The notes beneath the pieces are model-generated. The model made no database searches. It was not told where the DNA came from and saw nothing but the letters and a program-made list of their open reading frames with translations. A stretch of 64,000 bases of DNA from an uncultured Gammaproteobacteria bacterium (GTDB lineage: Bacteria > Patescibacteriota > Patescibacteriia > Magasanikbacterales > GWA2-37-8): the NCBI GenBank assembly GCA_964510885.1, contig CAZEDL010000002.1, positions 64,707-128,706 of the forward strand, read 5' to 3'. Made by a program: the position numbers and the translations under genes. Positions 1 to 64,000 of the stretch are shown piece by piece. Numbering within the stretch: the first letter of the stretch is position 1; the number at the start of each line of letters is the position of its first letter.

Positions 1-422
<422 letters not shown>

Positions 423-444
423 TTAGTTAGGAGTAAGGAAGAGC

Positions 445-3400
445 TTATTCTTGAGCTCCTGGCAGCGACTGTTCCATTCCTGGCTGCTCTTCAAACTTAC
501 GCAGTTTCTCTTCTTCAGCGCGGACCTCTTCGACCGGGCGATATTCGCCGGATTCCGCTCGTTTCAATAAGCCGACATCCAAACACAAGCCCTTAAGTTC
601 ACGCACCAAGACGTTGAACGATTCAGGGATGTTAACGCGGCTAACTTGTTCACCTTTGATAATAGCTTCGTAGGCTTTGCTGCGACCCGGGACGTCATCT
701 GATTTGATCGTAAGCATTTCCTGGAGGGTGTGTGCAGCTCCATATGCCTGGAGGGCCCAGACTTCCATTTCACCAAAACGCTGGCCACCGAACTGGGCTT
801 TACCACCAAGCGGCTGCTGGGTGATGAGACTGTACGGACCAATCGAGCGCTGATGGATTTTGTCTTCGACCATGTGGTTGAGCTTCAACATGTAGTTGTA
901 ACCGATAGTCGTTTTGTGATCGAACGGTTCACCAGTGCGGCCATCGAAGAGCTGTACCTGGCCACTCGTTGGGAAGCCGGCTTTAGCAAGCTCACCTTTA
1001 ATCTGTTCTTCGGTCAATCCATCAAGCACTGGGGTCGCAATCTTATAGCCGAGGGCGTTAGCAGCCAGACCCATATGGGTTTCGAGGAGCTGCCCCAGGT
1101 TCATACGGGATACGACACCAAGCGGGGACAGAATGATATCGACTGGAGTACCATCTTCAAGGAACGGCAGATCTTCGACTGGTACGATGCGGGATACGAC
1201 ACCTTTGTTACCGTGGCGACCGGCCATTTTGTCACCGACTTGGAGCTTGCGGAGGTCCGCAACGGTAACCTGAACGCGCTTGATAACACCTGGTTCAAGT
1301 TTGTCACCATTTTCGGCAGAGAAAATTTGTACACCGATAACTTTTCCATGTTCACCATGTTCGAGATACAAAGAAGAGTCGCGGACATCACGAGCTTTTT
1401 CACCGAAGATGGCGCGCAGGAGGCGCTCTTCTGGGGAGAGTTCGGTTTCACCTTTTGGAGTAATTTTACCAACTAAGATATCACCGGATTTAATTTCAGC
1501 ACCGATGCGGATGATACCTTCGCTGTCGAGGTTTTTTAATTTTTCTTCACTGACGTTCGGAATATCAGCAGTGACGAGTTCTGGGCCAAGTTTGGTTTCA
1601 CAGACATCAACCGTGTAATCCTCAATATGGATGGAGGTGTAGCTGTTGTCTTGGACCAAGCGTTCAGAAATGATAACGGCGTCTTCGTAGTTGAAGCCTT
1701 CCCAGCACATATAGGCCACGAGCATGTTCTGGCCGAGGGCGAGTTCACCTTCGCGGATAGATGGACCGTCGGAGAGCGGTTGACCTTTTTTCACTTGCTG
1801 GCCAAGAGTAACTACCGGGTGCTGGTCAATACAGGTAGAAGCGTTGGAGCGAATAAATTTGTTGAGGCGGTAGGTGTGTTTGTCACCTTTTTTGGTGGTG
1901 AGCACGACATGGCCACCATCAACTTCGGTGATTTCACCATCGGCATCGGCGAGGACCATGTGACCTGAATAGCGGGCAGCTTCGCGTTCGATACCAGTAC
2001 CAACGAGTGGTGGCTCTGGTTTGATACACGGCACGGACTGGCGCTGCATGTTCGTTCCCATGAGGGCGCGGGTAGCGTCATCGTGTTCGAGGAATGGGAT
2101 ACAGGAGGTAGCCACACTCACTACTTGGTTAGAAGCAATGTCGAGGTAATCGAGATCAACCGATGGGGCGACACCTGGCTTGCCATAGACACGGGCTGGC
2201 ACGGTTTCTTCGAGGAAATAGCCTTTGTCGTCAACTTTGGTACTAGCGGTCGACGTAACAACTTTTTCTTCTTTGAATGAGTTTAGGTAGACAATTTCAT
2301 CCGTGACGCGCGGTTTGACCGGAATTTTTTCAAGTTTTGATTTGGCGAGCTTAGCAGCGACATCTTTGGTAATAGCGGTACCATCTTTGACGCCTTCAAC
2401 TTCACCGCGGAGAATTTCGCCTTCGGTGAATTTTGGATCATTACTTACTTCGCGGAGCACTTTGCGGTAGCCAGTTTCGATAAAGCCAAATTCGTTGACA
2501 CGTGCATAGCTAGAGAGGTGGTTAACCAAACCAATGTTCGGTCCTTCTGGAGTAGCAATCGGACAGATGCGGCCGTAGTGGGTGGTGTGCACGTCACGAA
2601 CTTCAAAGCCAGCGCGATCACGGCTAAGACCACCCGGGCCAAGCGCGGACAAGCGGCGTTTGTGTTCGAGTTCGGCCAGCGGATTGGTCTGGTCCATGAA
2701 TTGACTGAGCTGAGAGCTCATGAAGAATTCGCGGATAGCACTTGTGACTGGGCGTGCATTGATAAGCTTGTTCGGAGTGAGCTGCGCGAGCTCGTAGGTG
2801 CTCATGCGATCTTTGATGATGCGTTCCATGCGTGACAAGCCGATGCGGAAACGATTCTGAGCCAGTTCACCAACGGCGCGGATGCGGCGGTTGCCAAGGT
2901 GGTCAACATCATCTGGCTCTTCTTGAGTCACGTTGAGACGAACAACTTCTTTCAAGACCGACAGTAATTTTTCTGGGGACAAAACGCGGAAATCTTTTTT
3001 CTCGTAATCAGCATCGGTCAAACCCTGATCAAACTTGGTGTTGAATTTATAGACACCCACGCGGCCAAGATCATAGCGATCAAAGTTGAAGAACATGGCG
3101 TAAATAAGACTCTTGGCATTGTCGGCAGTAGCGAGGTCACCCGGGCGGATGCGTTTGTAAACTTCGATCAGCCCTTCTTCCATGTTTTTGGCAATATCTT
3201 TTTTCAGGGTAGCTTCAACATAGTCAACACGCGGGTGATTGTTCACGCTCGCAAACAGCTCTTTAATTTGTTCATCAGTTTCATAACCAAAAGCGCGCAG
3301 GAGCGAGGTGGCGGCGACTTTGCGTTTGCGATCTACTTTGATCCACATCACGTTGCTGCTATCGGTTTCGACTTCGATCCAGGCACCACGATTCGGGATG

Positions 3401-3885
3401 ATTTTGGCGCCATAGTAGCGGCGACCACGGACGTTTTCGGCAGTAAAGAAGGCGCCAGCACTGCGAATGAACTGAGATACGACAACGCGCTCAATACCAT
3501 TGATGATGAAGGTGCCGCGAGTCGTCATGAGTGGTACATCGCCAAGGTAAATTTCTTGGGATTTGCTCTGTTTGTCGCGTTTGTTGACGAGGCGAGTGAC
3601 CACGCGCAGCGGAGCTTCGTAGGTGATATTGCGTTCGCGGCAGGTGACTTCGTCGAAGCGAGGTTCGTCGAGGTAATAGTTTTCCATCGACAATTCAAGG
3701 TCGCGGCCGGTGAAATCGGTGATCGGCGAGACTTCTTCAAATAATTCTTTGATGCCCTGTTTCAAAAACCAGTCGTACGAATTCTTCTGCAGCTCGATAA
3801 GATCTGGCAGGGGCTGGCGCGTCGTGAGTGACGACATGAATTTGCGCTCGGGCTCCTTGACCTTTTGATGTTTGAATAACGGCAT
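445..3885 (-). CDS. rpoB: DNA-directed RNA polymerase subunit beta
   Basis: 1146-aa ORF with conserved RpoB blocks (…NSYDWFL…, GRHGNKGVVS, LGGKAQFGGQRFGEMEVWAL) and the canonical rpoB-rpoC order. Confidence 0.97.
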   Translation of the reverse strand: MPLFKHQKVKEPERKFMSSLTTRQPLPDLIELQKNSYDWFLKQGIKELFEEVSPITDFTGRDLELSMENYYLDEPRFDEVTCRERNITYEAPLRVVTRLVNKRDKQSKSQEIYLGDVPLMTTRGTFIINGIERVVVSQFIRSAGAFFTAENVRGRRYYGAKIIPNRGAWIEVETDSSNVMWIKVDRKRKVAATSLLRAFGYETDEQIKELFASVNNHPRVDYVEATLKKDIAKNMEEGLIEVYKRIRPGDLATADNAKSLIYAMFFNFDRYDLGRVGVYKFNTKFDQGLTDADYEKKDFRVLSPEKLLSVLKEVVRLNVTQEEPDDVDHLGNRRIRAVGELAQNRFRIGLSRMERIIKDRMSTYELAQLTPNKLINARPVTSAIREFFMSSQLSQFMDQTNPLAELEHKRRLSALGPGGLSRDRAGFEVRDVHTTHYGRICPIATPEGPNIGLVNHLSSYARVNEFGFIETGYRKVLREVSNDPKFTEGEILRGEVEGVKDGTAITKDVAAKLAKSKLEKIPVKPRVTDEIVYLNSFKEEKVVTSTASTKVDDKGYFLEETVPARVYGKPGVAPSVDLDYLDIASNQVVSVATSCIPFLEHDDATRALMGTNMQRQSVPCIKPEPPLVGTGIEREAARYSGHMVLADADGEITEVDGGHVVLTTKKGDKHTYRLNKFIRSNASTCIDQHPVVTLGQQVKKGQPLSDGPSIREGELALGQNMLVAYMCWEGFNYEDAVIISERLVQDNSYTSIHIEDYTVDVCETKLGPELVTADIPNVSEEKLKNLDSEGIIRIGAEIKSGDILVGKITPKGETELSPEERLLRAIFGEKARDVRDSSLYLEHGEHGKVIGVQIFSAENGDKLEPGVIKRVQVTVADLRKLQVGDKMAGRHGNKGVVSRIVPVEDLPFLEDGTPVDIILSPLGVVSRMNLGQLLETHMGLAANALGYKIATPVLDGLTEEQIKGELAKAGFPTSGQVQLFDGRTGEPFDHKTTIGYNYMLKLNHMVEDKIHQRSIGPYSLITQQPLGGKAQFGGQRFGEMEVWALQAYGAAHTLQEMLTIKSDDVPGRSKAYEAIIKGEQVSRVNIPESFNVLVRELKGLCLDVGLLKRAESGEYRPVEEVRAEEEKLRKFEEQPGMEQSLPGAQE

Positions 3886-4302
3886 AATTTGGCTTAATTA
3901 AGAAGCAAATGTGGTTTTTCTCAAGGGAGAAAAAGGCGTTCGCGGCTTAATTTTTTAACAGCAAAAAATAGGCTTTTAACAAAAAACCTATCAATTTATG
4001 ACCGAAGTAGCCCCAGGGCGATGAACATTATGGATGCACTAATGGATTATCGCACCTTGCAAAAGTTGTCTTTTTGGCTAGAATAAGACATTTATCCGGT
4101 CATCTAGCCGAAGCCAATACAAAGTAGTTCGATTTTACTTTAAAATACGGCCTCTGTCAACAGGAACGGGTGTGGGTAATTTTGTCAATATTTTAAGGTT
4201 TTTTTGTTTTTAATTAGCCAAAAAAGAGTTTTCCAGATTTTTTTTTAAGCAAGTTATCCACATTTTTACAAAAAAATCCCCACTTGAGGAGGATTCTTAA
4301 CT

Positions 4303-4364
4303 CATTCAGACGTCGCCACTATTTTTAATGAGTGTTTAAAGATAGTGGCGGGCGCATCTGAATG
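4303..4364. repeat. ~20-bp near-perfect inverted repeat (cattcagacgtcgccactat / atagtggcgggcgcatctgaatg)
   Basis: Seen directly. It sits between the rpoB upstream region and the stop of the GC-rich lipoprotein gene. No U-tract follows on either strand, so it is not a classic intrinsic terminator. Confidence 0.5.
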
Positions 4365-4414
4365 TGGTGAACAATGAAGATACCGGTGCTTAGCTGGCAG
4401 CCGTCGCTGCAGCC

Positions 4415-5035
4415 CTAGTAGGCTACAGATTTAACGATCCGGCTGTCGCTCAGGGCTAGAACACACCCTGTCGCCTGATCTCGCAGATCCACAGAAGGCA
4501 CCGAGATATAGATGGCAGCGAACGGGAAGTAATTCCCTTTTGCATCCATCCAAATTTGGTGCAAACCCCTCCTCGGATCGACCGGCTGAGGGGTGGTCGC
4601 GCTTAGCGCATAGCTCTTGCCCTGCTGGACGCCGCCGACGATGCCGGCGATCGATACTGGAGGATTCCCTCCCATAATCCGCAGCTCTTTGATGACTGCC
4701 ACCGCGTTGGAACCGCTGACTTCGGCGTCGGTTGGGAAATAGAGCGTAAGCCCGGTGACTTCCCAGGCGGGACAGGCCTCGAAAAGCACTGTGTTGGGGA
4801 GCGCGCGCACCTCCAGCTTGTTTATGGCCTGGAACGTGTCTGTGCTGAGCGCGGAAAGCTGCATGCGGAACTCAGGGCGAAACAGCGCAGGCATACACTG
4901 CGCAGGGAACGAGCAAGCCATGTCGGGTGGCATGGCCATATCCTCCTCTATGCCCATATCGCCAACAGCATTCACACCCCCCTGCTCACAACCAACCAGT
5001 AAAGCGAGAAGGACGAAAGAAAAGTGAGCACGCAT
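4415..5035 (-). CDS. putative lipoprotein, unknown function (GC-rich gene)
   Basis: ORF 4415-5047; the likely true start is the ATG at 5035, preceded by GGAG, giving MRAHFSFVLLALLVGCEQ (signal peptide plus lipobox L-V-G-C). Codon usage is strongly GC-biased compared with the neighbouring rpoB and ftsK. Confidence 0.6.
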   Translation of the reverse strand: MRAHFSFVLLALLVGCEQGGVNAVGDMGIEEDMAMPPDMACSFPAQCMPALFRPEFRMQLSALSTDTFQAINKLEVRALPNTVLFEACPAWEVTGLTLYFPTDAEVSGSNAVAVIKELRIMGGNPPVSIAGIVGGVQQGKSYALSATTPQPVDPRRGLHQIWMDAKGNYFPFAAIYISVPSVDLRDQATGCVLALSDSRIVKSVAY

Positions 5036-5504
5036 CGGACACTCCAACTGTCAGCTTGCCAGGCTGATTATTTAAAAAGAACATGGCGTTCTTTTGGCAA
5101 ACTATATTTTTAGTAAAAACACAGTTTGCCAAAAGACTTAACCTTCGCCGCTTTTTACCACCTAATTTCACAAATGTCAATATGATGAGACTCAAACTTT
5201 CTTGTCCACACTTGACTTAGAATTTTAAAGGACTAAAATTAGACGGTTACATTATTCCACCACTGGGCTGCGGCAGGGTTGATGTCTCAACCGGATCGGA
5301 TTTTTGAAAACACTCTCTCCTCCCACAAAACAACACGCTTGTTTTTGGGCGAAGTTTTTGAGATTTGATTCGTTAGCTAAAACATGCACCTCTGCTCGCA
5401 GCTTAGCTGTGGAATAATACTTTAAAAACTAACCGGACTGGTTGGTTTTTTTGTTTTTTTGTAAAAATTTTTTCCTGCATATATATCCAGTTGCCGGATA
5501 ATCC

Positions 5505-5755
5505 ATCCTGTCATTCTGAGCGGCAGCGAAGAATCCCTTTCGCTCACCACCGTCAAGCTCTGAATTACGAAACTACAAATTTTGTCATTCTGAGTGAAAC
5601 GAAGAATCCCTGTCGGTCGGTATAGTGGCCAATTGGACAGAGATCCTTCACGTTCGTTCAGAGCCTGCCCTGAGGCGTCGCAGCCGAATGGGATGACAGG
5701 TGAATTTCGTAATTCAAAGCGTCAACAGATCCTTCGTTTCACTCAGGATGACAGA
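5505..5755. repeat. nested palindromic MITE/REP-like repeat element (GTCATTCTGAG...GAAGAATCC units)
   Basis: Direct copies at ~5510 and ~5584, with their inverse complements at ~5690-5753 (ggatgacaggtgaatttcgtaattc, ggatccttcgtttcactcaggatgacag). Related units recur at 22.98 kb, 26.59 kb and 48.34 kb. Confidence 0.75.
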
Positions 5756-5850
5756 GTATTTGGAACAAGGTGAATGGTAACAAAATATGTGCTATACTAT
5801 AGCTTCATATCAGCCTTTAAATACTTGGCCTTTTTAAGACAGCACCGCTT

Positions 5851-8223
5851 ATGTCACGTCGACGCGCGCATCAGCCTACATTATGGGAGAGAGTAAATTG
5901 GAACCCAGATATCAATCGCGGATTATTAGCAATTTTGCTGACGGTTACCGCTGGCATATCATTACTCAGTTTTTTTTCGCTGGCGGGAGTGGCAGGACAA
6001 TTTATTGACGCCCTATTGATCTTTATTTTTGGCAAGGTGCGATTTGTATTTCCGATTATCTTGCTGGTCATCGCCTATCTTATGACCAGACAGGCTGATT
6101 ATGATTATCGCCCCACGCACTGGCTTGGGAGCATCTTATTTTTCTTAAGTTTTAACGGCTTGATCCACCTCAGCAATCCAACCTACGAACATATTATTGC
6201 TGGTGACGGTGGCGGCGGACTCATCGGGCTCGCATTAGCCTACCCGCTCGCTACCTATATTGGGTATTGGGGCGGGCTGATTATTTTGATCGGACTCTTA
6301 CTGACAGCGGTGATATTTCTATTCAACACGACGCTGGCGGAACTGATTGATTTACACCGCAAATTATTCTTGGCGCTTGGAGGAGTGGGCAAATATGTAT
6401 TGTCATTTGTCGGCATCTTCAAACGAAGTCCGGTAGAAGGCACAATTGCCGAGGCAACAGAGCCGCACTTCTCGCGCGCACGCCTCGGTGAACATGAGGA
6501 TGATGAGGCTGAAATCGACGAAACGGTGGACGAAGACGGAGGGGATGATGAAGATGAAGAAGAGGATGAGGCGGTAAAAAAACCCCTGCCACGAGTGGTC
6601 AAGCCGACGCCGGTGGTCATGCCGATTGTCAAACCGGTGCATTACAAAGATTTGCCTCCGTTTGACTTATTGAATACTTCAAAAAGCAAACCAACCTCTG
6701 GAGATATCGAAGAGAATGGCACGATCATTGTGGAAACATTTAAAAATTTTGGTATCGATGTGACCATGTCAGAAGTGCGCGTTGGCCCGACGGTAACTCA
6801 ATACTCACTGAGTCCCGCCAAAGGGGTAAAACTCACCCGCATTACAGCGCTGAATAATGATCTGGCTTTGGCGCTGGCGGCGCACCCGATTCGTATCGAG
6901 GCCCCTATCCCAGGCAAATCACTGGTCGGTATTGAAGTACCGAATGAAAAAGTGGCCATGGTGAGCCTGCGCGAATTGTTGGAAAGCCCAGAATTCCAGA
7001 GCCGCAAACATTCTATGCACGTAGCACTTGGCAAGGATGTGTCGGGTAAAGTTTGGCTCGGTGATCTGCCGCGCATGCCACACCTTCTGATCGCTGGGGC
7101 GACGGGGGCTGGTAAAACAGTAGGTATCAACACCATTATTTTAAGTTTGCTGTATCAAAATACTCCGGCCACATTGCGGTTTATCATGGTGGATCCAAAA
7201 CGCGTGGAACTCACCCTCTACAATGGCATCCCCCATTTGTTGACACCGGTAATTACTGACGCCTTGAAAACGGTGAACGCGCTCAAGTGGACTATTCAAG
7301 AAATGGAACGTCGGTTTGACGTACTGGCAGCTGCTGGCAAACGCGATATTTTATCCTATAACTCTTCCGCGGCTGAACCACTCCCCTATTTAGTATTTGT
7401 AATTGACGAGCTTGCAGATCTCATGGCTACGTCGTCGAGTGAGGTGGAAGGCGGCATTATTCGCATTGCGCAAATGGCACGCGCGGTGGGTATTCATTTG
7501 ATCGTGGCCACGCAGCGCCCGAGTGTGGAAGTGATTACTGGTCTTATGAAAGCTAATATTCCGGGGCGCATTGCCTTCTCGGTGGCTTCGGTAATTGATT
7601 CACGAACTATTTTGGACTGCCCGGGCGCTGATCAGCTGGTGGGGCGTGGGGATATGCTGTTTTTGACGGCTGAATTATCGAAGCCGAAACGTATCCAGGG
7701 CGCGTATGTGTCAGAAGAAGAGATGAAGCGCGTGATCGATTATCTGAAAGGTGATGAACCGCCGGTGTACGATGATTCGATTGTGTCTAAAGGCGGCCAG
7801 AGTGGCGGTACGGCCAATATGTTTGGCGGGGCAAGCGATGATCAGGACCCGTTATTTATGGAAGCGAAACAGCTAGTTTTAGAAACCGGGAAAGCCAGCG
7901 CTTCGCTTTTGCAACGACGTATGAAAGTGGGGTATGCCCGCGCCGCTCGCTTGCTTGACGAACTAGAAGAGGCTGGTATAGTAGGTCCGGCCGATGGTGC
8001 GAAACCGCGCGAAGTGTTCACCGAACATTTGGCAAATGCGGCTCCGGAAATGCCAGAAGAAGAACAGACCATGGATCTCGGTGGCACCGTGTTTGATTCG
8101 CCAGTGGCAACAGAAGAGCCGACAGCCGAAGTTTCTGAGCCTACAGACGCACCAACTGAGACAGATCCGAAACCTGCGTCTAAAAAATCAGATGAGGATG
8201 AAGATTTCTTTGTCTCGTTATAG
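5851..8223 (+). CDS. ftsK: DNA translocase FtsK/SpoIIIE
   Basis: N-terminal TM segments, an acidic linker, Walker A GATGAGKT, an FtsK motor and a C-terminal gamma domain (LLQRRMKVGYARAARLLDELEEAGIVGP). Confidence 0.93.
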   Translation: MSRRRAHQPTLWERVNWNPDINRGLLAILLTVTAGISLLSFFSLAGVAGQFIDALLIFIFGKVRFVFPIILLVIAYLMTRQADYDYRPTHWLGSILFFLSFNGLIHLSNPTYEHIIAGDGGGGLIGLALAYPLATYIGYWGGLIILIGLLLTAVIFLFNTTLAELIDLHRKLFLALGGVGKYVLSFVGIFKRSPVEGTIAEATEPHFSRARLGEHEDDEAEIDETVDEDGGDDEDEEEDEAVKKPLPRVVKPTPVVMPIVKPVHYKDLPPFDLLNTSKSKPTSGDIEENGTIIVETFKNFGIDVTMSEVRVGPTVTQYSLSPAKGVKLTRITALNNDLALALAAHPIRIEAPIPGKSLVGIEVPNEKVAMVSLRELLESPEFQSRKHSMHVALGKDVSGKVWLGDLPRMPHLLIAGATGAGKTVGINTIILSLLYQNTPATLRFIMVDPKRVELTLYNGIPHLLTPVITDALKTVNALKWTIQEMERRFDVLAAAGKRDILSYNSSAAEPLPYLVFVIDELADLMATSSSEVEGGIIRIAQMARAVGIHLIVATQRPSVEVITGLMKANIPGRIAFSVASVIDSRTILDCPGADQLVGRGDMLFLTAELSKPKRIQGAYVSEEEMKRVIDYLKGDEPPVYDDSIVSKGGQSGGTANMFGGASDDQDPLFMEAKQLVLETGKASASLLQRRMKVGYARAARLLDELEEAGIVGPADGAKPREVFTEHLANAAPEMPEEEQTMDLGGTVFDSPVATEEPTAEVSEPTDAPTETDPKPASKKSDEDEDFFVSL

Positions 8224-8228
8224 CAGCT

Positions 8229-8924
8229 ATGACTATCTTTTGCTTCAAAACACTCTCTCCCACCAAACGCCTGTCCCAACTGGTGACTGAAGCGCGGATT
8301 GAAAAAAATTTAACCGTGGCCGAACTCTCCACCAGTGCCCGGGTGCCGGAGAAATATGTAACCGCATTGGAGCGCGCAGATTTTTCTAGTTTGCCGCCGG
8401 CCAAAACCTTCCGCTTAGCCTATATAAAGGCTCTGGCCCAAACCCTCGGACTCCCAATTGATCAAACTGTTACACAGTTTATCACCGAAGGCGGCGTAGA
8501 AGAGCTGTCTATGGTGCACCCCCGAACTGAGTTGCCGCGCTTGCCATTCAGCTCGGTCAGTATTTTTATCAGAAATTTGGTAGGAGGTTTGGTGGTTTTA
8601 CTACTTATTGGCTATCTTGGCTGGCAGGTAAAAAGAATTTTGCAGCCGCCGACGCTGACGGTATATTACCCGCTCGAAGGCGCGATCGTGAATGATTTGA
8701 GCACCACCATTGCCGGCCAGACGGAAAACGAATCAAAATTGACTATCAACGGCCAAGATGTCATGCTTAACAACCAAGGGCGGTTTTCCGTGCCGATTGA
8801 TTTGACGGCTGGGCTGAATACAGTGGTAATTGCAGCAGCCCGCAAGCATGGAAAAACCACCCTGATCACTCGGCATTTGATCGCGCGGCCGAAGAATACT
8901 TTGACGTTGAAGAATAATGAGTAA
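8229..8924 (+). CDS. HTH (XRE-like) plus single-TM protein, RodZ-like
   Basis: N-terminal HTH (LTVAELSTSARVPEKYVTALER), then a TM helix (LVVLLLIGYLGW) and an extracytoplasmic C-domain. The architecture resembles RodZ. Confidence 0.5.
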   Translation: MTIFCFKTLSPTKRLSQLVTEARIEKNLTVAELSTSARVPEKYVTALERADFSSLPPAKTFRLAYIKALAQTLGLPIDQTVTQFITEGGVEELSMVHPRTELPRLPFSSVSIFIRNLVGGLVVLLLIGYLGWQVKRILQPPTLTVYYPLEGAIVNDLSTTIAGQTENESKLTINGQDVMLNNQGRFSVPIDLTAGLNTVVIAAARKHGKTTLITRHLIARPKNTLTLKNNE

Positions 8925-8933
8925 AGAATTAGG

Positions 8934-8964
8934 AATTAAGGCACACACCGCTGCTTAATTTTTT
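8934..8964 (+). terminator. possible intrinsic terminator
   Basis: aattaag...cttaatt stem followed by a T-tract; the loop is long, so confidence is modest. Confidence 0.35.
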
Positions 8965-9057
8965 ACTCATTATTCTCAATTCAAAAAAATTCCGCCACAG
9001 CCTGCACCTGTAATCGTTTGATGTCACAATAATCAGTTACTATTAATCACACACCGT

Positions 9058-10140
9058 ATGCCTAAAGCGACGATATCGGAGGAGGTCAAAGAAAAATTGA
9101 AGGCCGCTGAAACAGCGATTGAACAGATCAAGAGCCGATTTGGCGATGGCGCCATTATGAAATTCGGTGAAGCCAAAGCCATGCAGGTGGAAGCAGTCCC
9201 GACCGGATGTTTATCACTCGACATCGCGCTTGGCGTAAAAGGAGTGCCGCGCGGACGCATCATTGAAGTGTACGGCCCGGAAGCATCTGGTAAAACTACA
9301 CTGGCTCAGCACATTGTGTCGGAAGTGCAAAAAATGGGCGGGATCGCCGCCTTTGTGGATGCTGAACATGCACTCGACCCGGACTATGCTAGAAAAATCG
9401 GAGTAAAGGTGGATGAATTATTAATCTCGCAGCCAGACACCGGTGAACAGGCGCTTGAAATCGTAGAAACGCTAGTGCGTTCGAATGCGGTGGATGTGGT
9501 GGTGGTGGACTCGGTGGCCGCGCTCGTACCGAAAGCTGAAATCGAAGGCGAAATGGGTGATTCACATATGGGCCTCCAGGCCCGCCTGATGAGCCAGGCG
9601 CTGCGTAAACTGACTGGTATTGTCAGTAAATCAAAAACCTTAGTTATCTTTATCAACCAAACTCGGCAGAAAATCGGTATCGTGTTTGGCAACCCAGAAA
9701 CGACCACCGGTGGAGTAGCTCTCAAATTTTACTCCTCGGTGCGTATTGAGGTTCGCCGCGCGGCTCAAATTAAACAAGGCGACAAAATTATTGGCAACCG
9801 CGTAAAAGTTAAAATTGTAAAAAATAAAGTAGCCGCACCATTCCGCACCTGCGAATTCGATATCATGTATAACGAAGGTATTTCGGTAGCGGGTGACGTG
9901 CTTGATATCGCCACACTCTACAAAGTTATCGACAAGCGCGGTAATTCATACATCTTCGGCGAAGAAAAATTGGGCGTGGGGCGCGAAAATGCTAAATCTT
10001 TCTTGAAAGAACACCAACCGATTTTGAACAAGATCAAAAAACAAGTGTGGGAAGTGGTGGAACGCGGCGAAGCGCCAGATGAAGAGCCGGGTGAAAAAGG
10101 GAAGGACACGAGCAATGAAGAGGTGACGCCGCAAGAATAG
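9058..10140 (+). CDS. recA: recombinase RecA
   Basis: [13 protein letters not shown] Walker A, L1/L2 loops and overall RecA colinearity. Confidence 0.97.
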
Positions 10141-10160
10141 GAAAAATTAAAAATATTTAA

Positions 10161-10190
10161 AACAACTCCGTAATAACGGAGTTGTTTTTA
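10161..10190 (+). terminator. rho-independent terminator
   Basis: aacaactccgt-aata-acggagttgtt followed by TTT. Confidence 0.7.
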
Positions 10191-10324
10191 TGTATCAATC
10201 TCCCTATCGAACTAAGAGAAATTGATAGATTTAGGTGCTTGAGAATGGACGAATTGTCCGCAACGGCACCCACGTCGCTTTACCTTTAGTGACCATTGCG
10301 ATCACTGCTCATCACGCCGCCCTG

Positions 10325-11882
10325 CTAGGCGACGCGCTTTGCCCGATACTGCTGAAATGCGTCGATGACGCAGCCATTGTACTGGGGGTAGGCCCCGGTG
10401 CAACCGATGAGCTCGATCATCTCTCCCCAGTAAGGGCGCCCTTCGGGCGAGGCCACGATCTCGCCAGACCACCACACGGCCAGGAAGGTCTGGACACGCT
10501 TGCCCGAGCCGTCTGCCGGGCCGTCGTACAGGAGAATGGCCCGATCATCGGTCAACAGGCCGGTCTCTTCGCGCAGCTCACGGGCTGCTGCCTCGAGCGG
10601 GTCCTCATCACTGAGCTCGTGCTTGCCCGCCGGCAGAGCAATACCGCCATCCGCCCGCTCAAACAGGAGGACCTCGTTCGTCGCCTCGTTGTAGACGAGC
10701 ATGCAGGCGGCGAAGACCGGATCAGTGGGTGCCGCCACCGTGAAGTCAGCGTGGAGCTTACGGTAGGGCGGCAAGGGCCCGTGAGAGGTGGTGCCGAAGC
10801 GCAGCTTGTGCTGCGGCAGGAACGCCACCTGGCCGTTCGCGAGCGCGATGGCGTGGAAGAGCTCGTTGGCGGTGTGCCACTCAACGGTGAACAGGTACAC
10901 GCCTGACAGCCACAGCCCCTGCCGCACGAAGTAGGCGTCGACACTACCCTGCAGCGCCTGATGAACATGGACAACGATCTCGTTCGTGGGGCAGTTCTTG
11001 TAGATGAGATCTTCGAGACCGAGGTTCGGCTCGAGCAGGCCATGGGCAGGGTCGGCGAGCAGAAGGGCGGACGGCGGCAGATAGGAAAAGATGCCGCCGT
11101 TGTCCAGGTAGACCTGAAACGTGATGGCTTCGCCCTGATACGACGAGACGCTGAAGGCCATGCCGGGTTCGTACTGGCCCTGGTGAGACGGGTCCATGTC
11201 GTAGAGGTACTCCGCGCGGACCCAGACGCGCAACGGAGTGATGTCCGCGTGGATGAAGCCGCGAACGGGCGGCTGCCCCGGGAGCACGGGCAAGCTCCTC
11301 TCCACGAACACCTGGGTGAAGATGGTGACCTCGTCGAGACTCCAGCAGGGCTGAGCGTCGGGCGGTCCGGGGATCTGATCGCGCTCGCTGCACGGACCGG
11401 ACTGACCGGTGAGCGCGTCGAGGCGAATCTCGTAGAGGTGCTGCTTGGGCATGATGCCGCTGGCCACGAGCCAGTGCAAGTACTCCACGATCACCTTGAT
11501 GCCGCCGGCTTCGAACGGGGTGGGAATGAGCGGGTTGGCGTCGTAGTGCAGCACGATGACCAGGTCGCGCTCCGGGCGGAGCAAGTGAACGAGGTCATGC
11601 GGGTTACGCAGGCCTTCGATCACGCAGCCGCCAGAGCGGACAGGGTAGCGCGCGCGGATGAAGTCGACGCAGGCCGCGGGGTTGTCGGCAAGCTGCGTCT
11701 GGGAGAAGCGGGTGATCGCCTCGACATAGGCCTGGCGACCGTGCTCGGGCCGCGGGCCCTGGTAGCGCTGCCTCACCCACTCTGAGGCGGGGATATGTGT
11801 CAGGCCATGCTCTGCGGCGAGAGCCTTGGCCAGCGTCGTCTTGCCGACCTGACTCCCGCCGATTACGAGGATATTGCGTTGC
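10325..11882 (-). CDS. P-loop kinase (NadR ribosylnicotinamide-kinase/AAA_28-like) - unknown central domain - Nudix hydrolase fusion (GC-rich gene)
   Basis: Likely start is MQRNILVIGGSQVGKTTLAKALAAEHGL...ASEWVRQRY; this mirrors the NadR RNK pattern GGESSGKS...AWEYGREF. The C-terminus carries a Nudix box (GKHELSDEDPLEAAARELREETGL). The ORF-track extension to 12103 is probably read-through of stop-poor GC-rich DNA. Confidence 0.7.
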
Positions 11883-11894
11883 ATGTCTGTCTCC

Positions 11895-12476
11895 TCAGCA
11901 GGGGTTGACCGCGCCCTTGAACTTGTTCTTCTTAGTGCTCCACTGGGCGATGATAGCGAACACCATGTGCTTCTCGGGCACGAAGGTCGCCGAGGTCTTG
12001 CGCACCACGATGCCGAGACCCTCGCGGCGGCTGCCGTCCGGGTACTCGACCATGATGTACTTGACCGAGAACTCATCGCCTGGGAACGCCGACACTTCCA
12101 CATAGCGATCGAAGAACCAGCCGGCCTCAGTCACCGGTTTGCAGTCACCAAAGCTGATGGGGGTTCCCCAGGTGACTCGCGTTTCATGGACGGCCTCGAA
12201 GCCGTACCCGAACTCGAACGCCACTCTCTCATGTAAGTACTGTCCGTCGCAGTCCATGCTGAGACGCAGGTTCTTGCGCAGGGTTCCCGAGGCATGACGC
12301 TCGATGAACTCTCCCCGCGACATGAGCCGCGCCGCAACGCGCCGGGCGAACGACTTGCACTTGCGGACGGCTGGATCCATCGGGCACTTCTGGGTCGCCC
12401 GGCTTTGCCCGATGCGGATAGACGGGGTGACTGGCTGAAGTCCTTTTTGCTCTTTCTTTCTATCTTTGTTCTTCAT
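11895..12476 (-). CDS. hypothetical basic protein, operon partner of the kinase-Nudix gene (GC-rich)
   Basis: 193-aa ORF ending 13 nt upstream of the kinase-Nudix start, with the same skewed GC-rich composition. No recognisable motif. Confidence 0.5.
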   Translation of the reverse strand: MKNKDRKKEQKGLQPVTPSIRIGQSRATQKCPMDPAVRKCKSFARRVAARLMSRGEFIERHASGTLRKNLRLSMDCDGQYLHERVAFEFGYGFEAVHETRVTWGTPISFGDCKPVTEAGWFFDRYVEVSAFPGDEFSVKYIMVEYPDGSRREGLGIVVRKTSATFVPEKHMVFAIIAQWSTKKNKFKGAVNPC

Positions 12477-12750
12477 GGCGTCTGTCCTCCTGACAGCTTG
12501 ATGGTTTGGACCAATGTAAATAGCTGGCTTTCAAAAAAATCGTTCGATATACAAAATAATCGAACAGTTGATTGTAGCAAAATCAGTAAATTTTGTCTAG
12601 AATGAATCTCGTGATGAATATACTTGACTACTACTCAAAGAATTACTATGGTATACTAGTTTTTCTAATGATCATTCCTCAAAATCGTATTTGAAATATT
12701 TTTAAACTATTTTAGGTAATACCAACGTTAGCTATTTTAATTTTTTCTCT

Positions 12751-13512
12751 ATGGATATGGGAAACAATGGTGCAACCAACTCTGGAGGAATGCTTCAGGG
12801 ATTATCCCCCAAAGCTTCCTTATTGCTTGGTTTTTTGGCAGCGTTCAGCTTACTGTCGCTCGCGGCCAATATTATTCTCGTCAATCTATTATTAGGCGAC
12901 GGCTCCAGCTATGGCACTCTGCCAGTGGCCGTGGCTCCGGCGCCGAATCCCACACAGCCAACAGCGCCGAGTGACGACACTCCTCCGCCGGTACAAACGT
13001 TTACCGTTACCAAGCAAGACCATGTTAAAGGCCCGGCCAATGCTAAAGTTACCCTGATTGAGTATTCAGATTTCCAGTGCCCCTTCTGTGGCCGTTTCCT
13101 TCCGACTGTACAACAGATTATAAAGGAATATGGCAATAAAGTCCGTTTCGTTTATCGCCATTTCCCCCTGAACAGCATTCATCCGATGGCGCAAAAGGCT
13201 GCTGAAGCCTCGGAATGTGCCAGCGAACAAGGCAAATTCTGGGAGTTTCATGATTTAGCTTTTGCCAACCAAGCCTCTTTATCCCTTGAAAATCTAAAGG
13301 TTTGGGCGACACAACTTGGGCTTAATGCCGGAAAATTCAACACCTGTTTGGATTCTGGAAAATATGCCACCCGGGTTCAGGCTGACCTGACGGAAGGTGA
13401 GCAGAAAGGGGTGTCTGGAACTCCGGCCACCTTTGTAAACGGGCAACTTGTCAGCGGCGCGCTGCCGTTTGAAGCGATGAAACAGATTATCGATCAGGAA
13501 TTGGCCAAATAA
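12751..13512 (+). CDS. DsbA-family thiol:disulfide oxidoreductase (membrane-anchored)
   Basis: N-terminal TM segment and a thioredoxin fold with YSDFQCPFCGRF. Confidence 0.85.
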   Translation: MDMGNNGATNSGGMLQGLSPKASLLLGFLAAFSLLSLAANIILVNLLLGDGSSYGTLPVAVAPAPNPTQPTAPSDDTPPPVQTFTVTKQDHVKGPANAKVTLIEYSDFQCPFCGRFLPTVQQIIKEYGNKVRFVYRHFPLNSIHPMAQKAAEASECASEQGKFWEFHDLAFANQASLSLENLKVWATQLGLNAGKFNTCLDSGKYATRVQADLTEGEQKGVSGTPATFVNGQLVSGALPFEAMKQIIDQELAK

Positions 13513-13523
13513 ATTAATTTCAA

Positions 13524-13555
13524 AACAATCCCGCTAATCCGGGATTGTTTTTTAT
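13524..13555 (+). terminator. rho-independent terminator
   Basis: aacaatcccg-ctaat-cgggattgtt followed by TTTTTT. Confidence 0.7.
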
Positions 13556-13565
13556 TTAGAGAGTA

Positions 13566-13593
13566 TTGAAATTTTTTGCTAACTACGTATAAT
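13566..13593 (+). promoter_or_regulatory. sigma-70-like promoter (TTGAAA-16-TATAAT)
   Basis: ttgaaa at 13566-71 and tataat at 13588-93. It lies inside the ORF-track N-terminal extension of the next gene, so the real start is probably the ATG at 13621. Confidence 0.5.
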
Positions 13594-13620
13594 AGATTAA
13601 TCAATTCTTACATTACCTCT

Positions 13621-14343
13621 ATGACTAACGAAGAAAAAAAAACTGCCCAGCAAGCTGCCGAGAGAAACGCCAAAACCAAGCGACTGTTACAACGCCTAAT
13701 GTTATGGATTGGGGTACTTGGCATAATAGGATTGGCTATTTATGGCTTGATGCGTCTTGGTGCCAATACTCGGAGCGGCTCTACGCTGCAACCTGGCCAG
13801 AGCATCCCGGCAATTGACGCCAAAGACTCTACGCGCGGCAGCAGTATTGCCAAACTTAGCCTCGTTGAGTACTCAGATTTCCAGTGTCCGGCCTGTGCCA
13901 GCTATGAGCCGCTGCTGCAAGAGGTGCAAAAACAATATGCTGGCAGCGTATTATTCGCGTATCGCCACTTCCCTCTGCCACAGCATCAAAATGCGCTGAT
14001 TGCGGCGACGGCGACCGAAGCAGCCGGCAAACAAGGAAAATTCTGGGAGATGCACGATCTGCTATTTGCACGGCAAGGTGACTGGGCTAACGTGTCAAAA
14101 TCTCGGATTCAGGAGGTCTTTGTGTCTTACGCTAGCCAGATTGCGTTAAACGCTGAGCAATTTAAAAAAGATTTGGCTGATCCCGCCACCGCGACTAAAG
14201 TCACGTCTGATCAGACCATTGGCGCTGCCGCCGGTATCGACAGCACCCCCACCTTTTTCTTGAACGGCAAACTAATCACTCCGAATCCAGCTAATCTTGA
14301 AGAGTTCAAAGAGTTGATTGAGGCGGCGTTAAAAAACAATTAG
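13621..14343 (+). CDS. DsbA-family thiol:disulfide oxidoreductase (second copy)
   Basis: TM anchor and YSDFQCPACASY. The start is revised from 13576 because of the promoter placement. Confidence 0.8.
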   Translation: MTNEEKKTAQQAAERNAKTKRLLQRLMLWIGVLGIIGLAIYGLMRLGANTRSGSTLQPGQSIPAIDAKDSTRGSSIAKLSLVEYSDFQCPACASYEPLLQEVQKQYAGSVLFAYRHFPLPQHQNALIAATATEAAGKQGKFWEMHDLLFARQGDWANVSKSRIQEVFVSYASQIALNAEQFKKDLADPATATKVTSDQTIGAAAGIDSTPTFFLNGKLITPNPANLEEFKELIEAALKNN

Positions 14344-14347
14344 TTAT

Positions 14348-14812
14348 ATGGCTGCCAAACGTCTCCACACCTTGATTGTGTACGGTTTTATCCTGGTTAG
14401 CTTCCTAGGGTTTCTTGACGCAGGATTTTTGACCGTAGAACATTTCCGCGGCGCGGTGCCGCCGTGTAATATCACCCACGGCTGTGAAGCAGTAACGACC
14501 AGTGTGTATTCGCAGATTCTCGGCATACCAGTGGCTCTGCTTGGGGCGTTATATTATCTGACGATGTTTTTGGGCACGATCTTGTATCTTGATACGAAAC
14601 GAGAACTAATCCTTAAACTGCTAGCGTACTTTACCATTACCGGGCTATTGTTTTCACTGTGGTTTACGTTTGTGCAAGCGGTTCTCCTAAAAGCATTTTG
14701 TCAGTATTGCCTCCTGTCGGCAACGACTTCAACATCTTTATTTATTATCGGGATGACCTATCTTAAAAAGAAGCCTTCACCGCTGCCTGCGGCTGAGATA
14801 CCGGTCGAATAA
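14348..14812 (+). CDS. vitamin K epoxide reductase (VKOR) family protein, DsbB functional analogue
   Basis: Four TM segments, a loop Cys pair (PPCNITHGC) and a CQYC active site. Confidence 0.8.
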   Translation: MAAKRLHTLIVYGFILVSFLGFLDAGFLTVEHFRGAVPPCNITHGCEAVTTSVYSQILGIPVALLGALYYLTMFLGTILYLDTKRELILKLLAYFTITGLLFSLWFTFVQAVLLKAFCQYCLLSATTSTSLFIIGMTYLKKKPSPLPAAEIPVE

Positions 14813-14832
14813 AATTGTCCAAATGTTAATTA

Positions 14833-14870
14833 AAAATCCCGATCTGTCAGCTGACTAATCGGGATTTTTG
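14833..14870 (+). terminator. rho-independent terminator
   Basis: aaaatcccgat...atcgggatttt hairpin with an inner gtcagctgac palindrome, followed by a T-tract. Confidence 0.7.
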
Positions 14871-15099
14871 TTACAAGTGGACCTAGAACCGCAGAATTCG
14901 GACTAGGCCGAGCCCTATCGAACTCACTTTAATAAGTAATACTTCTATATTGGATTATTAACGAATTGAGAGCGTCTTTACAGTCATACATCTGGAATTC
15001 ACGCTGATAGCCAGGATCAGTGGAAAGAATTGCTTGTTAGGCCTGTTTTTGTTAAATTTTTATTGCCTTTCACGGTATTACTTGTTAGTATAGAAGCCT

Positions 15100-15951
15100 A
15101 TGCAAACTACGTTACTATCTATTCAACGCAACGAATTAACCGAGCATTTGATCTATAAAAAAATAGCTCCGGTGGTAAAAAATTCTCGCGATCGAGCGAT
15201 TATTGAACGAATGGCCAAACAAGAGTGGAGCCATTATGAATTGTGGAAAGATGTTACCAAACAGACCGTGACGCCTAATTACTGGCGAGTCTGGTTTTAT
15301 TATGGTGTGACGCGCATTTTAGGTCTTAGTTTTGGGCTTAAATTAATGGAAAAAGGTGAGAAATTAGCTGGTGAGTTGTACGAGGATATACAGGCTGATT
15401 ATCCGCAGGTGGCGGCGATGCTAAAAGAAGAGCAGGAGCATGAAGCGGCCATTCTGAACATGATTGATCATCAGTCGCTCGCCAATGTGAGCGCCGTGAT
15501 TCTGGGTCTCAACGACGCGATTGTAGAAATCTCCGGTGCACTGGCCGGCTTGACGTTAGCTTTGTCCGAAACTCGGTTGATTGCCGGGGTGACACTTGTC
15601 ACTGGGATTGCCGGCTCACTGTCGATGGGGATTTCTTCATACTTATCAGCCAGCGCGGAAAAAGACCGGCAAAAGAAAGCGGTGCTGTTTGGCGCAACCA
15701 CCGGAATTTCCTACTTTATTACCGTTATTTTATTAGTTATCCCCTACTTTTTGTTATCCCGGGCCTTATATGCCTTGCCGATCAGTTTGTTGACCAGCAT
15801 TTGTATCATCTGGTTGTTTAACTTTTATACTTCGGTATCAATGCACCAGCCATTTGGCAAACGATTTCGGCTTATGCTGGTACTGAGCCTCGGGGCGGCG
15901 GCATTCAACATTGGCATTGGCTTTTTAATTCATCGGTATTTTGGAGTGTAA
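15100..15951 (+). CDS. erythrin/ferritin-like domain fused to a VIT1/CCC1 membrane iron transporter (MbfA-like)
   Basis: An N-terminal four-helix ferritin-like region (E..H motifs, EQEHEAAI) and a C-terminal multi-TM VIT1-like domain. Confidence 0.65.
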   Translation: MQTTLLSIQRNELTEHLIYKKIAPVVKNSRDRAIIERMAKQEWSHYELWKDVTKQTVTPNYWRVWFYYGVTRILGLSFGLKLMEKGEKLAGELYEDIQADYPQVAAMLKEEQEHEAAILNMIDHQSLANVSAVILGLNDAIVEISGALAGLTLALSETRLIAGVTLVTGIAGSLSMGISSYLSASAEKDRQKKAVLFGATTGISYFITVILLVIPYFLLSRALYALPISLLTSICIIWLFNFYTSVSMHQPFGKRFRLMLVLSLGAAAFNIGIGFLIHRYFGV

Positions 15952-16038
15952 CGAGACAATTGACAATACCCATTTTTGCTTTTTATACTTTAATTATACC
16001 CGCATCCAGGGACTGATTTATTTAATGTAATTACTCAT

Positions 16039-16629
16039 ATGCCAGAATTTACTACCAGCAACAAACACCCGGTGATTGGTCAGACAATTGCAGACCTTAG
16101 CATGGATGTGTACCACGAAAATGCGATCAAAACAGTCAAATTGGCTGATTATTCTGGCAAATGGGTGGTGCTATTTTTCTATCCGGCAGATTTTACCTTT
16201 GTGTGTCCGACCGAACTTGAAGACATGGCTGATCATTATGAAGAATTAAAAAAGATGAATGTAGAAGTGATCAGTGTCAGCACTGATACGGCGTTTGTTC
16301 ATAAAGCCTGGCATGATAATTCGCCGTCGATCAAAAAAATTATGTTCCCCATGGCCGCTGACCCGACCGGCAAGATCTGCCGAGAATTTGGAGTGTATAT
16401 TGATGGCGAGGGCCTGGCGCTGCGCGGCACGTTTATTATCAATCCGGAAGGAGTATTAAAGGCGTATGAAGTGAATGACAACAGTATTGGCCGCAACGCG
16501 GAGGAATTAGTGCGTAAATTACAGGCGGCGCAATATGTAGCTGAGCATGGGGGCGAAGTGTGCCCTGCCAAGTGGAAACCAGGGAACAAGACGTTGAAGC
16601 CGGGATTAGATTTAGTGGGGAAAATCTAA
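16039..16629 (+). CDS. 2-Cys peroxiredoxin (AhpC/Prx1 family)
   Basis: FTFVCPTELE peroxidatic Cys motif and a C-terminal resolving Cys (GEVCPAKW). Confidence 0.9.
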   Translation: MPEFTTSNKHPVIGQTIADLSMDVYHENAIKTVKLADYSGKWVVLFFYPADFTFVCPTELEDMADHYEELKKMNVEVISVSTDTAFVHKAWHDNSPSIKKIMFPMAADPTGKICREFGVYIDGEGLALRGTFIINPEGVLKAYEVNDNSIGRNAEELVRKLQAAQYVAEHGGEVCPAKWKPGNKTLKPGLDLVGKI

Positions 16630-16653
16630 TTATTCTTAAAATTAAAAAGCTCT

Positions 16654-17169
16654 ATGTCATTAGATGATAATAATGCGTTGGGAATGGAATTTGCAGTTCT
16701 AAGAACTAGTCGAGACCGTTTAGAAAAAAACAATACTGAAGCAGATAGGGCTTTACTTAAAAATATTTTTTTTAAGCCTGAGGGAAGCCAATTTTCGATT
16801 GATGGAGAATTTAAAAAAGATGTGTCCGCTGCCGGAGGAAATTTTAATGCGGCCTCAAATAAACTTAACCGATTAGTACAGTTGGCCTGGAAGGAAAAAG
16901 CGGGGCCAGAGGGAAGATTTGAATTCCGAAGCGATGGTTTTAGAACCGAGGATACGGAAGGATATATAAACGCTCAAAATGATGTGATTGATGATTTGTT
17001 GGAATTTGGTGGTAGCGATTTTCAAGTACTTCTTAATTCATATCTAGGCCAAGGGAATCAACAGACAGACAAAAGATTGCGTGCGGGAGACAAATTAAAG
17101 GACACTGCTTATGAAATATGTAAAGTAGTCGATGATTTCTTTCAGTCAAGAAATCGTGCATTTAAATAA
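16654..17169 (+). CDS. hypothetical protein
   Basis: 171-aa ORF with AT-rich codon usage and no motif recognised. It sits between the peroxiredoxin and SOD genes. Confidence 0.45.
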   Translation: MSLDDNNALGMEFAVLRTSRDRLEKNNTEADRALLKNIFFKPEGSQFSIDGEFKKDVSAAGGNFNAASNKLNRLVQLAWKEKAGPEGRFEFRSDGFRTEDTEGYINAQNDVIDDLLEFGGSDFQVLLNSYLGQGNQQTDKRLRAGDKLKDTAYEICKVVDDFFQSRNRAFK

Positions 17170-17233
17170 AAATTCTTGAACTTATATCTTACCCGCCCTT
17201 ACCGCGCCTATTACTCGAACTAATATTGCCATT

Positions 17234-17836
17234 ATGTACCAAGCACAAAACTACGACCATCTCATCGGAACACCTGGTTTCAGTGAGAAACTACTCACAA
17301 CACATTTTACGTTGTACCAAGGCTACGTCGCTAACACGACCAAAGTAGCCGACCAATTACGTACCCTACTCGATAGTGATGCAGCCAGCACCCCGGAATA
17401 TGCTGAGCTTACCCGCCGTTTCGGCTGGGAATTCAATGGCATGCGGCTGCACGAATATTATTTTGACAATATGCTGAACGGCGGAGCGCAGCTCGCCAGC
17501 GGTTCACCACTTCACACGGCGCTGACCCACCAGTTTGCCACCTTTGAAAATTGGCAAAAGGATTTTGTAGCTACCGGCGCGATGCGCGGGATTGGCTGGG
17601 CGATTTTGTATTATGACCCTCAGGGCGACCGGTATTTCAATTGCTGGGTGAACGAACATGACACTGGGCATTTGGCCGGCTGCGTGCCACTCCTCGTGAT
17701 GGATGTATTCGAACATGCGTTTATCATCGATTATGGCACGAAGCGCGCTGACTATATTCAAGCATTTTTGAAAGCAGTGGACTGGAACAAAGTAGCGGCG
17801 CGGCGCGACATATTACAATTATCACAAACCAAATAA
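17234..17836 (+). CDS. Fe/Mn superoxide dismutase
   Basis: C-terminal DVFEHAF(I)IDY metal-ligand motif (D-x-W/F-E-H-A-Y-Y) and conserved N-terminal histidines. Confidence 0.8.
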   Translation: MYQAQNYDHLIGTPGFSEKLLTTHFTLYQGYVANTTKVADQLRTLLDSDAASTPEYAELTRRFGWEFNGMRLHEYYFDNMLNGGAQLASGSPLHTALTHQFATFENWQKDFVATGAMRGIGWAILYYDPQGDRYFNCWVNEHDTGHLAGCVPLLVMDVFEHAFIIDYGTKRADYIQAFLKAVDWNKVAARRDILQLSQTK

Positions 17837-17842
17837 CTGCTG

Positions 17843-17867
17843 GCCCCGCACGTGCGGGGCTTCTTTT
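17843..17867 (+). terminator. rho-independent terminator
   Basis: gccccgcac/gtgcggggc stem followed by ttctttt. Confidence 0.75.
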
Positions 17868-17875
17868 AACCGCTT

Positions 17876-18961
17876 ATGTACCAAGAAATCATTAGGCCAC
17901 TGTTATTCAAATTATATAGCGACCCTGAAGATGCCCACCACCGCGTGGTGTCGCTTCTTAAAAAAGCTGGCCAGATACCGGGCGTGCTTAATCTGGTTCG
18001 GAGCCAGTATCAAGTAGCCCACACATGCTTGGACCAAACCGTGTTTGGCCTCAGATTTCCCTCTGTGCTTGGGCTCGCGGCTGGCTTTGACAAGCACGGT
18101 GAGGCGCTGCCGGCACTGGCGGCGCTTGGTTTTTCACACCTTGAAATCGGCACTATCACGGCCCATGCTCAGCCTGGTAATCCGCGCCAACGGATGTTTC
18201 GCCTGCCGGCTGATCAGGGCCTTATTAATCGGATGGGATTTAATAACGGCGGGGCTGACGCGCTCGCAGATACGTTAAGACATACGCCGAAATTATCAGT
18301 GCCGATCGGGATCAGCCTTGGTAAATCAAAAATAACCCCGCTCGAAACTGCGGCTGAAGATTATGTAACTAGTTTCAAAAAATTATATTCTCTCGGGGAT
18401 TATTTTGCGATCAATGTCAGCTCTCCCAATACTCCGGGCTTACGTGCACTGCAAAATAAAAGCGCGCTCGAAGACATAGTAGGAGCACTGCAGGCGGAAA
18501 ACAAGCGGTTATCCAAGGGATCATTGAAGCCGCTACTCGTAAAAATCGCTCCGGACCTAGAATTATCGGCAATCGATGAAGTACTCGGTGTTTGCCAGGC
18601 GTTCAACCTCAGCGGCATTATTGCCACTAATACCACGATCAGCCGCGATAATTTAAAAACCAACATTAACGAGGCAGGCGGCCTCAGCGGCGCGCCGGTT
18701 CGCGAGCGGGCGCTCGGGATTGTGCGCCATATCCATGCCAGTGCGCCTACTCTACCAATTATTGGTGTTGGCGGTATATTCACGGCCGATCATGCCTATC
18801 AATTTATTCGAGCCGGAGCATCACTGGTGCAGGCATATACCGGTTTTATTTATCAGGGGCCGGGCTTTGCACATCAGGTACACCAGGGACTCGCTAAACT
18901 CTTGGCACGCGACGGATTCAGTTCAATCCGGCAGGCAATTGGAGTCGATAGTACACCATAA
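17876..18961 (+). CDS. pyrD: dihydroorotate dehydrogenase (quinone), class 2
   Basis: N-terminal membrane-association helix with GFDKHGE, NVSSPNTPGLR and IIGVGGI motifs. Confidence 0.9.
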   Translation: MYQEIIRPLLFKLYSDPEDAHHRVVSLLKKAGQIPGVLNLVRSQYQVAHTCLDQTVFGLRFPSVLGLAAGFDKHGEALPALAALGFSHLEIGTITAHAQPGNPRQRMFRLPADQGLINRMGFNNGGADALADTLRHTPKLSVPIGISLGKSKITPLETAAEDYVTSFKKLYSLGDYFAINVSSPNTPGLRALQNKSALEDIVGALQAENKRLSKGSLKPLLVKIAPDLELSAIDEVLGVCQAFNLSGIIATNTTISRDNLKTNINEAGGLSGAPVRERALGIVRHIHASAPTLPIIGVGGIFTADHAYQFIRAGASLVQAYTGFIYQGPGFAHQVHQGLAKLLARDGFSSIRQAIGVDSTP

Positions 18962-18963
18962 TT

Positions 18964-18994
18964 AAAAATCTCCGGTAGCAACCGGAGATTTTTT
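18964..18994. terminator. bidirectional intrinsic terminator
   Basis: aaatctccggt-agca-accggagattt with T/A tracts on both sides, between the convergent pyrD and ABC exporter genes. Confidence 0.75.
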
Positions 18995-20747
18995 AGAGGC
19001 GTTGTTTTTGCCAGAGCTCAAAGAAGCGGCCATGACTCTTAGACAACTCGGCAAAACTTCCTGATTCGATCAGACGACCATTCTCAAGCAGCAAGATACG
19101 ATCCATCTCCTGAATAGTTGTGAGCCGATGAGCAATAACTACAGCCGTAACTTGCTGAAAAAATTGGTGCAGTGAATCTTTGATTTTATCTTCTGACTCA
19201 AGGTCGAGATGCGACGTGGCTTCATCTAAAAATAAAATATCTGGTTGTTTGTGAATCGCCCTGGCAATACCGACGCGTTGTTTTTCACCGCCCGATAATT
19301 TAATGCCTTTTTCGCCGATAATGGTATCGATCCCGGACGGCAATTTGGACAGAAAGTCCGTTACATGGGCCACAGAGAGCGAAGTGGTCAGGCGGGAATC
19401 GTCAGCCCCGGCAGCTCCGAGGGTGATATTCTCGCGCAGAGAGAGGTTAAATACTTCGGTATCTTGGAGCACGACTGAAACGTGCTTGGTGTAAGAACTT
19501 TTTTTGATATTCCGAATAGAGACACCATCAAATAAGATATCACCGGTAAAACTTTCATATTCTTTCAAGAGGAGCTTGAAGAGTGTGGATTTGCCGGCGC
19601 CAGAGAGCCCCACGAGGCCAAGGCGCTCACCGCGGTGAATATCAAAGGTGACATTCTGCAGTACTGCCGTATCGCCATAGGCAAAGGACACATTGCGTAG
19701 CGAGATCGTGCGCCAGTCTGACGGGAAGTCCTGCTTGCCGGCATCGTTATCAATGCCGGGCTCGGCGGCAAACGTATCTGATAACCGGGCCAAATGATAG
19801 CGTGCAATGGTAATTTCTTGAGAAATACTCGACAACTCCTCCACCGAAGTCCGCAGCGTGGTGAAATAAAAATTAAATAACACTAAAAAACCAACTTCAT
19901 ACTGACCCTTGGTAATACCGATTACAATAACTACCACGGCCAGCACGCGAAAAATAACGGCCCAGTAACTTTGAATGGCAGTTTTGGAGCGAAACCGGCG
20001 AATGCGGCGCCGAATCGCGGCATACAAAATCTTGGTTTCCCGGATCAAGCGCTCTTCAAGGCCCGAGAACAAGCCCATGGCCTTCACCGTCCGAATATTA
20101 TTCAAAATTTCAAATGATAACCCACTGATATCTTCCTCATGCTGACTCACTATGCGCGCGGCGGCCGAAGCCCGGGCCGAGAGTGGAATCACGACGCACA
20201 AATAGGTAATTAAAAATAACAGCATGATCAGTGCAATCAAGCGATCCGTGAAGGCTAAAATGATAATCATGCCGCTAAAATTGATGATAATTTCAACGAC
20301 GTTATCGATCCAGATTTTTAAGAGTCGCTGCGTCCCTTCGCCGCCGCTGTCGATACGTTTCAGTTTGTTGCCGGTATTCTCTTGTTCGTGCCAATCAAGG
20401 TCAAGCAGGTTAAGATGCGATAGGCCGCGGAGCAAAATATCGATTTTGGCTCGTTCGGCTACGGTATAGCAGAGATATTTTGCGCTCTGGCGGGCAGTGA
20501 CGACATAAATATACGACAGCGACCAGCCGGCCAGAATATACCAAAAAGAATCGATCGGTTGGCCCGGCGTGTAGGTGGTAAAATAATCGATCATCCGGGC
20601 TAACAGCTGAACCGTGTACAGGTAGAGCGCATCAGCACTGACGCGAGCCAGGGTGGCGATAATAAAACGGCTCCGATACGGGGTAACGGAGCGGTAGAGG
20701 TCGGCTAGGAGTGATCGGTATGAATAGGTCTTAAAAACTTTTTTCAT
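18993..20747 (-). CDS. ABC exporter, fused permease/ATPase (MsbA/MdlB-like)
   Basis: Six TM N-domain, Walker A GLSGAGKST, signature LSGGEKQR and Walker B ILFLDEATS. Confidence 0.9.
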   Translation of the reverse strand: MKKVFKTYSYRSLLADLYRSVTPYRSRFIIATLARVSADALYLYTVQLLARMIDYFTTYTPGQPIDSFWYILAGWSLSYIYVVTARQSAKYLCYTVAERAKIDILLRGLSHLNLLDLDWHEQENTGNKLKRIDSGGEGTQRLLKIWIDNVVEIIINFSGMIIILAFTDRLIALIMLLFLITYLCVVIPLSARASAAARIVSQHEEDISGLSFEILNNIRTVKAMGLFSGLEERLIRETKILYAAIRRRIRRFRSKTAIQSYWAVIFRVLAVVVIVIGITKGQYEVGFLVLFNFYFTTLRTSVEELSSISQEITIARYHLARLSDTFAAEPGIDNDAGKQDFPSDWRTISLRNVSFAYGDTAVLQNVTFDIHRGERLGLVGLSGAGKSTLFKLLLKEYESFTGDILFDGVSIRNIKKSSYTKHVSVVLQDTEVFNLSLRENITLGAAGADDSRLTTSLSVAHVTDFLSKLPSGIDTIIGEKGIKLSGGEKQRVGIARAIHKQPDILFLDEATSHLDLESEDKIKDSLHQFFQQVTAVVIAHRLTTIQEMDRILLLENGRLIESGSFAELSKSHGRFFELWQKQRL

Positions 20748-20796
20748 AGGAGCTATACCATACCGCCCGGAGGCCTAGCTGGTCAACTGTGCTAGA

Positions 20797-21321
20797 TTAT
20801 TTTTTGCCACGCGCAACAGCGGCAAGAATAGCGGCGGAGTGAGCGGTAAACAACTGCAGTTTTGGCTCGGCTAATAAGGGTGAAGCATCTGCGAACGGAA
20901 TAGTGATTTCGATGGCGGGCTGATCCTTAACCGTGGCTGCTGTGATGCGTTCAGGGAGGGTGGTGAAGACTAAATACCCCGGATCAAGCAAGAATCCGCC
21001 CATCAGATCGCTCGGACTTAATTTTGGCCCTGGTATCGCATAATTTATCACGGCACGCAGGGGATATTTTTTCTTATTACTAACTAGCCACGGCTTTAAA
21101 GAGAGAATGATCCGCTGATTTGTTACCACTACATACACGCTGCGAAACCAAGTTTTGATACGCTCGGTGCCACGGAATAATTCTTCAAGCCGTACTCCTT
21201 CTTCTTCATACAGCACTACTTCGCCTGGTATCGGAGATAATTTGCCGTAGGTAGCATGTCTAAGCAAGTAGACAATCCCGGCCACGAGGATTAAAAAAAT
21301 AACTAGGATCGCTATGTTCAT
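20797..21321 (-). CDS. membrane protein with bacterial PH-like (bPH) domain
   Basis: N-terminal TM helix and a ...VVTNQRIIL... bPH-like core. The start codon overlaps the upstream stop (ATGA). Confidence 0.55.
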   Translation of the reverse strand: MNIAILVIFLILVAGIVYLLRHATYGKLSPIPGEVVLYEEEGVRLEELFRGTERIKTWFRSVYVVVTNQRIILSLKPWLVSNKKKYPLRAVINYAIPGPKLSPSDLMGGFLLDPGYLVFTTLPERITAATVKDQPAIEITIPFADASPLLAEPKLQLFTAHSAAILAAVARGKK

Positions 21322-21653
21322 ACAATAGAGGTCTTAGACAACGATTTAAGTGATGGTTTAGAGCTAGCGTCGTAGGGGCGTGAAGATTTTTCAGCCAGGA
21401 TAAAGCCAGCATCAGCCAAACTTTTGGCCAATCGTTCATAGCGGCTTAGCTTGGGGTGGGAGTCGCGTTGCACACTCTCGGCTAAACGCTCAAAATCTCC
21501 GACTGAAATCAAGACTGCTTTCGGTTCACCGTGCTCGGTGAGTGTGATCGCCTTGCCGGAAGCTGCCACCGCATCGGTGAGGCTAAATAGCTGGGTGCGG
21601 GCAGCAGTGAGCGAGATCGCGGTTGGCACTCGGCGAGAAATTTTTTTCTTCAT
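21318..21653 (-). CDS. Phd/YefM-family antitoxin-like protein
   Basis: ISLTAARTQLFSLTDAVAASGKAITLTEHGEPKAVLISVGDFERL matches the Phd/YefM fold pattern, with an extended C-terminal tail. Confidence 0.65.
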   Translation of the reverse strand: MKKKISRRVPTAISLTAARTQLFSLTDAVAASGKAITLTEHGEPKAVLISVGDFERLAESVQRDSHPKLSRYERLAKSLADAGFILAEKSSRPYDASSKPSLKSLSKTSIV

Positions 21654-21659
21654 AGCGTG

Positions 21660-22175
21660 CTAATTAATAATTCCTTTTAAGAGCCCAAACGGCAATTCGA
21701 TAGCACTGGCCGGATCGCTGGCCCGCGCAACCAGGACCCGTTTCGTGCCAACGGCGCATAAGGCCCATTCTGCGCCGAGCACTCGGGCTTTGTGGAGTGC
21801 ACGGACAAATGATTCGTGGTGTTGGCGATTATTAATCGAGGCGCGATTACATTCGAGCACTAATAGCGGCTCTGTTTTGCCAGCATCACGATAGACCACT
21901 ATCGGAGCTTTTTTACGATTATTGCGCGGCAATGATACATTGATCGCAACCCGAGACAGCGGAATATCGAATACTTCGACGAGGGCCAGCACGCTCGCTG
22001 CCCGCATCTGTTCGTAGGGTTCCTGCCCAGAATAGTCGGGCGCTACTTGGGTCTGGTAATTTACGCGTGGTTGTTCGTAGAGCATCCAGCTCTGAATACA
22101 GGTCGGCCCTGACCACATAGCACTTGAGACCAGAAACCCAGGAAATATACTGACCGGGATAGCATAAGCAGACAT
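21660..22175 (-). CDS. stand-alone PD-(D/E)xK nuclease-like protein (HsdR-N / Mrr-cat-like)
   Basis: APIVVYRDAGKTEPLLVLECNRA resembles the D...(D/E)xK core of the type I R-subunit N-terminal domain. Confidence 0.5.
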   Translation of the reverse strand: MSAYAIPVSIFPGFLVSSAMWSGPTCIQSWMLYEQPRVNYQTQVAPDYSGQEPYEQMRAASVLALVEVFDIPLSRVAINVSLPRNNRKKAPIVVYRDAGKTEPLLVLECNRASINNRQHHESFVRALHKARVLGAEWALCAVGTKRVLVARASDPASAIELPFGLLKGIIN

Positions 22176-22185
22176 ATGTTTTAAT

Positions 22186-22854
22186 TTAAGAAATAATCCC
22201 TTTATCTTTTAGGCTAATATAGCCACGCGCTCCTACAATCACATGGTCAAGGAGAGTAATGCCAAGTATCTGGCCTGCTTCGGCCAGCCGTTTGGTTAGT
22301 ATAATGTCGTTTTCTGAGGGGGTGGGGTCTCCGGAGGGATGATTATGGGCGATGATGATCTCGGCGGCCACCTGGCGCACGGCCGGCTCGAAAATTTCAC
22401 GCGGGTGGATCAGACTGGCATTCAAAATCCCGATCGCCACCACCTCGCGCTTAATAATTTGATGTACCGTATCAAGATAAAACACCAGGCAATGTTCTTT
22501 TTTAAGGGGAATAATGTCTTTTAGCTCTGCAAATACTTCGGCCGGAGACAATAATAGCGCCGCTTGTTTTTGATGCAGGGCGCGGCGGCCGAGCTCGAGT
22601 GCAGCTACGATTTCGAGGGCTTTTACTGTGCCAACGCCAAGCGTCTGACTCAAATCAGACACCGAGGCGGTGGCTAACCCCTTGATTCCAAACCGCCGCA
22701 ATAGATTCCGCCCGACTTCCACAGCGTTCAGCCCGGCAGTGCCGGTGCGCAGCAGAATGGCTAATAATTCCGATGTAGATAATTTATTTGGCCCATAGGC
22801 CAACAATTTTTCGCGCGGGCGATCTACCCGCGGCACCTCCTTAATTGTGGGCAT
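22186..22854 (-). CDS. radC: RadC-like JAB/MPN domain protein
   Basis: HhH N-terminal region and the HNHPSGDPTPSENDIILTKRL JAMM motif. Confidence 0.9.
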   Translation of the reverse strand: MPTIKEVPRVDRPREKLLAYGPNKLSTSELLAILLRTGTAGLNAVEVGRNLLRRFGIKGLATASVSDLSQTLGVGTVKALEIVAALELGRRALHQKQAALLLSPAEVFAELKDIIPLKKEHCLVFYLDTVHQIIKREVVAIGILNASLIHPREIFEPAVRQVAAEIIIAHNHPSGDPTPSENDIILTKRLAEAGQILGITLLDHVIVGARGYISLKDKGIIS

Positions 22855-22983
22855 GCTGAAATTTTTATGTTATTAAAAGAAGAGTTAGTGGGGCTCGATA
22901 TGAGTTTTGATATGTACATTATAGTGTACATATCTATTTTTTGTCAAAAGTGCTTATTTATAGAGTTTTGCGAACACCACTCT

Positions 22984-23164
22984 TGTCATTACCGCGCAGG
23001 CGGGAATCCATACACCAACTGTCATCCTGAGCGTTAGCGAAGGATCCCTTAACGCTAACTCCATACCCACTTTTGACTTTAAGGGATTCTTCGTTTCACT
23101 CAGAATGACAAATTGGTTATAAGTGCGATGCGTGACTGGATTCCCGCCTGCGCGGGAATGACAG
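22984..23164. repeat. nested palindromic MITE/REP-like element
   Basis: Outer inverted repeat tgtcattaccgcgcaggcgggaatcca / tggattcccgcctgcgcgggaatgaca; inner gtcatcctgagcgttagcgaaggatccc / gggattcttcgtttcactcagaatgac. Confidence 0.8.
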
Positions 23165-23239
23165 TATAGGATAACTCGCACTTATCACAACTTGCTCCAG
23201 AAGTAATCACCTGTTACGATATACCTTCTTATCAACCCC

Positions 23240-25081
23240 ATGCCTACTGCGCTCGAAATTCTTCAACACACGTTTGGGTATAGCGAATTCCGCTCTCCTC
23301 AAGCCGATATTATTGCCGCTGTGGCAGCCGGCCACGATACCTTTGTGCTGATGCCGACTGGTGGGGGCAAATCGCTCTGTTACCAAGTGCCAGCACTGAT
23401 GCTCCCGGGCCTGACGGTCGTTATCTCTCCACTGATTGCTTTGATGAAAGACCAGGTAGATGCCTTGCGCCTCAATGGGATTAAAGCAGCCTATCTTAAT
23501 TCTTCACTAGATCCAGTCGAGCGCGACCGCATAATGGGCGCACTTAGCCGACGAGAGCTTAGTTTATTATATATTTCACCCGAGCGGCTGTTTGCAAACG
23601 AGCAACAATTTTTAGGGTGGTTAAAAAAATTGCCGATTGCCTTATTTGCTATTGACGAAGCCCATTGTATTTCACAATGGGGACATGATTTTCGTCCGGA
23701 GTATCGGCTATTATCGCATCTTAAAACTGAATTCCCAACGGTGCCGACGATTGCGCTCACCGCCACTGCGGACCAATTGACCCAGGCCGATATTATTAAA
23801 AAACTAGCACTCCGTGAGCCAAAAATTTTTAAATCGAGCTTCAATCGAGCCAACATTCACTATACGATTGAACCCAAAAAAGGAATGTACTCTCGATTAA
23901 TTGAATATCTGATCGAACATCGTGATGATTCAGGGATTATTTATACTTTGTCACGTAGTTCGGCGGAGAGCCTGGCCGCTGATTTGCGGAGCGAAGGGTT
24001 TGCGGCTGCGCCGTATCATGCAGGCCTTGATAGCATCGTGCGCGAACGACACCAGGATCGATTTTTAAAAGATGATATTAAGATTATTGTAGCTACGATT
24101 GCGTTTGGCATGGGGATTAATAAGTCAAATGTGCGATTCGTGATTCATGCTGATTTACCCAAAAATATCGAGAGCTATTACCAGGAAACTGGCCGGGCTG
24201 GGCGTGACGGACTTAAAAGTGATGCCCTCTTGTTTTATAGCGGCGGCGATGTGTTGAAGCTCCGGCGGTTTGCGCAGGTGGAAAATAACCCGGAACAAAC
24301 CCGGATCATGCTGCATAAATTGCAGCAAATGGCCGATCTGTGCGAAGCGCACAGCTGCCGACGTAAACGACTGCTCGAATATTTTGGCGAGGCGTTTGCG
24401 GCCTCGGCTTGCGATAGCTGTGATGCGTGTTTGACGGATTATGAACATTTTGACGGCACAATCATCGCTCAAAAGGCCTTATCGGCCGCGCTCAGACTGA
24501 ACGGCTCGCACGGCCTTACATATCTCGTAGAATTTTTGCGCGGGTCTAAGTCTGGCAAAATAAAAGATGAGCACAAAGCCCTTAAAACATATGGTGTCGG
24601 AGCGGAATTTTCTAAAGTGCAGTGGTTTTCGTATATTAAAGATCTAATGGCCGCTGGGTTTCTGAGGCAAAACGGGGCTGAGTACCCGGTGATCCAGGTG
24701 ACACAAAAAAGTGTACCGGTGTTGAAGGGGCTAGAACGAGTAGATTTGGTGCGGACGCGAGTGACGCGCGCGGCCGAGACGGTGGAATTACCACATGAAG
24801 CACCTCTTCTCACCACGCTCAAAACGGTGCGAACGAGCCTCGCGGCAGCGGAAAATGTTCCGGCGTATCTTGTCTTTTCGGATGCGACGCTGCTTGAAAT
24901 GGCTACCTATCTCCCCCAGAGTCTTGATGACATGCATAAGATTTCGGGTTTTGGCGAGGTCAAGCTGGCGCGCTATGGCGCAGCCTTCCTGGAACCAATT
25001 ACAACTTATTGTGCAGAGCAACAACTACAGACGCGCATGTCTCAAAAAATCCCTAAACGGCGACGGAGCCGAGCTGCATAA
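23240..25081 (+). CDS. recQ: ATP-dependent DNA helicase RecQ
   Basis: Motifs I through VI (PTGGGKSLCYQ, DEAHCISQWGHDFRPEY), a Zn-binding Cys cluster and a C-terminal HRDC-like region. Confidence 0.95.
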   Translation: MPTALEILQHTFGYSEFRSPQADIIAAVAAGHDTFVLMPTGGGKSLCYQVPALMLPGLTVVISPLIALMKDQVDALRLNGIKAAYLNSSLDPVERDRIMGALSRRELSLLYISPERLFANEQQFLGWLKKLPIALFAIDEAHCISQWGHDFRPEYRLLSHLKTEFPTVPTIALTATADQLTQADIIKKLALREPKIFKSSFNRANIHYTIEPKKGMYSRLIEYLIEHRDDSGIIYTLSRSSAESLAADLRSEGFAAAPYHAGLDSIVRERHQDRFLKDDIKIIVATIAFGMGINKSNVRFVIHADLPKNIESYYQETGRAGRDGLKSDALLFYSGGDVLKLRRFAQVENNPEQTRIMLHKLQQMADLCEAHSCRRKRLLEYFGEAFAASACDSCDACLTDYEHFDGTIIAQKALSAALRLNGSHGLTYLVEFLRGSKSGKIKDEHKALKTYGVGAEFSKVQWFSYIKDLMAAGFLRQNGAEYPVIQVTQKSVPVLKGLERVDLVRTRVTRAAETVELPHEAPLLTTLKTVRTSLAAAENVPAYLVFSDATLLEMATYLPQSLDDMHKISGFGEVKLARYGAAFLEPITTYCAEQQLQTRMSQKIPKRRRSRAA

Positions 25082-25179
25082 TCACGTGCTTCTCTAGGTT
25101 AGAATTTGCTATACTGACCGTGTAATGGAAACGTAGCGGGCACGTCGTCTATAATTAGACATACTCTCTCTAAAACTTT

Positions 25180-26007
25180 ATGAAGAATAATACTGGTCCT
25201 GTTATCACTTCGATTGGCATGGCTTTCCTTACGCTCACTATCGCTACCGGTTTTATGTTGCGCGGACATGTGCTGCATGAATCAGATGAAGCCTACCCAA
25301 CTGAACCGATTATCCTGCCACTAACCGATGACGCGGCTCTTGCCAACGACCGCACCGGTGCAACCCAGGCACCGCCGGCCAAAAAATCAGTGGACCAGGT
25401 AGCCACTCCTACATCACCAACCAAACTGATTTTGGAACCAGTGGCTTTCATTTCGCAAGCTCCACGCGGCCAATGGGATAATCAGGATTTTCAGGATGGC
25501 TGCGAAGAAGCGTCGATCCTCATGGCGATGAACTGGGCCACAGGAGCTACCCTTAATATGCGCGATGCTACCACTGATATACAGCGACTGATTGATTGGC
25601 AGCATGCTTCCCCTGGCGGCTACCACCATGATATTTCTGTTCATGATACAGCCCAATTAATCCGCGATTACTACCATTATGAGCCAGTCACGATCCGAGA
25701 AGAGGTTACGGCCCAAACGCTGATCGATATTTTGGGTGATGGCAGCGTGATCATTGCACCGGTTAATGGACAGCTGCTTGATAATCCCTATTTCACTGCT
25801 CCGGGACCGGAATACCACATGCTGGTAGTGATTGGGTATGATCCGGTAAAAAAAGAATTTATCACTAATGACCCAGGCACCCGGCGCGGCAAACAATTTC
25901 GCTATAAAGAAGCGCAATTCATGACGGCCCTGCGCGATTATCCGAGCGGACACCATGAACCGATCACTGAACATAATAAACGCATTATTATAGTGAATAA
26001 GCGGTAG
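25180..26007 (+). CDS. secreted peptidase C39-like domain protein
   Basis: N-terminal TM/signal region and QWDNQDFQDGCEEASILMAMNW, the catalytic-Cys region of the Peptidase_C39_2 pattern. Confidence 0.5.
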   Translation: MKNNTGPVITSIGMAFLTLTIATGFMLRGHVLHESDEAYPTEPIILPLTDDAALANDRTGATQAPPAKKSVDQVATPTSPTKLILEPVAFISQAPRGQWDNQDFQDGCEEASILMAMNWATGATLNMRDATTDIQRLIDWQHASPGGYHHDISVHDTAQLIRDYYHYEPVTIREEVTAQTLIDILGDGSVIIAPVNGQLLDNPYFTAPGPEYHMLVVIGYDPVKKEFITNDPGTRRGKQFRYKEAQFMTALRDYPSGHHEPITEHNKRIIIVNKR

Positions 26008-26586
26008 TCTTTGAAAAATCACTGGCGTAAATCGGTGTTTTTTAATAAATACCCCCGGGTCCGAACCCCGAGATATCGGGTGGTCTGTCTAGGGCAATAT
26101 ACTAAACAAGGTAAATCGTCCATTATAAATCTGTTTTTAACCGGGCGTACCTTGATTGGAGATATAATTTTTGATCATGGCCTCGTTACCGTATTGACCT
26201 ACGTGTTGACATAGCACCTACTTGTCCAAAGGTTGCTGCCTCATAGTATATTCTTAATTTTGGAATACGCCTTAAGTAGGGCCTTAGTGGTGACACTTTT
26301 GATGGTTTTGACCAGATCGCTGACTGATATATTCGGGATACCTTGAACCAAGCAATAGACATGATTATCATTAGATCCAATTTCAAGAAAATTCATTTGA
26401 TAGCAGGCACCAATTTCTAAACAGGTTTTTGAACCTTTGCTCTACATATTACATTCCCGCCCCGTGGCAGCGAGAAACCACTGCGGTTTCTCGTGTTCTT
26501 TCCTCATGAATATTCCAGCGCAGAGCTTTGAGGAATAGAAGATTACCGGTCTTAACTGCCTGGGCTTGATGAAGTAGTACAGCCGA

Positions 26587-26676
26587 TTGTCGTCCTGAGC
26601 CTAGTGAAGGCCCCCTTGAAGCCAACTATGCAGAAAGTAGGCGTTGAAGGACTCTTCGCTGCACCCAGAATGACAA
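26587..26676. repeat. palindromic MITE/REP-like unit
   Basis: ttgtcgtcctgagcctagtgaagg ... cttcgctgcacccagaatgacaa inverted pair, the same family as the 5.5 kb and 23.0 kb elements. Confidence 0.65.
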
Positions 26677-26766
26677 TCATGCACCAAGCTCTAAAAGCCT
26701 AGTAATATTGACAACGAATCTCAAACAGACCACCACACTTGGTGTACTACTTTTAACGAAAGCTCT

Positions 26767-29532
26767 ATGCATTATCGTTTTATTTCTTGTGTCCTGCTAT
26801 TATTTACGATTATTTTTATTACCGTCGAGCCACGGGCGACTGCTGCCACTGAGCCCTCGCCTCCTTCTCACCCCAGAATTTTATTGACGACTGACACGAT
26901 GGCCACGCTCAGGAAAAAGATGGCGGCAAAAGACTTGGCTTGGCTGGCCTTACAATCGCAATGCAACTCGGTTGCAGGGAAAGGCGTCGAATATCCGGAT
27001 GGCGAAGATTATAGCAATACAACGCTTGGCGAAGGCTACCAAGGTGAAAATTATTTTGACCCTCTTCTTAACCTTGGGCTCTGTTACCAATTAGTGAAAA
27101 CTACTGATCCCGCGGCGGCCAGTCGCTACGCGAAACGCGGTGTTGAACTACTTGCTAAGATATCTATTCCAAAAGGAAAAACTCATTACCAAGACCCACT
27201 GCGTGACAGTGGCTATGGGATTCGTTTTTTCGGGGTGGGTATGGCTATTGGCTATGATTGGCTGTATGAAGCACTGACACCGGGCGAGCGGACACAAGTA
27301 TATACTTCCTTAAATCATTGGATCGCGGACTTTGAGCGCGCTGGTTTTGGCCGTCAGCATCCCCAAGGGAATTATTTTGCGGGTTACTATGCAGCTAAAG
27401 CGTTAGCCGCCATTGCGACTGCTGGTGATAATCCTACCGCCTCTACACTCTGGGATTCATGGCTTACTACCCAGCATTATGGTTTTGTAGTGCCATATTA
27501 TACCAAGTGGCTGAAGGGTGGGGGTTGGCCGGAGGGGTGGAATTATGGGCCGCTGGGGACTATCAATATGCTGTGGCCAACCATTGGCGCCTTGACCGGT
27601 AAGAATCTGAACCTGATAACTTCTACAGATAAACCGTTTTCTTTCTTAGAAGATCAGGCAGCTTACTTACTGTATTTTCTCTGGCCAAACCAGCGAACAA
27701 TGGATGATCGGGGCGCTCTCTATGCCGGCGATAATCCGGCGGGAGCTAATGTAAAAGTATATACATTTTTAGCCGGGACCCTCAGCCAATTTAATCGCTC
27801 GGACGCAGCCTGGTTTCAGCGACTGAGCCGCGAAGTGCGGGCTAGTAATAGCGCATCTGCAAACCCAGCGTGGGAAGAATTATTATTTTGGGACTCAGAG
27901 AGTCCGGAAGTGGATTACACTACCAAGCCCTTATCGTATGTCGCAACCGGGCTAAATCAGGTAGCGGTGCGCTCGTCATGGAGTTCGGACGCGGTATGGG
28001 CCTCGTTTAGCTCGGGACCGTATATTAATTATCCTGGTTCTGGTGAACAATCTTTTGATCAAGGGGGATTAGCGATCGTAAAAGGTGGTACGCCATTTTT
28101 AGTCAATCCAGCTGGGGCACTATTACGTAATAAAATTCCAGGCAAAGCCGATAAAAATTTTGGCAATGAATTATATGCCGATGCGTACGATACCCGGCCA
28201 CGCACTTTGAACAATGTTTTTTACCCAGGTAAAGGCCAGCTAGCCAACTCTCCGAGCCTATCTTCACCACCTGAAGCGCCACGCACGCGCCTGACGGATT
28301 TTGAAGAAGCGGGAACATATGTCGCCTGGAAAGGAACTGAGCTGGCCGATATGTACCCTGCTAAGACAGCAACGACATGGGATCGTGAAGTAGTCTACCT
28401 GCGGCCAGGTATATTTATTGTTCATGACCAGACAACCATTCCGAACCCAGCAGTTGACCAATATCAAGGCTTTCATCTCACCTATACTCCCGAAGAAATT
28501 GCGGCTCCCGATACGAATAGCCATCGTTTCGCCGTGACTCAAAATGGACAACGTCTTGGTACGGTGACTACGCTTTGGCCAGTGAAAAATAAAACCACGC
28601 TGCGCAATGTTTTTAATAGTAATAAAGTGTACCGGTTGGAAGTACGGCCAAATGAACCCCAAGGAAGTGTGGATTGGTTAACGGTATTTGATGTCACCAC
28701 TACCGACGGACAGACCAACACTCTTAAACGACTGATCCCACTCAGGGGTGCAGGTCAGGGGGTACTGGCTACGGTAACTGGCCGGGCAGCGGCCGTATTG
28801 TTTGTCACTCATCCAACAGAGTTGGTATCGTATACAGTACCTGCGGAGACGACCGAGCACATTGTGACGCAACTTATTCCTGGTAATCGGTATGATATTT
28901 CCACTAAAAAAGTTGGTACGGCTTATGAAATTACGATTGCTCCTGGCACTATGGTAGTGGCCAGCGCCGCGGGCCGACTTCATTTTACAGCTAGTGCTGA
29001 CGGGGTAACGCTGAATCCTGCCTCATCTCCTATCCATCCCACTACCCTACCTCCTAATAATCCGACTACTCCGAGTACTCCTCGAACCACGAAAACTGTG
29101 TATCAATTAAAAAATAATGTGCGTGGCGTTACTTTTTTGACTAGTTCCGAAACAGAAAAAAACCGCCTGTTAGGCAGTCCGCGCATCTGGTCGCTTACTG
29201 ATGAAACGTTTCAGGTCAGTACTGGCAATTGTGAGACTAACAATGAGCTACCGGTGTACCGATTTTCTCGGGCTGATGGCGGTGATTATATGTACACTAA
29301 AAATGTGACTGAAATTGCACTACTAAGCCGGTGGCGTGGCTGGAAAAATAATGGTTCGGTGTTTTGTGCCACCACGACCCGCTCCGATAATAATCTGCCA
29401 GTGTATCGTTTTTATGATCTTAGCCGTAACATTCATGAATTTACGGCCGACCCCGCGATCTATTCCGTTCGGCGCGCGACTCCTGGTCGTTATCGTTATG
29501 AAGGAGTAGCATTTTATGGATTCCCTCGGTAG
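26767..29532 (+). CDS. large secreted protein; possible polysaccharide-lyase (heparinase II/III-like) N-region with C-terminal PVYRF...HxFT repeats
   Basis: Signal peptide, a 921-aa body and two C-terminal LPVYRF... repeat units. The enzyme family assignment is tentative. Confidence 0.4.
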   Translation: MHYRFISCVLLLFTIIFITVEPRATAATEPSPPSHPRILLTTDTMATLRKKMAAKDLAWLALQSQCNSVAGKGVEYPDGEDYSNTTLGEGYQGENYFDPLLNLGLCYQLVKTTDPAAASRYAKRGVELLAKISIPKGKTHYQDPLRDSGYGIRFFGVGMAIGYDWLYEALTPGERTQVYTSLNHWIADFERAGFGRQHPQGNYFAGYYAAKALAAIATAGDNPTASTLWDSWLTTQHYGFVVPYYTKWLKGGGWPEGWNYGPLGTINMLWPTIGALTGKNLNLITSTDKPFSFLEDQAAYLLYFLWPNQRTMDDRGALYAGDNPAGANVKVYTFLAGTLSQFNRSDAAWFQRLSREVRASNSASANPAWEELLFWDSESPEVDYTTKPLSYVATGLNQVAVRSSWSSDAVWASFSSGPYINYPGSGEQSFDQGGLAIVKGGTPFLVNPAGALLRNKIPGKADKNFGNELYADAYDTRPRTLNNVFYPGKGQLANSPSLSSPPEAPRTRLTDFEEAGTYVAWKGTELADMYPAKTATTWDREVVYLRPGIFIVHDQTTIPNPAVDQYQGFHLTYTPEEIAAPDTNSHRFAVTQNGQRLGTVTTLWPVKNKTTLRNVFNSNKVYRLEVRPNEPQGSVDWLTVFDVTTTDGQTNTLKRLIPLRGAGQGVLATVTGRAAAVLFVTHPTELVSYTVPAETTEHIVTQLIPGNRYDISTKKVGTAYEITIAPGTMVVASAAGRLHFTASADGVTLNPASSPIHPTTLPPNNPTTPSTPRTTKTVYQLKNNVRGVTFLTSSETEKNRLLGSPRIWSLTDETFQVSTGNCETNNELPVYRFSRADGGDYMYTKNVTEIALLSRWRGWKNNGSVFCATTTRSDNNLPVYRFYDLSRNIHEFTADPAIYSVRRATPGRYRYEGVAFYGFPR

Positions 29533-29799
29533 TTAATCTTTCCATTTCCACCAGTCTAATAATTCTGGATTATGCGTAGTATGCGAGGCATAATATACAG
29601 CACAATGAAAAACGTATAACAGACACCGATCCTGTACAACGCCAGCTAATCGGTTGGAATGTTGATATAATTTTTCCGGATCTTTACCTCTTAAACCTGC
29701 TACGGAACGAATGCCAATACTATATAGATCGTTGGCGATACTCTTCCCCACACCGGGAATAATTTTCAGTTCTTTAAGACAGGTATTTTTATCTTTCAT
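29533..29799 (-). CDS. helix-hairpin-helix small protein (Cdd1 'pathogenicity locus'-like)
   Basis: KELKIIPGVGKSIANDLYSIGIRSVAGL HhH motif. Start chosen at MKDKNTCL; the ORF track's extension to 29901 would overlap ogt. Confidence 0.5.
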   Translation of the reverse strand: MKDKNTCLKELKIIPGVGKSIANDLYSIGIRSVAGLRGKDPEKLYQHSNRLAGVVQDRCLLYVFHCAVYYASHTTHNPELLDWWKWKD

Positions 29800-29878
29800 A
29801 CTTAATGAACGGTAAAATACGTGATAGTTTCTTCCAAACGAGCCAGCACGTGACGGTTGAAAGGCGACAACTTCTTTA

Positions 29879-30214
29879 CTAAGAGGAGGCGCTTGCCTCA
29901 CTATGCACCCCTTCCCATCCGATCAAGGCTCGTTTGCGGCTACTCCCCCATCGATATTGTCCAATTAGGCCCGTACTTTTAATCACGCGGTGACAGGGTA
30001 TAAGCACTGCCACTGGATTGTCCCCAATCGCGGTTCCAACCGCGCGTTGTGCTGCTGGTCGACTGACCGCGCCGGCTACCCGGGCGTAGGAACACAGCTG
30101 CCCTTCCGGAATAGTGAGCAGTGCTTCCCAGACTTTTAGTTGAAACGAGGTTCCTTTCAGGTGAAGTCTTATTTTATCTGTAGGAGCCAATTGAGTAGTT
30201 AAAAATTTTTGCAC
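29879..30214 (-). CDS. ogt: methylated-DNA-protein-cysteine methyltransferase, C-terminal catalytic domain
   Basis: PCHRVI active site with FQLKVWEAL...IPEG. A short out-of-frame ORF at 30244-30342 (MNHYTTVAKALEFIASESKRQPSFEYSGHKPI) looks like the missing N-terminal portion and may be frameshifted. Confidence 0.8.
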   Translation of the reverse strand: MQKFLTTQLAPTDKIRLHLKGTSFQLKVWEALLTIPEGQLCSYARVAGAVSRPAAQRAVGTAIGDNPVAVLIPCHRVIKSTGLIGQYRWGSSRKRALIGWEGVHSEASASS

Positions 30215-30461
30215 TTGCTGGTGACTATCCGTAATTCCAGCTACTAAATTGGCTTGTGGCCAGAGTACTCGAAGCTGGGCTGCCGCTTGGATTCACTGGC
30301 AATAAACTCGAGGGCTTTAGCGACGGTAGTATAGTGATTCATAGTGAATAGTTTAAGCCCCCTACTCTTTACTAATCGCATTCAACTGGAAAACCGAATC
30401 TTACTGATTTTTTAATCAGACTGTCTAGCCTACTTAAAAAAAATAAAATTTATAACTCCGA

Positions 30462-30890
30462 CTATTTTTTTCTACTATCTTTAGCCTGTGCTACCAAACT
30501 ACCAAGAGCTAACTGATCAGTATCGTGGGCTACATATCCTTGATATATTTTATCAAGTAATTCGGCGGCCAACCATCGGTCACCCAGATTACTGTCGGGG
30601 GCAGCTGAGGGTAGCGGCCCATCTCCGTGTATTAACCGCATGCTATTGGCATAATGCAACTCTGCTTTTATGGTTGCTATCCGGCCCGAGAGTAAATCTG
30701 GCATAGTTACTTCAAGCAGATTTAATGCATTAGTCAAGAATTGAAATAATTCTTGATCGCTATAACCAGTCTTATAATCTCTTTGCTGACGCATTACAGT
30801 ATATATTTTTTTTAAGACTGCTTCTGATATTTCTCCGGTTGGCTCTCCTATACCCTTGAATTCACCACTTTTCATATTACACTTTGGCAA
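30462..30890 (-). CDS. hypothetical protein
   Basis: 142-aa ORF in an AT-rich stretch with no motif recognised. Confidence 0.45.
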   Translation of the reverse strand: MPKCNMKSGEFKGIGEPTGEISEAVLKKIYTVMRQQRDYKTGYSDQELFQFLTNALNLLEVTMPDLLSGRIATIKAELHYANSMRLIHGDGPLPSAAPDSNLGDRWLAAELLDKIYQGYVAHDTDQLALGSLVAQAKDSRKK

Positions 30891-31187
30891 CTAATTATTT
30901 TGTTAATTAACTTTTACCACTTTACCATAGATTTTATGACTTGGTCTAGCCAGCAAATTATTAAAACAGATTATAATTTTACAGTTAAAAAGGAGAATCA
31001 ATATTTTATTTGATACTTATCAATTCGGTTAATGGTGTAGAATACAAAAACAACCTTCGGCAGAAAGTTGTTTTTGGGAGATGCGGACTTATGCTAAGGT
31101 TATTGTTAAGATGTAGTCCGCCGCACATCCCTTCTTAGCTATTTGATTCGGCCCTGTAACCTGTAAAGTCTAAAGGCAGAACGAGGG

Positions 31188-31805
31188 TTAGACCAAGTCA
31201 GGCGCCGCCTCTCTAAGAGCAGTTTGCATCTCGGCAACTAGCCTAGCTCTTAAGCGGCTGACCCATGACTTGCTTAGCCCTAACACCATCGCAGCCTGCG
31301 TACTATCTTTCCCTTCCATAAATAATAGTGCATAGAGCCGGGGAAGGGGAGGCTCGAGCTTAGCCACCGCCACCTGAATTATCTGGAGTAGTTCTTGCTG
31401 CCCTGCGGACACTTCAGGGCTAGCCGTATATGGATCAGGTACATGAGCCGCTTGTTCGAACGGAACTCGAACCGGCTTCTGGTCGGGTCTCAGGCCTTGA
31501 TTCACCAGGGCCCGCTCGCCTCGGGATAGGGTGTCATACTGGCGGAGGTCATCGAGTATCTCACCCGTAACCCGATAATAGGCATACGTATTAAACTTGT
31601 TTCCTCTTTCAGGATCGAATCGTTGACCCGCCTGAATTAAGCCCAGCAAACCATCCTGGATCAGGTCATCCCTCTCAACAGAGAGGGGGAATTGTCTGAT
31701 ATTGGCATTGACGATGACACGCAACATCCTTAACGCTTCTTCCCATTCTCTTTCGTCTACATTACCAGGTGGCGTAAGCCTTCTCAGGTCAATTTTTTTC
31801 TTCAT
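31188..31805 (-). CDS. sigma-70 family factor (group 3 / FliA-SigF-like), GC-rich gene
   Basis: Region 2 (DLIQDGLLGLIQAGQRFDPERGNKFNTYAYYRV) and region 4 HTH (LSKSWVSRL). The ATG at 31805 is preceded by GAGGGG; a GTG start at 31841 is an alternative. Confidence 0.75.
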   Translation of the reverse strand: MKKKIDLRRLTPPGNVDEREWEEALRMLRVIVNANIRQFPLSVERDDLIQDGLLGLIQAGQRFDPERGNKFNTYAYYRVTGEILDDLRQYDTLSRGERALVNQGLRPDQKPVRVPFEQAAHVPDPYTASPEVSAGQQELLQIIQVAVAKLEPPLPRLYALLFMEGKDSTQAAMVLGLSKSWVSRLRARLVAEMQTALREAAPDLV

Positions 31806-31961
31806 GTTCCCCTCACGACTTTCGTTAAAGAGCTCTTCCACTCATGATAAAGCACTTATCCTAACTATCAAAAAATTAACCTTATGTCCAGTCTAATTCA
31901 TTTTTGTTAAAAATTATTTATTCATATATCTCAAGCCGAGATCTACGGCGACATTTATTTG

Positions 31962-32414
31962 ATGAGTATCGACGCCTCCACCGTGCGGTGGCGACTGGAC
32001 CCTGGTGGCCATTTCCCGATCGGCGGGACCTGCACCTGGATGCTGAGCGGCGTGAAGCGGTCGGGCGGGAGGGTGCTTGACCCGATCGTGCTGACCTTCA
32101 CGGTACGTGGATTCACCCCGCAAGAGCTGTGCCTTGAGGTCCCGCTTGGCGTGCTCAAGCTGCCTGACGGGAAGACCCCAGGCCAGTTCCACTGCCTGAA
32201 CTACACCCTGCCCGTGACGAGATGTATCTGCTCGAGACCCGGGTGGTCGGCACCATCTGCTACGTCATCGCGACGCTGCCCAGCGCGACTGATCCCGAGT
32301 TCCGATATGCGGTCAACCAGACCATCTCGAACGAGTGGAGGGGCTGGGGGTACTTCTATCAGATATCCCTCCAAGCGTCAGATGAGGACAAGTGGAGGTC
32401 AGAGGCCGGCGTGA
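31962..32414 (+). CDS. hypothetical small protein divergent from the sigma factor (possibly frameshifted; alternate frame continues to 32428)
   Basis: GC-rich ORF MSIDASTVRW...; the last ~50 codons look like out-of-frame Gly/Arg-rich read-through. A second frame (32222-32428) gives a more protein-like C-terminus (...RYAVNQTISNEWRGWGYFYQ...). Confidence 0.35.
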   Translation: MSIDASTVRWRLDPGGHFPIGGTCTWMLSGVKRSGGRVLDPIVLTFTVRGFTPQELCLEVPLGVLKLPDGKTPGQFHCLNYTLPVTRCICSRPGWSAPSATSSRRCPARLIPSSDMRSTRPSRTSGGAGGTSIRYPSKRQMRTSGGQRPA

Positions 32415-32509
32415 CCGAGTGCCACTGACGTAGCCATCCCTCCAGCCAGGTCCCTCCCTTTTTACTACTCTCGTCTATCCGATTTAATTTTTCGACAGGC
32501 GCCATGAAC

Positions 32510-32575
32510 AAAAAATCGGCCCTCTCATCCCCCTGCTTCTAAATTTTAGAAGCAGGGGTAGGAGCCGATTTTTTG
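32510..32575. terminator. large bidirectional hairpin terminator
   Basis: aaaaaatcggc...cccctgcttctaaattttagaagcagggg...gccgatttttt, between convergent genes. Confidence 0.65.
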
Positions 32576-32707
32576 TTTTATAATTTTTACTCACGGTTTA
32601 TGCCTGCAAATATTTTTTTTTAAAACGAGCAGCTCGGCATAGCCGTTTACCGGAATGGTGCTGCTAATAGATCCTCAAATAATTTATTTTCCGCCCCATT
32701 CGCCGAC

Positions 32708-33082
32708 CTATTCTTCACCCACTGGTTTTTCAGTTTCGCTGACTCGTTTTTCTAGCCGAATCCCCAGTGGCCGGGGACAGATCACTGCACAACGATTCTG
32801 CAAACAGAGCGATGTATATGGACAGCTGGAGCGGATAAGATAGTTTGTGGGTGTAGTGCAGTCACTATGTTGTACACAGGTGGCAGTAGTAACTTCAGCA
32901 ACGTCATACTCATCGCGCGAATAGCCGATGGGCACAGCGGGCGGCTCTTCGTTATTCGCTCGGTAGACTGGGGCGTGATCTGTTTGGCTGGGGCTAACAG
33001 CTTTTTCCGGCAGCACTTTATATCCTACCCCGACTGATACCATTAGGATAGCGGCAATGAGAAAATATTTTTTATATGTCAT
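32708..33082 (-). CDS. small Cys-rich secreted protein
   Basis: N-terminal TM/signal region and 7 Cys in the last 45 residues. Confidence 0.5.
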   Translation of the reverse strand: MTYKKYFLIAAILMVSVGVGYKVLPEKAVSPSQTDHAPVYRANNEEPPAVPIGYSRDEYDVAEVTTATCVQHSDCTTPTNYLIRSSCPYTSLCLQNRCAVICPRPLGIRLEKRVSETEKPVGEE

Positions 33083-33131
33083 AGCAAAAATTAGTTTCTT
33101 TTTACCTTGTAACGAGCCCCGTTAGCCCCGC

Positions 33132-33878
33132 TTAGATAGCCAAAAACCAGAAGAATGGTTTTACTATGGAGGCGAATAACCGAAACACATAGAGTACGAA
33201 TGGTTTCGAGTTGTTGGATAGGCTGGGAAACTTTGGAACCCCGTTGTCACCAGGTGAATCTGGCGTGACAGAAGATATAGCAACTGTTGCTGGTAAAAAC
33301 TTCTGGGAAGGATTCGGCTGCGGCGCGACCAGCTGTGCCAAGGCATGGTAAGACACGGAGCCAGAATTTATAAACTTGAGCCCGGTCAAGAATTTTGGTA
33401 AAGGACTATTCGTTACCGGCACGCGCAGCGAGGGACTACTGCGGCCTTCGGGAGCAGCAGTATACGATGGTAGCGGAAAATAACCGCCGGCTTCGCCCAG
33501 AACAGACGACGTTGATGCTGCCTGACCGACGGTGGGGTCGCCCGGGCAATAAAACTTGCCAGCGGTGGTAGACATGGTACACCCCGAGAGGCTTGATCCG
33601 TTGCTAAAATTCTGTCCGCCACCAGACCCTCCGGTTGTTTGACTTAACGGTAAAAAAATTATAGCGGCGGCGGTTCCAGCACTTGTATAGCCGTTTCCAG
33701 ATACAATCTGAGCCGATGGGTTGCCACCGGCTTCAGCACTGAAACCATTGCCGGACACCACGCCGCCTACTGCATTCACCTGCCCGTCGATAGTATAGCC
33801 ACCGCCAGTCTGTGCAGCCAAAACAGTAGCCGGAAACATGGCGAGAGTGAAAGCAAAAATAAAGAAAAACTTAGTCAC
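33132..33878 (-). CDS. secreted Gly/Ser-rich protein
   Basis: Signal peptide MTKFFFIFAFTLAMFPATVLAAQ followed by a low-complexity G/S/T-rich body. Confidence 0.5.
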   Translation of the reverse strand: MTKFFFIFAFTLAMFPATVLAAQTGGGYTIDGQVNAVGGVVSGNGFSAEAGGNPSAQIVSGNGYTSAGTAAAIIFLPLSQTTGGSGGGQNFSNGSSLSGCTMSTTAGKFYCPGDPTVGQAASTSSVLGEAGGYFPLPSYTAAPEGRSSPSLRVPVTNSPLPKFLTGLKFINSGSVSYHALAQLVAPQPNPSQKFLPATVAISSVTPDSPGDNGVPKFPSLSNNSKPFVLYVFRLFASIVKPFFWFLAI

Positions 33879-33879
33879 A

Positions 33880-34281
33880 TTATTTTTTTAGAGGCAATAC
33901 ACCGGAATTCAGCTCAAACGGACCCGAATTAACAATGATGTGTCGAGAGGAACTATAGATAACGGCTTTTTTGGCAATCGGAAAGATGATCAATATATCG
34001 CCAGTCTTGGCTCCGCGGTAGAATGACTGCTCATGCGTGAGGGTAGCGGCGTCAGAAATAGTAGCAATAATCGGGCGCTCGTTTGGAATGAGCATTAAGC
34101 GGCCCACTGCTTCGATCACTCGGGCCCGATCATCAGAACCAAAATTTGTCGCTGTACTTACGCGCGTGAAATGCATGGCACCAAGCAGCAATAACACAAC
34201 AAGCAAAATTCCGGCGCCGATTGAAATAGGGCTCAGGTGAAATTTTAATCGAGTGATGGCGCTAGCTAAGCGGTGCGACAT
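33880..34281 (-). CDS. single-TM hypothetical protein
   Basis: 133-aa ORF with an N-terminal TM helix, tightly spaced with its neighbours. Confidence 0.45.
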   Translation of the reverse strand: MSHRLASAITRLKFHLSPISIGAGILLVVLLLLGAMHFTRVSTATNFGSDDRARVIEAVGRLMLIPNERPIIATISDAATLTHEQSFYRGAKTGDILIIFPIAKKAVIYSSSRHIIVNSGPFELNSGVLPLKK

Positions 34282-34284
34282 ACA

Positions 34285-34764
34285 TTATCGTTTGGTAGCA
34301 GTTGGGGTGACAGCGGGCAGGCGCACCCGGGGTTTAACAGGCGCAGTTACCGGTGCTGGCGCTGGAACTTTTGGTTCGTCACGATTCACTGCCGCTACTG
34401 CCATAATTTTTTTAGTGCGCGGCCGATAGAGAATAGCTTGAGTTTCAAAAATTATTATATAATCGCCGGCTGCAGCTTTGGCAAAAAATAGCTGGTCTTT
34501 TGGCAGTTTTTCAACTTCAGATACCACGGCAATCTGCGGAACGCCGGCCGGCAATTCTATAATTTTTCCTACATCATGGAGCACCTTGGCAGTTACTTCT
34601 TCGGCTAATTTTTCTTGATAGGCCGGATTTTTAAACTGGTACAGCCGATAGCTTGAGTAAACGGCGATTGTGGTAACTGCAGCCCCGCCTATAATTAAAG
34701 CGGTCACCAGAATAGTTTGCCACTTTTTTTTAGGCTGAAGTGGAGCCAGGTTTGCTTCCTCCAT
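34285..34764 (-). CDS. single-TM hypothetical protein with Pro/Ala-rich tail
   Basis: N-terminal TM helix and a C-terminal PAPAPVTAPVKP tail. Confidence 0.45.
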   Translation of the reverse strand: MEEANLAPLQPKKKWQTILVTALIIGGAAVTTIAVYSSYRLYQFKNPAYQEKLAEEVTAKVLHDVGKIIELPAGVPQIAVVSEVEKLPKDQLFFAKAAAGDYIIIFETQAILYRPRTKKIMAVAAVNRDEPKVPAPAPVTAPVKPRVRLPAVTPTATKR

Positions 34765-34791
34765 AAGATACGAGTTAGCTAGAGTCTATGA

Positions 34792-37700
34792 CTAAGGTGT
34801 AGACGTGACAACCAGTTCTTCTAACGGCTGAGACGTTAGTTCGAGAGGGGCAGGTTCGTCGGTCTCTTTTTCCGGAGATGACTCCCCTGTTAATGGAGCT
34901 GGTTCAATGAGTGGTGGTGTGAGTGGCGTGGCTGGAACAGCAGCAGGATCTACTATTGCCGCCGGTGGAACCAAACGATTCGATTCTGCCTGAAGTAACT
35001 GCTCTAATTTGTCACCAGTAATACAGACTTCACCGCCAGCTGATTTTTTGAGGCACAACTGATCAGCATGAATTTTTTTGGCAAACAGCTCCGTGAAGTA
35101 TCCCCGCACGGCCGAGATCCGAGCCGCTACGAAATCAGTGAGGACTTTGTGGCCAGCGCTCATTTTTTTACTGATAATTACAATTGGGTCGCTCGCTACT
35201 TCAGACTGAATAGTGGAGATGAGGCTCGCGATACCAGTGTCGGAAGTCGGCGTAATATCCCCGAGCAGTACTTGCTGGTCTTGAATAGATTGCACAAGGA
35301 GCGGGGTGAGGCGACCATAATCAACTGCCCACGGATCAGTTTCAGCATCTACGCCGCCCACCGAAACGACTTGCGGAAAAATATCATACAATTCTTGGGC
35401 AATAAAGCCTTGCTGCACTTTACCAGGGGCGGAAATAAAATTAAAATCACGGACTTTTATTTTAAGTAACGTGTCGAGCCCGTGCGCGGTGGCGGTTACA
35501 TTTTCCTTGCGCCTGGCATCTGAAGTGGTAGGGCACGTAACACCCCCGGCATTGTCGCCTTGACACTGCCCAAGCAGCGTGCCGTCACCATCGATAAAAC
35601 GAATAAAATGATTGGTCGTATTAGGATTAGCGTTTGGCCCAAGCTGGATACCAATCCCATCGGCATCGACCGTATTATTGGTATTGCGAAAAGTAAAACC
35701 GGTAGAGGCAATGCCAGTGGTGAAATTCTGAATACCGGTGCCGGCGTTAAAATTGAGGGCTGTGGCACCAGTCGTGTTACCAATAGTGACGGTATTAGCA
35801 ACACTGCCGGTACCGATGTTAATGATTTTACTACCAGTGCCACCAGTTCCGAAATTGAGTGTTTGCGCACCGGTGCCGGTGCCAATGCTGATTGCGCCGG
35901 TTTGGGCGCCGGTGCCACCGATATTAATGACACCGGTAGTCATGGAGTTGCCGATCAAAATAGAACCGGCGTTTTGAGTATTACCAAGACCAACAGAGTT
36001 GGCCGCAGTACCGCCAATGGTAATAGTTTGCACTGCGGCTGATGTACCGATATTTATGGCCCGGGACACGGCATTGGTGCCAATATTGATTGCACCGGTT
36101 CCCGCGATTAAACTAAGCGAGGTGGCCCCGGTACCATTACCGATGGTGATAGTTTTTGCACTGAAAGCTGTACCAATATTGAGCGCACCAGTCGTACCAC
36201 TATCGAGAGACAGGGTGGTGGCATTGCCAGAGCGCAGTGTGAGCGCACCACCACCGGTAATAGTAGCATTGGCGGCGCCGAACCCAATCGTGGTGGCAGC
36301 CCCACCAATATTAAGAGTGGTGGCAGCCGTATTAAAAAGCGCAGCCGTGTTGTTAGTAGTGCTCAGCGTGCCGCCATTGAGGCTCAGAGCGCCAGATATC
36401 GTAATATTGCTACCATTATTTTGCAGCGCTGCAGAACGCACCCAATCGGTGCCATCGAAATACATCGTATCATTCGCAACTTCTCCACTCAAAGAAATTT
36501 TGGCACCACTGATTGCATTATTGATGATATCTGTGCCGGCAATCGTATCGGTTAGATTTAGTTTACTATAGGCGATATCTGCACCATCAGCAATGTCATC
36601 ATTAACGATACTGTTGTTAACAATTTTACTCGAATCAACGGAATCGGTAGCTAATTTGGCGAGCGTGACATTAGCATTAAGAATTTTACTAGTGGTCACA
36701 GCATCATTAGCAAGCTTGGCAGTGGTGACAGCCAGGTCATTTAGTTTTTCTGTTACAACGGCGAGATCGGCTAGCTTGCCCGCAGTCACTCCAAGGTCAG
36801 CCAATTTCGCTGTGGTAATGGCTGCGTCCAAAACTTTTACGGTCGTAACTGCATCAGCGGCCAGCTTACCCGCGGTCACCGCTAGATCATTAATTTTGGC
36901 AGTCGTGACAGTTAAATCAGCGAGTTTGGCTGTTTCGACTGCGCCATCGGCCAATTTGGCAGCGGTAACGGCAGCCGCTTGTAGCTTGGCGGTTGAAACA
37001 CTGACATTAGCCAGCTTGCTCGTATCTACCGAGGCATTTACCAGCTTACTCGTGTCTACAGAATCTGTGGCCAGCTTATCAAGCGTTACCGCAAGGTCGG
37101 CCAGCTTGCCAGTCGTGACTGCAAGATCATTAATTTTGGCGGTGGTAATAGCATTATTTATCAGCTGATTAGTTGCCACCGTATTAGCTGCTATTTTGAG
37201 GGTCGTAACTGCACCATCGGCTAATTTGCTTTCAGTAATGGCTGCATCTTGGAGATTGCTGGTGTCGATTGACTGCGCGGTAAGTGTAGCTAGCCCCCCG
37301 GCGGTAACCGTGAGATCACCGGATACTGTTTGTCCGGTGGGAACATTACTCCCATTCCCAATAAAAATTTGCCCAGTTGGGAGAGTGGCCGCTTGTTTAT
37401 TGTTGAAGGCAGTCCAGTCAGCGGCCGAGAGAAAACCATCGGTCGTGGCTCCGGCTTCGGCCAATCCTAATACTCCGGATGCGCTGTCGTAAGAGAGTGG
37501 TGCACCAGATACCGAGAGGGCGCTACGGGCGCGGGCCGTCGAAAAATATTGGTTAACTGCACCTTCGGTAAGATCATCGGTAGTTTTAGTAGCAAGGCGG
37601 GCATCAAAACGAGCTGTGGTGTAATACAGATTATTACCTCCTTCCGACAAATCATCGGTTGTTTTGGTAGCAAAATCGGCAGCAAAGAGGCTGCTGGCAT

Positions 37701-38442
37701 AATATTTATTAGATGTACCTTCGGCTAAATCATTGCTGGTTTTAGCGTTAAAACGAGTGTCGAATAAGCTATCAAACAAAGCCATCACCCGGGCATCAGC
37801 CCGCGTGTCGGTAAAGTAGCGATTCGTAGCCCCTTCGCTCACCTGATCGGTGGTGTAATCGCCGCTCGTCGCTACCACAGCTCCAGTGCGGGTATTAAAT
37901 GAAGTCACGCCAGTCGGGGGTCCAGCTTGGAGTCCTTGCCAAGCAGCGCCGTCATACACATAAATAGTGTTGTCGTCGGTATCAAAATATAATTCTCCTG
38001 GGGTGGCCGTGGTTGGCGGAGCGGACTGAGCCACGAGGCCGTAGGATGTGTGGGCATAGGCCACCGCATTAATTGCGGTGCGCGGCGACATTTCACCGGT
38101 ACCAAGGGTAGTAATCTCTAAACTTAAAAAATACTGCCTATCAAATGGTAAGGCAGCAATTGATGTATAGGTTCCGCCGAGATGGGTGCCCGTGCCGATG
38201 GCAACTGAAAAATAGCCATTTGAGAGGCTGGTGCCCGGATGAGTTTCATCAAGTAGCAGTGTACCCCCGGCGGCGGCGTCGTAGATACGGGTACGAATAA
38301 TATGCGAACCAGACTGAGGAGATCCCGCAGAATTAGTCACGTAGCCATCGTAACCAATAGTTTGTGGAGCGGCCAATGCTAAGGCTGGCGCCAAAATGGT
38401 TGCTCCTACAAATATACTGAGTAAGAATCGTGAAAAAGCCAT
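34792..38442 (-). CDS. giant secreted repeat protein with C-terminal tail-fibre intramolecular chaperone (peptidase S74) domain
   Basis: Signal peptide and about 25 tandem 11-residue repeats (…AVTTAKLADLAVT…). The S74 signature is SDARRKENV...GFIAQELYDIFPQVV, followed by a further ~200 aa. Confidence 0.8.
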   Translation of the reverse strand: MAFSRFLLSIFVGATILAPALALAAPQTIGYDGYVTNSAGSPQSGSHIIRTRIYDAAAGGTLLLDETHPGTSLSNGYFSVAIGTGTHLGGTYTSIAALPFDRQYFLSLEITTLGTGEMSPRTAINAVAYAHTSYGLVAQSAPPTTATPGELYFDTDDNTIYVYDGAAWQGLQAGPPTGVTSFNTRTGAVVATSGDYTTDQVSEGATNRYFTDTRADARVMALFDSLFDTRFNAKTSNDLAEGTSNKYYASSLFAADFATKTTDDLSEGGNNLYYTTARFDARLATKTTDDLTEGAVNQYFSTARARSALSVSGAPLSYDSASGVLGLAEAGATTDGFLSAADWTAFNNKQAATLPTGQIFIGNGSNVPTGQTVSGDLTVTAGGLATLTAQSIDTSNLQDAAITESKLADGAVTTLKIAANTVATNQLINNAITTAKINDLAVTTGKLADLAVTLDKLATDSVDTSKLVNASVDTSKLANVSVSTAKLQAAAVTAAKLADGAVETAKLADLTVTTAKINDLAVTAGKLAADAVTTVKVLDAAITTAKLADLGVTAGKLADLAVVTEKLNDLAVTTAKLANDAVTTSKILNANVTLAKLATDSVDSSKIVNNSIVNDDIADGADIAYSKLNLTDTIAGTDIINNAISGAKISLSGEVANDTMYFDGTDWVRSAALQNNGSNITISGALSLNGGTLSTTNNTAALFNTAATTLNIGGAATTIGFGAANATITGGGALTLRSGNATTLSLDSGTTGALNIGTAFSAKTITIGNGTGATSLSLIAGTGAINIGTNAVSRAINIGTSAAVQTITIGGTAANSVGLGNTQNAGSILIGNSMTTGVINIGGTGAQTGAISIGTGTGAQTLNFGTGGTGSKIINIGTGSVANTVTIGNTTGATALNFNAGTGIQNFTTGIASTGFTFRNTNNTVDADGIGIQLGPNANPNTTNHFIRFIDGDGTLLGQCQGDNAGGVTCPTTSDARRKENVTATAHGLDTLLKIKVRDFNFISAPGKVQQGFIAQELYDIFPQVVSVGGVDAETDPWAVDYGRLTPLLVQSIQDQQVLLGDITPTSDTGIASLISTIQSEVASDPIVIISKKMSAGHKVLTDFVAARISAVRGYFTELFAKKIHADQLCLKKSAGGEVCITGDKLEQLLQAESNRLVPPAAIVDPAAVPATPLTPPLIEPAPLTGESSPEKETDEPAPLELTSQPLEELVVTSTP

Positions 38443-38820
38443 GTTTACAAATCAAAGGGTGATAATCTTAAAGAATGGCTAACTTTAGTACAAAATTGGC
38501 AATATGTCAAACCTAATACACGTGGTATAGCAAAATTTTGGCTATATGTAAAGGAAAAAGATATTTAGCACCTCCTTCTTTTCTCGTTCGACTTTCTTTA
38601 TCCATAATAGAAATACTCCCTGATTGGGGAGTATTTCTAGTTAGAGCGGGTGAGGGGAACCCTTTCAGGGAATCGAACTCGCTTCGCTCCCATGGGAACC
38701 TTCGGGTTCCCATGCACCTTCCTCAACATGAGAAAACTCTCGTTTTCTCCCTTTCCAGGTTCGGCTCCTTCATCCAAACTACAAATACAAACCTCCCTTT
38801 TTGAGGGAGGTTTGTATTTG

Positions 38821-38892
38821 AGCGGGTGAGGGGAGTCGAACCCCTGTCACCAGTTTGGAAAACTGGGATAATAGCCGTTATATGACACCCGC
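38821..38892 (-). tRNA. tRNA-Gly (anticodon UCC)
   Basis: Reverse complement GCGGGTG...CCAGT-TTTCCAA-ACTGG...AGGGG-TTCGACT-CCCCT-CACCCGC-T with a cloverleaf, U73 discriminator and no encoded CCA. The D-stem is imperfect. Confidence 0.6.
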
Positions 38893-39035
38893 AGTGAGTG
38901 ACTAAAATTTACTTTTGTCCGAACGAGGAGGGTCATATACCTTACAGTATATGACACCCACAAGCAAAGACTGCTTTCAATCAATTGTGTTAGACAGTAT
39001 AATAAACCTGGCTAAAAAGTCAATAACCTTTCTCT

Positions 39036-39365
39036 ATGGATTTCTTTTCTGATTTTTTTTACCTTCACCCTGTCATTATTTCCTACCTGGGGCTTATAAA
39101 CCTGATTGCCTTCTTTATTTACGGCTTGGATAAAGTATATGCAAGAGCCAATGCCTGGCGTGTGCGAGAACGCACGCTGCTGCTGTTAGCACTCTGCGGC
39201 GGGAGTTTGGGGGCGATTTTGGGAATCCAGTTATTTCGACATAAGACTCGAAAAAATATTTTTTTACTTTATTTTAGCGTTATTTTAATAGCGCAGTTAG
39301 GATTACTTCTGTATTTTTACAGCGAGGTATTGGCATTTAATGGCCAAATCGCCAGTGGGTTGTAA
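39036..39365 (+). CDS. DUF1294-like small membrane protein
   Basis: Three TM helices and a YGLDK...A..AWRV.E..LL motif. Confidence 0.55.
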   Translation: MDFFSDFFYLHPVIISYLGLINLIAFFIYGLDKVYARANAWRVRERTLLLLALCGGSLGAILGIQLFRHKTRKNIFLLYFSVILIAQLGLLLYFYSEVLAFNGQIASGL

Positions 39366-39709
39366 TATATTTTCGCCAAGTTGTATCAATACTTTTGTTT
39401 TGGTACAGTAAATTCCCATACCGAACCTCGTGGTGCCAACCGGAGGCAACTTCGGGCACGAGACAAAACTCCGCTGGCTTTCGGTACCAGCAGAGGGAGG
39501 GTAATCATGAGCAAGCTAAAGCTGTGCCGCGAGACACTTCGCTGTCTTTCGGCCCCGGAACCTTCGGCAGCCGCTCTCACAACGACTACCGAATTTTTCG
39601 ATTAAAATAACTCGGGTGCGGTGTGAACAATGTAATGGTGCTACCTTTTTACACCTCACCCCTTCATTTTTTATAAATAAAAGCCTAATTTTATCGAAAG
39701 AAACCATGA

Positions 39710-39738
39710 TTGACAACAATAAGCTACCATGATATATT
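39710..39738 (+). promoter_or_regulatory. near-consensus sigma-70 promoter TTGACA-17-TATATT
   Basis: ttgaca 39710-15 and tatatt 39733-38, flanked by a direct repeat ACCATGAT at 39703 and 39727. Confidence 0.5.
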
Positions 39739-39791
39739 CGTGCCGAAATTGACTGGCTCCCTGGCCAGTCCGTTAACATAATTTTACCCAC

Positions 39792-39962
39792 TATGGCAAT
39801 GGATTTTGATGACGCCTGGCCGCAGGGCACTGGCACGAGTGACGACAATGACGAAGACGACATGAATGGAATGTCTGAAATGGACGAGGATGAAGATGAT
39901 ACTGATGGAGCGAATGATGATGACAGCGATGACGCTGATGGCGAAGATGACGACATGATGTA
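39792..39962 (+). CDS. 56-aa hyper-acidic small protein
   Basis: MAMDFDDAWPQGTGTSDDNDEDDMNGMSEMDEDEDDTDGANDDDSDDADGEDDDMM with its own promoter and terminator; it falls below the ORF-track size cutoff. Confidence 0.5.
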
Positions 39963-39980
39963 ATTAGCGGAAAAATAAAA

Positions 39981-40006
39981 ACTCCAGCACTAGTGGCTGG
40001 AGTTTT
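39981..40006. terminator. bidirectional intrinsic terminator
   Basis: ctccagc-cactagtg-gctggag followed by TTTTT (and an A-tract on the other strand), serving the acidic gene and efp. Confidence 0.75.
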
Positions 40007-40026
40007 TATTTGTTTTATTGTGAATG

Positions 40027-40587
40027 TTAGGCGCGGGTGGAGTATTCGCCAGTTTCGGTATTCACCAAAATCTCTTCGCCTTCTTTGATAAAAATCGGCG
40101 CCTGGATCTTGAGACCATTATCAAGGCCAATTTCCTTGGTCACATTACCGGCAGCACTATCACCCTTCACAGCCGGTGGGGCTTCCACCACTTTATACTG
40201 GATCTTTTTAGGAAGCTGGATGCTGACGGGACGTTCTTCATAGAGACCGATTACCACATCAAGGCCTTCCTTGAGATATTTAGAATCATCGCCTACCAGT
40301 TCGCCATTCATTTCGATCTGCTCGTAGTTATTCATGTTCATGAAGGCAAAGTTGTCACCGGTTTTGTATAGATATTGCATGGTCTGGAATTGGACACTGA
40401 CAATATCAACCGATTCACTGGTTTTATAGGTAATTTCGATTACCTTGCCGTTGCCGAGGTTTTTCATGCGGGTGCGCACGAAGGCAGCGCCCTTGCCCGG
40501 GTTAACGTGCTGGAATTCGACCACAACATACAAATCGTTCTGGTGGCGAATCACGACTCCTTTTCTGACGTCAGAGGTTGAGGCCAT
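40027..40587 (-). CDS. efp: elongation factor P
   Basis: 186 aa with a VNPGKGAAFVRTRMKN loop carrying a conserved Lys at the EF-P modification position. Confidence 0.95.
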   Translation of the reverse strand: MASTSDVRKGVVIRHQNDLYVVVEFQHVNPGKGAAFVRTRMKNLGNGKVIEITYKTSESVDIVSVQFQTMQYLYKTGDNFAFMNMNNYEQIEMNGELVGDDSKYLKEGLDVVIGLYEERPVSIQLPKKIQYKVVEAPPAVKGDSAAGNVTKEIGLDNGLKIQAPIFIKEGEEILVNTETGEYSTRA

Positions 40588-40621
40588 ATATTAACATTAA
40601 ACTAAAATAAGCTTATATGAG

Positions 40622-41668
40622 TTAGACTGGCTGGTTCGGGAGCTGGTCTTGTACGGTCTGAAAGACTACCTGCTCTAAATCCCGAGCGCCGGTACACAAG
40701 AGTACCATACGATCTACGCCTAAAGCAATACCCCCGGCCGGGCCAGCGATATGCGGCAAAGCAGCTATAAACTCTGGGTCTACGGGCCAGGTGGGTTTAC
40801 CGAGGCTCTGGCGGCGAGCTTTATCAGCTTCAAGGCGCGCTTTTTGCTCCGCAGCATCAGTTAACTCACCAAAACCGTTGGCGATTTCGAGGCCAGCGAC
40901 ATACAATTCGGCGCGCTCGGCATAGCGCGGGTCGTGGTCGCAGACGCGTGACAACGAACAGAGGCGATGCGGATAGTCATAGACAAATAGCGGGCGCTCG
41001 CGACCAAGGTGCGGCTCGATATGATTGAGGAATAGTTTGAAAAAAACATCTTCATACTCATCGACGGCCTCGGGTGCATATCCTTTGGTGCTCGCCAATT
41101 GCTTTAAGGCATCAGTTTCAAGATAGTCATCGAGGTTGACACTCAGATATTCTTGCCACAACTGTTTCATGGTTTTGCGCTCAAAACCGACATTAGCCGA
41201 GACTACTGTTTTGCCATACACCAGGTTTGCGCACTCGAGGCGAGCAGTGACATATTTAAACAGCGCTTCGGTGTCATCCATAATTTCGCTCAGCGTGCCT
41301 GGGGCGCGGTACCACTCAATCATAGTGAACTCAGTGTTGTGCGTGCCATCCCCAAAGGCTTCGCCATTCCTAAAACATTTGGCAATTTGGAATAGGCGAG
41401 GGAAGCCAGCGGCTAGGAGTTTTTTCATCGCAAATTCGGGCGAGGTTTGGAGGCGAAAATTGACCATCTTTCCCACCGGATCGCGAAACGCAACGTCTAC
41501 CGGATCAAGATAGGGCTCTTGGCCGGGTAACGCAAGCGCGATTGGCGTATCAGCCTCAAGAAAATTCTGCGACCAAAAAAATTCACGAATCAGACGGGTA
41601 ATGGTGAGGCGCTTTTGATAGATGTCTTTGAGACGTGGATTGTCTGCGAGCTCTTTCCAGACGGTCAT
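40622..41668 (-). CDS. epmA: EF-P lysine ligase (EpmA/PoxA, LysRS class II catalytic-domain paralogue)
   Basis: 348-aa class II aaRS core (motifs 1-3: ...FRNGEAFGDGTHNTEFTMIEWY..., ...GIALGVDRMV...) with no anticodon-binding domain, adjacent to efp. Confidence 0.8.
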   Translation of the reverse strand: MTVWKELADNPRLKDIYQKRLTITRLIREFFWSQNFLEADTPIALALPGQEPYLDPVDVAFRDPVGKMVNFRLQTSPEFAMKKLLAAGFPRLFQIAKCFRNGEAFGDGTHNTEFTMIEWYRAPGTLSEIMDDTEALFKYVTARLECANLVYGKTVVSANVGFERKTMKQLWQEYLSVNLDDYLETDALKQLASTKGYAPEAVDEYEDVFFKLFLNHIEPHLGRERPLFVYDYPHRLCSLSRVCDHDPRYAERAELYVAGLEIANGFGELTDAAEQKARLEADKARRQSLGKPTWPVDPEFIAALPHIAGPAGGIALGVDRMVLLCTGARDLEQVVFQTVQDQLPNQPV

Positions 41669-41766
41669 AGATCTACATGTACAAATCTTATGGCGGTGTC
41701 ATTCCTGCGCAAACGGGTAACAAACAAATATCCCGACTGAGCGGGATATTTGAGGTGTTAGAAGTC

Positions 41767-42003
41767 TTATTTGGCAGTGTAGCTCATAAGAGCGCCTTGG
41801 CGCGCACGCTTGATGGCGTTCGCGACTTTGCGCTGATGCTTGGCACAGAGGCCAGAGCGGCGGCGCGGAGCGATCTTCATGTATGAAGATACGAAGCGGC
41901 GCAGCGTGCCAATGTCTTTATAATCGACCACTAATTTGTTGTTGGTGCAGTAGTGACAGCCTTTCAAATTGGTTTCGATTTTGGATGGCGTAGTCTGATT
42001 CAT
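41767..42003 (-). CDS. rpsR: 30S ribosomal protein S18
   Basis: [15 protein letters not shown]...[22 protein letters not shown]. Confidence 0.93.
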
Positions 42004-42029
42004 AGTTAACTAATAAATAAAGCGTTGGG

Positions 42030-42485
42030 TTAAAAGGGAATATCTTCGACTTTGATCTCTTCTTCCATTACTTCTTGCGGAGCATCGGCCTGATAGGTGG
42101 GCTCGCCACTCTGCACTGGAGCTGGACCGGAAAAACCACCCTCTGAGCTGCCGGCGCTGCGGCTGCCAAGCATAATCATGTTGTCAGCCACCACTTCGGT
42201 GCGGTAGCGCTTGACCCCATCTTGGCCAGTCCAATCGCGAGTCTGGAGGCGGCCTTCGATATAGACCTGACCACCTTTTCTCAGATATTGATTGGCGATT
42301 TCACCGAGCTTGCCCCACATCACGATGTTGTGGAATTCGCTCTGTTTTTGCTTCTGCCCCTGTGCATCAGTCCAGGTACGGCCGGTGGCGATACTGAAGC
42401 TGGCGACCGATTTGCCGCCGGGAGTGTTGCGCAGTTCCGGGTCGCGGGTCAGGCGGCCGATCAGCATGACTTTGTTGAGATCCAT
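42030..42485 (-). CDS. ssb: single-stranded DNA-binding protein
   Basis: OB-fold (NKVMLIGRLTRDPELR) and an acidic C-terminal tail ending in DIPF. Confidence 0.95.
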   Translation of the reverse strand: MDLNKVMLIGRLTRDPELRNTPGGKSVASFSIATGRTWTDAQGQKQKQSEFHNIVMWGKLGEIANQYLRKGGQVYIEGRLQTRDWTGQDGVKRYRTEVVADNMIMLGSRSAGSSEGGFSGPAPVQSGEPTYQADAPQEVMEEEIKVEDIPF

Positions 42486-42607
42486 ATAATTTGAAGCGTT
42501 AAATTGTTAAATGTTTCCGCCAGAGGCGGACCCGCTGTGGGAAAATTGTTTATTATTGGTACGGTACCAACAGTTTAACAATTTAGCAATGTAACAATGG
42601 TGTACAG

Positions 42608-43165
42608 TTACACTCCAGGAATGATGTTGTCGCCGCTCAAAATTTCGTCTAATTTTTTGGTGATCTCTTCCATTGCCATCGGATCAGGCTTAACTTTGGA
42701 GAATGGAACTGATGCGGCTGGAGCCGTAGCTTTTTTGGCTGGGGCTGCAGTTTCGGCCGTAGCTTCTGCCACTACTGGCATATCCATGGCCAGTTTGTCG
42801 GACATAGCTTTGTCAGCTGCCGGTTCACGATTCATCATCGTAGCCTCGGCACTGTAAGCCATTTTTTGCGTTGGGGTGAGGGCAATATTGAAATTGGTCA
42901 CCATGGTGCGCAGCACATCGCGTAAAAGCGACAGCTTGGTCTCGAGGGCCTTGAGCGGTTCGGACTCGGCCGTAAAGACTACCGTGTAGAAATAGCCGTA
43001 GCGAATCTGTTTGATAGGGTACGCCAGGCGGTTTTTGCCAATCGTAGTAAGTTCTACCTCTTTACCATGATCTTTTACCATCGCCACGATCTCGGTGGCG
43101 CGGGTTTCGGCCTGTTTTTCATCAAGGGTTCCCGGTAAAATTAACAATAACTCGTATTTTTTCAT
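42608..43165 (-). CDS. rpsF: 30S ribosomal protein S6 (with C-terminal extension)
   Basis: MKKYELLLILPGTLDEKQAE...NRLAYPIKQ; canonical rpsF-ssb-rpsR order. Confidence 0.9.
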   Translation of the reverse strand: MKKYELLLILPGTLDEKQAETRATEIVAMVKDHGKEVELTTIGKNRLAYPIKQIRYGYFYTVVFTAESEPLKALETKLSLLRDVLRTMVTNFNIALTPTQKMAYSAEATMMNREPAADKAMSDKLAMDMPVVAEATAETAAPAKKATAPAASVPFSKVKPDPMAMEEITKKLDEILSGDNIIPGV

Positions 43166-43476
43166 ACCAGACTATGACGTTAATTAACTAAAGCGTTGTA
43201 CCTACCATGCCGGAGCTAGCGGCTGATAGGCAGAAAGGCAGTAATAAGTAGCAGAATACTAGCTAATTCTGGCAGAAAAGTCAACTACTCTCTCTGGTGA
43301 CAGAGATGTGGTATACTGTTTTCGAACTAGAGATACATTCTTTCATAGATCTCCTACTCCCAAAGCTCTGGCTGTAGTTGCAGATGGCACAAGTACCGCT
43401 TCTACAACTACATCCCAGTGAGTTGATTTTTTAGACCGGCCACGGTAGAGTGGGGCCAGCGTGACTTGTATAGCCT

Positions 43477-44670
43477 ATGATGCGATATTGGTTTTTATTG
43501 GGCCGAGAACCGTTATTATCGGCCGCCGAATTGGTGGCTGTTTTTAAATTACATGATTACGAATTAAACGGGCCATTTTTGATGGCGGAATTACCAGCCG
43601 CCTTAACATCCCCGGGGGCAGCTATGGCGCGCCTTGGCGGCACTATTAAACTAGCCTCAGAAATTGGAACTGGTCTTTCCGAAGGAGAGCTACTCGACTG
43701 CCTAGTTACAGAGCTAGATGCCGTAGATGGAAAAATTCATTTTGGGATTAGCATATATTCAAAGGAGCAAGGAGCAAAGAGCAAGGAGCAATTGAATGAT
43801 GTGGTGTATCGGTGGGGAAAAGAGCTTAAAACCCGCTTAAAAGAAACAGGGAGGTCGGTGCGTCATGTGTTTAATCGAGAAGCAATTTTGTCTTCTGTAT
43901 CCGTGGCAAAAAATGGCCTCACTAATCGCGGGGCTGAATTTTTGGTGCGTGAAAGCGGTGGGAAGTATACCGTCGCTCGGACACTGGCGGTGCAACCGTT
44001 CGAGGCCTTTGGGGCACGAGATTTTGGGCGCCCTGGGCGCGATGATGTGAGCGGCATGTTGCCACCTAAGCTGGCGCTGATGATGATTAATCTGGCGGGG
44101 ATGCCCGAGAGTGCTCATCTACTTGATCCATTTTGCGGATCGGGCACGATTCTTACCGAAGCGCTACTACTTGGATATACAAAATTGACTGGCAGCGACC
44201 TGTCGGAGCGCGCTATTGCCGACACGCGGCAGAATATTGCTTGGACGATAGAACAAGCACGCTTAGCACTTACCGCTGACGATGTTCGACTGGAAACAAC
44301 ATCTGTTCTCGAGCTAAGCACGATTATGGTACCGAATTCGATCGAGGCGATTGTAACCGAGCCGTATTTAGGGAAGCCGTTGAAAGGGAATGAGCCGCGT
44401 GAATTGCTCGAGGCCCAAATTCAGGAACTGAAAATGTTATATTTAAAAGCCTTTGTTCAGTTTAAAGAAATTTTACAGCCGGGTGGAAAAATTGTTTTCT
44501 TACTACCGCGTTTTAAATTCCGAAATGAGTGGTTGCGGATAGATTGCCGGGCAGAAATTGAAGCGCTGGGTTTTTCTGTGGTTACATTACTTGATACCCA
44601 TGATTACTTACTCTATGCCCGGCCCGATCAACGCGTGGGGCGTGAAGTATGGTGTTTTACCAAAAAGTAA
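43477..44670 (+). CDS. THUMP-domain class I SAM-dependent RNA methyltransferase (RlmL/Trm14-like, probable m2G)
   Basis: PPKLALMMINLAGM...DPFCGSGTILTEA motif I plus an NPPY-like region; a THUMP-like domain precedes the methyltransferase domain. Confidence 0.65.
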   Translation: MMRYWFLLGREPLLSAAELVAVFKLHDYELNGPFLMAELPAALTSPGAAMARLGGTIKLASEIGTGLSEGELLDCLVTELDAVDGKIHFGISIYSKEQGAKSKEQLNDVVYRWGKELKTRLKETGRSVRHVFNREAILSSVSVAKNGLTNRGAEFLVRESGGKYTVARTLAVQPFEAFGARDFGRPGRDDVSGMLPPKLALMMINLAGMPESAHLLDPFCGSGTILTEALLLGYTKLTGSDLSERAIADTRQNIAWTIEQARLALTADDVRLETTSVLELSTIMVPNSIEAIVTEPYLGKPLKGNEPRELLEAQIQELKMLYLKAFVQFKEILQPGGKIVFLLPRFKFRNEWLRIDCRAEIEALGFSVVTLLDTHDYLLYARPDQRVGREVWCFTKK

Positions 44671-44741
44671 CTTGAAATGCGAACGCCCCCGGAAGACAGA
44701 TGTCTCCCGGGGGCGGTGTTGGCATGTTAGGCATCAGCCTA

Positions 44742-45152
44742 CTAATCAGCGCCGGCGATTTGGCTGAGACGCTCTGCGTGGAGCGCCTCGGCGACTGCGC
44801 GGGTGAGCCAGAGCTGCATCCCGGGGAAGTCGCGCGCATTGAACCTTGCGGCCCAACTCGCGCTGCCCATCACGGTGTGCGCCTGCGCACCACTGTACAC
44901 GGTCACTTGCTCCACCACCTGGTCCTTGCGGACCATACGGAGGATCACCGCGCCGTCCATGTTTTCGTCAAGGACGAACTCGATGTTATCGTTTTCTGGG
45001 TCAGGCTCGGGCTTTACCTCGGTCTCTGGGGGCCAGCCCTCCCTGGGGGTTGCGGAACTCATCCAGGTCTCCTCCAACCTGGCGGCCTGCTGGGGTGTCA
45101 GATACCCCTTCTGGAAACTTTTCGCAATGTTCAGAATCTCGACGTGGATCAT
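44742..45152 (-). CDS. hypothetical protein (GC-rich gene)
   Basis: 136-aa ORF with an acidic middle region (PEPDPENDNIEFVLDENMDGAV); composition is strongly GC-rich compared with the flanks. Confidence 0.45.
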   Translation of the reverse strand: MIHVEILNIAKSFQKGYLTPQQAARLEETWMSSATPREGWPPETEVKPEPDPENDNIEFVLDENMDGAVILRMVRKDQVVEQVTVYSGAQAHTVMGSASWAARFNARDFPGMQLWLTRAVAEALHAERLSQIAGAD

Positions 45153-45373
45153 CTTCTACCTCTACGCTTTAGCGCTGTTGTTTCGGAACATCTTTCCACC
45201 ACCAACAATAGGTGATGGCCAAAACCAACGAAACAACATTTTTACATGCCGTTTAGTCACTGGTTCTGTGCCAAAATTTGGCTAAAACACTAGACTAAAC
45301 ATATAATAATAGCATAAAAAATGGATTTTGTCAAGAGTAATGAAATCACTTTTTAGCGCCCGTTACTAATCGT

Positions 45374-47140
45374 ATGGCCACTCTGCTCGAAATCAAACAC
45401 CTCTCTAAATCTCATTTTCGCCAGCCCTTATTTACCGATGCCTCGGTAACAATCACAGAACGGCAAAAAATTGGGGTCATTGGCCGCAACGGCGCTGGCA
45501 AAACAACCCTATTTCGCATCATTATGGGCGAAGATCAGCCCGATAGTGGTGAAGTGCACATCCATGATCGGGCGCGGCTTGGCTATTTAGAACAACACGA
45601 CACGCCTGATCGCACTATCAGCGTCATCGCCCATTTAGAAGCCGTATCCGGCAAACCACGCTGGGAATGTGCCAAAATGGGGGCGAAATTCGACCTCAAC
45701 GCGGAGCAGTTAGAGTTACCCCTTGGCGCGTTATCGGGCGGATACCAGATGCGCGTAAAATTGGCGACCTTGCTCCTCGGTGAGCCAAATATTTTTTTAC
45801 TTGATGAACCAACCAACTATCTTGATATCCATACACAGCTACTTCTGGAAGAGGCGCTGCGCGCCTACAACGGCGCTTTTCTGATTATTTCGCATGATCG
45901 GGAATTTTTGAATCGCACCTGCACCGAGACACTCGAAGTGGAACACGGCCAGTTGAGGCTCTACCCCGGAACGATAACTGCTTATTTTGAACACAAGCGC
46001 GCTGAGCTGCACATGAAAGAGCGCTATAATGAAAAAATTGAGAAGCAGCAGGCGCATTTGCAAAAATTTGTTGACCGGTTTCGGTACAAGGCCAGCAAGG
46101 CCAGCCAAGCACAATCAAAATTAAAGGCACTCGAAAAATTAAAAACGGTGGAAATTGATGACCCGCTGGCGCGCGTGCGGATTTTTATTCCACCGGTCGA
46201 AGTGCGCAAGGGAGTGGCATTTTCGTGTCACCAACTAGCCATCGGATATGGAGAAAAAATTGTGGCGAGTGAGATTCGGTTTGATGTTGATCGCGGAGCA
46301 AAGGTGGTGATCGTGGGTGATAATGGGCATGGAAAAACGACATTTTTAAAAACCCTGGTCGGAGAACTGAATCCGCTCGCCGGGACATTTTATTGGGGGC
46401 ATGGCGCAGATATTGCCTACTATGCGCAACATATTCCAAGCCAGATGCCGCTTAATCTGAGCGCTTGGGAGTATTTAGAGCGGCAGGCTGGCCTCACGCT
46501 GCCTAAACAAGTGGTGCTGCATATGGCTGGAAATTTTTTGTTTGACCAGGTGGCGCTTGATAAAAAGATCGATATTTTGAGCGGCGGCGAACGAGCGCGG
46601 CTGTGTTTGGCCGGACTATTGTTGGCAGGCAAGAACACCCTGGTGCTCGATGAACCAACGAATCATTTGGATTTTGAAACCGTAGAAGCGCTTGGGCGAG
46701 CGCTAGCGGAGTGGCCCGGAACGGTATTTTTTATTAGCCATAACCGTACGTTTGTAGCCGGACTCGCGACGGTAGTAGTGGAAGCACACCACGGCCATAT
46801 TATTCGACATGCTGATTCGTATGAGTATTACCTACAGAATCTGGCTAGCCGGCTGCCACAAATAACTCCCACTGCAATGGTGGAGGACACTGTTGCAGCA
46901 GCTAAAAAATCCCTAGAGAACTCTCGAGAACACGAACGCGCGCTCAAGAAAAAATTACATGGGATTGAGGAAGATATTGCCGAATTAGTGACAGAGCGCA
47001 ACCGCTTGTTGGGGCGCCAGGCCAGGCGACCGGAAAAATTTTCAAGCGAAGAATATACGGAGCTTGGCAGTATTATGCGCCGGATCGAATTAGCTGAAGC
47101 TGAATGGCTAGCCGCGGCAGAAGCTTTGAAAACCATTTAA
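45374..47140 (+). CDS. ABC-F family ATPase (tandem ABC domains, C-terminal coiled coil)
   Basis: Two Walker A motifs (GRNGAGKTT, GDNGHGKTT), two signature motifs (LSGGYQMR, LSGGERAR), an inter-domain linker and no TM domain. Confidence 0.9.
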   Translation: MATLLEIKHLSKSHFRQPLFTDASVTITERQKIGVIGRNGAGKTTLFRIIMGEDQPDSGEVHIHDRARLGYLEQHDTPDRTISVIAHLEAVSGKPRWECAKMGAKFDLNAEQLELPLGALSGGYQMRVKLATLLLGEPNIFLLDEPTNYLDIHTQLLLEEALRAYNGAFLIISHDREFLNRTCTETLEVEHGQLRLYPGTITAYFEHKRAELHMKERYNEKIEKQQAHLQKFVDRFRYKASKASQAQSKLKALEKLKTVEIDDPLARVRIFIPPVEVRKGVAFSCHQLAIGYGEKIVASEIRFDVDRGAKVVIVGDNGHGKTTFLKTLVGELNPLAGTFYWGHGADIAYYAQHIPSQMPLNLSAWEYLERQAGLTLPKQVVLHMAGNFLFDQVALDKKIDILSGGERARLCLAGLLLAGKNTLVLDEPTNHLDFETVEALGRALAEWPGTVFFISHNRTFVAGLATVVVEAHHGHIIRHADSYEYYLQNLASRLPQITPTAMVEDTVAAAKKSLENSREHERALKKKLHGIEEDIAELVTERNRLLGRQARRPEKFSSEEYTELGSIMRRIELAEAEWLAAAEALKTI

Positions 47141-47172
47141 AACCTCCCAGCTGTGAAGTGTTACCAAATATG

Positions 47173-48255
47173 TTAGGCGTTAATATGGAAGTAGACAGTA
47201 TCACCATCTTGCACCACATAGTCTTTGCCTTCGAGGCGAAGTTTGCCACTGTCACGCAATTTTCCCCACCCACCGAGCGCTACAAAATCCGACCAGCCGA
47301 TCACATCGGCTTTGATAAAGCCTTTAATAAAATCGGTGTGGATGACTCCCGCAGCGTCCGGAGCTTTGGTGTTCTTCTGCACTGTCCAGGCGCGGGTTTC
47401 GGGTTCGCCGGAGGTAAAATAGGTAATCAAATTTAAGAGCTGATACCCCGCGGTAATCAGTTTATCTAATCCGCTCTTGGTGACGCCGGCGGCGCTTAAA
47501 AATTCTTTGGCTTCAGAGAGCGGTAAATCTGCCACTTCAGCTTCGAGCCTGGCACACAGCGCCACATGCGGCACCCCCGCTTCAATGACTGGATGTTTGG
47601 CTAGCGAGGCGTCGTCCACTTCATCCATATTCACCACGTACAGTAGCGGCTTCATGGTGAGGAGTTGAAGTTCTGTTACAAATGGTAATTCATCTGCCGT
47701 AAATTCAAGTTGGCGCACTGGGAGAGAATCTTGCAGCTGAGCATTTAACTTCTCTAATACAGCGAGCTGGCTGGCCACTTCTTTGGCACCAGCCCCTTTG
47801 GCAGATTTTTTTACTGTATCAAGGCGCTTCGATACGGTTTGGAGGTCTGCCAAGGCTAATTCCGTATTGATAATAGCTGCATCATCTTTTGGATCTACGC
47901 GATTATGCACGTGGGTAATATTGTGATCGGTAAAACCGCGCACCACCTGGGCAATGGCATCTACCTCGCGAATGTGCGATAAAAATTTGTTGCCAAGGCC
48001 TTCGCCGGTCGAGGCGCCTTTGACCAGGCCAGCAATATCAACAAATTCGATAGTGGTTGGAATAATCTTTTTAGATTGTGACGTAGCAGACAATTGCTGC
48101 AACCGTTCGTCGGGAACTTCGACTACGCCTACATTCGGATCAATGGTGCAGAATGGATAATTTTGGACGTTAGCCTGTTTGGTGCGGGTTAGAGCATTGA
48201 ACAACGTTGATTTGCCGACATTCGGCAGGCCGACGATACCGATGGAAAAAGACAT
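47173..48255 (-). CDS. ychF: ribosome-binding ATPase YchF
   Basis: G1 GLPNVGKST, an Obg-type G domain and a C-terminal TGS domain. Confidence 0.93.
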
Positions 48256-48334
48256 ATATTCATGAAAGCATTAAAGCATAAAAACATTAAAACAGTGATT
48301 AAGACCAAGAACTCATTCTACAATCAATCAGTGC

Positions 48335-48420
48335 CATTCCTGACCAGGATCAGGAATCCACAATTCACTCCGAAAAGTAATGGATTCCCGCTGCTGCGCG
48401 GGAATGACAAGGTTGAAATG
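48335..48420. repeat. palindromic MITE/REP-like units
   Basis: cattcctgaccaggatcaggaatcc hairpin plus ggattcccgctgctgcgcgggaatgaca (the GTCATTCCCGCG...GGGAATCC type also seen at 23.0 kb). Confidence 0.65.
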
Positions 48421-48653
48421 ACCTCTAACACTTGTTAGGCATCTCACTGTTTTTATGTTTTAATGTTCTCGTGTTTTAATGTGGATGATTCTATAGCAAA
48501 CCGACTGTCTTGACAAGATGAGCCTGAATGCTTATAATTTGGTGGTTAATTGCAGTATTTTGGGCCTTTAGCTCATGCTTCAGCCAGAGGCTGATCCGCC
48601 TGTGGCGGAGGCTAGAGACGAATTTAATTTACTAGTGCCCACCGTACACTTTA

Positions 48654-48730
48654 GGGCCTTTAGCTCAGCTGGCTAGAGCGCTTCCATGGCATGGAAGAGG
48701 TCATGGGTTCAAATCCCATAAGGTCCACCA
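48654..48730 (+). tRNA. tRNA-Ala (anticodon GGC), CCA encoded
   Basis: GGGCCTT acceptor with a G3:U70 wobble, anticodon loop AUGGCAU, T-loop GGTTCAAATCC and A73-CCA. Confidence 0.85.
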
Positions 48731-48734
48731 ACTC

Positions 48735-48771
48735 AAAAACCATTCTCAAACGTGTAGAGAATGGTTTTTTT
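48735..48771 (+). terminator. rho-independent terminator
   Basis: ccattctc-aaacgtgt-gagaatgg followed by TTTTTTT. Confidence 0.75.
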
Positions 48772-48851
48772 ATTCAGTGTGCCAGAGATGTTGGCGGCAG
48801 AGATATGCGCAGTAGGCTTTGTTGCAGCCACAGAGAACCTTTCACAACCCA

Positions 48852-49595
48852 CTATTTTCGCTTTGCCACCACCAGCCAATCAAAAGCCACATCGGCGGTT
48901 CCCTCTGTTACTTCTTTAACTTTAAAACCGTGGATACTTTTGCTTATGATATATAGACCCTGGGGATTAGATGTATTTTGAGTAAGGCTAATTTTTAACG
49001 GAGCATTGGGATCTATGATTTCGCTTGTGGCTTTGGTGAAGGCGACTGTGGCACTACCGTTGACCAGGTTGGCAGAACCGGAAAAAATAAACTCACTCAG
49101 TGGTGATTGAGTGACAAACGTCTCTTTAGATTCCACAGCTGCGGCGGATTGATGATTAACATAGCCGTGCGCATCAATCGACCACCTGTTGTCTATGTTA
49201 CTATTGGCCTGGCTATCGCCATTAGGCATTTGCTGATTAACTACCAGACGGCTATTAGAGACCCTCACCGCAAGCGATTCGCCCGCATCGAAGGCTACGG
49301 TTCGGGCACTGAATTCTTTGAGAGTTCTTGGCTTATTATATATCGGTTTAGCAGATATAGTTGTTGCCTTTTTTTCAGCTTCGTTTGGTGTTCCATTGCG
49401 CATCCATCGTGTCGTAAAATTTTTAACTATGCTATCAAACCTAACGTGTGGGGCTAGATATTTACCAATAATACCAGCTATTAATAAACAAGCACCAAGG
49501 CACATTACGAAGCCTTGTATCCCTTGTTTTGATTTTTTCTTATGCATACGTGATAACCGAACTCTATTTTTTATCGCTCTCCTGGTTAGCATCAA
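48852..49595 (-). CDS. hypothetical membrane-anchored/secreted protein
   Basis: 247 aa with an N-terminal TM segment and no recognised motif. Confidence 0.45.
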   Translation of the reverse strand: MMLTRRAIKNRVRLSRMHKKKSKQGIQGFVMCLGACLLIAGIIGKYLAPHVRFDSIVKNFTTRWMRNGTPNEAEKKATTISAKPIYNKPRTLKEFSARTVAFDAGESLAVRVSNSRLVVNQQMPNGDSQANSNIDNRWSIDAHGYVNHQSAAAVESKETFVTQSPLSEFIFSGSANLVNGSATVAFTKATSEIIDPNAPLKISLTQNTSNPQGLYIISKSIHGFKVKEVTEGTADVAFDWLVVAKRK

Positions 49596-52530
49596 TCCCT
49601 GTAACCGGGGTTGACTCAGTTTTTTTAACTAATCCGACATTATCGCGAATCGTATCAATTTCCTTGCCGCTCAGATTGATTTCAGCACCTTTGTTTGACT
49701 GATATTCCTTGTGCTCATAGGTAACATAAAACCGATTATCCCCTGCTAAAAAGTAATACCGGCCTTTGGCATCAGTAATCTGAGTAGATATAAGCTTATT
49801 GAATTGAGCGCTAAATAAACGGGCCACAGCTCGGCCAATGGGCTTTTTATTGCTGGCATCATAGACAATTCCCCAACTTTTTGGCCTGGGCGGCATGGCT
49901 AAACGACGGAACACAACGGTGATAATAATGTGGCCGGCAAGCAACGCACCGACATACCATTTGGGCGAAATGTAAAAGGAGACAGCTGTAGCCACCAGAC
50001 CAACCAACGATACGACACCTTGGATGCGACGACCAATTTTTTCGAGAGCCAGCCGCCGCGGCAGCTTAATTTCACCAGCCGGATCGAGTGGAATATTAGC
50101 TGTAATGGCTGGATATCTTTCATTTACTTGTAATAATTCACCATGATACACATCGGCCCGGCGCCCATCGGCTGTGAAGTTTTTAAGCAAACTTGAAGGA
50201 AAGCTCATTTTATCTTTCACTACTTCAAGACGGTAGCTACCGGGATTGGCGGTAAAATAATAACGACCGTTTTTATCGGTAACGCGAGACTGTATCACTT
50301 TACCGGTCGCACGATCTACCAACCGAACAATTGCCAAATCGATCGGTAATTTAGTCAATGCATTATAAACCTGGCCCCACCCCTCGCGCTTACGCTTACC
50401 GATCAAGAGCACTGGCTGCAAGAACAGCAGTTTAAGAAGCGGCAACAAATCACCCCAGGGGATAAAAGCGACGGACGAGGCGGTAGCCGCAGTGACTGCG
50501 GTTGGCGCCACTACGGTGCTGGCCGCTTGTTCGATTTGCGGGTCATTCGATAAATTTTGTAATAATTTTATAGTTGCCTGTGTTTGATCTGAAAAATTTT
50601 TAATGACATTTTTAAGATTTTCCGGCAGCGTCTTATCAAAATCGATTACGTCGCGCAATTTGCGTGGACGAGCTACCAGCTGGATCGATTCGTTAAATAC
50701 ATTATCGTTAGCAGACACGAGCCGGCTTGAAAAATCTAGATACCCCGGAGCTGAAAATTTGGCATAATACTTTCCTTCTGGAAGCACCCAGCCATACCGA
50801 CCCTCTGACGCTGTGACAATAGTGGTTTTTTGGGCGTATTCACTAAGCGGAATCGGAGCATTATTTTGACCGAATAGATTTACCGAAACTCCGGCTAGTG
50901 CATCGCCAGTAGCGGCATCACTAACCCGGCCCCACGGACGACTACTCAAGGCAAGCGGAATTGATTCTAGCTCAGAATTACCATAATCAACAATTATAAA
51001 AGCTTGGTAAGTTCCTACCGGCGGAAACACCAGGTCGGTACTATACTGGTGCCGCGCTTCATCAAAACGAAACTGGTAGGTGCCATAATTAGAAACTGCC
51101 AAGGTAATTTCGGCTGGTTTTCTTGTCATTGCTTCACGCGAAATGACTATCGAAAAATTATAGCCAGAGAGATTAGCAATCGTAAGACCATTCAACGCAA
51201 GCGACACCGTCCGATCAGCCGCTAAAAACCTAAATCGTTCAAGCTCAATTTTGGGTTCACCAAATACAATTGTGCTAGTTACTTCGCTAAGCGGAATCGT
51301 GCTTGTACCACTTGGTCGTACAGGATTATCTGGTTCCGGCCCAGGATTCTTCGGCAGGCAGGCGCTCGAAAGTTTACACACATCATCTGCACAATCGGTA
51401 GCTGCATTTGAGTCGTCATCGCGACCATTGTCGCAGATCTCTTCTCCCGGAGGAGGCGCAATTTCGACGCTCGAAAACGTGCCAGCACTAACATTGCCTG
51501 AGGTGTCAACGGAAAAAGCGGTGTAAAAATATTTGATATTTGGCTCTACATCAGAATCGACGAACTGTTCATCTGTGCCAGTGTACACCAGGCTGCCTTC
51601 GTTCATTCCTGCGGCCGGAGCCCCGATTGTTTTGATAATGCGGACTTCTTTAAAATCAGCCGCTGCAACAGCTGTTGGATTTTTCCAACTGACAATAATT
51701 GATGTGCCGAGTGCTACCGCTTTCAAGCTAGATACATCTGGAGGCGGAAGTTTTTCTTTGTCTGTCGTGAATGTAGAATCCGACGTGGCCTGGCTAACCC
51801 CGCTTTCATCGGTAGCAATAATGCGAAAATGGTAAACGGTATTAGGTGTTAGGTCAGATAAAAATTGCTCATGACTTAACGAACGAACAGCGGTGACAAC
51901 GCTTGTGCCGTAACTGCTGGTGAGACCGTACTGGATTTCACTGCTGGTAAGTTTGTCGGTATTCCAGACAATCGTGGCTGCTTTGGCGCTTGGGTTTACT
52001 GACACGAGAGTAATAATCGGCGGGGACACTGCTGTGTCAGCAGCGGTGGTGAACATGCCGGTTTGAATTGTAGTTTGATTAGCTGTATCTGTGACACTAA
52101 TTTTAAAATAGTACAAAGTGTTGGTGGCGAGCCCCGAAAGCGCTACCTGATATGATCCTGTGACGGGAGCGCCAGAGCCGTACATGGTGGTGAGGCCGTA
52201 CTCAAATCTATTCGCCGATAAACCATTATCGTCGCTAGCACTCCACACTACGGTGGCGGTCGTCTCGGTTACTACCTTGTTCACTCCGGTAATGGTAGGC
52301 GGTGTGTCAACCGGCGGGGGCGGGGGTGTTACATTTCGACCCGATGACCCGCTACCCCCATCATCGGAATTATTATTACTGTTATTGTTTGAAGACGGAA
52401 CAGTCATTTGAACATTGATGGTTCCGGAACCGGTAGCGGCCAAAGCATAATTTGAAGTCTCAGCCACCACAAAAAAAATCCCGTTCAAAAGGACAAACGA
52501 TACTAGCAATGCAATCCATGACTGCTTCAT
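49564..52530 (-). CDS. giant surface protein with FN3-like and carboxypeptidase-regulatory-like (CarbopepD_reg) domains and C-terminal TM segments
   Basis: Signal peptide, an Asn-rich linker and FN3-like repeats (...TLYYFKISVTD...). CarbopepD-like units: TDKNGRYYFTANPGSYRLEV and TDAKGRYYF. Confidence 0.6.
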   Translation of the reverse strand: MKQSWIALLVSFVLLNGIFFVVAETSNYALAATGSGTINVQMTVPSSNNNSNNNSDDGGSGSSGRNVTPPPPPVDTPPTITGVNKVVTETTATVVWSASDDNGLSANRFEYGLTTMYGSGAPVTGSYQVALSGLATNTLYYFKISVTDTANQTTIQTGMFTTAADTAVSPPIITLVSVNPSAKAATIVWNTDKLTSSEIQYGLTSSYGTSVVTAVRSLSHEQFLSDLTPNTVYHFRIIATDESGVSQATSDSTFTTDKEKLPPPDVSSLKAVALGTSIIVSWKNPTAVAAADFKEVRIIKTIGAPAAGMNEGSLVYTGTDEQFVDSDVEPNIKYFYTAFSVDTSGNVSAGTFSSVEIAPPPGEEICDNGRDDDSNAATDCADDVCKLSSACLPKNPGPEPDNPVRPSGTSTIPLSEVTSTIVFGEPKIELERFRFLAADRTVSLALNGLTIANLSGYNFSIVISREAMTRKPAEITLAVSNYGTYQFRFDEARHQYSTDLVFPPVGTYQAFIIVDYGNSELESIPLALSSRPWGRVSDAATGDALAGVSVNLFGQNNAPIPLSEYAQKTTIVTASEGRYGWVLPEGKYYAKFSAPGYLDFSSRLVSANDNVFNESIQLVARPRKLRDVIDFDKTLPENLKNVIKNFSDQTQATIKLLQNLSNDPQIEQAASTVVAPTAVTAATASSVAFIPWGDLLPLLKLLFLQPVLLIGKRKREGWGQVYNALTKLPIDLAIVRLVDRATGKVIQSRVTDKNGRYYFTANPGSYRLEVVKDKMSFPSSLLKNFTADGRRADVYHGELLQVNERYPAITANIPLDPAGEIKLPRRLALEKIGRRIQGVVSLVGLVATAVSFYISPKWYVGALLAGHIIITVVFRRLAMPPRPKSWGIVYDASNKKPIGRAVARLFSAQFNKLISTQITDAKGRYYFLAGDNRFYVTYEHKEYQSNKGAEINLSGKEIDTIRDNVGLVKKTESTPVTGIDANQESDKK

Positions 52531-52611
52531 ACGAGTGGTAATTCGGGCACCTGTGAATATACTGGGTGCCTCTTGCCAAATACAGGCCTGAGGCTGCTAG
52601 GCAGGGATTCG

Positions 52612-53592
52612 TTACGCTGAAGTGACTAAACGGCGAAGACCGACTCCAAGAAGCGCTATAAGTACTAGCGCTCCTACCCCGACACCGATTGACCAGGGCG
52701 GCAGATACCAAATTCGGAATTCGGCCGCGGCGGTCTGACCGCTTTTTCCATAAGTTATGGAGGCCGTCATATCATAGGGACCAGGCCAGCGCATCACAGA
52801 GCGAAAATTATTTATCGTATCGGTAGGCAGCAGAGGAGACGCTGCGATAGCCGGCGGTTGTTCGGTCGGCAAAAAACTGGCCCACGCTGAGGGCGCAGCT
52901 GCTGTATACTCGAGCCGACGGGTAGAGCCGGCCAGCAACTGATTACCTGGGTTGATTGGAACTGACAGCTTCTCCCTGGTCAAAGGCGCAGAGATACTGA
53001 GCGAGCCGGCCAACGCCACCTCGATATTTCCTTTATTTTCGAGTGTTAAAGGGAAATCAAATAACGGCGCAGTAATAATTAACTCACTGTGCTGATCGAA
53101 AGTAGCGCGCACGTCTTCGCGGGCCGTACCGGCCACCTGAATCGACACCAGTGTAGCTAGGCGAGCGCTGAGACTATTGGATTCGGGAGTGCCAACGGAA
53201 ATACCTTCCACCACTAACGCAACATAATGTGAACCGGGCGCGGCAGCCGGCGGAATTTGAAGCGTGTACGACAAAGTGGCACTTTGCGCAGGAGACAGGG
53301 TCGAAACTGTTTTATCGGGGATTACCCATGATATAGCAGGATCGGCGGTTTCCCCAAAAACTGGTCGGCCCGCACTGTCTTGGGAGAGACCGCTTACCAA
53401 GGCTCTGACTTGTACCGTCTTAGCCTCAGTATTAATAACTTTTACCGTTAATGACTGGGTGGTCCCCGGATCAACGGTTATTACGTAGCGAGTGGGGGTG
53501 ATAGAAAAAGCGTGGGCACTAAGTCCAGCCGACAGACTGCCGATAATAGTAAGGAGTGTTAAAAACCCGATAGTGATACGTGGATGAATCAT
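52612..53592 (-). CDS. cell-surface protein, DUF916-like N-domain with C-terminal TM anchor
   Basis: Signal peptide and FSITPTRYVITVDPGTTQSLTVKVINTEAKTVQV (DUF916-like beta-sandwich pattern), with a C-terminal TM helix plus RR. Confidence 0.45.
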   Translation of the reverse strand: MIHPRITIGFLTLLTIIGSLSAGLSAHAFSITPTRYVITVDPGTTQSLTVKVINTEAKTVQVRALVSGLSQDSAGRPVFGETADPAISWVIPDKTVSTLSPAQSATLSYTLQIPPAAAPGSHYVALVVEGISVGTPESNSLSARLATLVSIQVAGTAREDVRATFDQHSELIITAPLFDFPLTLENKGNIEVALAGSLSISAPLTREKLSVPINPGNQLLAGSTRRLEYTAAAPSAWASFLPTEQPPAIAASPLLPTDTINNFRSVMRWPGPYDMTASITYGKSGQTAAAEFRIWYLPPWSIGVGVGALVLIALLGVGLRRLVTSA

Positions 53593-53598
53593 AACGCA

Positions 53599-54228
53599 TT
53601 AAAAATTGGTCGCGGCGGTGAGTGCGATTGACTGATTATAACTTGCAGCCGAGGCTCCCGGCCCGACTGACGCTTTGAAAGCCAATGTAATCGGTTCGTT
53701 TGTCACTGGAACGGTGGCAGAGGCTAAATTTAAACCAGAGACAACAGCCACATCGCCGGTCGTGAGGCTGTATTGGTTACTGACAGATAGGCCATATTCA
53801 GCCACACCGGCAGTCACCATACCATCAGCTACTGCGGCCGGACTCGTACCTGACACACCGCCAATTGAAAGCGTGAAACCGGTTGACTGATCAGTAGTCA
53901 CCGTAGCTATAACCGAGCCGGTTTTTACTGATGCGCTGCTGAGCGTACCTAAACTTACAATGTCACTACTAAGAATGAGACTAATCAAGCCTGCATCATT
54001 AGACACAAATCCACCCTGTACTTCGTACGTTGTACTTGACACAATACCGGCTGATAAATTTGATATCGCATCGCTTAGGGAATAACTCGTGCTAGTACTA
54101 ACCCCACCGCCAACACCAATATAATCAGAGCTGATTTCATAATGCGCCGACGACATGCTGGCTACAGCCACCGCCCCCACCCACAGACTCCCTATAACCA
54201 TACTTACGACGAGCATCCAATTTCGCAT
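53599..54228 (-). CDS. secreted Ser/Thr/Gly-rich surface protein
   Basis: Signal peptide and a low-complexity STG-rich body; co-oriented with the DUF916-like gene. Confidence 0.45.
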   Translation of the reverse strand: MRNWMLVVSMVIGSLWVGAVAVASMSSAHYEISSDYIGVGGGVSTSTSYSLSDAISNLSAGIVSSTTYEVQGGFVSNDAGLISLILSSDIVSLGTLSSASVKTGSVIATVTTDQSTGFTLSIGGVSGTSPAAVADGMVTAGVAEYGLSVSNQYSLTTGDVAVVSGLNLASATVPVTNEPITLAFKASVGPGASAASYNQSIALTAATNF

Positions 54229-54248
54229 AACATCTATAATTAATAGGA

Positions 54249-56558
54249 TTATTTCAGTTTTTTAATTTTTTCAAGCACCTCTTGATTATTCGGATTCAGT
54301 TCACTGACTTTGGTATAGTAGCTGAGCGCTTCGGCGCGCTTGCCGATTGTCTCATTCCACAGGCCAAGGCTATACAGAGTATTTGAATGATTGGAATCAA
54401 GCGTTAAAGCGCTCTGCCATAAAGCGGCGGCGGCGCTTCGATCAGAGCCTTGGTTGCGATTAAATAACAACCGGCCGTATTGGAATAACACTTCTTGGTT
54501 GTTGCGGCCGAGTGGCGCCATGGTTTCATACACACTAATCGCCTTATCCATATTCCCCTGCTGCTCATAGGCATTAGCAAGCCCATAATACGCAGCCAGG
54601 TAATCATTTTTTAAAAAAATTGCTGATTCATAATTTTTTACCGCCTCACTCCAGCGACCAGCCGCTGCATAATTGCTACCAAGGCGCCAAGCGAGCAGCG
54701 GATTGGAGGGCTCGAGATGCACCGCTTCTTTAAGAGAACGGATGGCCCAGTCGCGCGCCCCTGGAATAATGATGGCTGCCTGCTCGTACATGGTTGCTAA
54801 ATTTTCCCATACCGCCACCGAGCGCGGCGCGATTTCGGTAGCACGGTTTGCTTGATTCACAGCCAGCCCCACGAGGCGCCCTACTTGCTCGCTATTGGCA
54901 CCCTGTGATTGACTAATTTTCAGCGCTTGAAGCAAATACACCTGCGCTATCGCTGCATAATACTTTTCGTTCCGCGATTGTAATTGAATGGCCTGTGTCA
55001 AATCGGATTCGGCTTTAACATAATCTGACTGAGTGCGGGCTCTGGCATACAACCGATCGGCTATATAAAAACGACACCAGGCAATTTCTCCAAATATTAC
55101 AGCCCCAAAAATTACCGCTAGCACGAAAGAAAAAGCTACTTGGCGCTCGGGAGCACCTACTACACGCAGCGATTTTAATTTAATCAGTCGGTCGTTACTC
55201 AGCGACAAGCCTACCATTAAAAGCCCAAGCAGTAAAAACCACAACCACCACATTACCTGTCCAAAAAATAACCAGCCCATACTCACCGTCAGTACCAGCC
55301 AGCCGCCACCTACCAGTAACACTCCCCACTCTTGCGCAATTTTTTGTTGCCTAAGCGTCGCGGCAACACTCTCTATACTGCGATGTGCCCGCACCCTAGC
55401 AGCTGCTGCCAACAATTGAGCTGCCGTTACGATTACAACCACTAGCCATGACAACGCAACTATCACCCCGCCCTCACTTAGCAGTGCCAATACCGTGCTA
55501 AATGGGTTATTGAAGCGCAGACTCACCGCCACCGGATCAGTATTTACTGCTAAACTTTTAAAGGCTAAGAAATTAATTCCGAACGTCCCTGGACCTGTAC
55601 CGATCAATATATTTTTAATACTGCCCGACCACGCCCCCATGGTCACCGACCACGATTCACGCGCATTAAGCGACACTTCAACCGGTAACACTGTTTGAAA
55701 AACTCGCGGCGTGTCGAATAAAATAAAAATTATGGTAAATATAAATAGTGCGAGCACCCCTGACAACGCAACCAAATTTGTTTCATGTATAACGCGGACC
55801 GCGAGCAAAAGCAGTACAAAAAGGGCTACCGCACACACAATCCAAATAATCTTAAAACTAATTAGCGCCAGGGCCATAATAGCCAGCAGGGCGACGGCCG
55901 CATACCCTATCTTTTTGGGCAACGAAACGGTCTTTTGCACCAGCTGACCAAGCGAAAGAAATCCAATCAACACTGTAAACAATCCAAAGGTGCCGTTTAC
56001 TTCTGCAACGGTATTTGAGAGCGGTACCCCAAATACTACAGAGATGACATCAATATGCAGCACTGTTTTCAGTACAAATACTGCAATTGTGCCACCACCA
56101 GCCACTATTAACGCATCAAGTACTAGCTGCCAACGACGCCATGATGTAACTGTATTAGTCAGCAAGATATACCACAAGCACAGCCCCACAGCCGTCAGCC
56201 AGTACAGGGAAAAAATTTCGCTGCTACCAATAAAACTAGTTATATGGGTCACCGAGAACAGTGCTGACGCGAGCACGCTGATTACCAAAATTACTATTGG
56301 CATATCCAACACCGACATGCGATATTCTACCGTCCGCAGGATCAACGTTTTTAACAGTTTAAATAGCACCGCCATCCCTAAAAGAGCCATTAGTAGATAA
56401 TACTTAGCTCCAGTTACCGCCTGTACCAGCGCCCCATCCACCCACCACGGCATTGCCATCACTGCACCCACAATCACACCAAACGACAGCCAGTCAATTA
56501 TTTTTAAAAGCAGCCCGCGCATGCGAGACATATAATAATGAATAGGGTAAAGATGCAA
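54249..56558 (-). CDS. O-antigen ligase (Wzy_C)-like polytopic membrane protein with C-terminal TPR repeats
   Basis: More than 10 TM helices followed by about 6 TPR units (…AWRLGSNYAAAGRWSEAVKNYESAI…, …YYGLANAYEQQGNMDKAISVYE…). Confidence 0.6.
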   Translation of the reverse strand: MHLYPIHYYMSRMRGLLLKIIDWLSFGVIVGAVMAMPWWVDGALVQAVTGAKYYLLMALLGMAVLFKLLKTLILRTVEYRMSVLDMPIVILVISVLASALFSVTHITSFIGSSEIFSLYWLTAVGLCLWYILLTNTVTSWRRWQLVLDALIVAGGGTIAVFVLKTVLHIDVISVVFGVPLSNTVAEVNGTFGLFTVLIGFLSLGQLVQKTVSLPKKIGYAAVALLAIMALALISFKIIWIVCAVALFVLLLLAVRVIHETNLVALSGVLALFIFTIIFILFDTPRVFQTVLPVEVSLNARESWSVTMGAWSGSIKNILIGTGPGTFGINFLAFKSLAVNTDPVAVSLRFNNPFSTVLALLSEGGVIVALSWLVVVIVTAAQLLAAAARVRAHRSIESVAATLRQQKIAQEWGVLLVGGGWLVLTVSMGWLFFGQVMWWLWFLLLGLLMVGLSLSNDRLIKLKSLRVVGAPERQVAFSFVLAVIFGAVIFGEIAWCRFYIADRLYARARTQSDYVKAESDLTQAIQLQSRNEKYYAAIAQVYLLQALKISQSQGANSEQVGRLVGLAVNQANRATEIAPRSVAVWENLATMYEQAAIIIPGARDWAIRSLKEAVHLEPSNPLLAWRLGSNYAAAGRWSEAVKNYESAIFLKNDYLAAYYGLANAYEQQGNMDKAISVYETMAPLGRNNQEVLFQYGRLLFNRNQGSDRSAAAALWQSALTLDSNHSNTLYSLGLWNETIGKRAEALSYYTKVSELNPNNQEVLEKIKKLK

Positions 56559-56775
56559 AAAGATATTAGGAGTATACCATAAAAAAAAGAAACAATCATA
56601 TATTTGGCTGGTGGAAAACAGCAGGCGCCCTGTTCGCGGCGCCAGTTGTTCTAGCCAAACTATACCCCCTCAGCGAATCGTATGCATCTGACTCGCAATT
56701 GGAGACCCGGCTGTTGTTTGAACTCAGCCCGCCGGGTAGAGAGGCTGAATTTTTTCCGAGACTTCTGCTTAACCG

Positions 56776-57357
56776 TTAGGAGTTGAGGTCGAAGCATTCA
56801 AACGGAGCAACTGTAAACTTCGCTTCCGCATTATGCTCGTGCTTCTCCCCCATGCCCACAATAACCCAGAGCTTTTCCTGCCAAACTACCACCATCCCTA
56901 CTTCTAGATTGTCCTGTTCCAGGATCTCCCACACATCATAGGCGGCTTCCAAATACTTAGGCAGGAGGACGGCTTTCCTATCTCCATATCCATCCACTGA
57001 TCCCAAGTAGAAGACGGGGATACCCGGTTTCTCGGCCGCTCCGATATTTGCTTGAGCGAGTTGACCAATGCTCTTTGCTCGCTTAGCCTCTTCGGCTGCC
57101 AGCCCGCGAAGCGTAGAGAGCGGCGTGATGACTTGCTGAGACGCTGGTCCCCAGAAGAAATACTCCGATAATTCCCCAGCGATCCGCTTGCCGATCGAGT
57201 TCGAGACATCCAGCGCGGCGAGAGCTGCTCGGAGTTGGGCATCCTGGATCTTGGCGATTGCCGACCAGTTCTTGTTGAAACGGGGTTTTTCTGTACCGCT
57301 CAATTTATGCTCCTGCGTGGGTTGATCCGAAATACCAGAAACCTGACGAAGCTTCAT
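56776..57357 (-). CDS. hypothetical protein
   Basis: 193-aa ORF with no recognised motif. Confidence 0.45.
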   Translation of the reverse strand: MKLRQVSGISDQPTQEHKLSGTEKPRFNKNWSAIAKIQDAQLRAALAALDVSNSIGKRIAGELSEYFFWGPASQQVITPLSTLRGLAAEEAKRAKSIGQLAQANIGAAEKPGIPVFYLGSVDGYGDRKAVLLPKYLEAAYDVWEILEQDNLEVGMVVVWQEKLWVIVGMGEKHEHNAEAKFTVAPFECFDLNS

Positions 57358-57613
57358 TGTGTACTCCTCGGGTGTCTGTCACCCTGGATACAGTAAAGTA
57401 TTCATATAAAAATTTTCCTTACTTAATCCAAGGTGACAATTTTTAAAGAGCTAGCTCAAAATTGTTTTTCGGTTTTCAATCTTGAACAGGCCATTATATC
57501 TAAAAAAACGCAAAATGTCAATAATATTTATACTATTTTAGATACTTTTTCTATTTTTTGTTGATTTTAAAATAGAAATATGATATATAATATTTTGACA
57601 CATATAAGGCACC

Positions 57614-57649
57614 GACAAACATTTATCAAATATTGCACAAATATTTGTC
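57614..57649. promoter_or_regulatory. inverted repeat GACAAACATTT-N14-AAATATTTGTC, candidate operator upstream of the TrmB-like regulator
   Basis: A 10/11 match inverted repeat in the extremely AT-rich 5' region of the 57694 gene. Confidence 0.4.
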
Positions 57650-57693
57650 TAATATTTTCAATATTGGCTTAAGATTTTCTCACCGCAAAAGAC

Positions 57694-58422
57694 ATGTCTG
57701 AACTTCATGATCAACTAAAACTAATCGGCTTGAACCATTCCGAAATAACGGTCTATTTATACTTGCTCGAAAACGGAGTCTCGACTCCCCCAATTGTTTC
57801 ACGTGGAACAAAAATTGCCCGAACCAATTGTTATAATATTTTACAATCGCTCAAGGACAAAGATTTAATTGAAGAGCATGTTGTCAAAAACAAAAAGACA
57901 TACCTCGCGAGTGATCCAGAATCGTTACTGAGGTCATGGGAGAAAAAAAGAGATACCATCAGCCAGATTATCCCTGATTTACGCGGGCTATATACCACTC
58001 AAAAAAATAAACCAAAGATTCGTTTTTATGAAGGTGCTGATCAGATAAAAGAAATTTATCACGAATCTCTGAACGCGCAAGAAATAATCGCCTTAGGTTC
58101 AACCAGTAAAATCGAGCAATTACTACCTGGATTCTTTGACAACTACTTTAATCAAGTTAAGGAGCGTGGAATTATTTTTTATGACCTGCTCACGAGCGAT
58201 TCCAAAAAAATTGCCGAGGATGACAAAAACCTATTACGAGGATTGTATAATTTTAAAATTTTACCCGCTGAATTTAAAGATTCACCAACTGACATACTAA
58301 TTTGGGATAACTCAATCGGTTTATTGACTTTAGAAGAACCAGTATTTGCCACCGTATTAACAAACCGACATCTAGCAAATACGTTCAAAATGATTTTTAT
58401 GCTAATTAGAAATCGTATTTGA
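57694..58422 (+). CDS. TrmB-family transcriptional regulator
   Basis: N-terminal wHTH (IGLNHSEITVYLYLLENGVSTPPIVSRGTKIARTNCYNILQSLKDKDLIEE) plus a TrmB C-terminal effector domain. Confidence 0.65.
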   Translation: MSELHDQLKLIGLNHSEITVYLYLLENGVSTPPIVSRGTKIARTNCYNILQSLKDKDLIEEHVVKNKKTYLASDPESLLRSWEKKRDTISQIIPDLRGLYTTQKNKPKIRFYEGADQIKEIYHESLNAQEIIALGSTSKIEQLLPGFFDNYFNQVKERGIIFYDLLTSDSKKIAEDDKNLLRGLYNFKILPAEFKDSPTDILIWDNSIGLLTLEEPVFATVLTNRHLANTFKMIFMLIRNRI

Positions 58423-58546
58423 ATGTTTCACGTGGAACATAGGCAGAACATGGGGATAAAATGGAGTTTGTTATAAAATTTCGCTAAATTTAGCATCTCA
58501 GGCTTATTTTCTCTAATTTTAGAGCAATTTTGCGTTTATATAAAAA

Positions 58547-58570
58547 ATTGTATACAATATTGTATACAAT
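58547..58570. promoter_or_regulatory. tandem duplicated palindrome ATTGTATACAAT x2, candidate regulator binding site
   Basis: Two abutting copies of a 12-bp perfect palindrome in the AT-rich region upstream of the GC-rich 58771 ORF. Confidence 0.4.
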
Positions 58571-58770
58571 TTATTAACTATTTGGCTTAGTTATTAACAA
58601 AGTTATCCACATTTTATCCTATAAAAGTACACACTACTCAATACTTTTATTAACACTCTTCGATTACAAAATAGATCTAAAAGGATACAGGTACCGACTC
58701 AACTCACTTTTTAAGTCACGTAAGTGCGGGCACAGCCGGGCGTCAGCTACTGGTATATAAGGAGGCCCCC

Positions 58771-59082
58771 ATGACGTTGTCTGTGCAAATCACCCTCAGT
58801 GTGCCTGAACGCCCGTTAATGATCGGGAAAGAAGGGCGGCTGGCCTTCGATTTCCTCGACAATTGCCTGCGGGCAACCACACCTCTTGCCGTGCTCGACA
58901 GCGGAGATATCGGGGCCTTCCGGACCCTGGCCGATAAGTGCGATGCCGCGATCACCGTGATCGAGACGGCAGAGCAGGGTACCTTCGCCCTGACTGTTGA
59001 AGTCGCGGTAAGCCCAGTAGGGCAGATGCGGCTGAGCGAGCCAAGCCGGGAAAGCGATGAATATGGCCCACAGATGTGGTGA
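58771..59082 (+). CDS. hypothetical protein (GC-rich gene)
   Basis: 103-aa ORF with a strong SD (AAGGAGG-N6-ATG) and a sharp GC-content step-up compared with the upstream AT-rich DNA. Confidence 0.5.
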   Translation: MTLSVQITLSVPERPLMIGKEGRLAFDFLDNCLRATTPLAVLDSGDIGAFRTLADKCDAAITVIETAEQGTFALTVEVAVSPVGQMRLSEPSRESDEYGPQMW

Positions 59083-59265
59083 GTCGTTCATTTTGTCTGG
59101 TTTGACACTGGTTGCCTCGCCCTTGGCGACACAATCGGTTGGCCGGGCTGACTCAGGAGCAGTGAGAACGAGTGAGGAGCTCGTTCCACTGCTCCCACTC
59201 GTAGTTAGTCTTTTTAATTAAGAAGATTGACTAAGCGTGCCCCGAACCGAACTCGATCATTTTCT

Positions 59266-60096
59266 TTATTGAGCACGCGTGGCTTCGTAAGCACCCAAAA
59301 ATTCATCAAATGCCCGCATGAGCGTACGCAGTGATTCGGGAATGGGCAGCAGCGTCTGGTCAATTTTTTTAATAGGAATAATTTTGGAACTGGTGCTGGT
59401 GATGAAGGCGCCGTCATATGACGCCACCGCGCCTAACGTGATCTCGGCAGGAAGCAGTGTGAACCCAAGCGTAACGGCCACCTGGAGCACATGCCGGCGA
59501 GTCACGCCATCAAGAATTTTTTCAGTCGGCGCTTCATATATGGTTTGGCCTTTTAGGGCAAAAAAATTGGTGCGCGTACCTTCGGTAATGATGCCGCTTA
59601 TATCAATAAGCAGAGCATCATAGGCAGACTGTTCGCGGGCCGAGCGATAGGCCAAATAGCTCCCCAGCATATTGAGCGTCTTGGCCTTAGGCAACAAGCG
59701 TTCATAGGGCACGGTGATAAGCTCGGCACCACTCCGATATAATTTTTTATCAGGAAAGAGTGGGGCGAGAGGAATAATAAACAACAGTGCATCCGCTGCT
59801 AATTTACCACCTATCAAGAGAATTTTTAAATTGCAGGCTGGTTCAGTAATGGTAGCCATCAGATCTGCCAGATACTGAGAAACGAGGGCGGCGGTGAGCG
59901 AATGTTCGATCCCGACAATGGTGGCCGAAGTGAACAAACGTTCAATATGTTCATCTTTAAAAAAAATTACGCCATGTTTGGTACGCAAAGTTTCGTAGAC
60001 GCCGAAGCCATACTGGTATTCAATATTAGCGACGGGAATCTGAGCATCGGCGAGCGGAACCAATTGGCCGTTTTTGGAACAATAGGAAAATAGCAT
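59266..60096 (-). CDS. class IV (fold-type IV PLP) aminotransferase, D-amino-acid/branched-chain aminotransferase-like
   Basis: The N-terminus aligns to the D-amino-acid aminotransferase pattern (…NIEYQYGFGVYETLRTKHGVIFFKDEHIERLFTSA…). Start chosen at MLFSYCS (60096); the ORF-track start 60156 is also possible. Confidence 0.7.
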   Translation of the reverse strand: MLFSYCSKNGQLVPLADAQIPVANIEYQYGFGVYETLRTKHGVIFFKDEHIERLFTSATIVGIEHSLTAALVSQYLADLMATITEPACNLKILLIGGKLAADALLFIIPLAPLFPDKKLYRSGAELITVPYERLLPKAKTLNMLGSYLAYRSAREQSAYDALLIDISGIITEGTRTNFFALKGQTIYEAPTEKILDGVTRRHVLQVAVTLGFTLLPAEITLGAVASYDGAFITSTSSKIIPIKKIDQTLLPIPESLRTLMRAFDEFLGAYEATRAQ

Positions 60097-60259
60097 AGTG
60101 AAGGAAGGGTAACAGAGAAGCGGGGAATGGGCAATAAAATTATTTATTGACGCCATTTTCTAAAAAATGACACTCTGGAAAAAAACTGCTAGACTTAAAA
60201 TAGTGGCACTCACAACTTGTGCGTAAATTTAGATACTTTTATTAAGACATTTTATTGAT

Positions 60260-63200
60260 ATGAGAGGCAGACGTGCGTACGACAGCGAAGCGTTGCTTAT
60301 ACCCGAACAACAAGAAACACGCTTCGAGCAAGCGCGCCAAAAGCTGGCCGATTTTTTAGCGACCCCGTACCAAACGTACATTGAAAACTCACAGGCACAA
60401 GGAAAATTTTCTGATTTTTCTATTAACGAAGCGCGCTTTGACGATTGGACCGAAGAGGCTGATCTATACCATCAAGTGGGAGAAACATTACAAGGCATTC
60501 GGAATGAATTGAGGCAACACTTACAAGAAATAGTAGCCGAAGCTAGACAGGCAAGGAAGTTACCAGAGGCTATCGATCACATTAAAAATTTATTGCTTGA
60601 AGACCATTTGGACGAACAGAGCATGCCAGCTATTTTTAAAGTCGGGAAACCGTTTCCAGGAACAGACATCGTTGCAGTCTATGAAGAGTACCTACATACC
60701 GAAACTGATAACGAGCAAACATTTCGCTCTTATTATTATGAAGATATTGTTGAGACACTGGGGACATGCGGATCAGAAGCTCAACCGACCATTGTTGAGT
60801 GCTTAGCAGACATAGATACTATCCGATTTTTAAACAAACAAATCTACAAGCTGGGAAAAAATATTAGTCCCGAAGAATTTAATGCCAAATATGAGGCCTG
60901 GGTAAGCGAAAATAATGTGTACGAATCTGATGAGGGCGGACATTGGGGAGAAGGGATAATGCTCGATGATTTGAATCGGGGTGGCTTGACCAGCTATTTT
61001 TTAATGGAAGATAAACATTATAAGGATACGGCTTTCGGAAAAGCAGTCTTGTCCGGACTTGTCGCCCTAAGCGCTAGTAACGCTGGAGTTCACGATAAAG
61101 TTCGGGCCTATGCGCTTAATAAAATCCTAACCACTCCCGAGGCTTCTGCAGATTTGTACCCGCCTATTAACAACCTGCTGAACCAAGCCCCTGCGGCGGC
61201 TGGCAAGGAGCTGATGGAAAAAATTCAAACGACCGAAGACCGGCTGACAAAAGTACTAGCCACCCGGCTTTTATATCGCTTAGAGCTAGGAAAGATCGGC
61301 ATGTCAGAGCGCGGAGTAAATTATTTGGGAAAAACATTTGACCTCGGGGAATATAATCGCCCGGAATACTCCGCTCATCGCGCTACAGGCGATGGCCAGG
61401 TGGCAGTATTTGACAACCAACAGCACGCGATTGGTTTTTTTCAATTGCGCGACTTAGATTCTCCCGAGATTGTTTTGCAAGCACGGCTACTTGATTTTAC
61501 CCATGCGACCCTGTTTCATACGAACCCCAATGAAACCGAGGCTGAGCGGACAGAGCGCGAGCAGATTCTACAAGAATTCAAAGCCAATTATTTTAAAACC
61601 TATCTCACTGATTTCGGACAAGAAACTGGTGTCATGTTCAACAATCTGAGCTTCCGGGAGCAAGGTTGGTTTTTGTGGTATATGCAACACGCTCCAAGCG
61701 AGGATCGAGCACGGGCTATAACGTTTATAAAAACGTACCACGAACCGGGCTTTAGATTGTTTGTCGCTCTTGAAACAGATAAAGCGGCTGGCAGCAAACT
61801 TCTTGATCTAGCTGATCGCCTGACTCCCCAAGAAATGACTGGGCTAATTGAAGACTACCAGCGGGTCGCTGGTCGAGTCGAATTAATAGCGGCCGAAGTG
61901 AGCGCAGACTTCGAACCAGAAGACCTACACAATGAAGTGCTGATTCAGGGGCTCCTGGTGCGCGCCAAAGATCTACTCGCTACCACTCACCGCCGTATCA
62001 CTGACGGAGAAACACCTGCTGTCGTGCTGCATGATATTCATACAGAATTCCGAGCTGAATCCAGTCGCCAGAGCGCTCTGTCTGGCTTATTCCGTAACAC
62101 CGCCGAGCTGGTCGGTGCACATGAGGCGGGCAGTATCGACCTGGCACGCTATGCTCGCGAACAAGATATTCTGGCCAGTGAAATGAAAAAACAAGATGGC
62201 CTGGGACTGTTTCTTCGTGCGCTTGGATCACGCGGCGTACTTAGACCTATACCGGAAATTCATTGGCGCGTGGATCGAAATTCAGAAGAATACAAACGCC
62301 GTTTGGGCGTAGATGTCATGGGGCTACTCAAAGCTCTTGGAGAGCCGGGCAAAAAAAAGTTACTCCTAGAGTTTGGCCCGGGGAGCGGTAAAAGTCGAGC
62401 AGAGCGAGCACAGGCTGGGCTTGGAAATCAGTATACAGATATTATCATGGCCGATAGCATATACTATCCGGTGAACACATTGATTGAAAAATTATTTGAT
62501 TGGGAAAAATTGGAAGCAGCGAGCGGTGGCACATTATCTGCAGAAGAGCGGTCCGTTCTCTCTGACGCGATCTATAAAATACTCATGATAGCAGATGGTC
62601 AAACCGCCGAGGATAAATTTGAATACAGCGCCGAACGGTTGCAACAATTAACGCGAGACCCCAACGCTCTCAAAGAATTACTCCCACAGGCCGCAGCCCG
62701 ACTGAAAAATATTTCTCTAGTACCCGATACGATCAGCTCTCGCGATAGCGCCGGGCACGTGATTTACCCATATAAAATTAATCTCACTGTCGCCGGTGGG
62801 CGCTCCGCAGCATTTGAAGCGGCCAAACAAACGCTGGCCCATACTCCGGCTAGGTTTCTACGCCAAGATATTGCCGAACGCGATCTCTATCATGAAATTC
62901 CAGCTTTTCCAGCCGGAGTAGTAGTCAGTGACTTTTCTAATATCAACCAATTACGAGATAGCAGCATTGATGTGGCCATGGGCGTGCGTTCGACCGTCTA
63001 CAAACGCGATACAGAATACGAGTCTTTTATGGCGACCATGGCTGACAAGCTAAGCTCGAGCGGTATCTATATCGACGACAATGTTCGTGACAATGATGGG
63101 TGGCGCTCGCGTATGGCCGAATTGGCTCGAGTAGCCAAAACACTGCGTGAACGGCGAGGACCAGTAGGCTCAGAAGTACGCCTGCAATTGGCGCTCGGCC

Positions 63201-63451
63201 CGGGACTGCCTAGTGAAGATGCGGACAAAGGCGTCGTCCCACTCGCGATAGTGATGAGCAGGGGCGAAGCATCGGCAGGAATCGTTAGTCAATTTGTAGA
63301 ACCCGGATATCGACTGATTAGTTTTGACAACTACCTGGCCGAACTGCGCCAGGCGGGCAGCGAGCGTCTACGCCAACTCGATCCAACCGGTCAATTATTA
63401 AAGACAGTAGAGGAACCTGAGCCATCTGAAGCAACCACTGCGGCACCCTGA
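60260..63451 (+). CDS. 1063-aa hypothetical protein with a possible class I SAM-methyltransferase-like motif
   Basis: Long, mostly alpha-helical ORF; LLLEFGPGSGKS resembles a Rossmann methyltransferase motif I. Otherwise unrecognised. Confidence 0.5.
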   Translation: MRGRRAYDSEALLIPEQQETRFEQARQKLADFLATPYQTYIENSQAQGKFSDFSINEARFDDWTEEADLYHQVGETLQGIRNELRQHLQEIVAEARQARKLPEAIDHIKNLLLEDHLDEQSMPAIFKVGKPFPGTDIVAVYEEYLHTETDNEQTFRSYYYEDIVETLGTCGSEAQPTIVECLADIDTIRFLNKQIYKLGKNISPEEFNAKYEAWVSENNVYESDEGGHWGEGIMLDDLNRGGLTSYFLMEDKHYKDTAFGKAVLSGLVALSASNAGVHDKVRAYALNKILTTPEASADLYPPINNLLNQAPAAAGKELMEKIQTTEDRLTKVLATRLLYRLELGKIGMSERGVNYLGKTFDLGEYNRPEYSAHRATGDGQVAVFDNQQHAIGFFQLRDLDSPEIVLQARLLDFTHATLFHTNPNETEAERTEREQILQEFKANYFKTYLTDFGQETGVMFNNLSFREQGWFLWYMQHAPSEDRARAITFIKTYHEPGFRLFVALETDKAAGSKLLDLADRLTPQEMTGLIEDYQRVAGRVELIAAEVSADFEPEDLHNEVLIQGLLVRAKDLLATTHRRITDGETPAVVLHDIHTEFRAESSRQSALSGLFRNTAELVGAHEAGSIDLARYAREQDILASEMKKQDGLGLFLRALGSRGVLRPIPEIHWRVDRNSEEYKRRLGVDVMGLLKALGEPGKKKLLLEFGPGSGKSRAERAQAGLGNQYTDIIMADSIYYPVNTLIEKLFDWEKLEAASGGTLSAEERSVLSDAIYKILMIADGQTAEDKFEYSAERLQQLTRDPNALKELLPQAAARLKNISLVPDTISSRDSAGHVIYPYKINLTVAGGRSAAFEAAKQTLAHTPARFLRQDIAERDLYHEIPAFPAGVVVSDFSNINQLRDSSIDVAMGVRSTVYKRDTEYESFMATMADKLSSSGIYIDDNVRDNDGWRSRMAELARVAKTLRERRGPVGSEVRLQLALGPGLPSEDADKGVVPLAIVMSRGEASAGIVSQFVEPGYRLISFDNYLAELRQAGSERLRQLDPTGQLLKTVEEPEPSEATTAAP

Positions 63452-64000
63452 GGGGCGCGTTTGGCAGCATGATCCCAGAAAAATTTGAATAGCAGCTTAA
63501 AGTTGCTGGCAATCTGGGGATGATGCAGGCGCACGGCCATAGCTTGCTCAGCTTCAAGCGTGGTTAACAACACTTCGTCACCTGCAATTTTAACATCCAT
63601 ACTGAACGGAAATTCAGCAACCGGAATGGTTCGGGTTTCGCGCAGCTCTTTGGCATCAGTTATATTAATGGCGTTCGTACTCGGGGCGACCACACGGTTA
63701 AATATTTTTTTGTGTACGCGTTTTTTAATAAACTTGGGAAAGTATTCCGGAATAAACGCAGCCATCTCTCCTTTGTCTTCGATACTGTCGATGGGCTGAT
63801 TCAGAGCCAATAATTCTTCATAGGCACGAATAACACCTTCTTTGCCTTCATAAAAACTAATACCTGGTTTACTGTGGGCGACATTGTAGGCTGAAATTAG
63901 CTCGGGAAGCATTACCCCGAGTGTTTTTTTAGTTTGTTCAATCGCTTGTGATTGCTGCTCTAAGACTGTCTGCAAACGCGTGGGGTGGACAACTCGGTAG
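63391..64000 (-). CDS. TrmB-family regulator paralogue (3' part; 5' end beyond window)
   Basis: KPGISFYEGKEGVIRAYEELL aligns with KPKIRFYEGADQIKEIYHESL of the 57694 gene. The frame stays open to the window edge, and the gene overlaps the convergent 1063-aa ORF by ~60 nt. Confidence 0.55.
   Translation of the reverse strand, partial: YRVVHPTRLQTVLEQQSQAIEQTKKTLGVMLPELISAYNVAHSKPGISFYEGKEGVIRAYEELLALNQPIDSIEDKGEMAAFIPEYFPKFIKKRVHKKIFNRVVAPSTNAINITDAKELRETRTIPVAEFPFSMDVKIAGDEVLLTTLEAEQAMAVRLHHPQIASNFKLLFKFFWDHAAKRAPQGAAVVASDGSGSSTVFNN

Follow-up and report, generated by a model that had tools for sequence, protein, structure and literature searches.

The stretch of DNA analyzed in this study (hereafter the window) comprises 64,000 nucleotides from an uncultured Gammaproteobacteria bacterium. 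Between recA and dsbA it contains a GC-rich island with two genes, both on the minus strand and separated by 10 nt, which agrees with the two co-directional, near-abutting genes of the preliminary description. The features discussed below are:

10141..12750, strand not assigned: inserted segment between the recA stop and the dsbA start, defined against the empty site in the relative L041
10159..10188, strand not assigned: perfect hairpin of 13/13 bp with a 4-nt loop (inverted repeat I9), with A and T runs alongside
10221..12500, strand not assigned: GC-rich island core, foreign DNA (GC 0.63 versus 0.48; tetranucleotide z 9.5)
10221..10324, minus: conserved non-coding tail 3' of the large gene, aligning downstream of the 68%-identical gene of L050
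10325..11884, minus: large gene, 519 aa, a fusion of kinase, central domain and Nudix (each of the three modelled with confidence, with disordered linkers in between)
10328..10723, minus: Nudix hydrolase domain, aa 388-519, with the Nudix box at 10556-10627
10787..11260, minus: central beta-rich domain, aa 209-366, of the phrog_3704 family, mislabelled PurM/ferredoxin
11417..11884, minus: NMP-kinase-like P-loop domain, aa 1-156, with the Walker A motif GGSQVGKT at 11837-11860
11895..12476, minus: partner gene, 193 aa, coding for a conserved core component with an orphan fold
12486..12491, minus: AGGAGG ribosome-binding site, 9 nt 5' of the partner ATG, read from the sequence
12571..12599, minus: promoter-like site TAGACA-17 nt-TACAAT with TG, in AT-rich DNA upstream of the operon (10/12 positions in a consensus scan)

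The start of the large gene was set at MQRNILVIGG because the N-termini of its homologues fall there; the mechanical ORF is 592 aa long, begins at 12103 and overlaps the partner gene. The site at 12571..12599 is a putative promoter, recognized by its match to the consensus. At the other end, the hairpin at 10159..10188, which was also picked up by a terminator scan, is likely to be a bidirectional terminator common to recA and the island operon. The operon itself was shown to be intact and self-contained, with two genes.

Composition and insertion of the island

The GC content of the island (10230-12480) is 0.632, compared with 0.477 in the remainder of the 64-kb stretch (z = 6.7 over non-overlapping 2,250-bp windows, whose maximum is 0.512), and all 12 top-GC windows of this size overlap it. 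The tetranucleotide L1 distance has a z of 9.5, and GC3 reaches 0.84 in the large gene and 0.79 in the partner gene versus 0.52 in recA and 0.50 in dsbA. Both edges are AT-rich, with GC values of 0.26-0.34 at 10126-10200 and 0.22-0.34 at 12501-12700. Many reading frames are open throughout the island, as is expected at such a high GC content. Thus, the earlier picture of a GC-rich island that drops abruptly to AT-rich flanks, with open frames nearly everywhere, was correct, and the start that had been given (10230) lies within 10 nt of the left edge used here. This edge (10221) was placed where homology to the sister copy L050 ends, and the right edge where GC drops below 0.35.

An empty site was found in the relative L041, in which the recA stop and the dsbA ATG are separated by 34 nt, as against 2,610 nt in the window. 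The gene order is the same in both (FtsK-HTH-RecA-DsbA), and the flanking genes share 70-83% nucleotide identity. The empty site identifies the island as an insertion and not an assembly artefact. The window is also the sole locus among the 24 non-redundant loci whose module departs in GC from its flanks (+0.158, compared with at most 0.043 in either direction elsewhere), and a matching step in GC is seen in the sister copy L050. The large-gene counterpart in L050 is 68% identical, and its homology to the window continues past the gene end as far as ~10221, so that the tail at 10221..10324 was carried along with the island. These data show that ~2.6 kb of DNA was inserted into the recA-dsbA interval of a bacterium with ~48% GC, and confirm that the island is compositionally foreign and was horizontally acquired, as had been proposed. 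The transfer event is unambiguous and datable: a compact, phage-linked module entered a lower-GC genome, and a relative keeps the empty site.

Since most homologues reside in high-GC chromosomes of Myxococcota and Planctomycetota, where the composition of the module equals that of its host, we also considered whether the island could be an assembly chimera or a contaminating piece of some high-GC genome. However, a chimera predicts one junction, whereas the window has host-like DNA, collinear with L041, on both sides of a complete operon. This operon also possesses an AT-rich promoter-like region, a strong ribosome-binding site and a probable terminator shared with recA. The GC step and the 3' tail recur in L050, and Patescibacteria-labelled MAGs carry the module as well. 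The probability of a chimera or contamination is accordingly negligible in our view.

No tRNA gene lies near the island (the nearest are at 38.8 and 48.7 kb; Rfam found only two tRNAs), no convincing direct repeat flanks it, and the inserted segment contains no integrase. Two candidate terminal inverted repeats near the insertion ends (I4 and I8) were rejected as chance matches, being AT-rich, imperfect and of low complexity, like the relative's own spacer.

Domains of the two proteins

The large protein had been described as a P-loop kinase, an unrecognized region and a Nudix domain, and this architecture was borne out. The N-terminal domain contains a Walker A motif and has an NMP-kinase fold, and its best sequence relatives in PDB are adenylate kinases and UMP-CMP kinases. 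The AAA_28 profile (PF13521) scored 20.8 bits against a cutoff of 27 (E 4.9e-4), with comparable values for AAA_18 and AAA_33. No HIGH-motif NMN adenylyltransferase was present in the large protein or among the 25 most frequent Pfam families listed for the 126 neighbour proteins. The NadR/AAA_28 identity suggested earlier could therefore not be upheld. Some members of the module family exceed the Pfam threshold for AAA_33, a family that includes polynucleotide kinases.

The C-terminal Nudix assignment was correct: PF00293 scored 42.3 bits (cutoff 21.1) over residues 392-475, and the domain has a Nudix fold. The Nudix box GKHELSDEDPLEAAARELREETGL (residues 420-443) matches EX7REUXEEXGU exactly, with a G-to-E spacing of 6 versus 5 in GX5EX7REUXEEXGU. 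The nearest Nudix structures are of the MutT, RppH and ApnA types. NADH pyrophosphatases of the Nudix family are marked by SQPWPFPxS and the ADPR type by a proline about 16 residues past the box; the large protein does not contain the SQPWPFP motif, and its nearest proline after the box is at +13.

The central region remained without a match in Pfam or NCBIfam, in line with the preliminary description, yet it belongs to a large phage family. It matched phrog_3704 (E 3.8e-20) and was detected by tblastn in 83-113 phage records, and a profile built on it retrieved more than 3,400 homologues. Its conserved polar residues are S248, Y249, T255, C298, Y330, D/E335, N340, H344, H359 and K360. An internal duplication was considered and rejected (hhalign probability of 2% between the two halves).

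Phage members of this family carry the names PurM or ferredoxin, and sequence comparison indicates that both names are annotation artefacts. The E. coli PurM aligned to the central-domain profile with an hhalign probability of 0.07%, which rejects a PurM identity, and matched the 'purM' product of phage Syn19 with a BLASTP E value of 1.7, while the same Syn19 protein matched the central-domain profile with a probability of 99.8%. Authentic PurM is recognized by its AIRS and AIRS_C domains, and none of 11 central-domain members had an AIRS match in Pfam. On the other hand, the authentic PurM of P-SSM2 is 45% identical to that of E. coli, and the central-domain gene abuts or overlaps this true purM in the P-SSM2 lineage, and only there, which would account for the name but does not explain the function. 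The two genes are ~120 kb apart in ACG-2014j, S-CAM4 and ACG-2014i, and a functional tie to authentic PurM was rejected on this ground. The central-domain gene of S-8S55 abuts a 2Fe-2S ferredoxin gene. At least part of the cyanophage and pelagiphage "purM" annotations thus refer to the unrelated central domain, and ocean surveys that count "purM" as an auxiliary gene of purine synthesis may mix two different genes.

The partner protein gave a confident structure model, but no fold match in PDB or among viral folds. Neither it nor the central domain matched any entry in Pfam, NCBIfam or PDB; the fold search was run with the whole three-domain model of the large protein, for which Nudix and kinase structures occupy the listed matches. 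The partner had been called a small basic protein, which is true of the window copy (pI 9.7) but not of the family, whose median pI is 6.0. With a median pI of 5.9 for the central domain, both proteins are mildly acidic family-wide and in this respect unlike typical nucleic-acid binders.

Distribution and gene context of the module

All 24 non-redundant loci of cellular or metagenomic origin contain partner, kinase and central domain together, whether fused, as three genes (L012, L029, L031, L035 and L036) or apparently permuted (L023). The partner gene lies upstream of the kinase and central-domain genes at every locus examined, and the earlier claim that the two island genes belong together is supported by this arrangement. 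The partner shares 45-70% identity between phyla, a stronger conservation than that of the large protein. These data show that the core of the module consists of the partner (~168 aa in the core) and the beta-rich central domain (~160 aa), which are nearly always joined by an adenylate-kinase-like P-loop kinase. One fusion with a GIY-YIG domain (P0254) was left out of the evidence because its kinase part does not contain the P-loop region; it probably arose by insertion of a homing endonuclease or by faulty gene calling.

The module is rare, with 23 loci in a set of 185,579 species genomes, and its spread is very patchy over at least five phyla; carriers include Myxococcota, Planctomycetota, Cyanobacteriota and Patescibacteria. 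Among them is a cultured organism, Tumidithrix elongata BACA0141. Eight IMG/VR viral contigs also carry the module, four of which are 200-543 kb in length. Three viral contigs (L045, L048 and L049) have partner and central domain with no adjacent module-type kinase, and another IMG/VR contig ends right after the partner gene. Among the copies sampled, those closest to the window copy are a gene fragment of 68% identity in a groundwater metagenome, a copy on an element of 67% GC that bears an integrase, and one on a viral contig of 200 kb. Searches of PLSDB plasmids and of phage records gave no homologue of the partner, and the island DNA had no match in phage records; by contrast, the beta-rich central domain was shown to occur alone in many marine phages. 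The phage link proposed at the outset is real, as both the viral contigs and the central-domain family show. The module is undescribed in Pfam, NCBIfam, PADLOC and PDB, and recurs in huge phages and several hard-to-culture phyla.

An NTP pyrophosphohydrolase was shown to be recurrently attached or adjacent to the core, namely a Nudix domain in the window and Ham1-type proteins in other lineages. The Nudix domain is optional: homologues P0002 and P0003 share all three domains, other homologues do not have it, and it is fused in 6-7 of the ~52 kinase-central representatives. In L045 and L048, free-standing Nudix genes are found 1.3-1.6 kb away from the module, and BLAST clustering groups their products with the fusion proteins that bear Nudix. 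Ham1 genes, which belong to the ITP/XTP pyrophosphatase family, are located immediately 3' of the module in L031 and L036 (with a 4-nt overlap in L036) and near the module on the opposite strand in L012 and L046. An alignment of the Ham1 proteins of L012, L031 and L036 showed that the ED(T/V)SL catalytic motif is kept in all three. In L045 and L048, where no module-type kinase was detected, a thymidine kinase gene (PF00265, E 2e-44) follows the central-domain gene. Thus, Ham1, a free-standing Nudix or thymidine kinase fills the equivalent place elsewhere. The central-domain match in phage S-CAM22 coincides with an annotated MazG-like pyrophosphatase. The adjacency of thymidine kinase, Nudix and MazG should however be given little weight, because phage early-gene clusters are generally rich in genes for nucleotide metabolism.

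Interpretation and comparison with known systems

The best explanation, which we put forward tentatively and with somewhat less than even confidence, is that of a phage-derived module acting on non-canonical free nucleotides and not on NAD. A pyrophosphohydrolase would turn a nucleoside triphosphate into its monophosphate, which would then be bound or chemically altered by the partner and the central domain, and the dedicated NMP-type kinase would re-phosphorylate the product. Such a sequence of steps would either make a non-canonical nucleotide, probably a purine, or control its turnover, and could serve in phage-host conflict or in the management of nucleotide pools. It is also possible, although on balance rather doubtful, that the partner and the central domain represent two unrecognized enzyme or sensor folds that form the core of a new nucleotide-based system in huge phages, marine phages and scattered bacteria, for example one for the synthesis or sensing of a non-canonical purine nucleotide in phage-host conflict. 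If this were true, the abundant cyanophage 'purM' auxiliary gene would be the free-standing viral component of the system and would not serve purine biosynthesis. Solving the chemistry of the module could reveal a new nucleotide activity. Some observations sit less easily with free nucleotides as substrates, such as the kinase without obvious LID arginines, the opposite orientation of Ham1 in two loci, and the nucleic-acid contexts described below (RNA ligase, Metallophos and an RNase HII fusion).

The main rival, which we regard as unlikely, is that the module heals or repairs nucleic-acid ends, mainly those of RNA. The kinase would then be a polynucleotide 5'-kinase, the Nudix domain would trim 5' triphosphate or capped ends, and the partner and central domain would recognize or process damaged ends, with a ligase supplied in trans or next door, similar to the way in which phages use Pnk plus Rnl against the anticodon nucleases of their hosts. 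An RNA ligase gene (PF09414) indeed lies directly 3' of the central-domain gene in L042/L043 and, independently, in L049; in L042/L043 the ligase is followed by an HD_4 gene (the HD gene being listed for L042), in L012 the next gene after the module encodes a Metallophos protein, P0323 is a fusion of the core with RNase HII, and the AAA_33 matches mentioned above point in the same direction. Sets of kinase, HD or calcineurin-like phosphoesterase and RNA ligase have been described for jumbo phages (PMC7824862). However, RNA ligase occurs in none of the 24 non-redundant loci, the window included, among the Pfam matches listed for the three nearest genes on each side, and an end-healing phosphatase is likewise absent from the window and these loci, the Metallophos gene of L012 being the one that adjoins the module. 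The substrates of Ham1 and thymidine kinase are free nucleotides and nucleosides, not polymer ends, the kinase sequence resembles adenylate kinases, the partner and central domain are acidic family-wide, and the RNase HII fusion is a single case.

Somewhat less probable again is a new anti-phage defence, counter-defence or toxin-antitoxin-like system that produces or removes a signalling nucleotide or a chain terminator, in which the standalone central domain of phages would act as a decoy or sponge. The very patchy distribution with clear horizontal transfer, the presence of the module on viral and integrase-bearing elements, its self-contained nature among non-conserved neighbours, and an ART-PolyVal gene adjoining it in L046 are in favor of such a role, and Kongming immune signalling offers a precedent (bioRxiv 10.1101/2024.12.20.629578). 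Against it, PADLOC-DB 2.0 returned only P-loop-level noise for the module (E >= 0.005) and nothing for the partner, and the neighbourhood was not enriched in defence genes, the PADLOC matches listed all coming from five Ser/Thr kinases (126 neighbours in 24 loci, the 25 most frequent of 60 matching families). No effector such as a nuclease, SIR2, TIR or pore-forming protein was recognizable, the adjacent Ham1 proteins keep the catalytic Asp of which the Kongming sensor is devoid, the partner is better conserved than the large protein, unlike an antitoxin, and none of the PLSDB plasmids carries the module. The earlier view of the island as defence cargo thus gained no support from the neighbourhood survey. 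Its other proposal, a NadR-like ribosylnicotinamide kinase with a Nudix hydrolase acting on NAD, NMN or ADP-ribose, is largely refuted and now seems very improbable. The weak AAA_28 match speaks for it, but this match is below threshold and equalled by AAA_18 and AAA_33, the PDB sequence neighbours are adenylate kinases and not NadR, and neither NMN adenylyltransferase nor Nampt was found among the neighbour families listed; moreover, the Nudix domain is missing in most members and replaced by Ham1 or thymidine kinase, the structures nearest to it are of other types, and the SQPWPFP motif is absent.

Comparison with known systems reflects the same weighing. NadR combines NMN adenylyltransferase with ribosylnicotinamide kinase, and NadM combines adenylyltransferase with Nudix (PMC9503650). 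The large protein resembles them in placing a P-loop kinase or Nudix domain within a multidomain nucleotide-related protein, but differs in having no HIGH-motif adenylyltransferase. Compared with the adenylate/NMP kinase family, the kinase domain of the window is below Pfam thresholds, short (~156 aa) and without recognizable LID arginines, and the module kinase has invariant residues of its own (W36, R93-N-P, D97 and D107). The cyanophage and pelagiphage 'PurM'/'ferredoxin' proteins (T4-GC 171, phrog_3704) are true homologues of the central domain; unlike the window fusion, they stand alone (~212 aa) without kinase or partner. As in T4 Pnk plus Rnl and the Pnkp/Hen1 sets, some viral or metagenomic loci combine a P-loop kinase with neighbouring genes for RNA ligase and for HD or calcineurin-like phosphoesterases, whereas the window module is without ligase, phosphatase or methyltransferase, and the association is seen in two to three lineages only.

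Kongming is an immune signalling system that depends on a nucleotide kinase and HAM1, with an adenosine deaminase (KomA), a HAM1-like sensor in which Asp is changed to His (KomB) and a SIR2 protein (KomC) as its parts (bioRxiv 10.1101/2024.12.20.629578). A nucleotide kinase, a HAM1-family protein and a non-canonical purine nucleotide are common to it and to the module as we interpret it. In contrast, the module gave no match to a deaminase or SIR2 domain and has a kinase gene of its own, and the module-adjacent Ham1 proteins retain Asp instead of the His of defensive HAM1s in an alignment that included an RdgB reference sequence. Finally, the modified-nucleotide pathway of phage T4 consists of gp56 dCTPase, gp42 dCMP hydroxymethylase and gp1 dNMP kinase. 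The module has no thymidylate-synthase-like or other known base-modifying enzyme, its two middle components are orphan families, its pyrophosphatase is optional and most of its carriers are cellular genomes. Nevertheless, like the T4 pathway, it is phage-associated and places an NTP pyrophosphohydrolase and a dedicated NMP-type kinase around further enzyme(s), and in L045 and L048 it lies beside thymidine kinase and a DNA methylase.

Composition and insertion site of the island

As the preliminary description had claimed, a GC-rich island with abrupt flanks lies between recA and dsbA: its GC content was 0.632 (10230-12480) versus 0.477 in the rest of the window, falling to about 0.3 within 100 nt at both edges. 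Windowed GC, GC3 and tetranucleotide analyses all identified it as an outlier. It lay 6.7 standard deviations above the non-overlapping 2,250-bp windows (maximum 0.512), all of the twelve 2,250-bp windows richest in GC overlapped it, its tetranucleotide usage deviated from that of the remaining sequence by 9.5 standard deviations, and GC3 was 0.84 and 0.79 in its two genes versus 0.52 in recA and 0.50 in dsbA. Additional low-GC stretches (0.39-0.42) were observed at 5001-6000, 30001-31000 and 57001-59000. The two genes are indeed co-directional and nearly abutting (10-nt gap), and the start of the larger one was placed where all homologues begin:

11895-12476, minus strand: partner gene, 193 aa
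10325-11884, minus strand: large gene (kinase, central domain and Nudix), 519 aa, start at MQRNILVIGG
9 nt upstream of the partner ATG: AGGAGG ribosome-binding site
AT-rich DNA beyond this ribosome-binding site: promoter-like site (sequence match)

A perfect 13-bp hairpin is the predicted terminator common to the island operon and the convergent recA. The first 17 residues of the partner (12426-12476) have AT-rich codons, are rich in lysine (MKNKDRKKEQKG...) and lack a counterpart in other family members; this extension of about 17 codons may be local DNA recruited after insertion.

A relative with an empty site (L041, an NCBI contig of GCA_964585245.1) was found via the cluster of RecA proteins with at least 90% identity to the window RecA. 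It has the same gene order (FtsK, HTH protein, RecA, DsbA, second DsbA and VKOR), with 70-83% nucleotide identity in the flanking genes, and only 34 nt separate the recA stop from the dsbA start, versus 2,610 nt in the window (10141-12750). The preliminary description had allowed for contamination or chimerism; the two host-like junctions, the intact operon and the empty site argue strongly against it, and an assembly artefact appears extremely improbable. A second variable spot, adjacent to the island, lies between the two DsbA-like genes (13521-13804 in the window, 7883-9577 in L041), where the relative has two genes absent from the window, for a 127-aa HIT-family protein and, on the opposite strand, a 184-aa protein.

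A metagenome scan revealed a sister of the large gene (L050), 68% identical over residues 160-517, with GC 0.60 and GC3 0.73 in the gene and GC 0.46 in its downstream tail. The two copies could be aligned for about 105 nt beyond the stop codon and diverged at about 10221, which, because homology ends there, is taken from the alignment as the left boundary of the mobile segment. This conserved non-coding tail (10221-10324, minus strand; L050:1081-1190) could be what is left of a donor gene, or else a small element with a regulatory or structural role. The inserted segment lacks an integrase, and neither a nearby tRNA gene nor a convincing pair of flanking direct repeats was found. AT-rich imperfect inverted repeats near both ends (10139-10162 and 12690-12748; 16 nt at 94% and 14 nt at 93%) are probably due to chance, since they are of low complexity and resemble the spacer of the relative itself.

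Distribution and organization of the module

We are highly confident that the island was acquired horizontally and is one copy of a module that is conserved, linked to phages and so far undescribed. HMMs were built for the four parts and every fetched locus was scanned; partner, kinase and central domain occurred together in each of the 24 non-redundant loci of cellular or metagenomic origin. The horizontal acquisition previously proposed was supported by the empty site and by a GC difference between module and flanks of +0.158 in the window, unlike every other locus (never more than 0.043, whether positive or negative). In a neighbour-joining tree of partners, the window copy grouped with a 200-kb viral contig (L004) and with L001, an integrase-bearing element of 67% GC with small unannotated co-directional genes whose copy also has a Nudix domain, and apart from other Patescibacteria-labelled copies.

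The module is rare (23 loci in 185,579 species-representative genomes) and patchy, being carried by Polyangiaceae, Kofleriaceae, Planctomycetota, Cyanobacteriota, Obscuribacterales, several Patescibacteria-labelled lineages and Methanosarcinales-labelled bins. Most loci have a kinase-central fusion, and three separate genes were found in L012 (hhalign E-values of 1e-77 for the partner and 1e-39 for the kinase), L031, L035, L036 and the cultured cyanobacterium Tumidithrix elongata BACA0141 (L029). In a Planctomycetota MAG (L023:5878-7606) the order is partner, central domain and kinase, and the central domain and kinase are read in different frames. This apparent permutation may be a true rearrangement or a frameshift. 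Gene calls in fetched loci were simple ORF calls, and in SR1 and uncultured bacterium MAGs (L038:3353-4574 and L039:5878-7048) translation with table 11 split the partner and central matches into short ORFs running from stop to stop. Candidate division SR1 is known to use UGA as a sense codon, and if these genomes do the same, broken ORFs would be expected; the modules are probably intact.

Eight IMG/VR contigs carried the module, four of them 200-543 kb in length; one (L047) ends after the partner gene. Three loci (L045, L048 and L049) had partner and central domain only, without an adjacent module-type kinase (none was detected in L045 or L048 by locus scan), and therefore these two parts look like the minimal core.

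Protein parts and mislabelled phage genes

The kinase and Nudix domains are ordinary; the libraries queried hold no description of the partner, of the central domain or of the obligatory link between the two. The partner family has more than 554 members, mostly of 168 aa, with 35 residues invariant across 38 diverse sequences, and none of the 120 members listed had a precomputed Pfam domain. AlphaFold models were confident for the partner (pLDDT 90, pTM 0.81) and gave three confident domains joined by disordered linkers for the large protein (pLDDT 80). A word-indexed search returned 11 full-length relatives of the latter, only two of which (P0002 and P0003) have a Nudix domain. Of the representatives retrieved by an exhaustive HMMER search (see below), one (P0254, 482 aa) carries a GIY-YIG domain ahead of a kinase lacking the P-loop, probably a homing-endonuclease insertion.

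The central domain (aa 209-366) matched phrog_3704, labelled "ferredoxin", with an E-value of 3.8e-20. Its profile retrieved over 3,400 proteins; an exhaustive search with HMMER gave 392 representatives at 50% clustering, about two thirds of the best 150 being standalone. The 83-113 phage records with a homologue of about 212 aa come from cyanophages, pelagiphages and Flavobacterium phages, and their annotations vary between PurM (phosphoribosylaminoimidazole synthetase), ferredoxin and hypothetical protein. For these genes (T4-GC 171) the first two names are wrong: E. coli PurM matched the family profile with an hhalign probability of 0.07% and the Syn19 "purM" protein with a BLASTP E-value of 1.7, whereas the latter matched the family at 99.8%. 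Mislabelled genes include:

L017:4980-5624: Syn19_033
L054:3486-4154: PSSM2_175
L011:3995-4642: HTVC027P gp11

The authentic purM of phages is a distinct gene of 331 aa; its P-SSM2 product shares 45% identity with E. coli PurM. The probable source of the label is P-SSM2, in which the central-domain gene overlaps the start of authentic purM; in other phages with both genes they are about 120 kb apart. Ocean surveys counting cyanophage "purM" could mix two different genes.

Nucleotide context and possible functions

Neighbours were examined in about 30 loci out of the whole family. About 52 representatives have the kinase-central core, and 6-7 of them carry a fused Nudix domain; free-standing Nudix genes of the same BLAST cluster as the Nudix-bearing fusions lie 1.3-1.6 kb from the module in L045 and L048, where the gene after the central domain encodes a thymidine kinase. 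Genes of the Ham1 family, whose products are pyrophosphatases of non-canonical purine NTPs, stand immediately downstream of the module and co-directional with it in L031 and L036 (4-nt overlap in the latter); in L012 and L046 they are close by and encoded on the opposite strand. The catalytic ED(T/V)SL motif is kept in the three Ham1 proteins aligned (L012, L031 and L036). In phage S-CAM22, the central-domain match falls on an annotated MazG-like pyrophosphatase. The recurrence of unrelated NTP pyrophosphohydrolases beside an NMP-type or nucleoside kinase points to free nucleotides.

Viral neighbours also include an ART-PolyVal ADP-ribosyltransferase (L046:10460-11419, on a 543-kb contig) and, in L045 and L048, an upstream DNA methylase and a downstream SAM-lyase-like gene (in L045, N6/N4 type at 7058-7960 and DUF3293/SAM-lyase-like at 9636-10322), all typical phage counter-defence genes.

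As the best explanation, held tentatively and at somewhat less than even odds, we propose that the module runs a cycle on a non-canonical nucleotide, in which a pyrophosphohydrolase would convert NTP to NMP, the orphan core of partner and central domain would bind or alter the NMP, and the NMP-type kinase would re-phosphorylate the product. RNA-end repair seems unlikely, although several contexts point that way: the gene immediately after the central domain encodes an RNA ligase in L042/L043 (with an HD gene next) and, as an independent case, in L049; the L012 module has a Metallophos gene behind it; and in one representative of the exhaustive search (P0323, 640 aa) an RNase HII domain comes after the kinase-central core. 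Partner and central domain are mildly acidic family-wide (median pI 6.0 and 5.9), which is not as expected of nucleic-acid binders; the "small basic protein" reported earlier is basic in the window copy and not in the family.

A new conflict, defence or toxin-antitoxin system is slightly less probable still. The island had been suggested to be defence or counter-defence cargo, but a PADLOC scan of 126 neighbour proteins from 24 loci gave no defence-island signal, since all hits among the 25 most frequent families listed came from five Ser/Thr kinases; neighbourhoods were otherwise unrelated between loci. Chemistry on NAD or ADP-ribose appears very improbable.

Among known systems, identity with Kongming was rejected, as that system depends on a deaminase, a catalytically inactive HAM1 and SIR2 (bioRxiv 10.1101/2024.12.20.629578), whereas the adjacent Ham1 proteins carry the catalytic motif. 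The RNA ligase, HD, Metallophos and RNase HII contexts are reminiscent of RNA repair in jumbo phages, for which sets of kinase, phosphoesterase and ligase have been described (PMC7824862). The proposed nucleotide cycle, in turn, would be formally like the T4-type modified-nucleotide pathways.

What the first reader, a model, noticed from the sequence alone, without database searches (positions are those of the whole stretch)
20797..22854. Phd/YefM-like antitoxin translationally coupled to a PH-domain membrane protein, beside a stand-alone PD-(D/E)xK protein and RadC
The 111-aa ORF matches the Phd/YefM antitoxin pattern. Its stop overlaps (ATGA) the start of a 174-aa protein that has an N-terminal TM helix and a bacterial PH-like domain; this protein sits where a toxin would and is not a known toxin family.

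Immediately upstream on the same strand are a 171-aa protein with an HsdR-N/Mrr-like PD-(D/E)xK core and RadC, and a MITE-like repeat element abuts the cluster. Together these look like a small defence/addiction module with a non-canonical membrane effector.
Basis: partly seen in the sequence, partly recalled or inferred. Interest (0 to 1): 0.65.

Follow-up and report, generated by a model that had tools for sequence, protein, structure and literature searches.

The report
Orphan YefM antitoxin in radC operon
A genuine YefM/Phd-type antitoxin gene sits in an ordinary chromosomal radC operon with no recognisable toxin; it most likely works as the operon's repressor, and the membrane PH-domain protein after it belongs to a widespread family that is never antitoxin-linked elsewhere, so this is probably not a new toxin-antitoxin or defence module.

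Summary
The described features are all present: radC, a 171-aa ORF, a 111-aa Phd/YefM protein (Pfam 44.8 bits, cutoff 29.8), and a 174-aa protein whose start overlaps the YefM stop (ATGA). A confident AlphaFold model (pLDDT 93.5) shows the 174-aa protein is an N-terminal TM helix plus a PH-like domain.

The 174-aa protein belongs to an unannotated family of more than 333 clusters. In 11 other genomic contexts it never sits beside an antitoxin. The flanking genes are core functions, there are no PADLOC hits, and no plasmid, phage or viral relatives were found.

Two new observations:
1. The 12/12 sigma-70 promoter upstream of radC carries the published YefM operator signature. It has two TGTACA boxes 12 bp centre to centre around the -10. 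This occurs once in the window (0.01 expected), so YefM probably represses the whole operon.
2. The only YefM relative found keeps the 171-aa/YefM junction and the YefM C-terminal helix under purifying selection, but has no intact 174-like ORF.

If a cis partner exists, the 171-aa protein, a degenerate HsdR-N-like protein, is the better candidate. Interest is modest.

The parts
22918..22947 (-). sigma-70 promoter of the operon: TTGACA, 18 nt, TATAAT (12 of 12 consensus matches)
   Evidence: This is the only 12/12 site in 18800-23400. No other minus-strand promoter-like site of 9/12 or better lies between here and the end of the YefM-like gene.
22909..22934 (.). YefM-type operator candidate: GATA-TGTACA-CTATAA-TGTACA-TATC. 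The two TGTACA boxes (22913-22918 and 22925-22930) are 12 bp apart centre to centre. One lies in the -35/-10 spacer and the other overlaps the last base of the -10.
   Evidence: one exact match; 0.01 expected per 64 kb; none in 20 other loci. The architecture matches the published YefM and Axe operators (PMC1802561; PMC7730913; E. coli K-12 sequence read).
22186..22854 (-). radC (222 aa), full-length HhH + JAB type, with the HNHPSGDPTPSEND metal motif intact
   Evidence: NF000642 equivalog 233.6 bits vs cutoff 180; UPF0758_N plus RadC JAB.
21660..22175 (-). 171-aa ORF: a lineage-restricted protein with a weak HsdR-N (HSDR_N_2)-like, apparently non-catalytic PD-(D/E)xK-type domain. It is the best candidate for a cis partner of the YefM-like protein.
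   Evidence: sub-threshold profile hits; its C-terminal 32 aa are 88% identical in L015, with 15 synonymous vs 4 replacement differences, and its stop lies 1 nt before the YefM start; the single-sequence AF2 model is poor (pLDDT 46); no PDB sequence, plasmid, phage or viral relatives.
21318..21653 (-). 111-aa YefM/Phd-family antitoxin-type protein. The fold spans residues 12-68. The conserved C-terminal helix is SRYERLAKSLADAGFILAEKSSRPY (70-95).
   Evidence: the nearest solved relatives are Mtb RelB/Rv2865, RelJ and S. aureus YefM. R19 aligns with YefM R10, E40 replaces YefM R31, and R74/S78 in the toxin-binding helix are invariant..
20797..21321 (-). 174-aa protein: N-terminal TM helix (2-20) followed by a PH-like domain inferred to be cytoplasmic. 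It belongs to an unannotated family of more than 333 clusters. Its start overlaps the YefM stop (ATGA).
   Evidence: Invariant residues across the 33 aligned members are E34, T67 and R70.
18993..20747 (-). 584-aa MsbA-like ABC half-transporter (exporter), 49 nt downstream on the same strand with no predicted terminator in between. It is possibly co-transcribed.
22984..23163 (.). Nested palindromic MITE/REP-like element in the radC-recQ intergenic region. It does not include the TGTACA operator.

Best explanation
radC, the 171-aa ORF, the YefM-like gene and the 174-aa gene form one tightly packed operon, with gaps of 10 nt and 6 nt and then a 4-nt overlap. It is driven by a consensus sigma-70 promoter in an ordinary chromosomal region and may read through into the ABC exporter gene.

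The 111-aa protein is a true YefM/Phd-class antitoxin-type protein (shown). The promoter's -10 is bracketed by two TGTACA boxes 12 bp apart centre to centre. This is the published signature of YefM and Axe operators. The protein therefore most likely binds there as a dimer pair and autorepresses the whole operon (inferred).

No YoeB, RelE, ParE or Doc toxin is present (shown at the sensitivity available). It is therefore an orphan or co-opted YefM.

The 174-aa protein is a membrane-anchored PH-like protein, inferred to face the cytoplasm. It comes from a widespread uncharacterised family that is not antitoxin-linked anywhere else examined (shown). It therefore occupies the toxin slot without being a dedicated toxin.

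If the conserved C-terminal helix of YefM still engages a protein encoded in cis, the 171-aa protein is the more likely partner. It looks like a degenerate HsdR-N-like protein. This last point is inferred from a single relative.
For: - YefM identity.
- Operon structure: one search shows a 12/12 promoter and no internal minus-strand promoter or terminator between radC and the 174-aa gene.
- Operator statistics: 1 match, 0.01 expected; 0 matches in 20 control loci. It is not part of the repeat family.
- Operator literature: paired TGTACA boxes, 6-bp spacer, covering the -10, conserved in diverse genomes (PMC1802561). The axe-txe layout, with one box in the spacer and one partly over the -10, is the same as here (PMC7730913). 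The E. coli operator was read directly.
- R19 aligns with the DNA-binding residue R10 of YefM.
- No toxin found.
- The 174-aa family is not antitoxin-linked in 11 other contexts.
- L015: the 171/YefM junction is conserved. The 171 C-terminus has 15 synonymous vs 4 replacement differences. The YefM C-terminal helix has 12 vs 4, while the YefM fold is only 56% identical. No intact 174-like ORF follows.
- Core-gene surroundings.
Against: - The operator lies about 1.26 kb upstream of the YefM start, with two genes in between. Published cases lie within 80 bp.
- The second DNA-binding arginine of E. coli YefM (R31) is Glu (E40) here and in the relative, so identical DNA recognition is not assured.
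- The ATGA overlap with the 174-aa gene is unique in the window. It mirrors canonical antitoxin-toxin coupling, as in L019.
- The YefM C-terminal helix keeps the canonical toxin-binding signature (R74, S78). This argues that some protein partner still exists.
- The 171/YefM linkage rests on one 582-nt, 0.41x-coverage contig.
- Nothing here is experimental.
Confidence: 0.5

Rival explanations
1. One reading: the YefM-like protein and the 174-aa TM-PH protein form a type II toxin-antitoxin or addiction pair. The membrane-anchored PH protein is the toxin and is neutralised by the YefM C-terminal helix.
For: - The ATGA overlap is unique in the window and sits exactly in the slot that a RelE-like toxin occupies in the distant relative L019.
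- YefM retains a toxin-binding-type helix.
- The PH domain is probably cytoplasmic, so contact is physically possible. This is inferred from the positive residues after the TM helix.
- PH folds are peptide-binding modules (general knowledge).
Against: - The 174-aa family has more than 333 clusters and no antitoxin neighbour in 11 other contexts.
- The only YefM relative lacks an intact downstream homologue. The family HMM gives E = 3.5, there is an in-frame stop at codon 11, and DNA homology decays after the YefM stop.
- There are no PADLOC, toxin-family, plasmid, phage or viral links.
- The chromosomal context is core genes.
Confidence: 0.12
2. Reverse-order TA pair: the 171-aa HsdR-N-like protein is the toxin or effector, and the downstream YefM-like protein is its antitoxin. 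radC and the PH gene are bystanders in the same transcript.
For: - In L015 the 171-homologue stop is 1 nt from the YefM start.
- The 171 C-terminus (88% aa identity; 15 synonymous vs 4 replacement differences) and the YefM C-terminal helix (85%; 12 vs 4) are both far more conserved than the YefM fold (56%). That pattern is expected for interacting surfaces.
- There are weak restriction-endonuclease-like profile hits.
Against: - The profile hits are below the curated threshold.
- By inspection, the positions where HSDR_N_2 proteins carry D and K read P and N (APIVVY...LECN). This suggests an inactive nuclease fold. It is my inference and has not been computed.
- Toxin-first order is unusual for Phd/YefM.
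- There is no room for a dedicated promoter or operator upstream of the 171-aa gene (a 10-nt gap).
- The evidence is a single comparison from a low-coverage contig.
- The structure model was unusable (pLDDT 46).
Confidence: 0.2
3. The 174-aa TM-PH protein is an accessory factor of the ABC exporter 49 nt downstream. This would be analogous to the PH-domain proteins DdE and DdF, which are required for ABC-dependent export of enterocin DD14. Its link to YefM would be incidental.
For: - The two genes are on the same strand, 49 nt apart, with no predicted terminator between them.
- The precedent is in PMC8657885: the PH-domain genes ddE and ddF lie upstream of ABC transporter genes, and their deletion blocks export.
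- A C39-like peptidase gene lies 4.4 kb away.
Against: - Only 1 of 11 other contexts (L004) has an ABC exporter within 5 kb, and it is on the opposite strand.
- DdE and DdF are YdbT/bPH_2-type proteins. The 174-aa protein does not hit that family.
- No bacteriocin-like small ORF was identified.
Confidence: 0.1
4. The YefM-like gene is a decaying remnant of a former yefM-yoeB/relE cassette whose toxin was deleted. Under this model it has no current function, and the TGTACA pair at the radC promoter is coincidental or serves another regulator.
For: - No toxin was detected.
- Orphan antitoxins are common in genome surveys (for example PMC7192599).
- The R31 equivalent is lost.
- The operator is far from the gene.
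Against: - The gene is intact and under purifying selection in two diverged genomes, most strongly in the C-terminal helix.
- An exact literature-defined motif, expected 0.01 times per window, falls precisely on the promoter of the operon carrying the window's only YefM gene.
Confidence: 0.15

Closest known systems
YefM-YoeB (E. coli) and Axe-Txe (Enterococcus) type II TA systems; also Mtb RelBE2 (Rv2865/2866) and RelJK
   Same: - Same antitoxin family, above the Pfam and TIGRFAM cutoffs, and the nearest solved structures.
- The R10-equivalent arginine and the R/S signature of the toxin-binding helix are conserved.
- The promoter carries paired TGTACA boxes 12 bp centre to centre around the -10, in the same layout as the axe-txe pat promoter.
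- The antitoxin stop overlaps the next gene's start.
   Different: - No YoeB, RelE or Txe toxin is present.
- The downstream gene is a TM-PH protein.
- The operator is about 1.26 kb upstream, with radC and a 171-aa gene in between, rather than within 80 bp.
- The R31 equivalent is Glu.
- There is a 13-aa lineage-specific conserved insertion after the helix (GFILAEKSSRPYD).
- The context is chromosomal core genes.
Bacterial PH-domain proteins (PHb/bPH families; YdbS/YdbT; DdE/DdF of the enterocin DD14 cluster)
   Same: - PH-like beta-sandwich with a C-terminal helix, membrane-associated, and small.
- Some relatives weakly hit bPH_3.
- The gene lies just upstream of an ABC exporter, as with ddE and ddF.
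   Different: - The window protein itself hits no bPH Pfam family. The best structural match is the eukaryotic Vps36 GLUE domain, at only E 2.8e-3 and TM 0.42-0.52.
- It has a single N-terminal TM anchor rather than the YdbS/YdbT architecture.
- The ABC link is not conserved in other contexts.
E. coli CP4-44-type module yeeS (RadC-like JAB) - yeeT - cbeA (antitoxin) - cbtA (toxin)
   Same: Same gene order: RadC-type JAB gene, small ORF, antitoxin, toxin slot. The JAB domain is homologous (34% identity, E 7e-27).
   Different: - Here RadC is the full-length HhH+JAB housekeeping type.
- The 171-aa protein is unrelated to YeeT and the 174-aa protein is unrelated to CbtA.
- The antitoxin family differs (YefM vs CbeA).
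- There is no prophage context.
Stand-alone HsdR N-terminal (HSDR_N_2, PF13588) PD-(D/E)xK-like proteins
   Same: The 171-aa protein aligns to profile positions 3-98 of 110 (E 1.9e-4) and to the equivalent N-terminal region of PADLOC type I MTase models. The low-confidence predicted secondary-structure order (alpha, then three beta strands, alpha, then beta) is compatible.
   Different: - The score is below the gathering threshold.
- The catalytic D and K appear to be replaced (inspection only).
- It has an extra N-terminal region of about 50 aa.
- No homologues were found apart from the L015 fragment.

Membership tests
Phd/YefM antitoxin family (PF02604 / TIGR01552) | Profile match above the curated cutoff | tested here: met
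   PF02604 44.8 bits vs 29.8; TIGR01552 38.6 vs 20.8. PDB relatives are RelB/Rv2865, RelJ and S. aureus YefM.
Phd/YefM antitoxin family (PF02604 / TIGR01552) | DNA-binding arginines of the N-terminal basic patch (E. coli YefM R10 and R31) | tested here: inconclusive
   R19 aligns with R10. The R31 position is E40. The requirement for both residues is from PMC4803016.
YefM-YoeB-type TA operon | Adjacent cognate toxin of the YoeB/RelE/ParE (or Doc) families | tested here: not met
   Neither neighbour hits these families. Scores against E. coli YoeB and a RelE-like toxin are about 0 bits. No such ORF is detectable in the window at single-sequence sensitivity.
YefM-YoeB-type TA operon | Autoregulatory operator: paired TGTACA boxes, 12 bp centre to centre, overlapping the promoter | tested here: met
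   The boxes are at 22913-22930, on the 12/12 promoter. However, the site is 1.26 kb from the YefM start rather than within 80 bp (PMC1802561). Binding itself was not tested.
Type II toxin-antitoxin pair (YefM-like + 174-aa protein) | Co-conservation of the two genes as a pair across genomes | tested here: not met
   None of 11 other contexts of the 174-aa family has an antitoxin neighbour. The L015 YefM relative has no intact 174-like ORF.
Type II toxin-antitoxin pair (171-aa protein + YefM-like) | Co-conservation of the two genes as a pair across genomes | tested here: inconclusive
   The junction is conserved in the single relative available (L015). No other homologues could be retrieved.
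Type II toxin-antitoxin pair (any) | Toxin arrests growth and the antitoxin rescues it | not testable with these tools
   Requires expression experiments.
Bacterial PH-like domain proteins | PH fold: seven-stranded beta-sandwich capped by a C-terminal helix | tested here: met
   AF2 pLDDT 93.5. The top Foldseek PDB hits are almost all PH or PH-like domains at prob 0.9-1.0. Viral-library hits include RanBD1 and 'Bacterial PH domain protein'.
Bacterial PH-like domain proteins | Membership of a curated bPH Pfam family (bPH_1 to bPH_6) | tested here: not met
   The window protein has no hit. Only 5 of 33 relatives hit bPH_3, with a best E of 4.6e-4.
PD-(D/E)xK nuclease / HSDR_N_2 | Profile match above the gathering threshold | tested here: not met
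   21.9 bits, below 25 (E 1.9e-4). There is a supporting sub-threshold PADLOC MTase_I N-terminal hit.
PD-(D/E)xK nuclease / HSDR_N_2 | Catalytic D...(D/E)xK residues | tested here: inconclusive
   By inspection of the sequence the motif reads KKAPIVVY...LLVLECN. No computed alignment to family members was possible, and the AF2 model was unusable.
RadC (UPF0758, HhH + JAB) | Equivalog-level profile match, N-terminal domain and JAB metal motif | tested here: met
   NF000642 233.6 bits vs 180; PF20582 plus PF04002. The HNHPSGDPTPSEND motif is present.
Known anti-phage defence systems (PADLOC) | Significant match of any component to a defence-system model, in a defence-island context | tested here: not met
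   Only generic weak JAB and MTase-N hits. The flanking genes are core functions.
PH-domain accessory of ABC exporters (DdE/DdF-like) | Conserved adjacency to ABC transporter genes | tested here: not met
   The two genes are adjacent in the window (49 nt). Only 1 of 11 other contexts has an ABC exporter nearby, and it is on the opposite strand.

The most novel reading that the evidence does not exclude
The YefM-type protein has exchanged its canonical RNase toxin for a non-canonical partner encoded in the same operon. The partner would be either the degenerate HsdR-N-like 171-aa protein or the membrane-anchored PH-domain protein. The partner would bind the conserved lineage-specific C-terminal helix (SRYERLAKSLADAGFILAEKSSRPY) and so tune repression of a radC DNA-repair operon from a classic TGTACA operator. 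That would be either a new type II TA family or a repressor controlled by membrane sequestration or a co-repressor, built from TA parts.
Probability: 0.2. Interest if true: 0.6.

Novelty: new variant of a known kind. Interest (0 to 1): 0.32.

Why it matters
If the operator prediction holds, this is a clear example of a YefM antitoxin and its signature operator governing a housekeeping-type operon (radC and neighbours) rather than a toxin gene. That bears on how orphan antitoxins get co-opted as regulators.

The work also defines an unannotated, multi-phylum family of more than 333 clusters of TM-anchored PH-like proteins with a confident structural model. The family merits a DUF-level entry.

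It does not provide a new defence system or a new membrane toxin.

Tried and rejected
- **Word-indexed homologue searches** with the 174-aa and 111-aa proteins returned only the queries plus one YefM relative. The exhaustive HMMER scan was needed to find the PH family.
A 3-sequence alignment gave only 4 genome loci. The source genome itself was not among the species representatives.
- **The metagenome scan** with the YefM alignment gave only two distant relatives.
- **PDB sequence searches** for the 171-aa and 174-aa proteins found nothing meaningful (the BamA POTRA hits at E 0.03 were judged spurious).
- **The single-sequence AF2 model of the 171-aa protein** was unusable (pLDDT 46), so no fold search was run on it.
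- **The L015 downstream stub** (MNLVALLIFQ*) looked like a remnant of the 174-aa N-terminus but is not significant against the family HMM (E 3.5). I treat it as inconclusive.
- **Plasmid and phage tblastn (171-aa protein) and viral locus scans (171-aa protein, PH family, YefM)** found nothing.
- **The last encoding-contig lookup**, for the 171-aa protein, found no record.
- **LexA/SOS box.** I considered it for the palindrome and rejected it on spacing, from my own knowledge of LexA motifs. This was not computed.
- **Plus-strand terminator.** I rejected this reading of the palindrome because no plus-strand gene ends there.
- **Taxonomy** stays unresolved. The nearest PH homologues come from a Ca. 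Magasanikiibacteriota MAG and from MAGs labelled 'uncultured Gammaproteobacteria'.
Full report
**Observation**

On the minus strand the window carries five genes in a row:
- radC, 22854..22186
- a 171-aa ORF, 22175..21660
- a 111-aa ORF, 21653..21318
- a 174-aa ORF, 21321..20797
- a 584-aa MsbA-like ABC half-transporter, 20747..18993

The intergenic distances are 10 nt, 6 nt, a 4-nt overlap (ATGA) and 49 nt.

The 111-aa protein is a bona fide Phd/YefM family member. PF02604 scores 44.8 bits against a cutoff of 29.8, and TIGR01552 scores 38.6 against 20.8.

RadC is the full-length HhH+JAB type. It matches at equivalog level (NF000642, 233.6 bits vs 180). [quoted passage not shown]

The 171-aa protein gives only sub-threshold hits to the HsdR N-terminal domain:
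- HSDR_N_2 at E 1.9e-4, 21.9 bits, below the cutoff of 25
- a PADLOC type I MTase N-terminal region at E 2.1e-4

The 174-aa protein has no hit in Pfam, NCBIfam, PADLOC or PHROGs.

A nested palindromic repeat element lies between radC and the divergent recQ gene. Copies of its units also occur at 5500-5760.

The ATGA overlap is the only 4-nt overlap among 41 same-strand neighbour pairs in the window, although 10 of the 41 have gaps of 10 nt or less.

**What the 174-aa protein is**

A word-indexed search of 5.8 billion proteins found only the protein itself. An exhaustive HMMER scan of 1.84 billion representatives found 40 relatives of about 160-180 aa. A profile of 33 of them then retrieved more than 333 clusters. 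All are unannotated, and none has a precomputed Pfam domain.

The family has three parts:
- an N-terminal hydrophobic helix followed by basic residues
- a conserved 'LDKLxxLPGE ... VRVTNxRII' core, with E34, T67 and R70 invariant
- a beta-rich C-terminal half

AlphaFold2 with this alignment gives pLDDT 93.5 and pTM 0.87. The model has a TM helix at 2-20, then a beta-sandwich, then a C-terminal helix at 162-172.

Nearly all of the top 50 Foldseek PDB matches are PH or PH-like (Ran-binding) domains, led by the Vps36 GLUE domain. The statistics are modest (E 2.8e-3, TM 0.42-0.52). Five of 33 relatives weakly hit bPH_3 and four hit the Vps36 family. The viral library returns the same fold class.

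From the positive-inside rule I infer that the PH domain faces the cytoplasm.

**Is it the toxin of the YefM-like gene?**

I examined 11 other genomic contexts of family members, from 44% down to about 25% identity. The neighbours were:
- RNase III, in the closest homologue (a Ca. Magasanikiibacteriota MAG)
- an HD hydrolase, in three related MAGs
- GlpX, a methyltransferase, LysE, a CLC channel and unknown proteins

None of the neighbours is a Phd/YefM or any other antitoxin family, including the unannotated ones that I profiled.

I also tested from the antitoxin side. The only detectable relative of the 111-aa protein is P0003, at 55% identity. It lies on a 582-nt contig (L015). Downstream of it there is only a 10-codon stub ending in an in-frame stop. 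That region is not significantly similar to the family HMM (E 3.5), and DNA homology with the window decays right after the YefM stop.

The flanking genes are core functions: DsbA-like thioredoxin, peroxiredoxin, Fe/Mn-SOD, PyrD and RecQ. No integrase or defence gene turned up among the flanking genes profiled. None of the proteins has plasmid, phage or viral relatives.

**New observation 1: a YefM-type operator on the radC promoter**

Upstream of radC lies the only perfect sigma-70 promoter in the region: TTGACA, 18 nt, TATAAT, at 22947..22918. Its spacer and -10 lie inside the palindrome GATA-TGTACA-CTATAA-TGTACA-TATC.

[quoted passage not shown] It covers the -10, and such pairs recur upstream of yefM homologues in diverse genomes (PMC1802561). 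I read the E. coli site directly from K-12 as TGTACA-ATGAAC-TGTACA.

In the homologous axe-txe promoter, one box lies in the -35/-10 spacer and the other partly overlaps the -10 (PMC7730913). That is exactly the layout here.

The exact motif occurs once in the 64-kb window, against 0.01 expected. It is absent from the 20 other loci fetched. It is not part of the repeat family. TGTACA on its own is not enriched: 12 occurrences against 9.6 expected.

No minus-strand promoter-like or terminator-like site separates radC from the 174-aa gene, apart from a weak 5-bp stem inside radC. I infer that the four genes, and perhaps the ABC exporter, are one transcript repressed by the YefM-like protein.

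Caveats:
- The site is about 1.26 kb from the YefM start, not within 80 bp.
- Of the two arginines essential for operator binding by E. coli YefM (R10 and R31; PMC4803016), R10 is conserved as R19 but R31 is Glu40.

**New observation 2: the conserved neighbour is the 171-aa gene**

On L015 the 32 codons upstream of the YefM relative encode CAVGTKRVLVARAADPSSVIELPFGLLKGVIN. That is 88% identical to the C-terminus of the window's 171-aa protein, and its stop is 1 nt from the YefM start.

Codon comparison between the window and L015:

| Segment | aa identity | Synonymous differences | Replacement differences |
|---|---|---|---|
| 171-aa C-terminus (32 codons) | 88% | 15 | 4 |
| YefM C-terminal helix (residues 70-95) | 85% | 12 | 4 |
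| YefM fold (residues 12-60) | 56% | 16 | 21 |

The 171-aa ORF is therefore a real gene under purifying selection. The most constrained part of YefM is its partner-binding tail.

That tail keeps the family-wide R/S signature of the toxin-binding helix: YERLAKSL here, ARRLMDSI in E. coli YefM, and VARISESL in a relative paired with a RelE-like toxin. It also carries a lineage-specific 13-aa insertion.

Neither neighbour resembles YoeB or RelE, and no such ORF is detectable elsewhere in the window. If a cis partner exists, the 171-aa protein fits the conservation pattern better than the 174-aa protein.

By inspection, however, its putative PD-(D/E)xK positions read AP...ECN. This suggests a non-catalytic domain, which is an odd candidate for a toxin. 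All of this rests on one contig with 0.41x coverage.

**Mechanism I commit to (confidence about 0.5)**

This is an orphan or co-opted YefM that autorepresses a radC-orf171-yefM-orf174 operon through a classic paired-TGTACA operator.

- Shown: family membership, operon compactness, motif identity and rarity, absence of a canonical toxin, and lack of co-conservation with the PH family.
- Inferred: DNA binding, co-transcription, and any protein partner.

Rivals:
- a reverse-order 171/YefM TA pair (0.2)
- a functionless remnant with a coincidental palindrome (0.15)
- a PH-protein/ABC-exporter partnership modelled on DdE/DdF of enterocin DD14 (PMC8657885; 0.1; not exclusive of the main model)

**Comparison with known systems**

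The locus works like a YefM-YoeB or Axe-Txe autoregulated cassette at the level of repressor and operator. It fails the membership test for a TA operon because no cognate toxin or co-conserved partner is shown.

Its gene order resembles the E. coli CP4-44 module yeeS(radC-like)-yeeT-cbeA-cbtA. Only the JAB domain is homologous.

The PH protein is a new, unannotated family within the PH-like fold, not a member of any curated bPH family.

**Verdict**

The defence/addiction interpretation is not supported.

What remains is a modestly interesting variant: an orphan YefM with its signature operator placed in front of a housekeeping-type operon, plus a newly delineated TM-PH family. Interest is 0.32. 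It is a new variant of a known kind.

Noticed in passing
window 22954-23181 and 5500-5760: A family of nested palindromic REP/MITE-like units (GTCATTCTGAG..CGAAGAATCC and GTCATTCCCGCGCAGGCGGGAATCC, with their complements) occupies intergenic regions. A 31-nt unit is 100% identical between 5581-5611 and 23082-23112.
   Followed up: partly
window 36664-37151 (inside the 1216-aa ORF 34792..38442, minus strand): Direct repeats are spaced at multiples of 30 nt: 6 copies of a 68-nt unit at 62-75% identity. This implies a decapeptide-repeat region in a very large protein.
   Followed up: no
window 10000-12100: A GC-rich segment (0.58-0.64 against about 0.48 elsewhere) holds a 592-aa minus-strand ORF with a C-terminal NUDIX domain. 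Long ORFs overlap it on the opposite strand. This is a compositional anomaly or a low-complexity protein.
   Followed up: partly
window 54000-57000: Strongly negative GC skew (-0.12 to -0.24) and positive AT skew across the 769-aa minus-strand ORF 54249..56558.
   Followed up: no
window 25180-26007 and 26767-29532: Downstream of recQ lie a 275-aa protein with a Peptidase_C39_2 domain and a 921-aa protein with a C-terminal DUF5648. C39-like peptidases are often associated with ABC-type peptide export, and an ABC exporter lies 4.4 kb away.
   Followed up: no
L012 310-1506, L013/L008 665-1858, L014 1669-2897: In three MAGs the PH-family gene directly follows an HD-domain hydrolase gene, with gaps of about 20-56 nt. 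This is the only recurring neighbour seen for the family.
   Followed up: partly
L002 5001-7154: The closest homologue of the 174-aa protein (44% identity, Ca. Magasanikiibacteriota MAG) lies about 500 nt upstream of a 376-aa Fic_N+Fic gene. Fic belongs to the same superfamily as Doc, the classical partner of Phd. This is probably coincidental.
   Followed up: no
L015 448-582: After the YefM relative's stop there is an ATG-initiated stub, MNLVALLIFQ*, matching the window's MNIAILVIF at 5 of 9 residues. The following in-frame sequence weakly recalls the family's 'L..LPGE' motif (not significant, E 3.5). It may be a decayed 174-like gene, or an assembly error in a 0.41x contig.
   Followed up: partly
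window 20748-22880: None of radC, the 171-aa gene, the YefM-like gene, the 174-aa gene or the ABC exporter gene has an obvious Shine-Dalgarno sequence within 15 nt of its start (by eye). The organism may use SD-independent initiation. Its taxonomy remains unresolved.
   Followed up: no
L019 4929-5575: A distant Phd/YefM relative from a soil metagenome shows the canonical arrangement. The antitoxin stop overlaps by 4 nt the start of a 97-aa RelE/ParE-like toxin (...GTYRIVYRIDEDSRIVHVLDIDHRSEIY).
   Followed up: partly

Follow-up and report, generated by a model that had tools for sequence, protein, structure and literature searches.

An intact sigma factor gene of native composition beside a probably foreign, frame-broken small gene in a lineage-specific region of a CPR genome

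The window considered here, by which we mean the whole 64-kb stretch of DNA that was analysed, carries a gene for a sigma-70 family factor on its minus strand and, divergently oriented and adjoining it, a short GC-rich islet with a small open reading frame on its plus strand. Both lie within a variable region that is specific to the lineage. The features discussed below are as follows, in window coordinates.

26002-38816, no strand: lineage-specific variable region of 12.8 kb in which both the sigma gene and the islet lie (comparison with a relative)
31040-31075, minus strand: intrinsic-terminator-like hairpin with a U-run, downstream of the sigma gene (fold of 31190-31050, minus strand)
31188-31805, minus strand: sigma-70 family gene, 205 aa, ATG at 31805 (Pfam, NCBIfam, PDB, AlphaFold2)
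31844-31871, minus strand: putative promoter, a sigma-70-type site with TTGATA, 16 nt and TATCAT (10 of 12 consensus matches)
31935-32460, plus strand: GC-rich islet of ~525 bp (GC, GC3, codon usage)
31959-32414, plus strand: divergent ORF of 151 aa (ORF list)
31962-32219, plus strand: islet gene part 1, frame A, ATG at 31962, ~86 aa (GC by codon position 0.62/0.50/0.84)
32208-32221, plus strand: frame disruption, CTGCCCGTGACGAG (phase change point, frame openness)
32222-32428, plus strand: islet gene part 2, frame B, 68 codons, TGA at 32426-32428 (GC by codon position 0.51/0.46/0.83)
32507-32577, no strand: very stable hairpin with an A-run on one side and a T-run on the other, bidirectional intrinsic terminator (inverted repeats I2 and I3; fold)

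The sigma gene is intact and native in composition, with a promoter-like site and a terminator of its own. The mechanically called ORF extends to a GTG at 31841; the likely start is the ATG at 31805, which stands behind a GAGGGG ribosome-binding site. At the other end, the terminator stem is formed by ACAACUUUC and GAAGGUUGU, and on the minus strand the sequence itself shows a T-run after it. The encoded protein is matched in region 2, which binds the core enzyme and recognises the -10 element, by Pfam Sigma70_r2 (PF04542) at 5.9e-14, with 52 bits against a cutoff of 24, and it is matched by TIGR02937 with 79.7 bits (cutoff 42.9) over residues 27-197 and profile positions 10-165 of 165. Pfam Sigma70_r4 and r4_2 give no score even at E≤10, and region 4, whose helix-turn-helix serves the -35 element, is supported instead by the end-to-end TIGR02937 match, by alignments to WhiG residues 205-274 and to the homologues and by a confident C-terminal helical domain; the profile check proposed in the preliminary description was borne out directly for region 2, and for region 4 through TIGR02937 but not through Pfam. 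The best PDB matches, WhiG and FliA, are strong in region 2 (residues 38-99) and weak in region 4 (residues 129-198). An AlphaFold2 model computed with an alignment (pLDDT 84) has helical domains at residues 18-102 and 130-200 with a disordered linker between them, and its top fold matches are all sigma factors. Profile, PDB and fold matches together support the original assignment: this protein belongs to the sigma-70 family, comes nearest to group 3 (FliA/WhiG), and has regions 2 and 4 but lacks region 3.

The same gene had been called foreign-looking, and this does not hold, given that its GC of 0.515 (z 0.6), its GC3 of 0.51 (z 0.4) and its codon LLR of -0.30 all agree with the host genes (LLR -0.405±0.145). 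The identical protein is encoded on an independent Logan contig. Its nearest homologues are ~30% identical (25-31% overall), and those with a name all come from outside Patescibacteria; GTDB species-representative contigs yielded three distant matches with no synteny, and viral contigs two distant ones. The suggestion that the sigma factor was acquired horizontally therefore survives in part: its composition is host-like, but the gene is accessory, lying in a 12.8-kb stretch that holds unrelated genes in the closest relative. Because this stretch is lineage-specific and the homologues are so distant, with none named from Patescibacteria, an older horizontal origin is plausible, on grounds other than composition.

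The span 31150-32450 had been taken for a single GC-rich island. It is not one, the sigma gene being host-like as just described, and the islet ORF is compositionally foreign and the sole part of the span that looks so. The sharp jump in composition itself was confirmed, and the flanks clearly differ from the islet: in 200-nt windows, GC peaks at 0.655 at 32000-32199 and is 0.29-0.40 directly outside. At 40-nt resolution, GC climbs from 0.20-0.25 to 0.60-0.70 within ~30 nt at ~31935-31965 and drops again at ~32460, an extent that fits one small coding sequence with a 3' tail of ~30 nt almost exactly. The 500-nt window 31940-32440 has a GC of 0.619 (z 2.65 against a whole-window value of 0.483±0.051), and in the 500-nt scan 0.60 or more is reached in just two further places of the 64 kb. 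The wording “extremely GC-rich” is apt for third codon positions (0.84) but not for bulk GC (0.62). GC3 of the islet ORF is 0.84 in its first frame and 0.83 in its second, against 0.485±0.076 in 48 other genes (z 4.7 and 4.5), and its synonymous codon LLR, under a model for which islets 1 and 3 of the window were the sole training set, is +0.316 per codon (z 5.0 against host genes, which are distributed at -0.405±0.145 and reach a maximum of -0.053).

In its codon usage the islet ORF matches at least two other GC-rich islets in the window, those with the shared high-GC3 usage lying at 10.1-12.7, 31.9-32.5, 44.7-45.2 and perhaps 4.4-5.0 kb. Islet 1, which belongs to the same codon class, is inserted between recA and dsbA, and in the relative recA abuts dsbA. 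In light of GC3, codon LLR, the sharp ~30-nt borders, the likeness to islet 1 and the fact that the surrounding 12.8 kb are absent from the relative, the islet gene is most likely foreign, as judged from composition and from the analogy with islet 1; searches found neither a donor nor a homologue.

The divergent ORF of ~150 aa announced by the preliminary description is present (31959-32414, plus strand, 151 aa), and so is the switch of frame that had been suspected near 32215. The cumulative phase signal of 3-nt periodicity places the change point at 32216-32219, GC3 being 0.84 in frame A ahead of it and 0.83 in the -1 frame behind it. Past 32219 and up to 32414, GC3 in frame A goes down to 0.51 and the translation becomes an R/S/P/G-rich sequence of the out-of-frame type; frame B is open from 32168 onward only. 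Reading must hence pass to the -1 frame at 32208-32221, the equivalent of a 1-nt deletion, and the assembled letters at 32208-32219 are CTGCCCGTGACG. Both plus-strand frames are open and protein-like, and when merged they give a continuous protein-like sequence of ~155 aa. GC1 exceeds GC2 in the islet on the plus strand only. Because of the phase shift, the open protein-like frames, the excess of GC1 over GC2 and a similarity to protein repeats (see below), we read the islet as coding on the plus strand with a break in frame. Coding on the minus strand was considered and rejected, as the corresponding frame contains several stops in the right half and would have more GC at second than at first codon positions. 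Neither a promoter nor a Shine-Dalgarno sequence is recognisable for the islet gene, and frame B has an ATG of its own at 32222; the gene could still be partly expressed.

Two runs yielded three Logan contigs, with 8.4 kb between them, that are identical to the window throughout (100%, no gaps), positions 32208-32221 lying outside their cover; the only one that reaches the islet (L001) ends at 32088, short of the frame-change site. Look-ups of the exact products of the 151-aa, 68-aa, 117-aa and neighbouring 124-aa ORFs in independent assemblies returned nothing. The other long genes of the 64-kb window are intact. Since the Logan contigs agree at 100% and these other genes are intact, we read the frame change as probably a real mutation, and the most likely history of the islet gene is recent acquisition and subsequent decay into a pseudogene. 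Thus, among the possibilities raised at the outset for the small ORF, that of a decaying pseudogene, frame-disrupted at 32216-32219, is the best.

A word-indexed search of 5.8 billion proteins returned no homologue of the merged 156-aa protein. An exhaustive HMMER search of 1.84 billion representatives gave two weak matches, both to repeat proteins, namely P0010 (E 1.3e-6, in 8 stretches) and P0011 (E 3.8e-4), and residues 8-73 of the islet protein can be aligned with each of ~12 consecutive P0010 repeats. Viral and JGI metagenome contigs, scanned for back-translated DNA, yielded no relatives of the protein, and an exact 24-mer scan of metagenome contigs did not find the gene. The islet ORF has no Pfam match, even at E≤10, and none in PHROGs or PADLOC; among five other islet and neighbour proteins searched against NCBIfam, the NUDIX-containing islet-1 protein gave the sole match, weak and far below cutoff. 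A single-sequence AlphaFold2 model of the islet protein is uninformative (pLDDT 35). The product would be a beta-rich protein of ~155 aa whose N-terminal half is faintly like one Ig/cadherin-like repeat. With the Ig/cadherin-like tandem repeats of giant surface proteins (P0010, 2432 aa) it shares the pattern W..., GG..D, YTFTP.GP.P.E.C, the identity to the repeats of P0010 being 27-38% over alignments of 33-60 aa; unlike the tandem array of P0010, it is present in single copy, has no evident signal peptide and shows no match for its C-terminal half. The islet was also considered as a structured non-coding RNA, and this was rejected because no Rfam family matches it (gathering thresholds over the whole window; E≤10 locally) and it folds no better than shuffled sequence, with z-scores of -1.16 and +0.04 on the two strands; the Rfam searches hit only the terminator hairpin, with miRNA-like matches owing to chance.

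The variable region is bordered by a conserved C39-like peptidase gene and by a tRNA-Gly gene (38820-38892, minus strand). In the closest relative, GCA_964585245.1 (L010), the blocks RadC-RecQ-C39 and tRNA-Gly-EF-P-aaRS are kept and are separated by 6.4 kb of unrelated genes. The region has a GC of 0.479, near the window mean of 0.483, and a degenerate remnant of an IS200-like transposase lies at its left edge. The hairpin at 32507-32577 reaches -44.7 kcal/mol on the plus strand and -48.8 kcal/mol on the minus strand (z -7.4 and -8.4); it closes the minus-strand operon that runs from 38442 to 32708, and it would terminate the islet ORF too. An integron cassette site was rejected as an interpretation of this hairpin, which is devoid of RYYYAAC/GTTRRRY cores and has the look of a plain terminator, no integrase having been detected among the window proteins scanned. 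Nothing resembling an att copy of the end of tRNA-Gly was found, and the islet flanks have no repeats in common with other parts of the window; the sole repeat flanking the islet, an AT-rich 24-nt direct repeat (31901-31924 and 32570-32593, 75% identical), was judged to be due to chance. A literature look-up for the run and assembly accessions returned nothing.

The break in frame could conceivably have other causes. Were it an indel introduced during sequencing or assembly, such as a C4 run mistaken for C3 in CTGCCCGTG, the islet gene would be an intact gene of ~155 aa. That the change point falls at a short C-run, that the two frames merge into continuous protein-like sequence and that the site lies outside the independent assemblies, L001 stopping at 32088, would fit such an error. 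However, the 8.4 kb of Logan contigs from two runs agree at 100% without a gap, the remaining long genes of the 64 kb show no sign of interruption, and a three-base run is atypical for homopolymer errors, and we therefore consider an indel error unlikely. Alternatively, the islet could comprise two separate small genes, one of ~85 aa with a lost stop or an unconstrained tail and one of 68 aa starting at ATG 32222, or its product could arise by programmed -1 frameshifting. The GACGAG that precedes the ATG of frame B and the TGA at 32215-32217, which is one base out of frame A and resembles a stop-start junction, speak for this family of explanations. Yet frame A runs without a stop until 32414, such that two genes would still require an indel; CTGCCCGTGACGAG contains no X XXY YYZ slippery heptamer, frame A offers no stimulatory or stalling stop, the local structure is insignificant (fold z -1.2), and there are no homologues to show conservation of either arrangement. 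Two genes or frameshifting are, in our estimate, quite unlikely. An assembly chimera or a contaminant from a high-GC organism of the same metagenome would account for an islet composition so far from that of the host, for the break of the Logan contig inside the islet at 32088 and for a window that derives from a contig of a metagenomic sample. It is nevertheless very improbable, because host-like sequence stands on both sides of the islet in one contig, the left junction is reproduced by the contig of an independent assembler, the GC-rich stretch is bounded by start and stop codons and not by arbitrary breaks, and at the sister islet 1 the insertion, which separates two conserved genes, is clean.

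A different question is whether the sigma factor has, or once had, a partner in the islet ORF, be it an anti-sigma factor or co-acquired cargo, as had been surmised for a small gene divergent from it. The two genes do adjoin each other, the islet ORF starting ~90 nt upstream of the sigma -35 element, and both are orphan-like. Their codon usage is, however, completely different, and this discordance argues for different evolutionary origins. Furthermore, the islet ORF has no match to FlgM/RsiG-type or other anti-sigma families, nor any in Pfam, PADLOC or PHROG, and it is frame-disrupted. Known partners of FliA/WhiG-type sigma factors are helical, whereas the islet protein is predicted to be beta-rich and Ig-like. 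No conserved pairing of sigma and islet genes can be shown, neither having relatives in which to see one. A partnership thus has very little to recommend it, and we regard the two genes as independent features side by side, with no link seen between them.

Taken together, we consider it probable that an intact sigma gene of native composition lies beside a separate foreign gene that has turned into a pseudogene and is not its partner. The sigma protein would be an alternative sigma-70 factor made of sigma2 and sigma4 with a short disordered linker, encoded in a strain- or species-specific region by tRNA-Gly, and it may serve a small regulon peculiar to the lineage, to which it would steer RNA polymerase; the adjacent secreted-protein and fibre operon is a possible target. 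The islet would represent one small foreign gene, with the sigma promoter on one side and the upstream operon's terminator on the other, which may have been acquired recently and then broken by a frame change of the 1-nt-deletion type at 32208-32221. Both genes are, on this account, ordinary outcomes of gene gain and decay. The proposal that the sigma factor rewires the transcription of acquired cargo found no support in promoter motifs: TAAA-N15-GCCGATAA sites of the sigma-28 type are not enriched in the window (6 relaxed sites against 4.0±2.3 in shuffled sequence), and those checked against the ORF list fall within coding regions, with none intergenic.

The direct impact of these findings is small and consists in correcting an annotation trap, in that the 151-aa ORF is frame-broken and unrelated to the sigma gene, whose composition is native. 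The sigma factor itself is a divergent addition to the FliA/WhiG-like proteins, one without region 3; to our knowledge, CPR lineages are thought to have few alternative sigma factors. It is conceivable, though doubtful, that the three or four islets were captured on repeated occasions from a single high-GC donor, perhaps the host organism of the ultra-small Patescibacteria cell, and that the region-3-less FliA-like sigma factor regulates a lineage-specific surface-fibre operon for host contact. If repeated capture were true, the frame-broken islet would be a snapshot of decay after uptake and the islets could help to identify the unknown host. Islets of one foreign codon usage in a CPR genome could trace gene flow into symbionts, and perhaps hosts.

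As a yardstick for the islet and its surroundings we used the features of genomic islands and islets compiled in a review (PMC2704930), in which elements of <10 kb are termed islets. The islet resembles genomic islets and recently transferred ORFan pseudogenes in its atypical GC and codon usage, its size below 10 kb and its lost frame integrity, and the variable region resembles genomic islands in adjoining a tRNA gene, being missing from the relative and having a transposase remnant near it. Unlike genomic islands, there is no integrase, flanking direct repeat, att site or donor to be found, and the islet is a single gene. Atypical composition in the sense of that review is a property of the 525-bp islet and not of the 12.8-kb region around it.

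The best 25 NCBIfam matches of the sigma protein are led by FliA/WhiG and SigB/F/G, and no ECF-specific family is among them. ECF (group 4) sigma factors, usually co-transcribed with an anti-sigma gene, have a minimal architecture of sigma2 and sigma4 in ~200 aa, and the protein is like them in this architecture and in its similar size of ~200 aa. Unlike ECF factors, it is nearer to group 3, and no recognisable anti-sigma gene adjoins it, given that neither the 142-aa ORF downstream of the sigma gene nor the islet ORF matches an anti-sigma family. Its best matches in sequence and fold are FliA (PDB 1RP3, 6PMI and 9WSF) and WhiG (6PFV/6PFJ and 7LQ4). It departs from these in that region 3 is absent, in that a disordered linker of ~30 aa stands where WhiG has ~78 aa, and in a score far under the cutoff of the subfamily profile TIGR02479 (FliA_WhiG; 88.9 against 189.6 bits), of which just positions 6-84 of 224 are aligned; among the window proteins scanned there are no flagellar genes. 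What unites it with FliA and WhiG is region 2 (residues 38-99), which is ~45% identical to WhiG over 62 aa and shares the motif YA..R..G..LD.LR, together with the helix-turn-helix of region 4.2, which aligns to FliA/WhiG (LGLSKSWVSRLRARL).

The preliminary description of this stretch had proposed a foreign sigma factor with a divergent, frameshifted small ORF. What it observed stands, and its interpretation stands in part: the sigma factor and the GC-rich gene are both real, but they are separate, and the sigma gene is not compositionally foreign. The features concerned are these.

31188..31805, minus strand: sigma gene (205 aa), within a sigma-like ORF at 31188..31841
Before ATG 31805, minus strand: ribosome-binding site of the sigma gene, GAGGGG
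31871..31844: promoter-like site of the sigma gene, TTGATA-16-TATCAT
Downstream of the sigma gene: hairpin, then a U-run
31935-32460: GC-rich patch of ~525 bp (the islet)
31959..32414, plus strand: islet ORF of 151 aa, the divergent ORF put at ~150 aa in the first reading

The reported jump in composition is confirmed, since GC rises from 0.20-0.25 to 0.60-0.70 over ~30 nt at 31935-31965 and drops again at ~32460, the mean across the window being 0.483. Measured over 500 nt, the islet has a GC of 0.619, which puts it at z 2.65 among all 500-nt windows, and a GC of 0.60 is attained elsewhere in the window only at 10.2-12.0 kb and 44.6-45.2 kb. Third-position GC (GC3) is 0.485±0.076 in 48 other genes; from this, the first and second parts of the islet ORF deviate with z of 4.7 and 4.5, and the sigma gene, at 0.51, with z of 0.4. 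A synonymous-codon model trained on the GC-rich ORFs 10325..11884, 11895..12476 and 44742..45152 only, with the islet excluded, gave +0.316 per codon for the islet (z 5.0), -0.405±0.145 for host genes (maximum -0.053) and -0.304 for the sigma gene. In codon usage the islet therefore groups with the other GC-rich islets, and the sigma gene stands apart from them. Thus only the small ORF is compositionally foreign; the sigma gene, called foreign-looking at first, is host-like by both statistics.

The islet ORF is coding in two pieces. Third-position GC is 0.84 in its first frame (frame A) up to 32219 and 0.83 in the -1 frame (frame B, 32222..32428), the continuation of frame A giving 0.51; the phase signal changes at 32216-32219, in agreement with the switch suspected near 32215. 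On the plus strand each of the two frames is open and reads like protein, and beyond 32219 the 151-aa ORF is rich in R, S, P and G, as expected of out-of-frame GC-rich DNA. The change, at CTGCCCGTGACGAG (32208-32221), is equivalent to a 1-nt deletion. Coding on the minus strand was rejected, because the right-half frame that matches the periodicity has several stops and GC1 exceeds GC2 on the plus strand only. The islet matched no known RNA, and it folds no better than shuffled sequences (z -1.2 and 0.0).

The shift site contains no X XXY YYZ slippery heptamer, and frame A is stop-free to 32414, a 65-codon out-of-frame stretch whose chance of being open at this base composition we estimate at ~15%; programmed frameshifting is therefore without support. 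As to sequencing error, an exact-sequence look-up found the organism in SRA runs SRR16481186 and SRR16481187 as well, and Logan contigs from the two runs (L001, 6241 bp; L002, 1218 bp; L003, 933 bp) are all 100% identical to the window without gaps. Since, in addition, none of the remaining long genes in the window is interrupted, the assembly is accurate at the base level, which makes a chance indel within the 467-nt islet ORF a priori unlikely. L001 (SRR16481186; window 25848-32088) ends within the islet, upstream of the frame-change site, which could reflect a drop in coverage in GC-rich DNA or a graph branch arising from population heterogeneity; it also runs from host-like DNA into the islet across the left junction, evidence against a chimeric origin. 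The initial suggestion of a decaying pseudogene is favored, and the islet is most probably a small gene of its own that was acquired and is now a pseudogene.

Joining frames A and B yields a protein of ~155 aa, for which a word-indexed protein search, Pfam, PHROG, PADLOC, and viral and JGI metagenome contigs gave no relatives. Against 1.84 billion representatives, exhaustive HMMER yielded just two weak matches, the database proteins P0010 (E 1.3e-6) and P0011 (E 3.8e-4), which are built of tandem Ig/cadherin-like repeats; ~12 successive repeats of P0010 align with islet residues 8-73 at 27-38% identity. The single-sequence AlphaFold2 model is all-beta and unreliable (pLDDT 35). We read the ORF as a gene, genuine now or formerly, for a small beta-sandwich-type protein, otherwise an orphan.

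An anti-sigma or partner role, also proposed initially, is disfavored by the broken frame, a codon usage radically unlike that of the sigma gene, the lack of a match to any anti-sigma family and the lack of a recognisable promoter or Shine-Dalgarno sequence. A scan for sigma-28-type promoters revealed no enrichment within the window. The small ORF and the sigma gene do not form a pair. On one side of the islet is the sigma promoter and on the other the bidirectional terminator (32507-32577) that closes the upstream operon; such intergenic space can tolerate insertions.

The best named relatives of RecQ (63-66% identical) come from Candidatus Magasanikbacteria, Uhrbacteria, Moranbacteria and the "Patescibacteria group", which places the organism in the CPR/Patescibacteria. 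The window carries rpoB, ftsK, recA, dsbA/VKOR, recQ, the ribosomal protein S6 gene, ssb, efp and two tRNA genes. In the relative GCA_964585245.1 (RpoB ~95% and RecQ 79% identical), recA directly abuts dsbA; the two are 2.6 kb apart (10141-12741) in the window. This islet 1 holds two intact genes with GC3 of 0.79-0.80.

11895..12476, minus strand: 193 aa, no family match
ATG at 11884, 519 aa: fusion of P-loop kinase-like, PHROG "ferredoxin" and NUDIX parts; its 592-aa ORF is over-extended, as GC3 phase and ribosome-binding site indicate

Islet 1 is direct evidence of a recent insertion, in this lineage, of DNA with such a composition; by analogy, the islet at 31.9-32.5 kb was likely inserted in the same way. 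Islet 3 (44742-45152, minus strand) is a 136-aa ORF that shares the codon class of the other islets (GC3 0.79) and has no Pfam or PADLOC match; a longer ORF opposite it, 44700..45215 on the plus strand, has its high GC at codon position 1 and is an antisense shadow. The moderately GC3-rich (0.66) ORF 4415..5047 (minus strand, 210 aa, lipoprotein-like N-terminus) lies between conserved rpoB and ftsK in a segment, 4197-5210, that does not align to the relative. GC3 is unusually low, by contrast with the islets, in 16654..17169 (plus strand, 0.27) and, within 29533-30890 (minus strand), in a Cdd1-like gene (0.31) and the 142-aa ORF that follows the sigma gene (0.32).

With its own signals, the sigma gene appears to be an intact, self-contained unit. 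The protein matches Pfam Sigma70_r2 (5.9e-14) and, end to end, TIGR02937 (NCBIfam, sigma-70 superfamily; 79.7 bits, cutoff 42.9); Pfam Sigma70_r4 gave no scoring match. The top subfamily, FliA/WhiG, reaches 88.9 bits against a cutoff of 189.6, with the alignment confined to region 2. The best solved-structure matches, Streptomyces WhiG and several FliA, are strong in region 2 and weak in region 4, the spacer between these regions being 30 aa long as compared with 78 aa in WhiG; region-3 columns are absent in an alignment with 27 homologues. The alignment-based AlphaFold2 model (pLDDT 84) has confident helical domains at residues 18-102 and 130-200 with a disordered linker between them, and its top fold matches are all sigma factors. 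Profile, alignment and model thus uphold the original "group-3-like, regions 2 and 4 only", Sigma70_r4 itself being unscored. At least one further short homologue, P0018 (191 aa, Logan), likewise lacks region 3. The region 4.2 motif LGLSKSWVSRLRARL of the window sigma recurs, in the form LS/GLSKSWxSRLHARA, in a subgroup of the FliA-like homologues; these may form a short FliA-like clade of their own.

The sigma gene is accessory. It lies in a variable region bounded by two blocks that the relative conserves, RadC-RecQ-C39 peptidase and tRNA-Gly-EF-P-aminoacyl-tRNA synthetase.

26002-38816 (12.8 kb): DUF5648 protein, Cdd1, MGMT-like protein, 142-aa ORF, sigma gene, islet, four small secreted/membrane proteins, and a 1216-aa tail-fibre-like protein with a Peptidase_S74 domain

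No homologue of any of these genes is detectable in the relative's corresponding 6.4 kb, and a second relative has different genes again after RecQ. By composition, the sigma gene does not look acquired. Its best homologues are ~30% identical, those with organism names being from Pseudomonadota or "Deltaproteobacteria", and the best of them lies amid Ser/Thr kinase and response-regulator genes. A degenerate IS200-like (Y1_Tnp) transposase remnant (~26170-26420, minus strand; PF01797, 3.3e-11; three in-frame stops) sits in a 760-bp gap at the left edge of the region. The five-gene operon 32708-38442 (minus strand), in which the 1216-aa protein (PHROG tail fibre 2.7e-39; Peptidase_S74 chaperone domain) is followed by the four small proteins, none with a family match, ends at the strong bidirectional terminator 32507-32577 (z about -8); the operon may encode a lineage-specific surface fibre and is, speculatively, a target of the neighboring sigma factor.

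Taken together, the sigma factor is real, intact, architecturally unusual, accessory and not compositionally foreign. Set against the genomic-island criteria of PMC2704930, the 12.8-kb region shows tRNA adjacency and absence from relatives; it shows no flanking repeats (no att repeat), no integrase among the proteins scanned and no atypical composition. All of this belongs to known kinds of feature (an alternative sigma factor, an islet gained horizontally, a decaying gene), and what is mildly intriguing is that several islets in a CPR genome share a common foreign codon usage.
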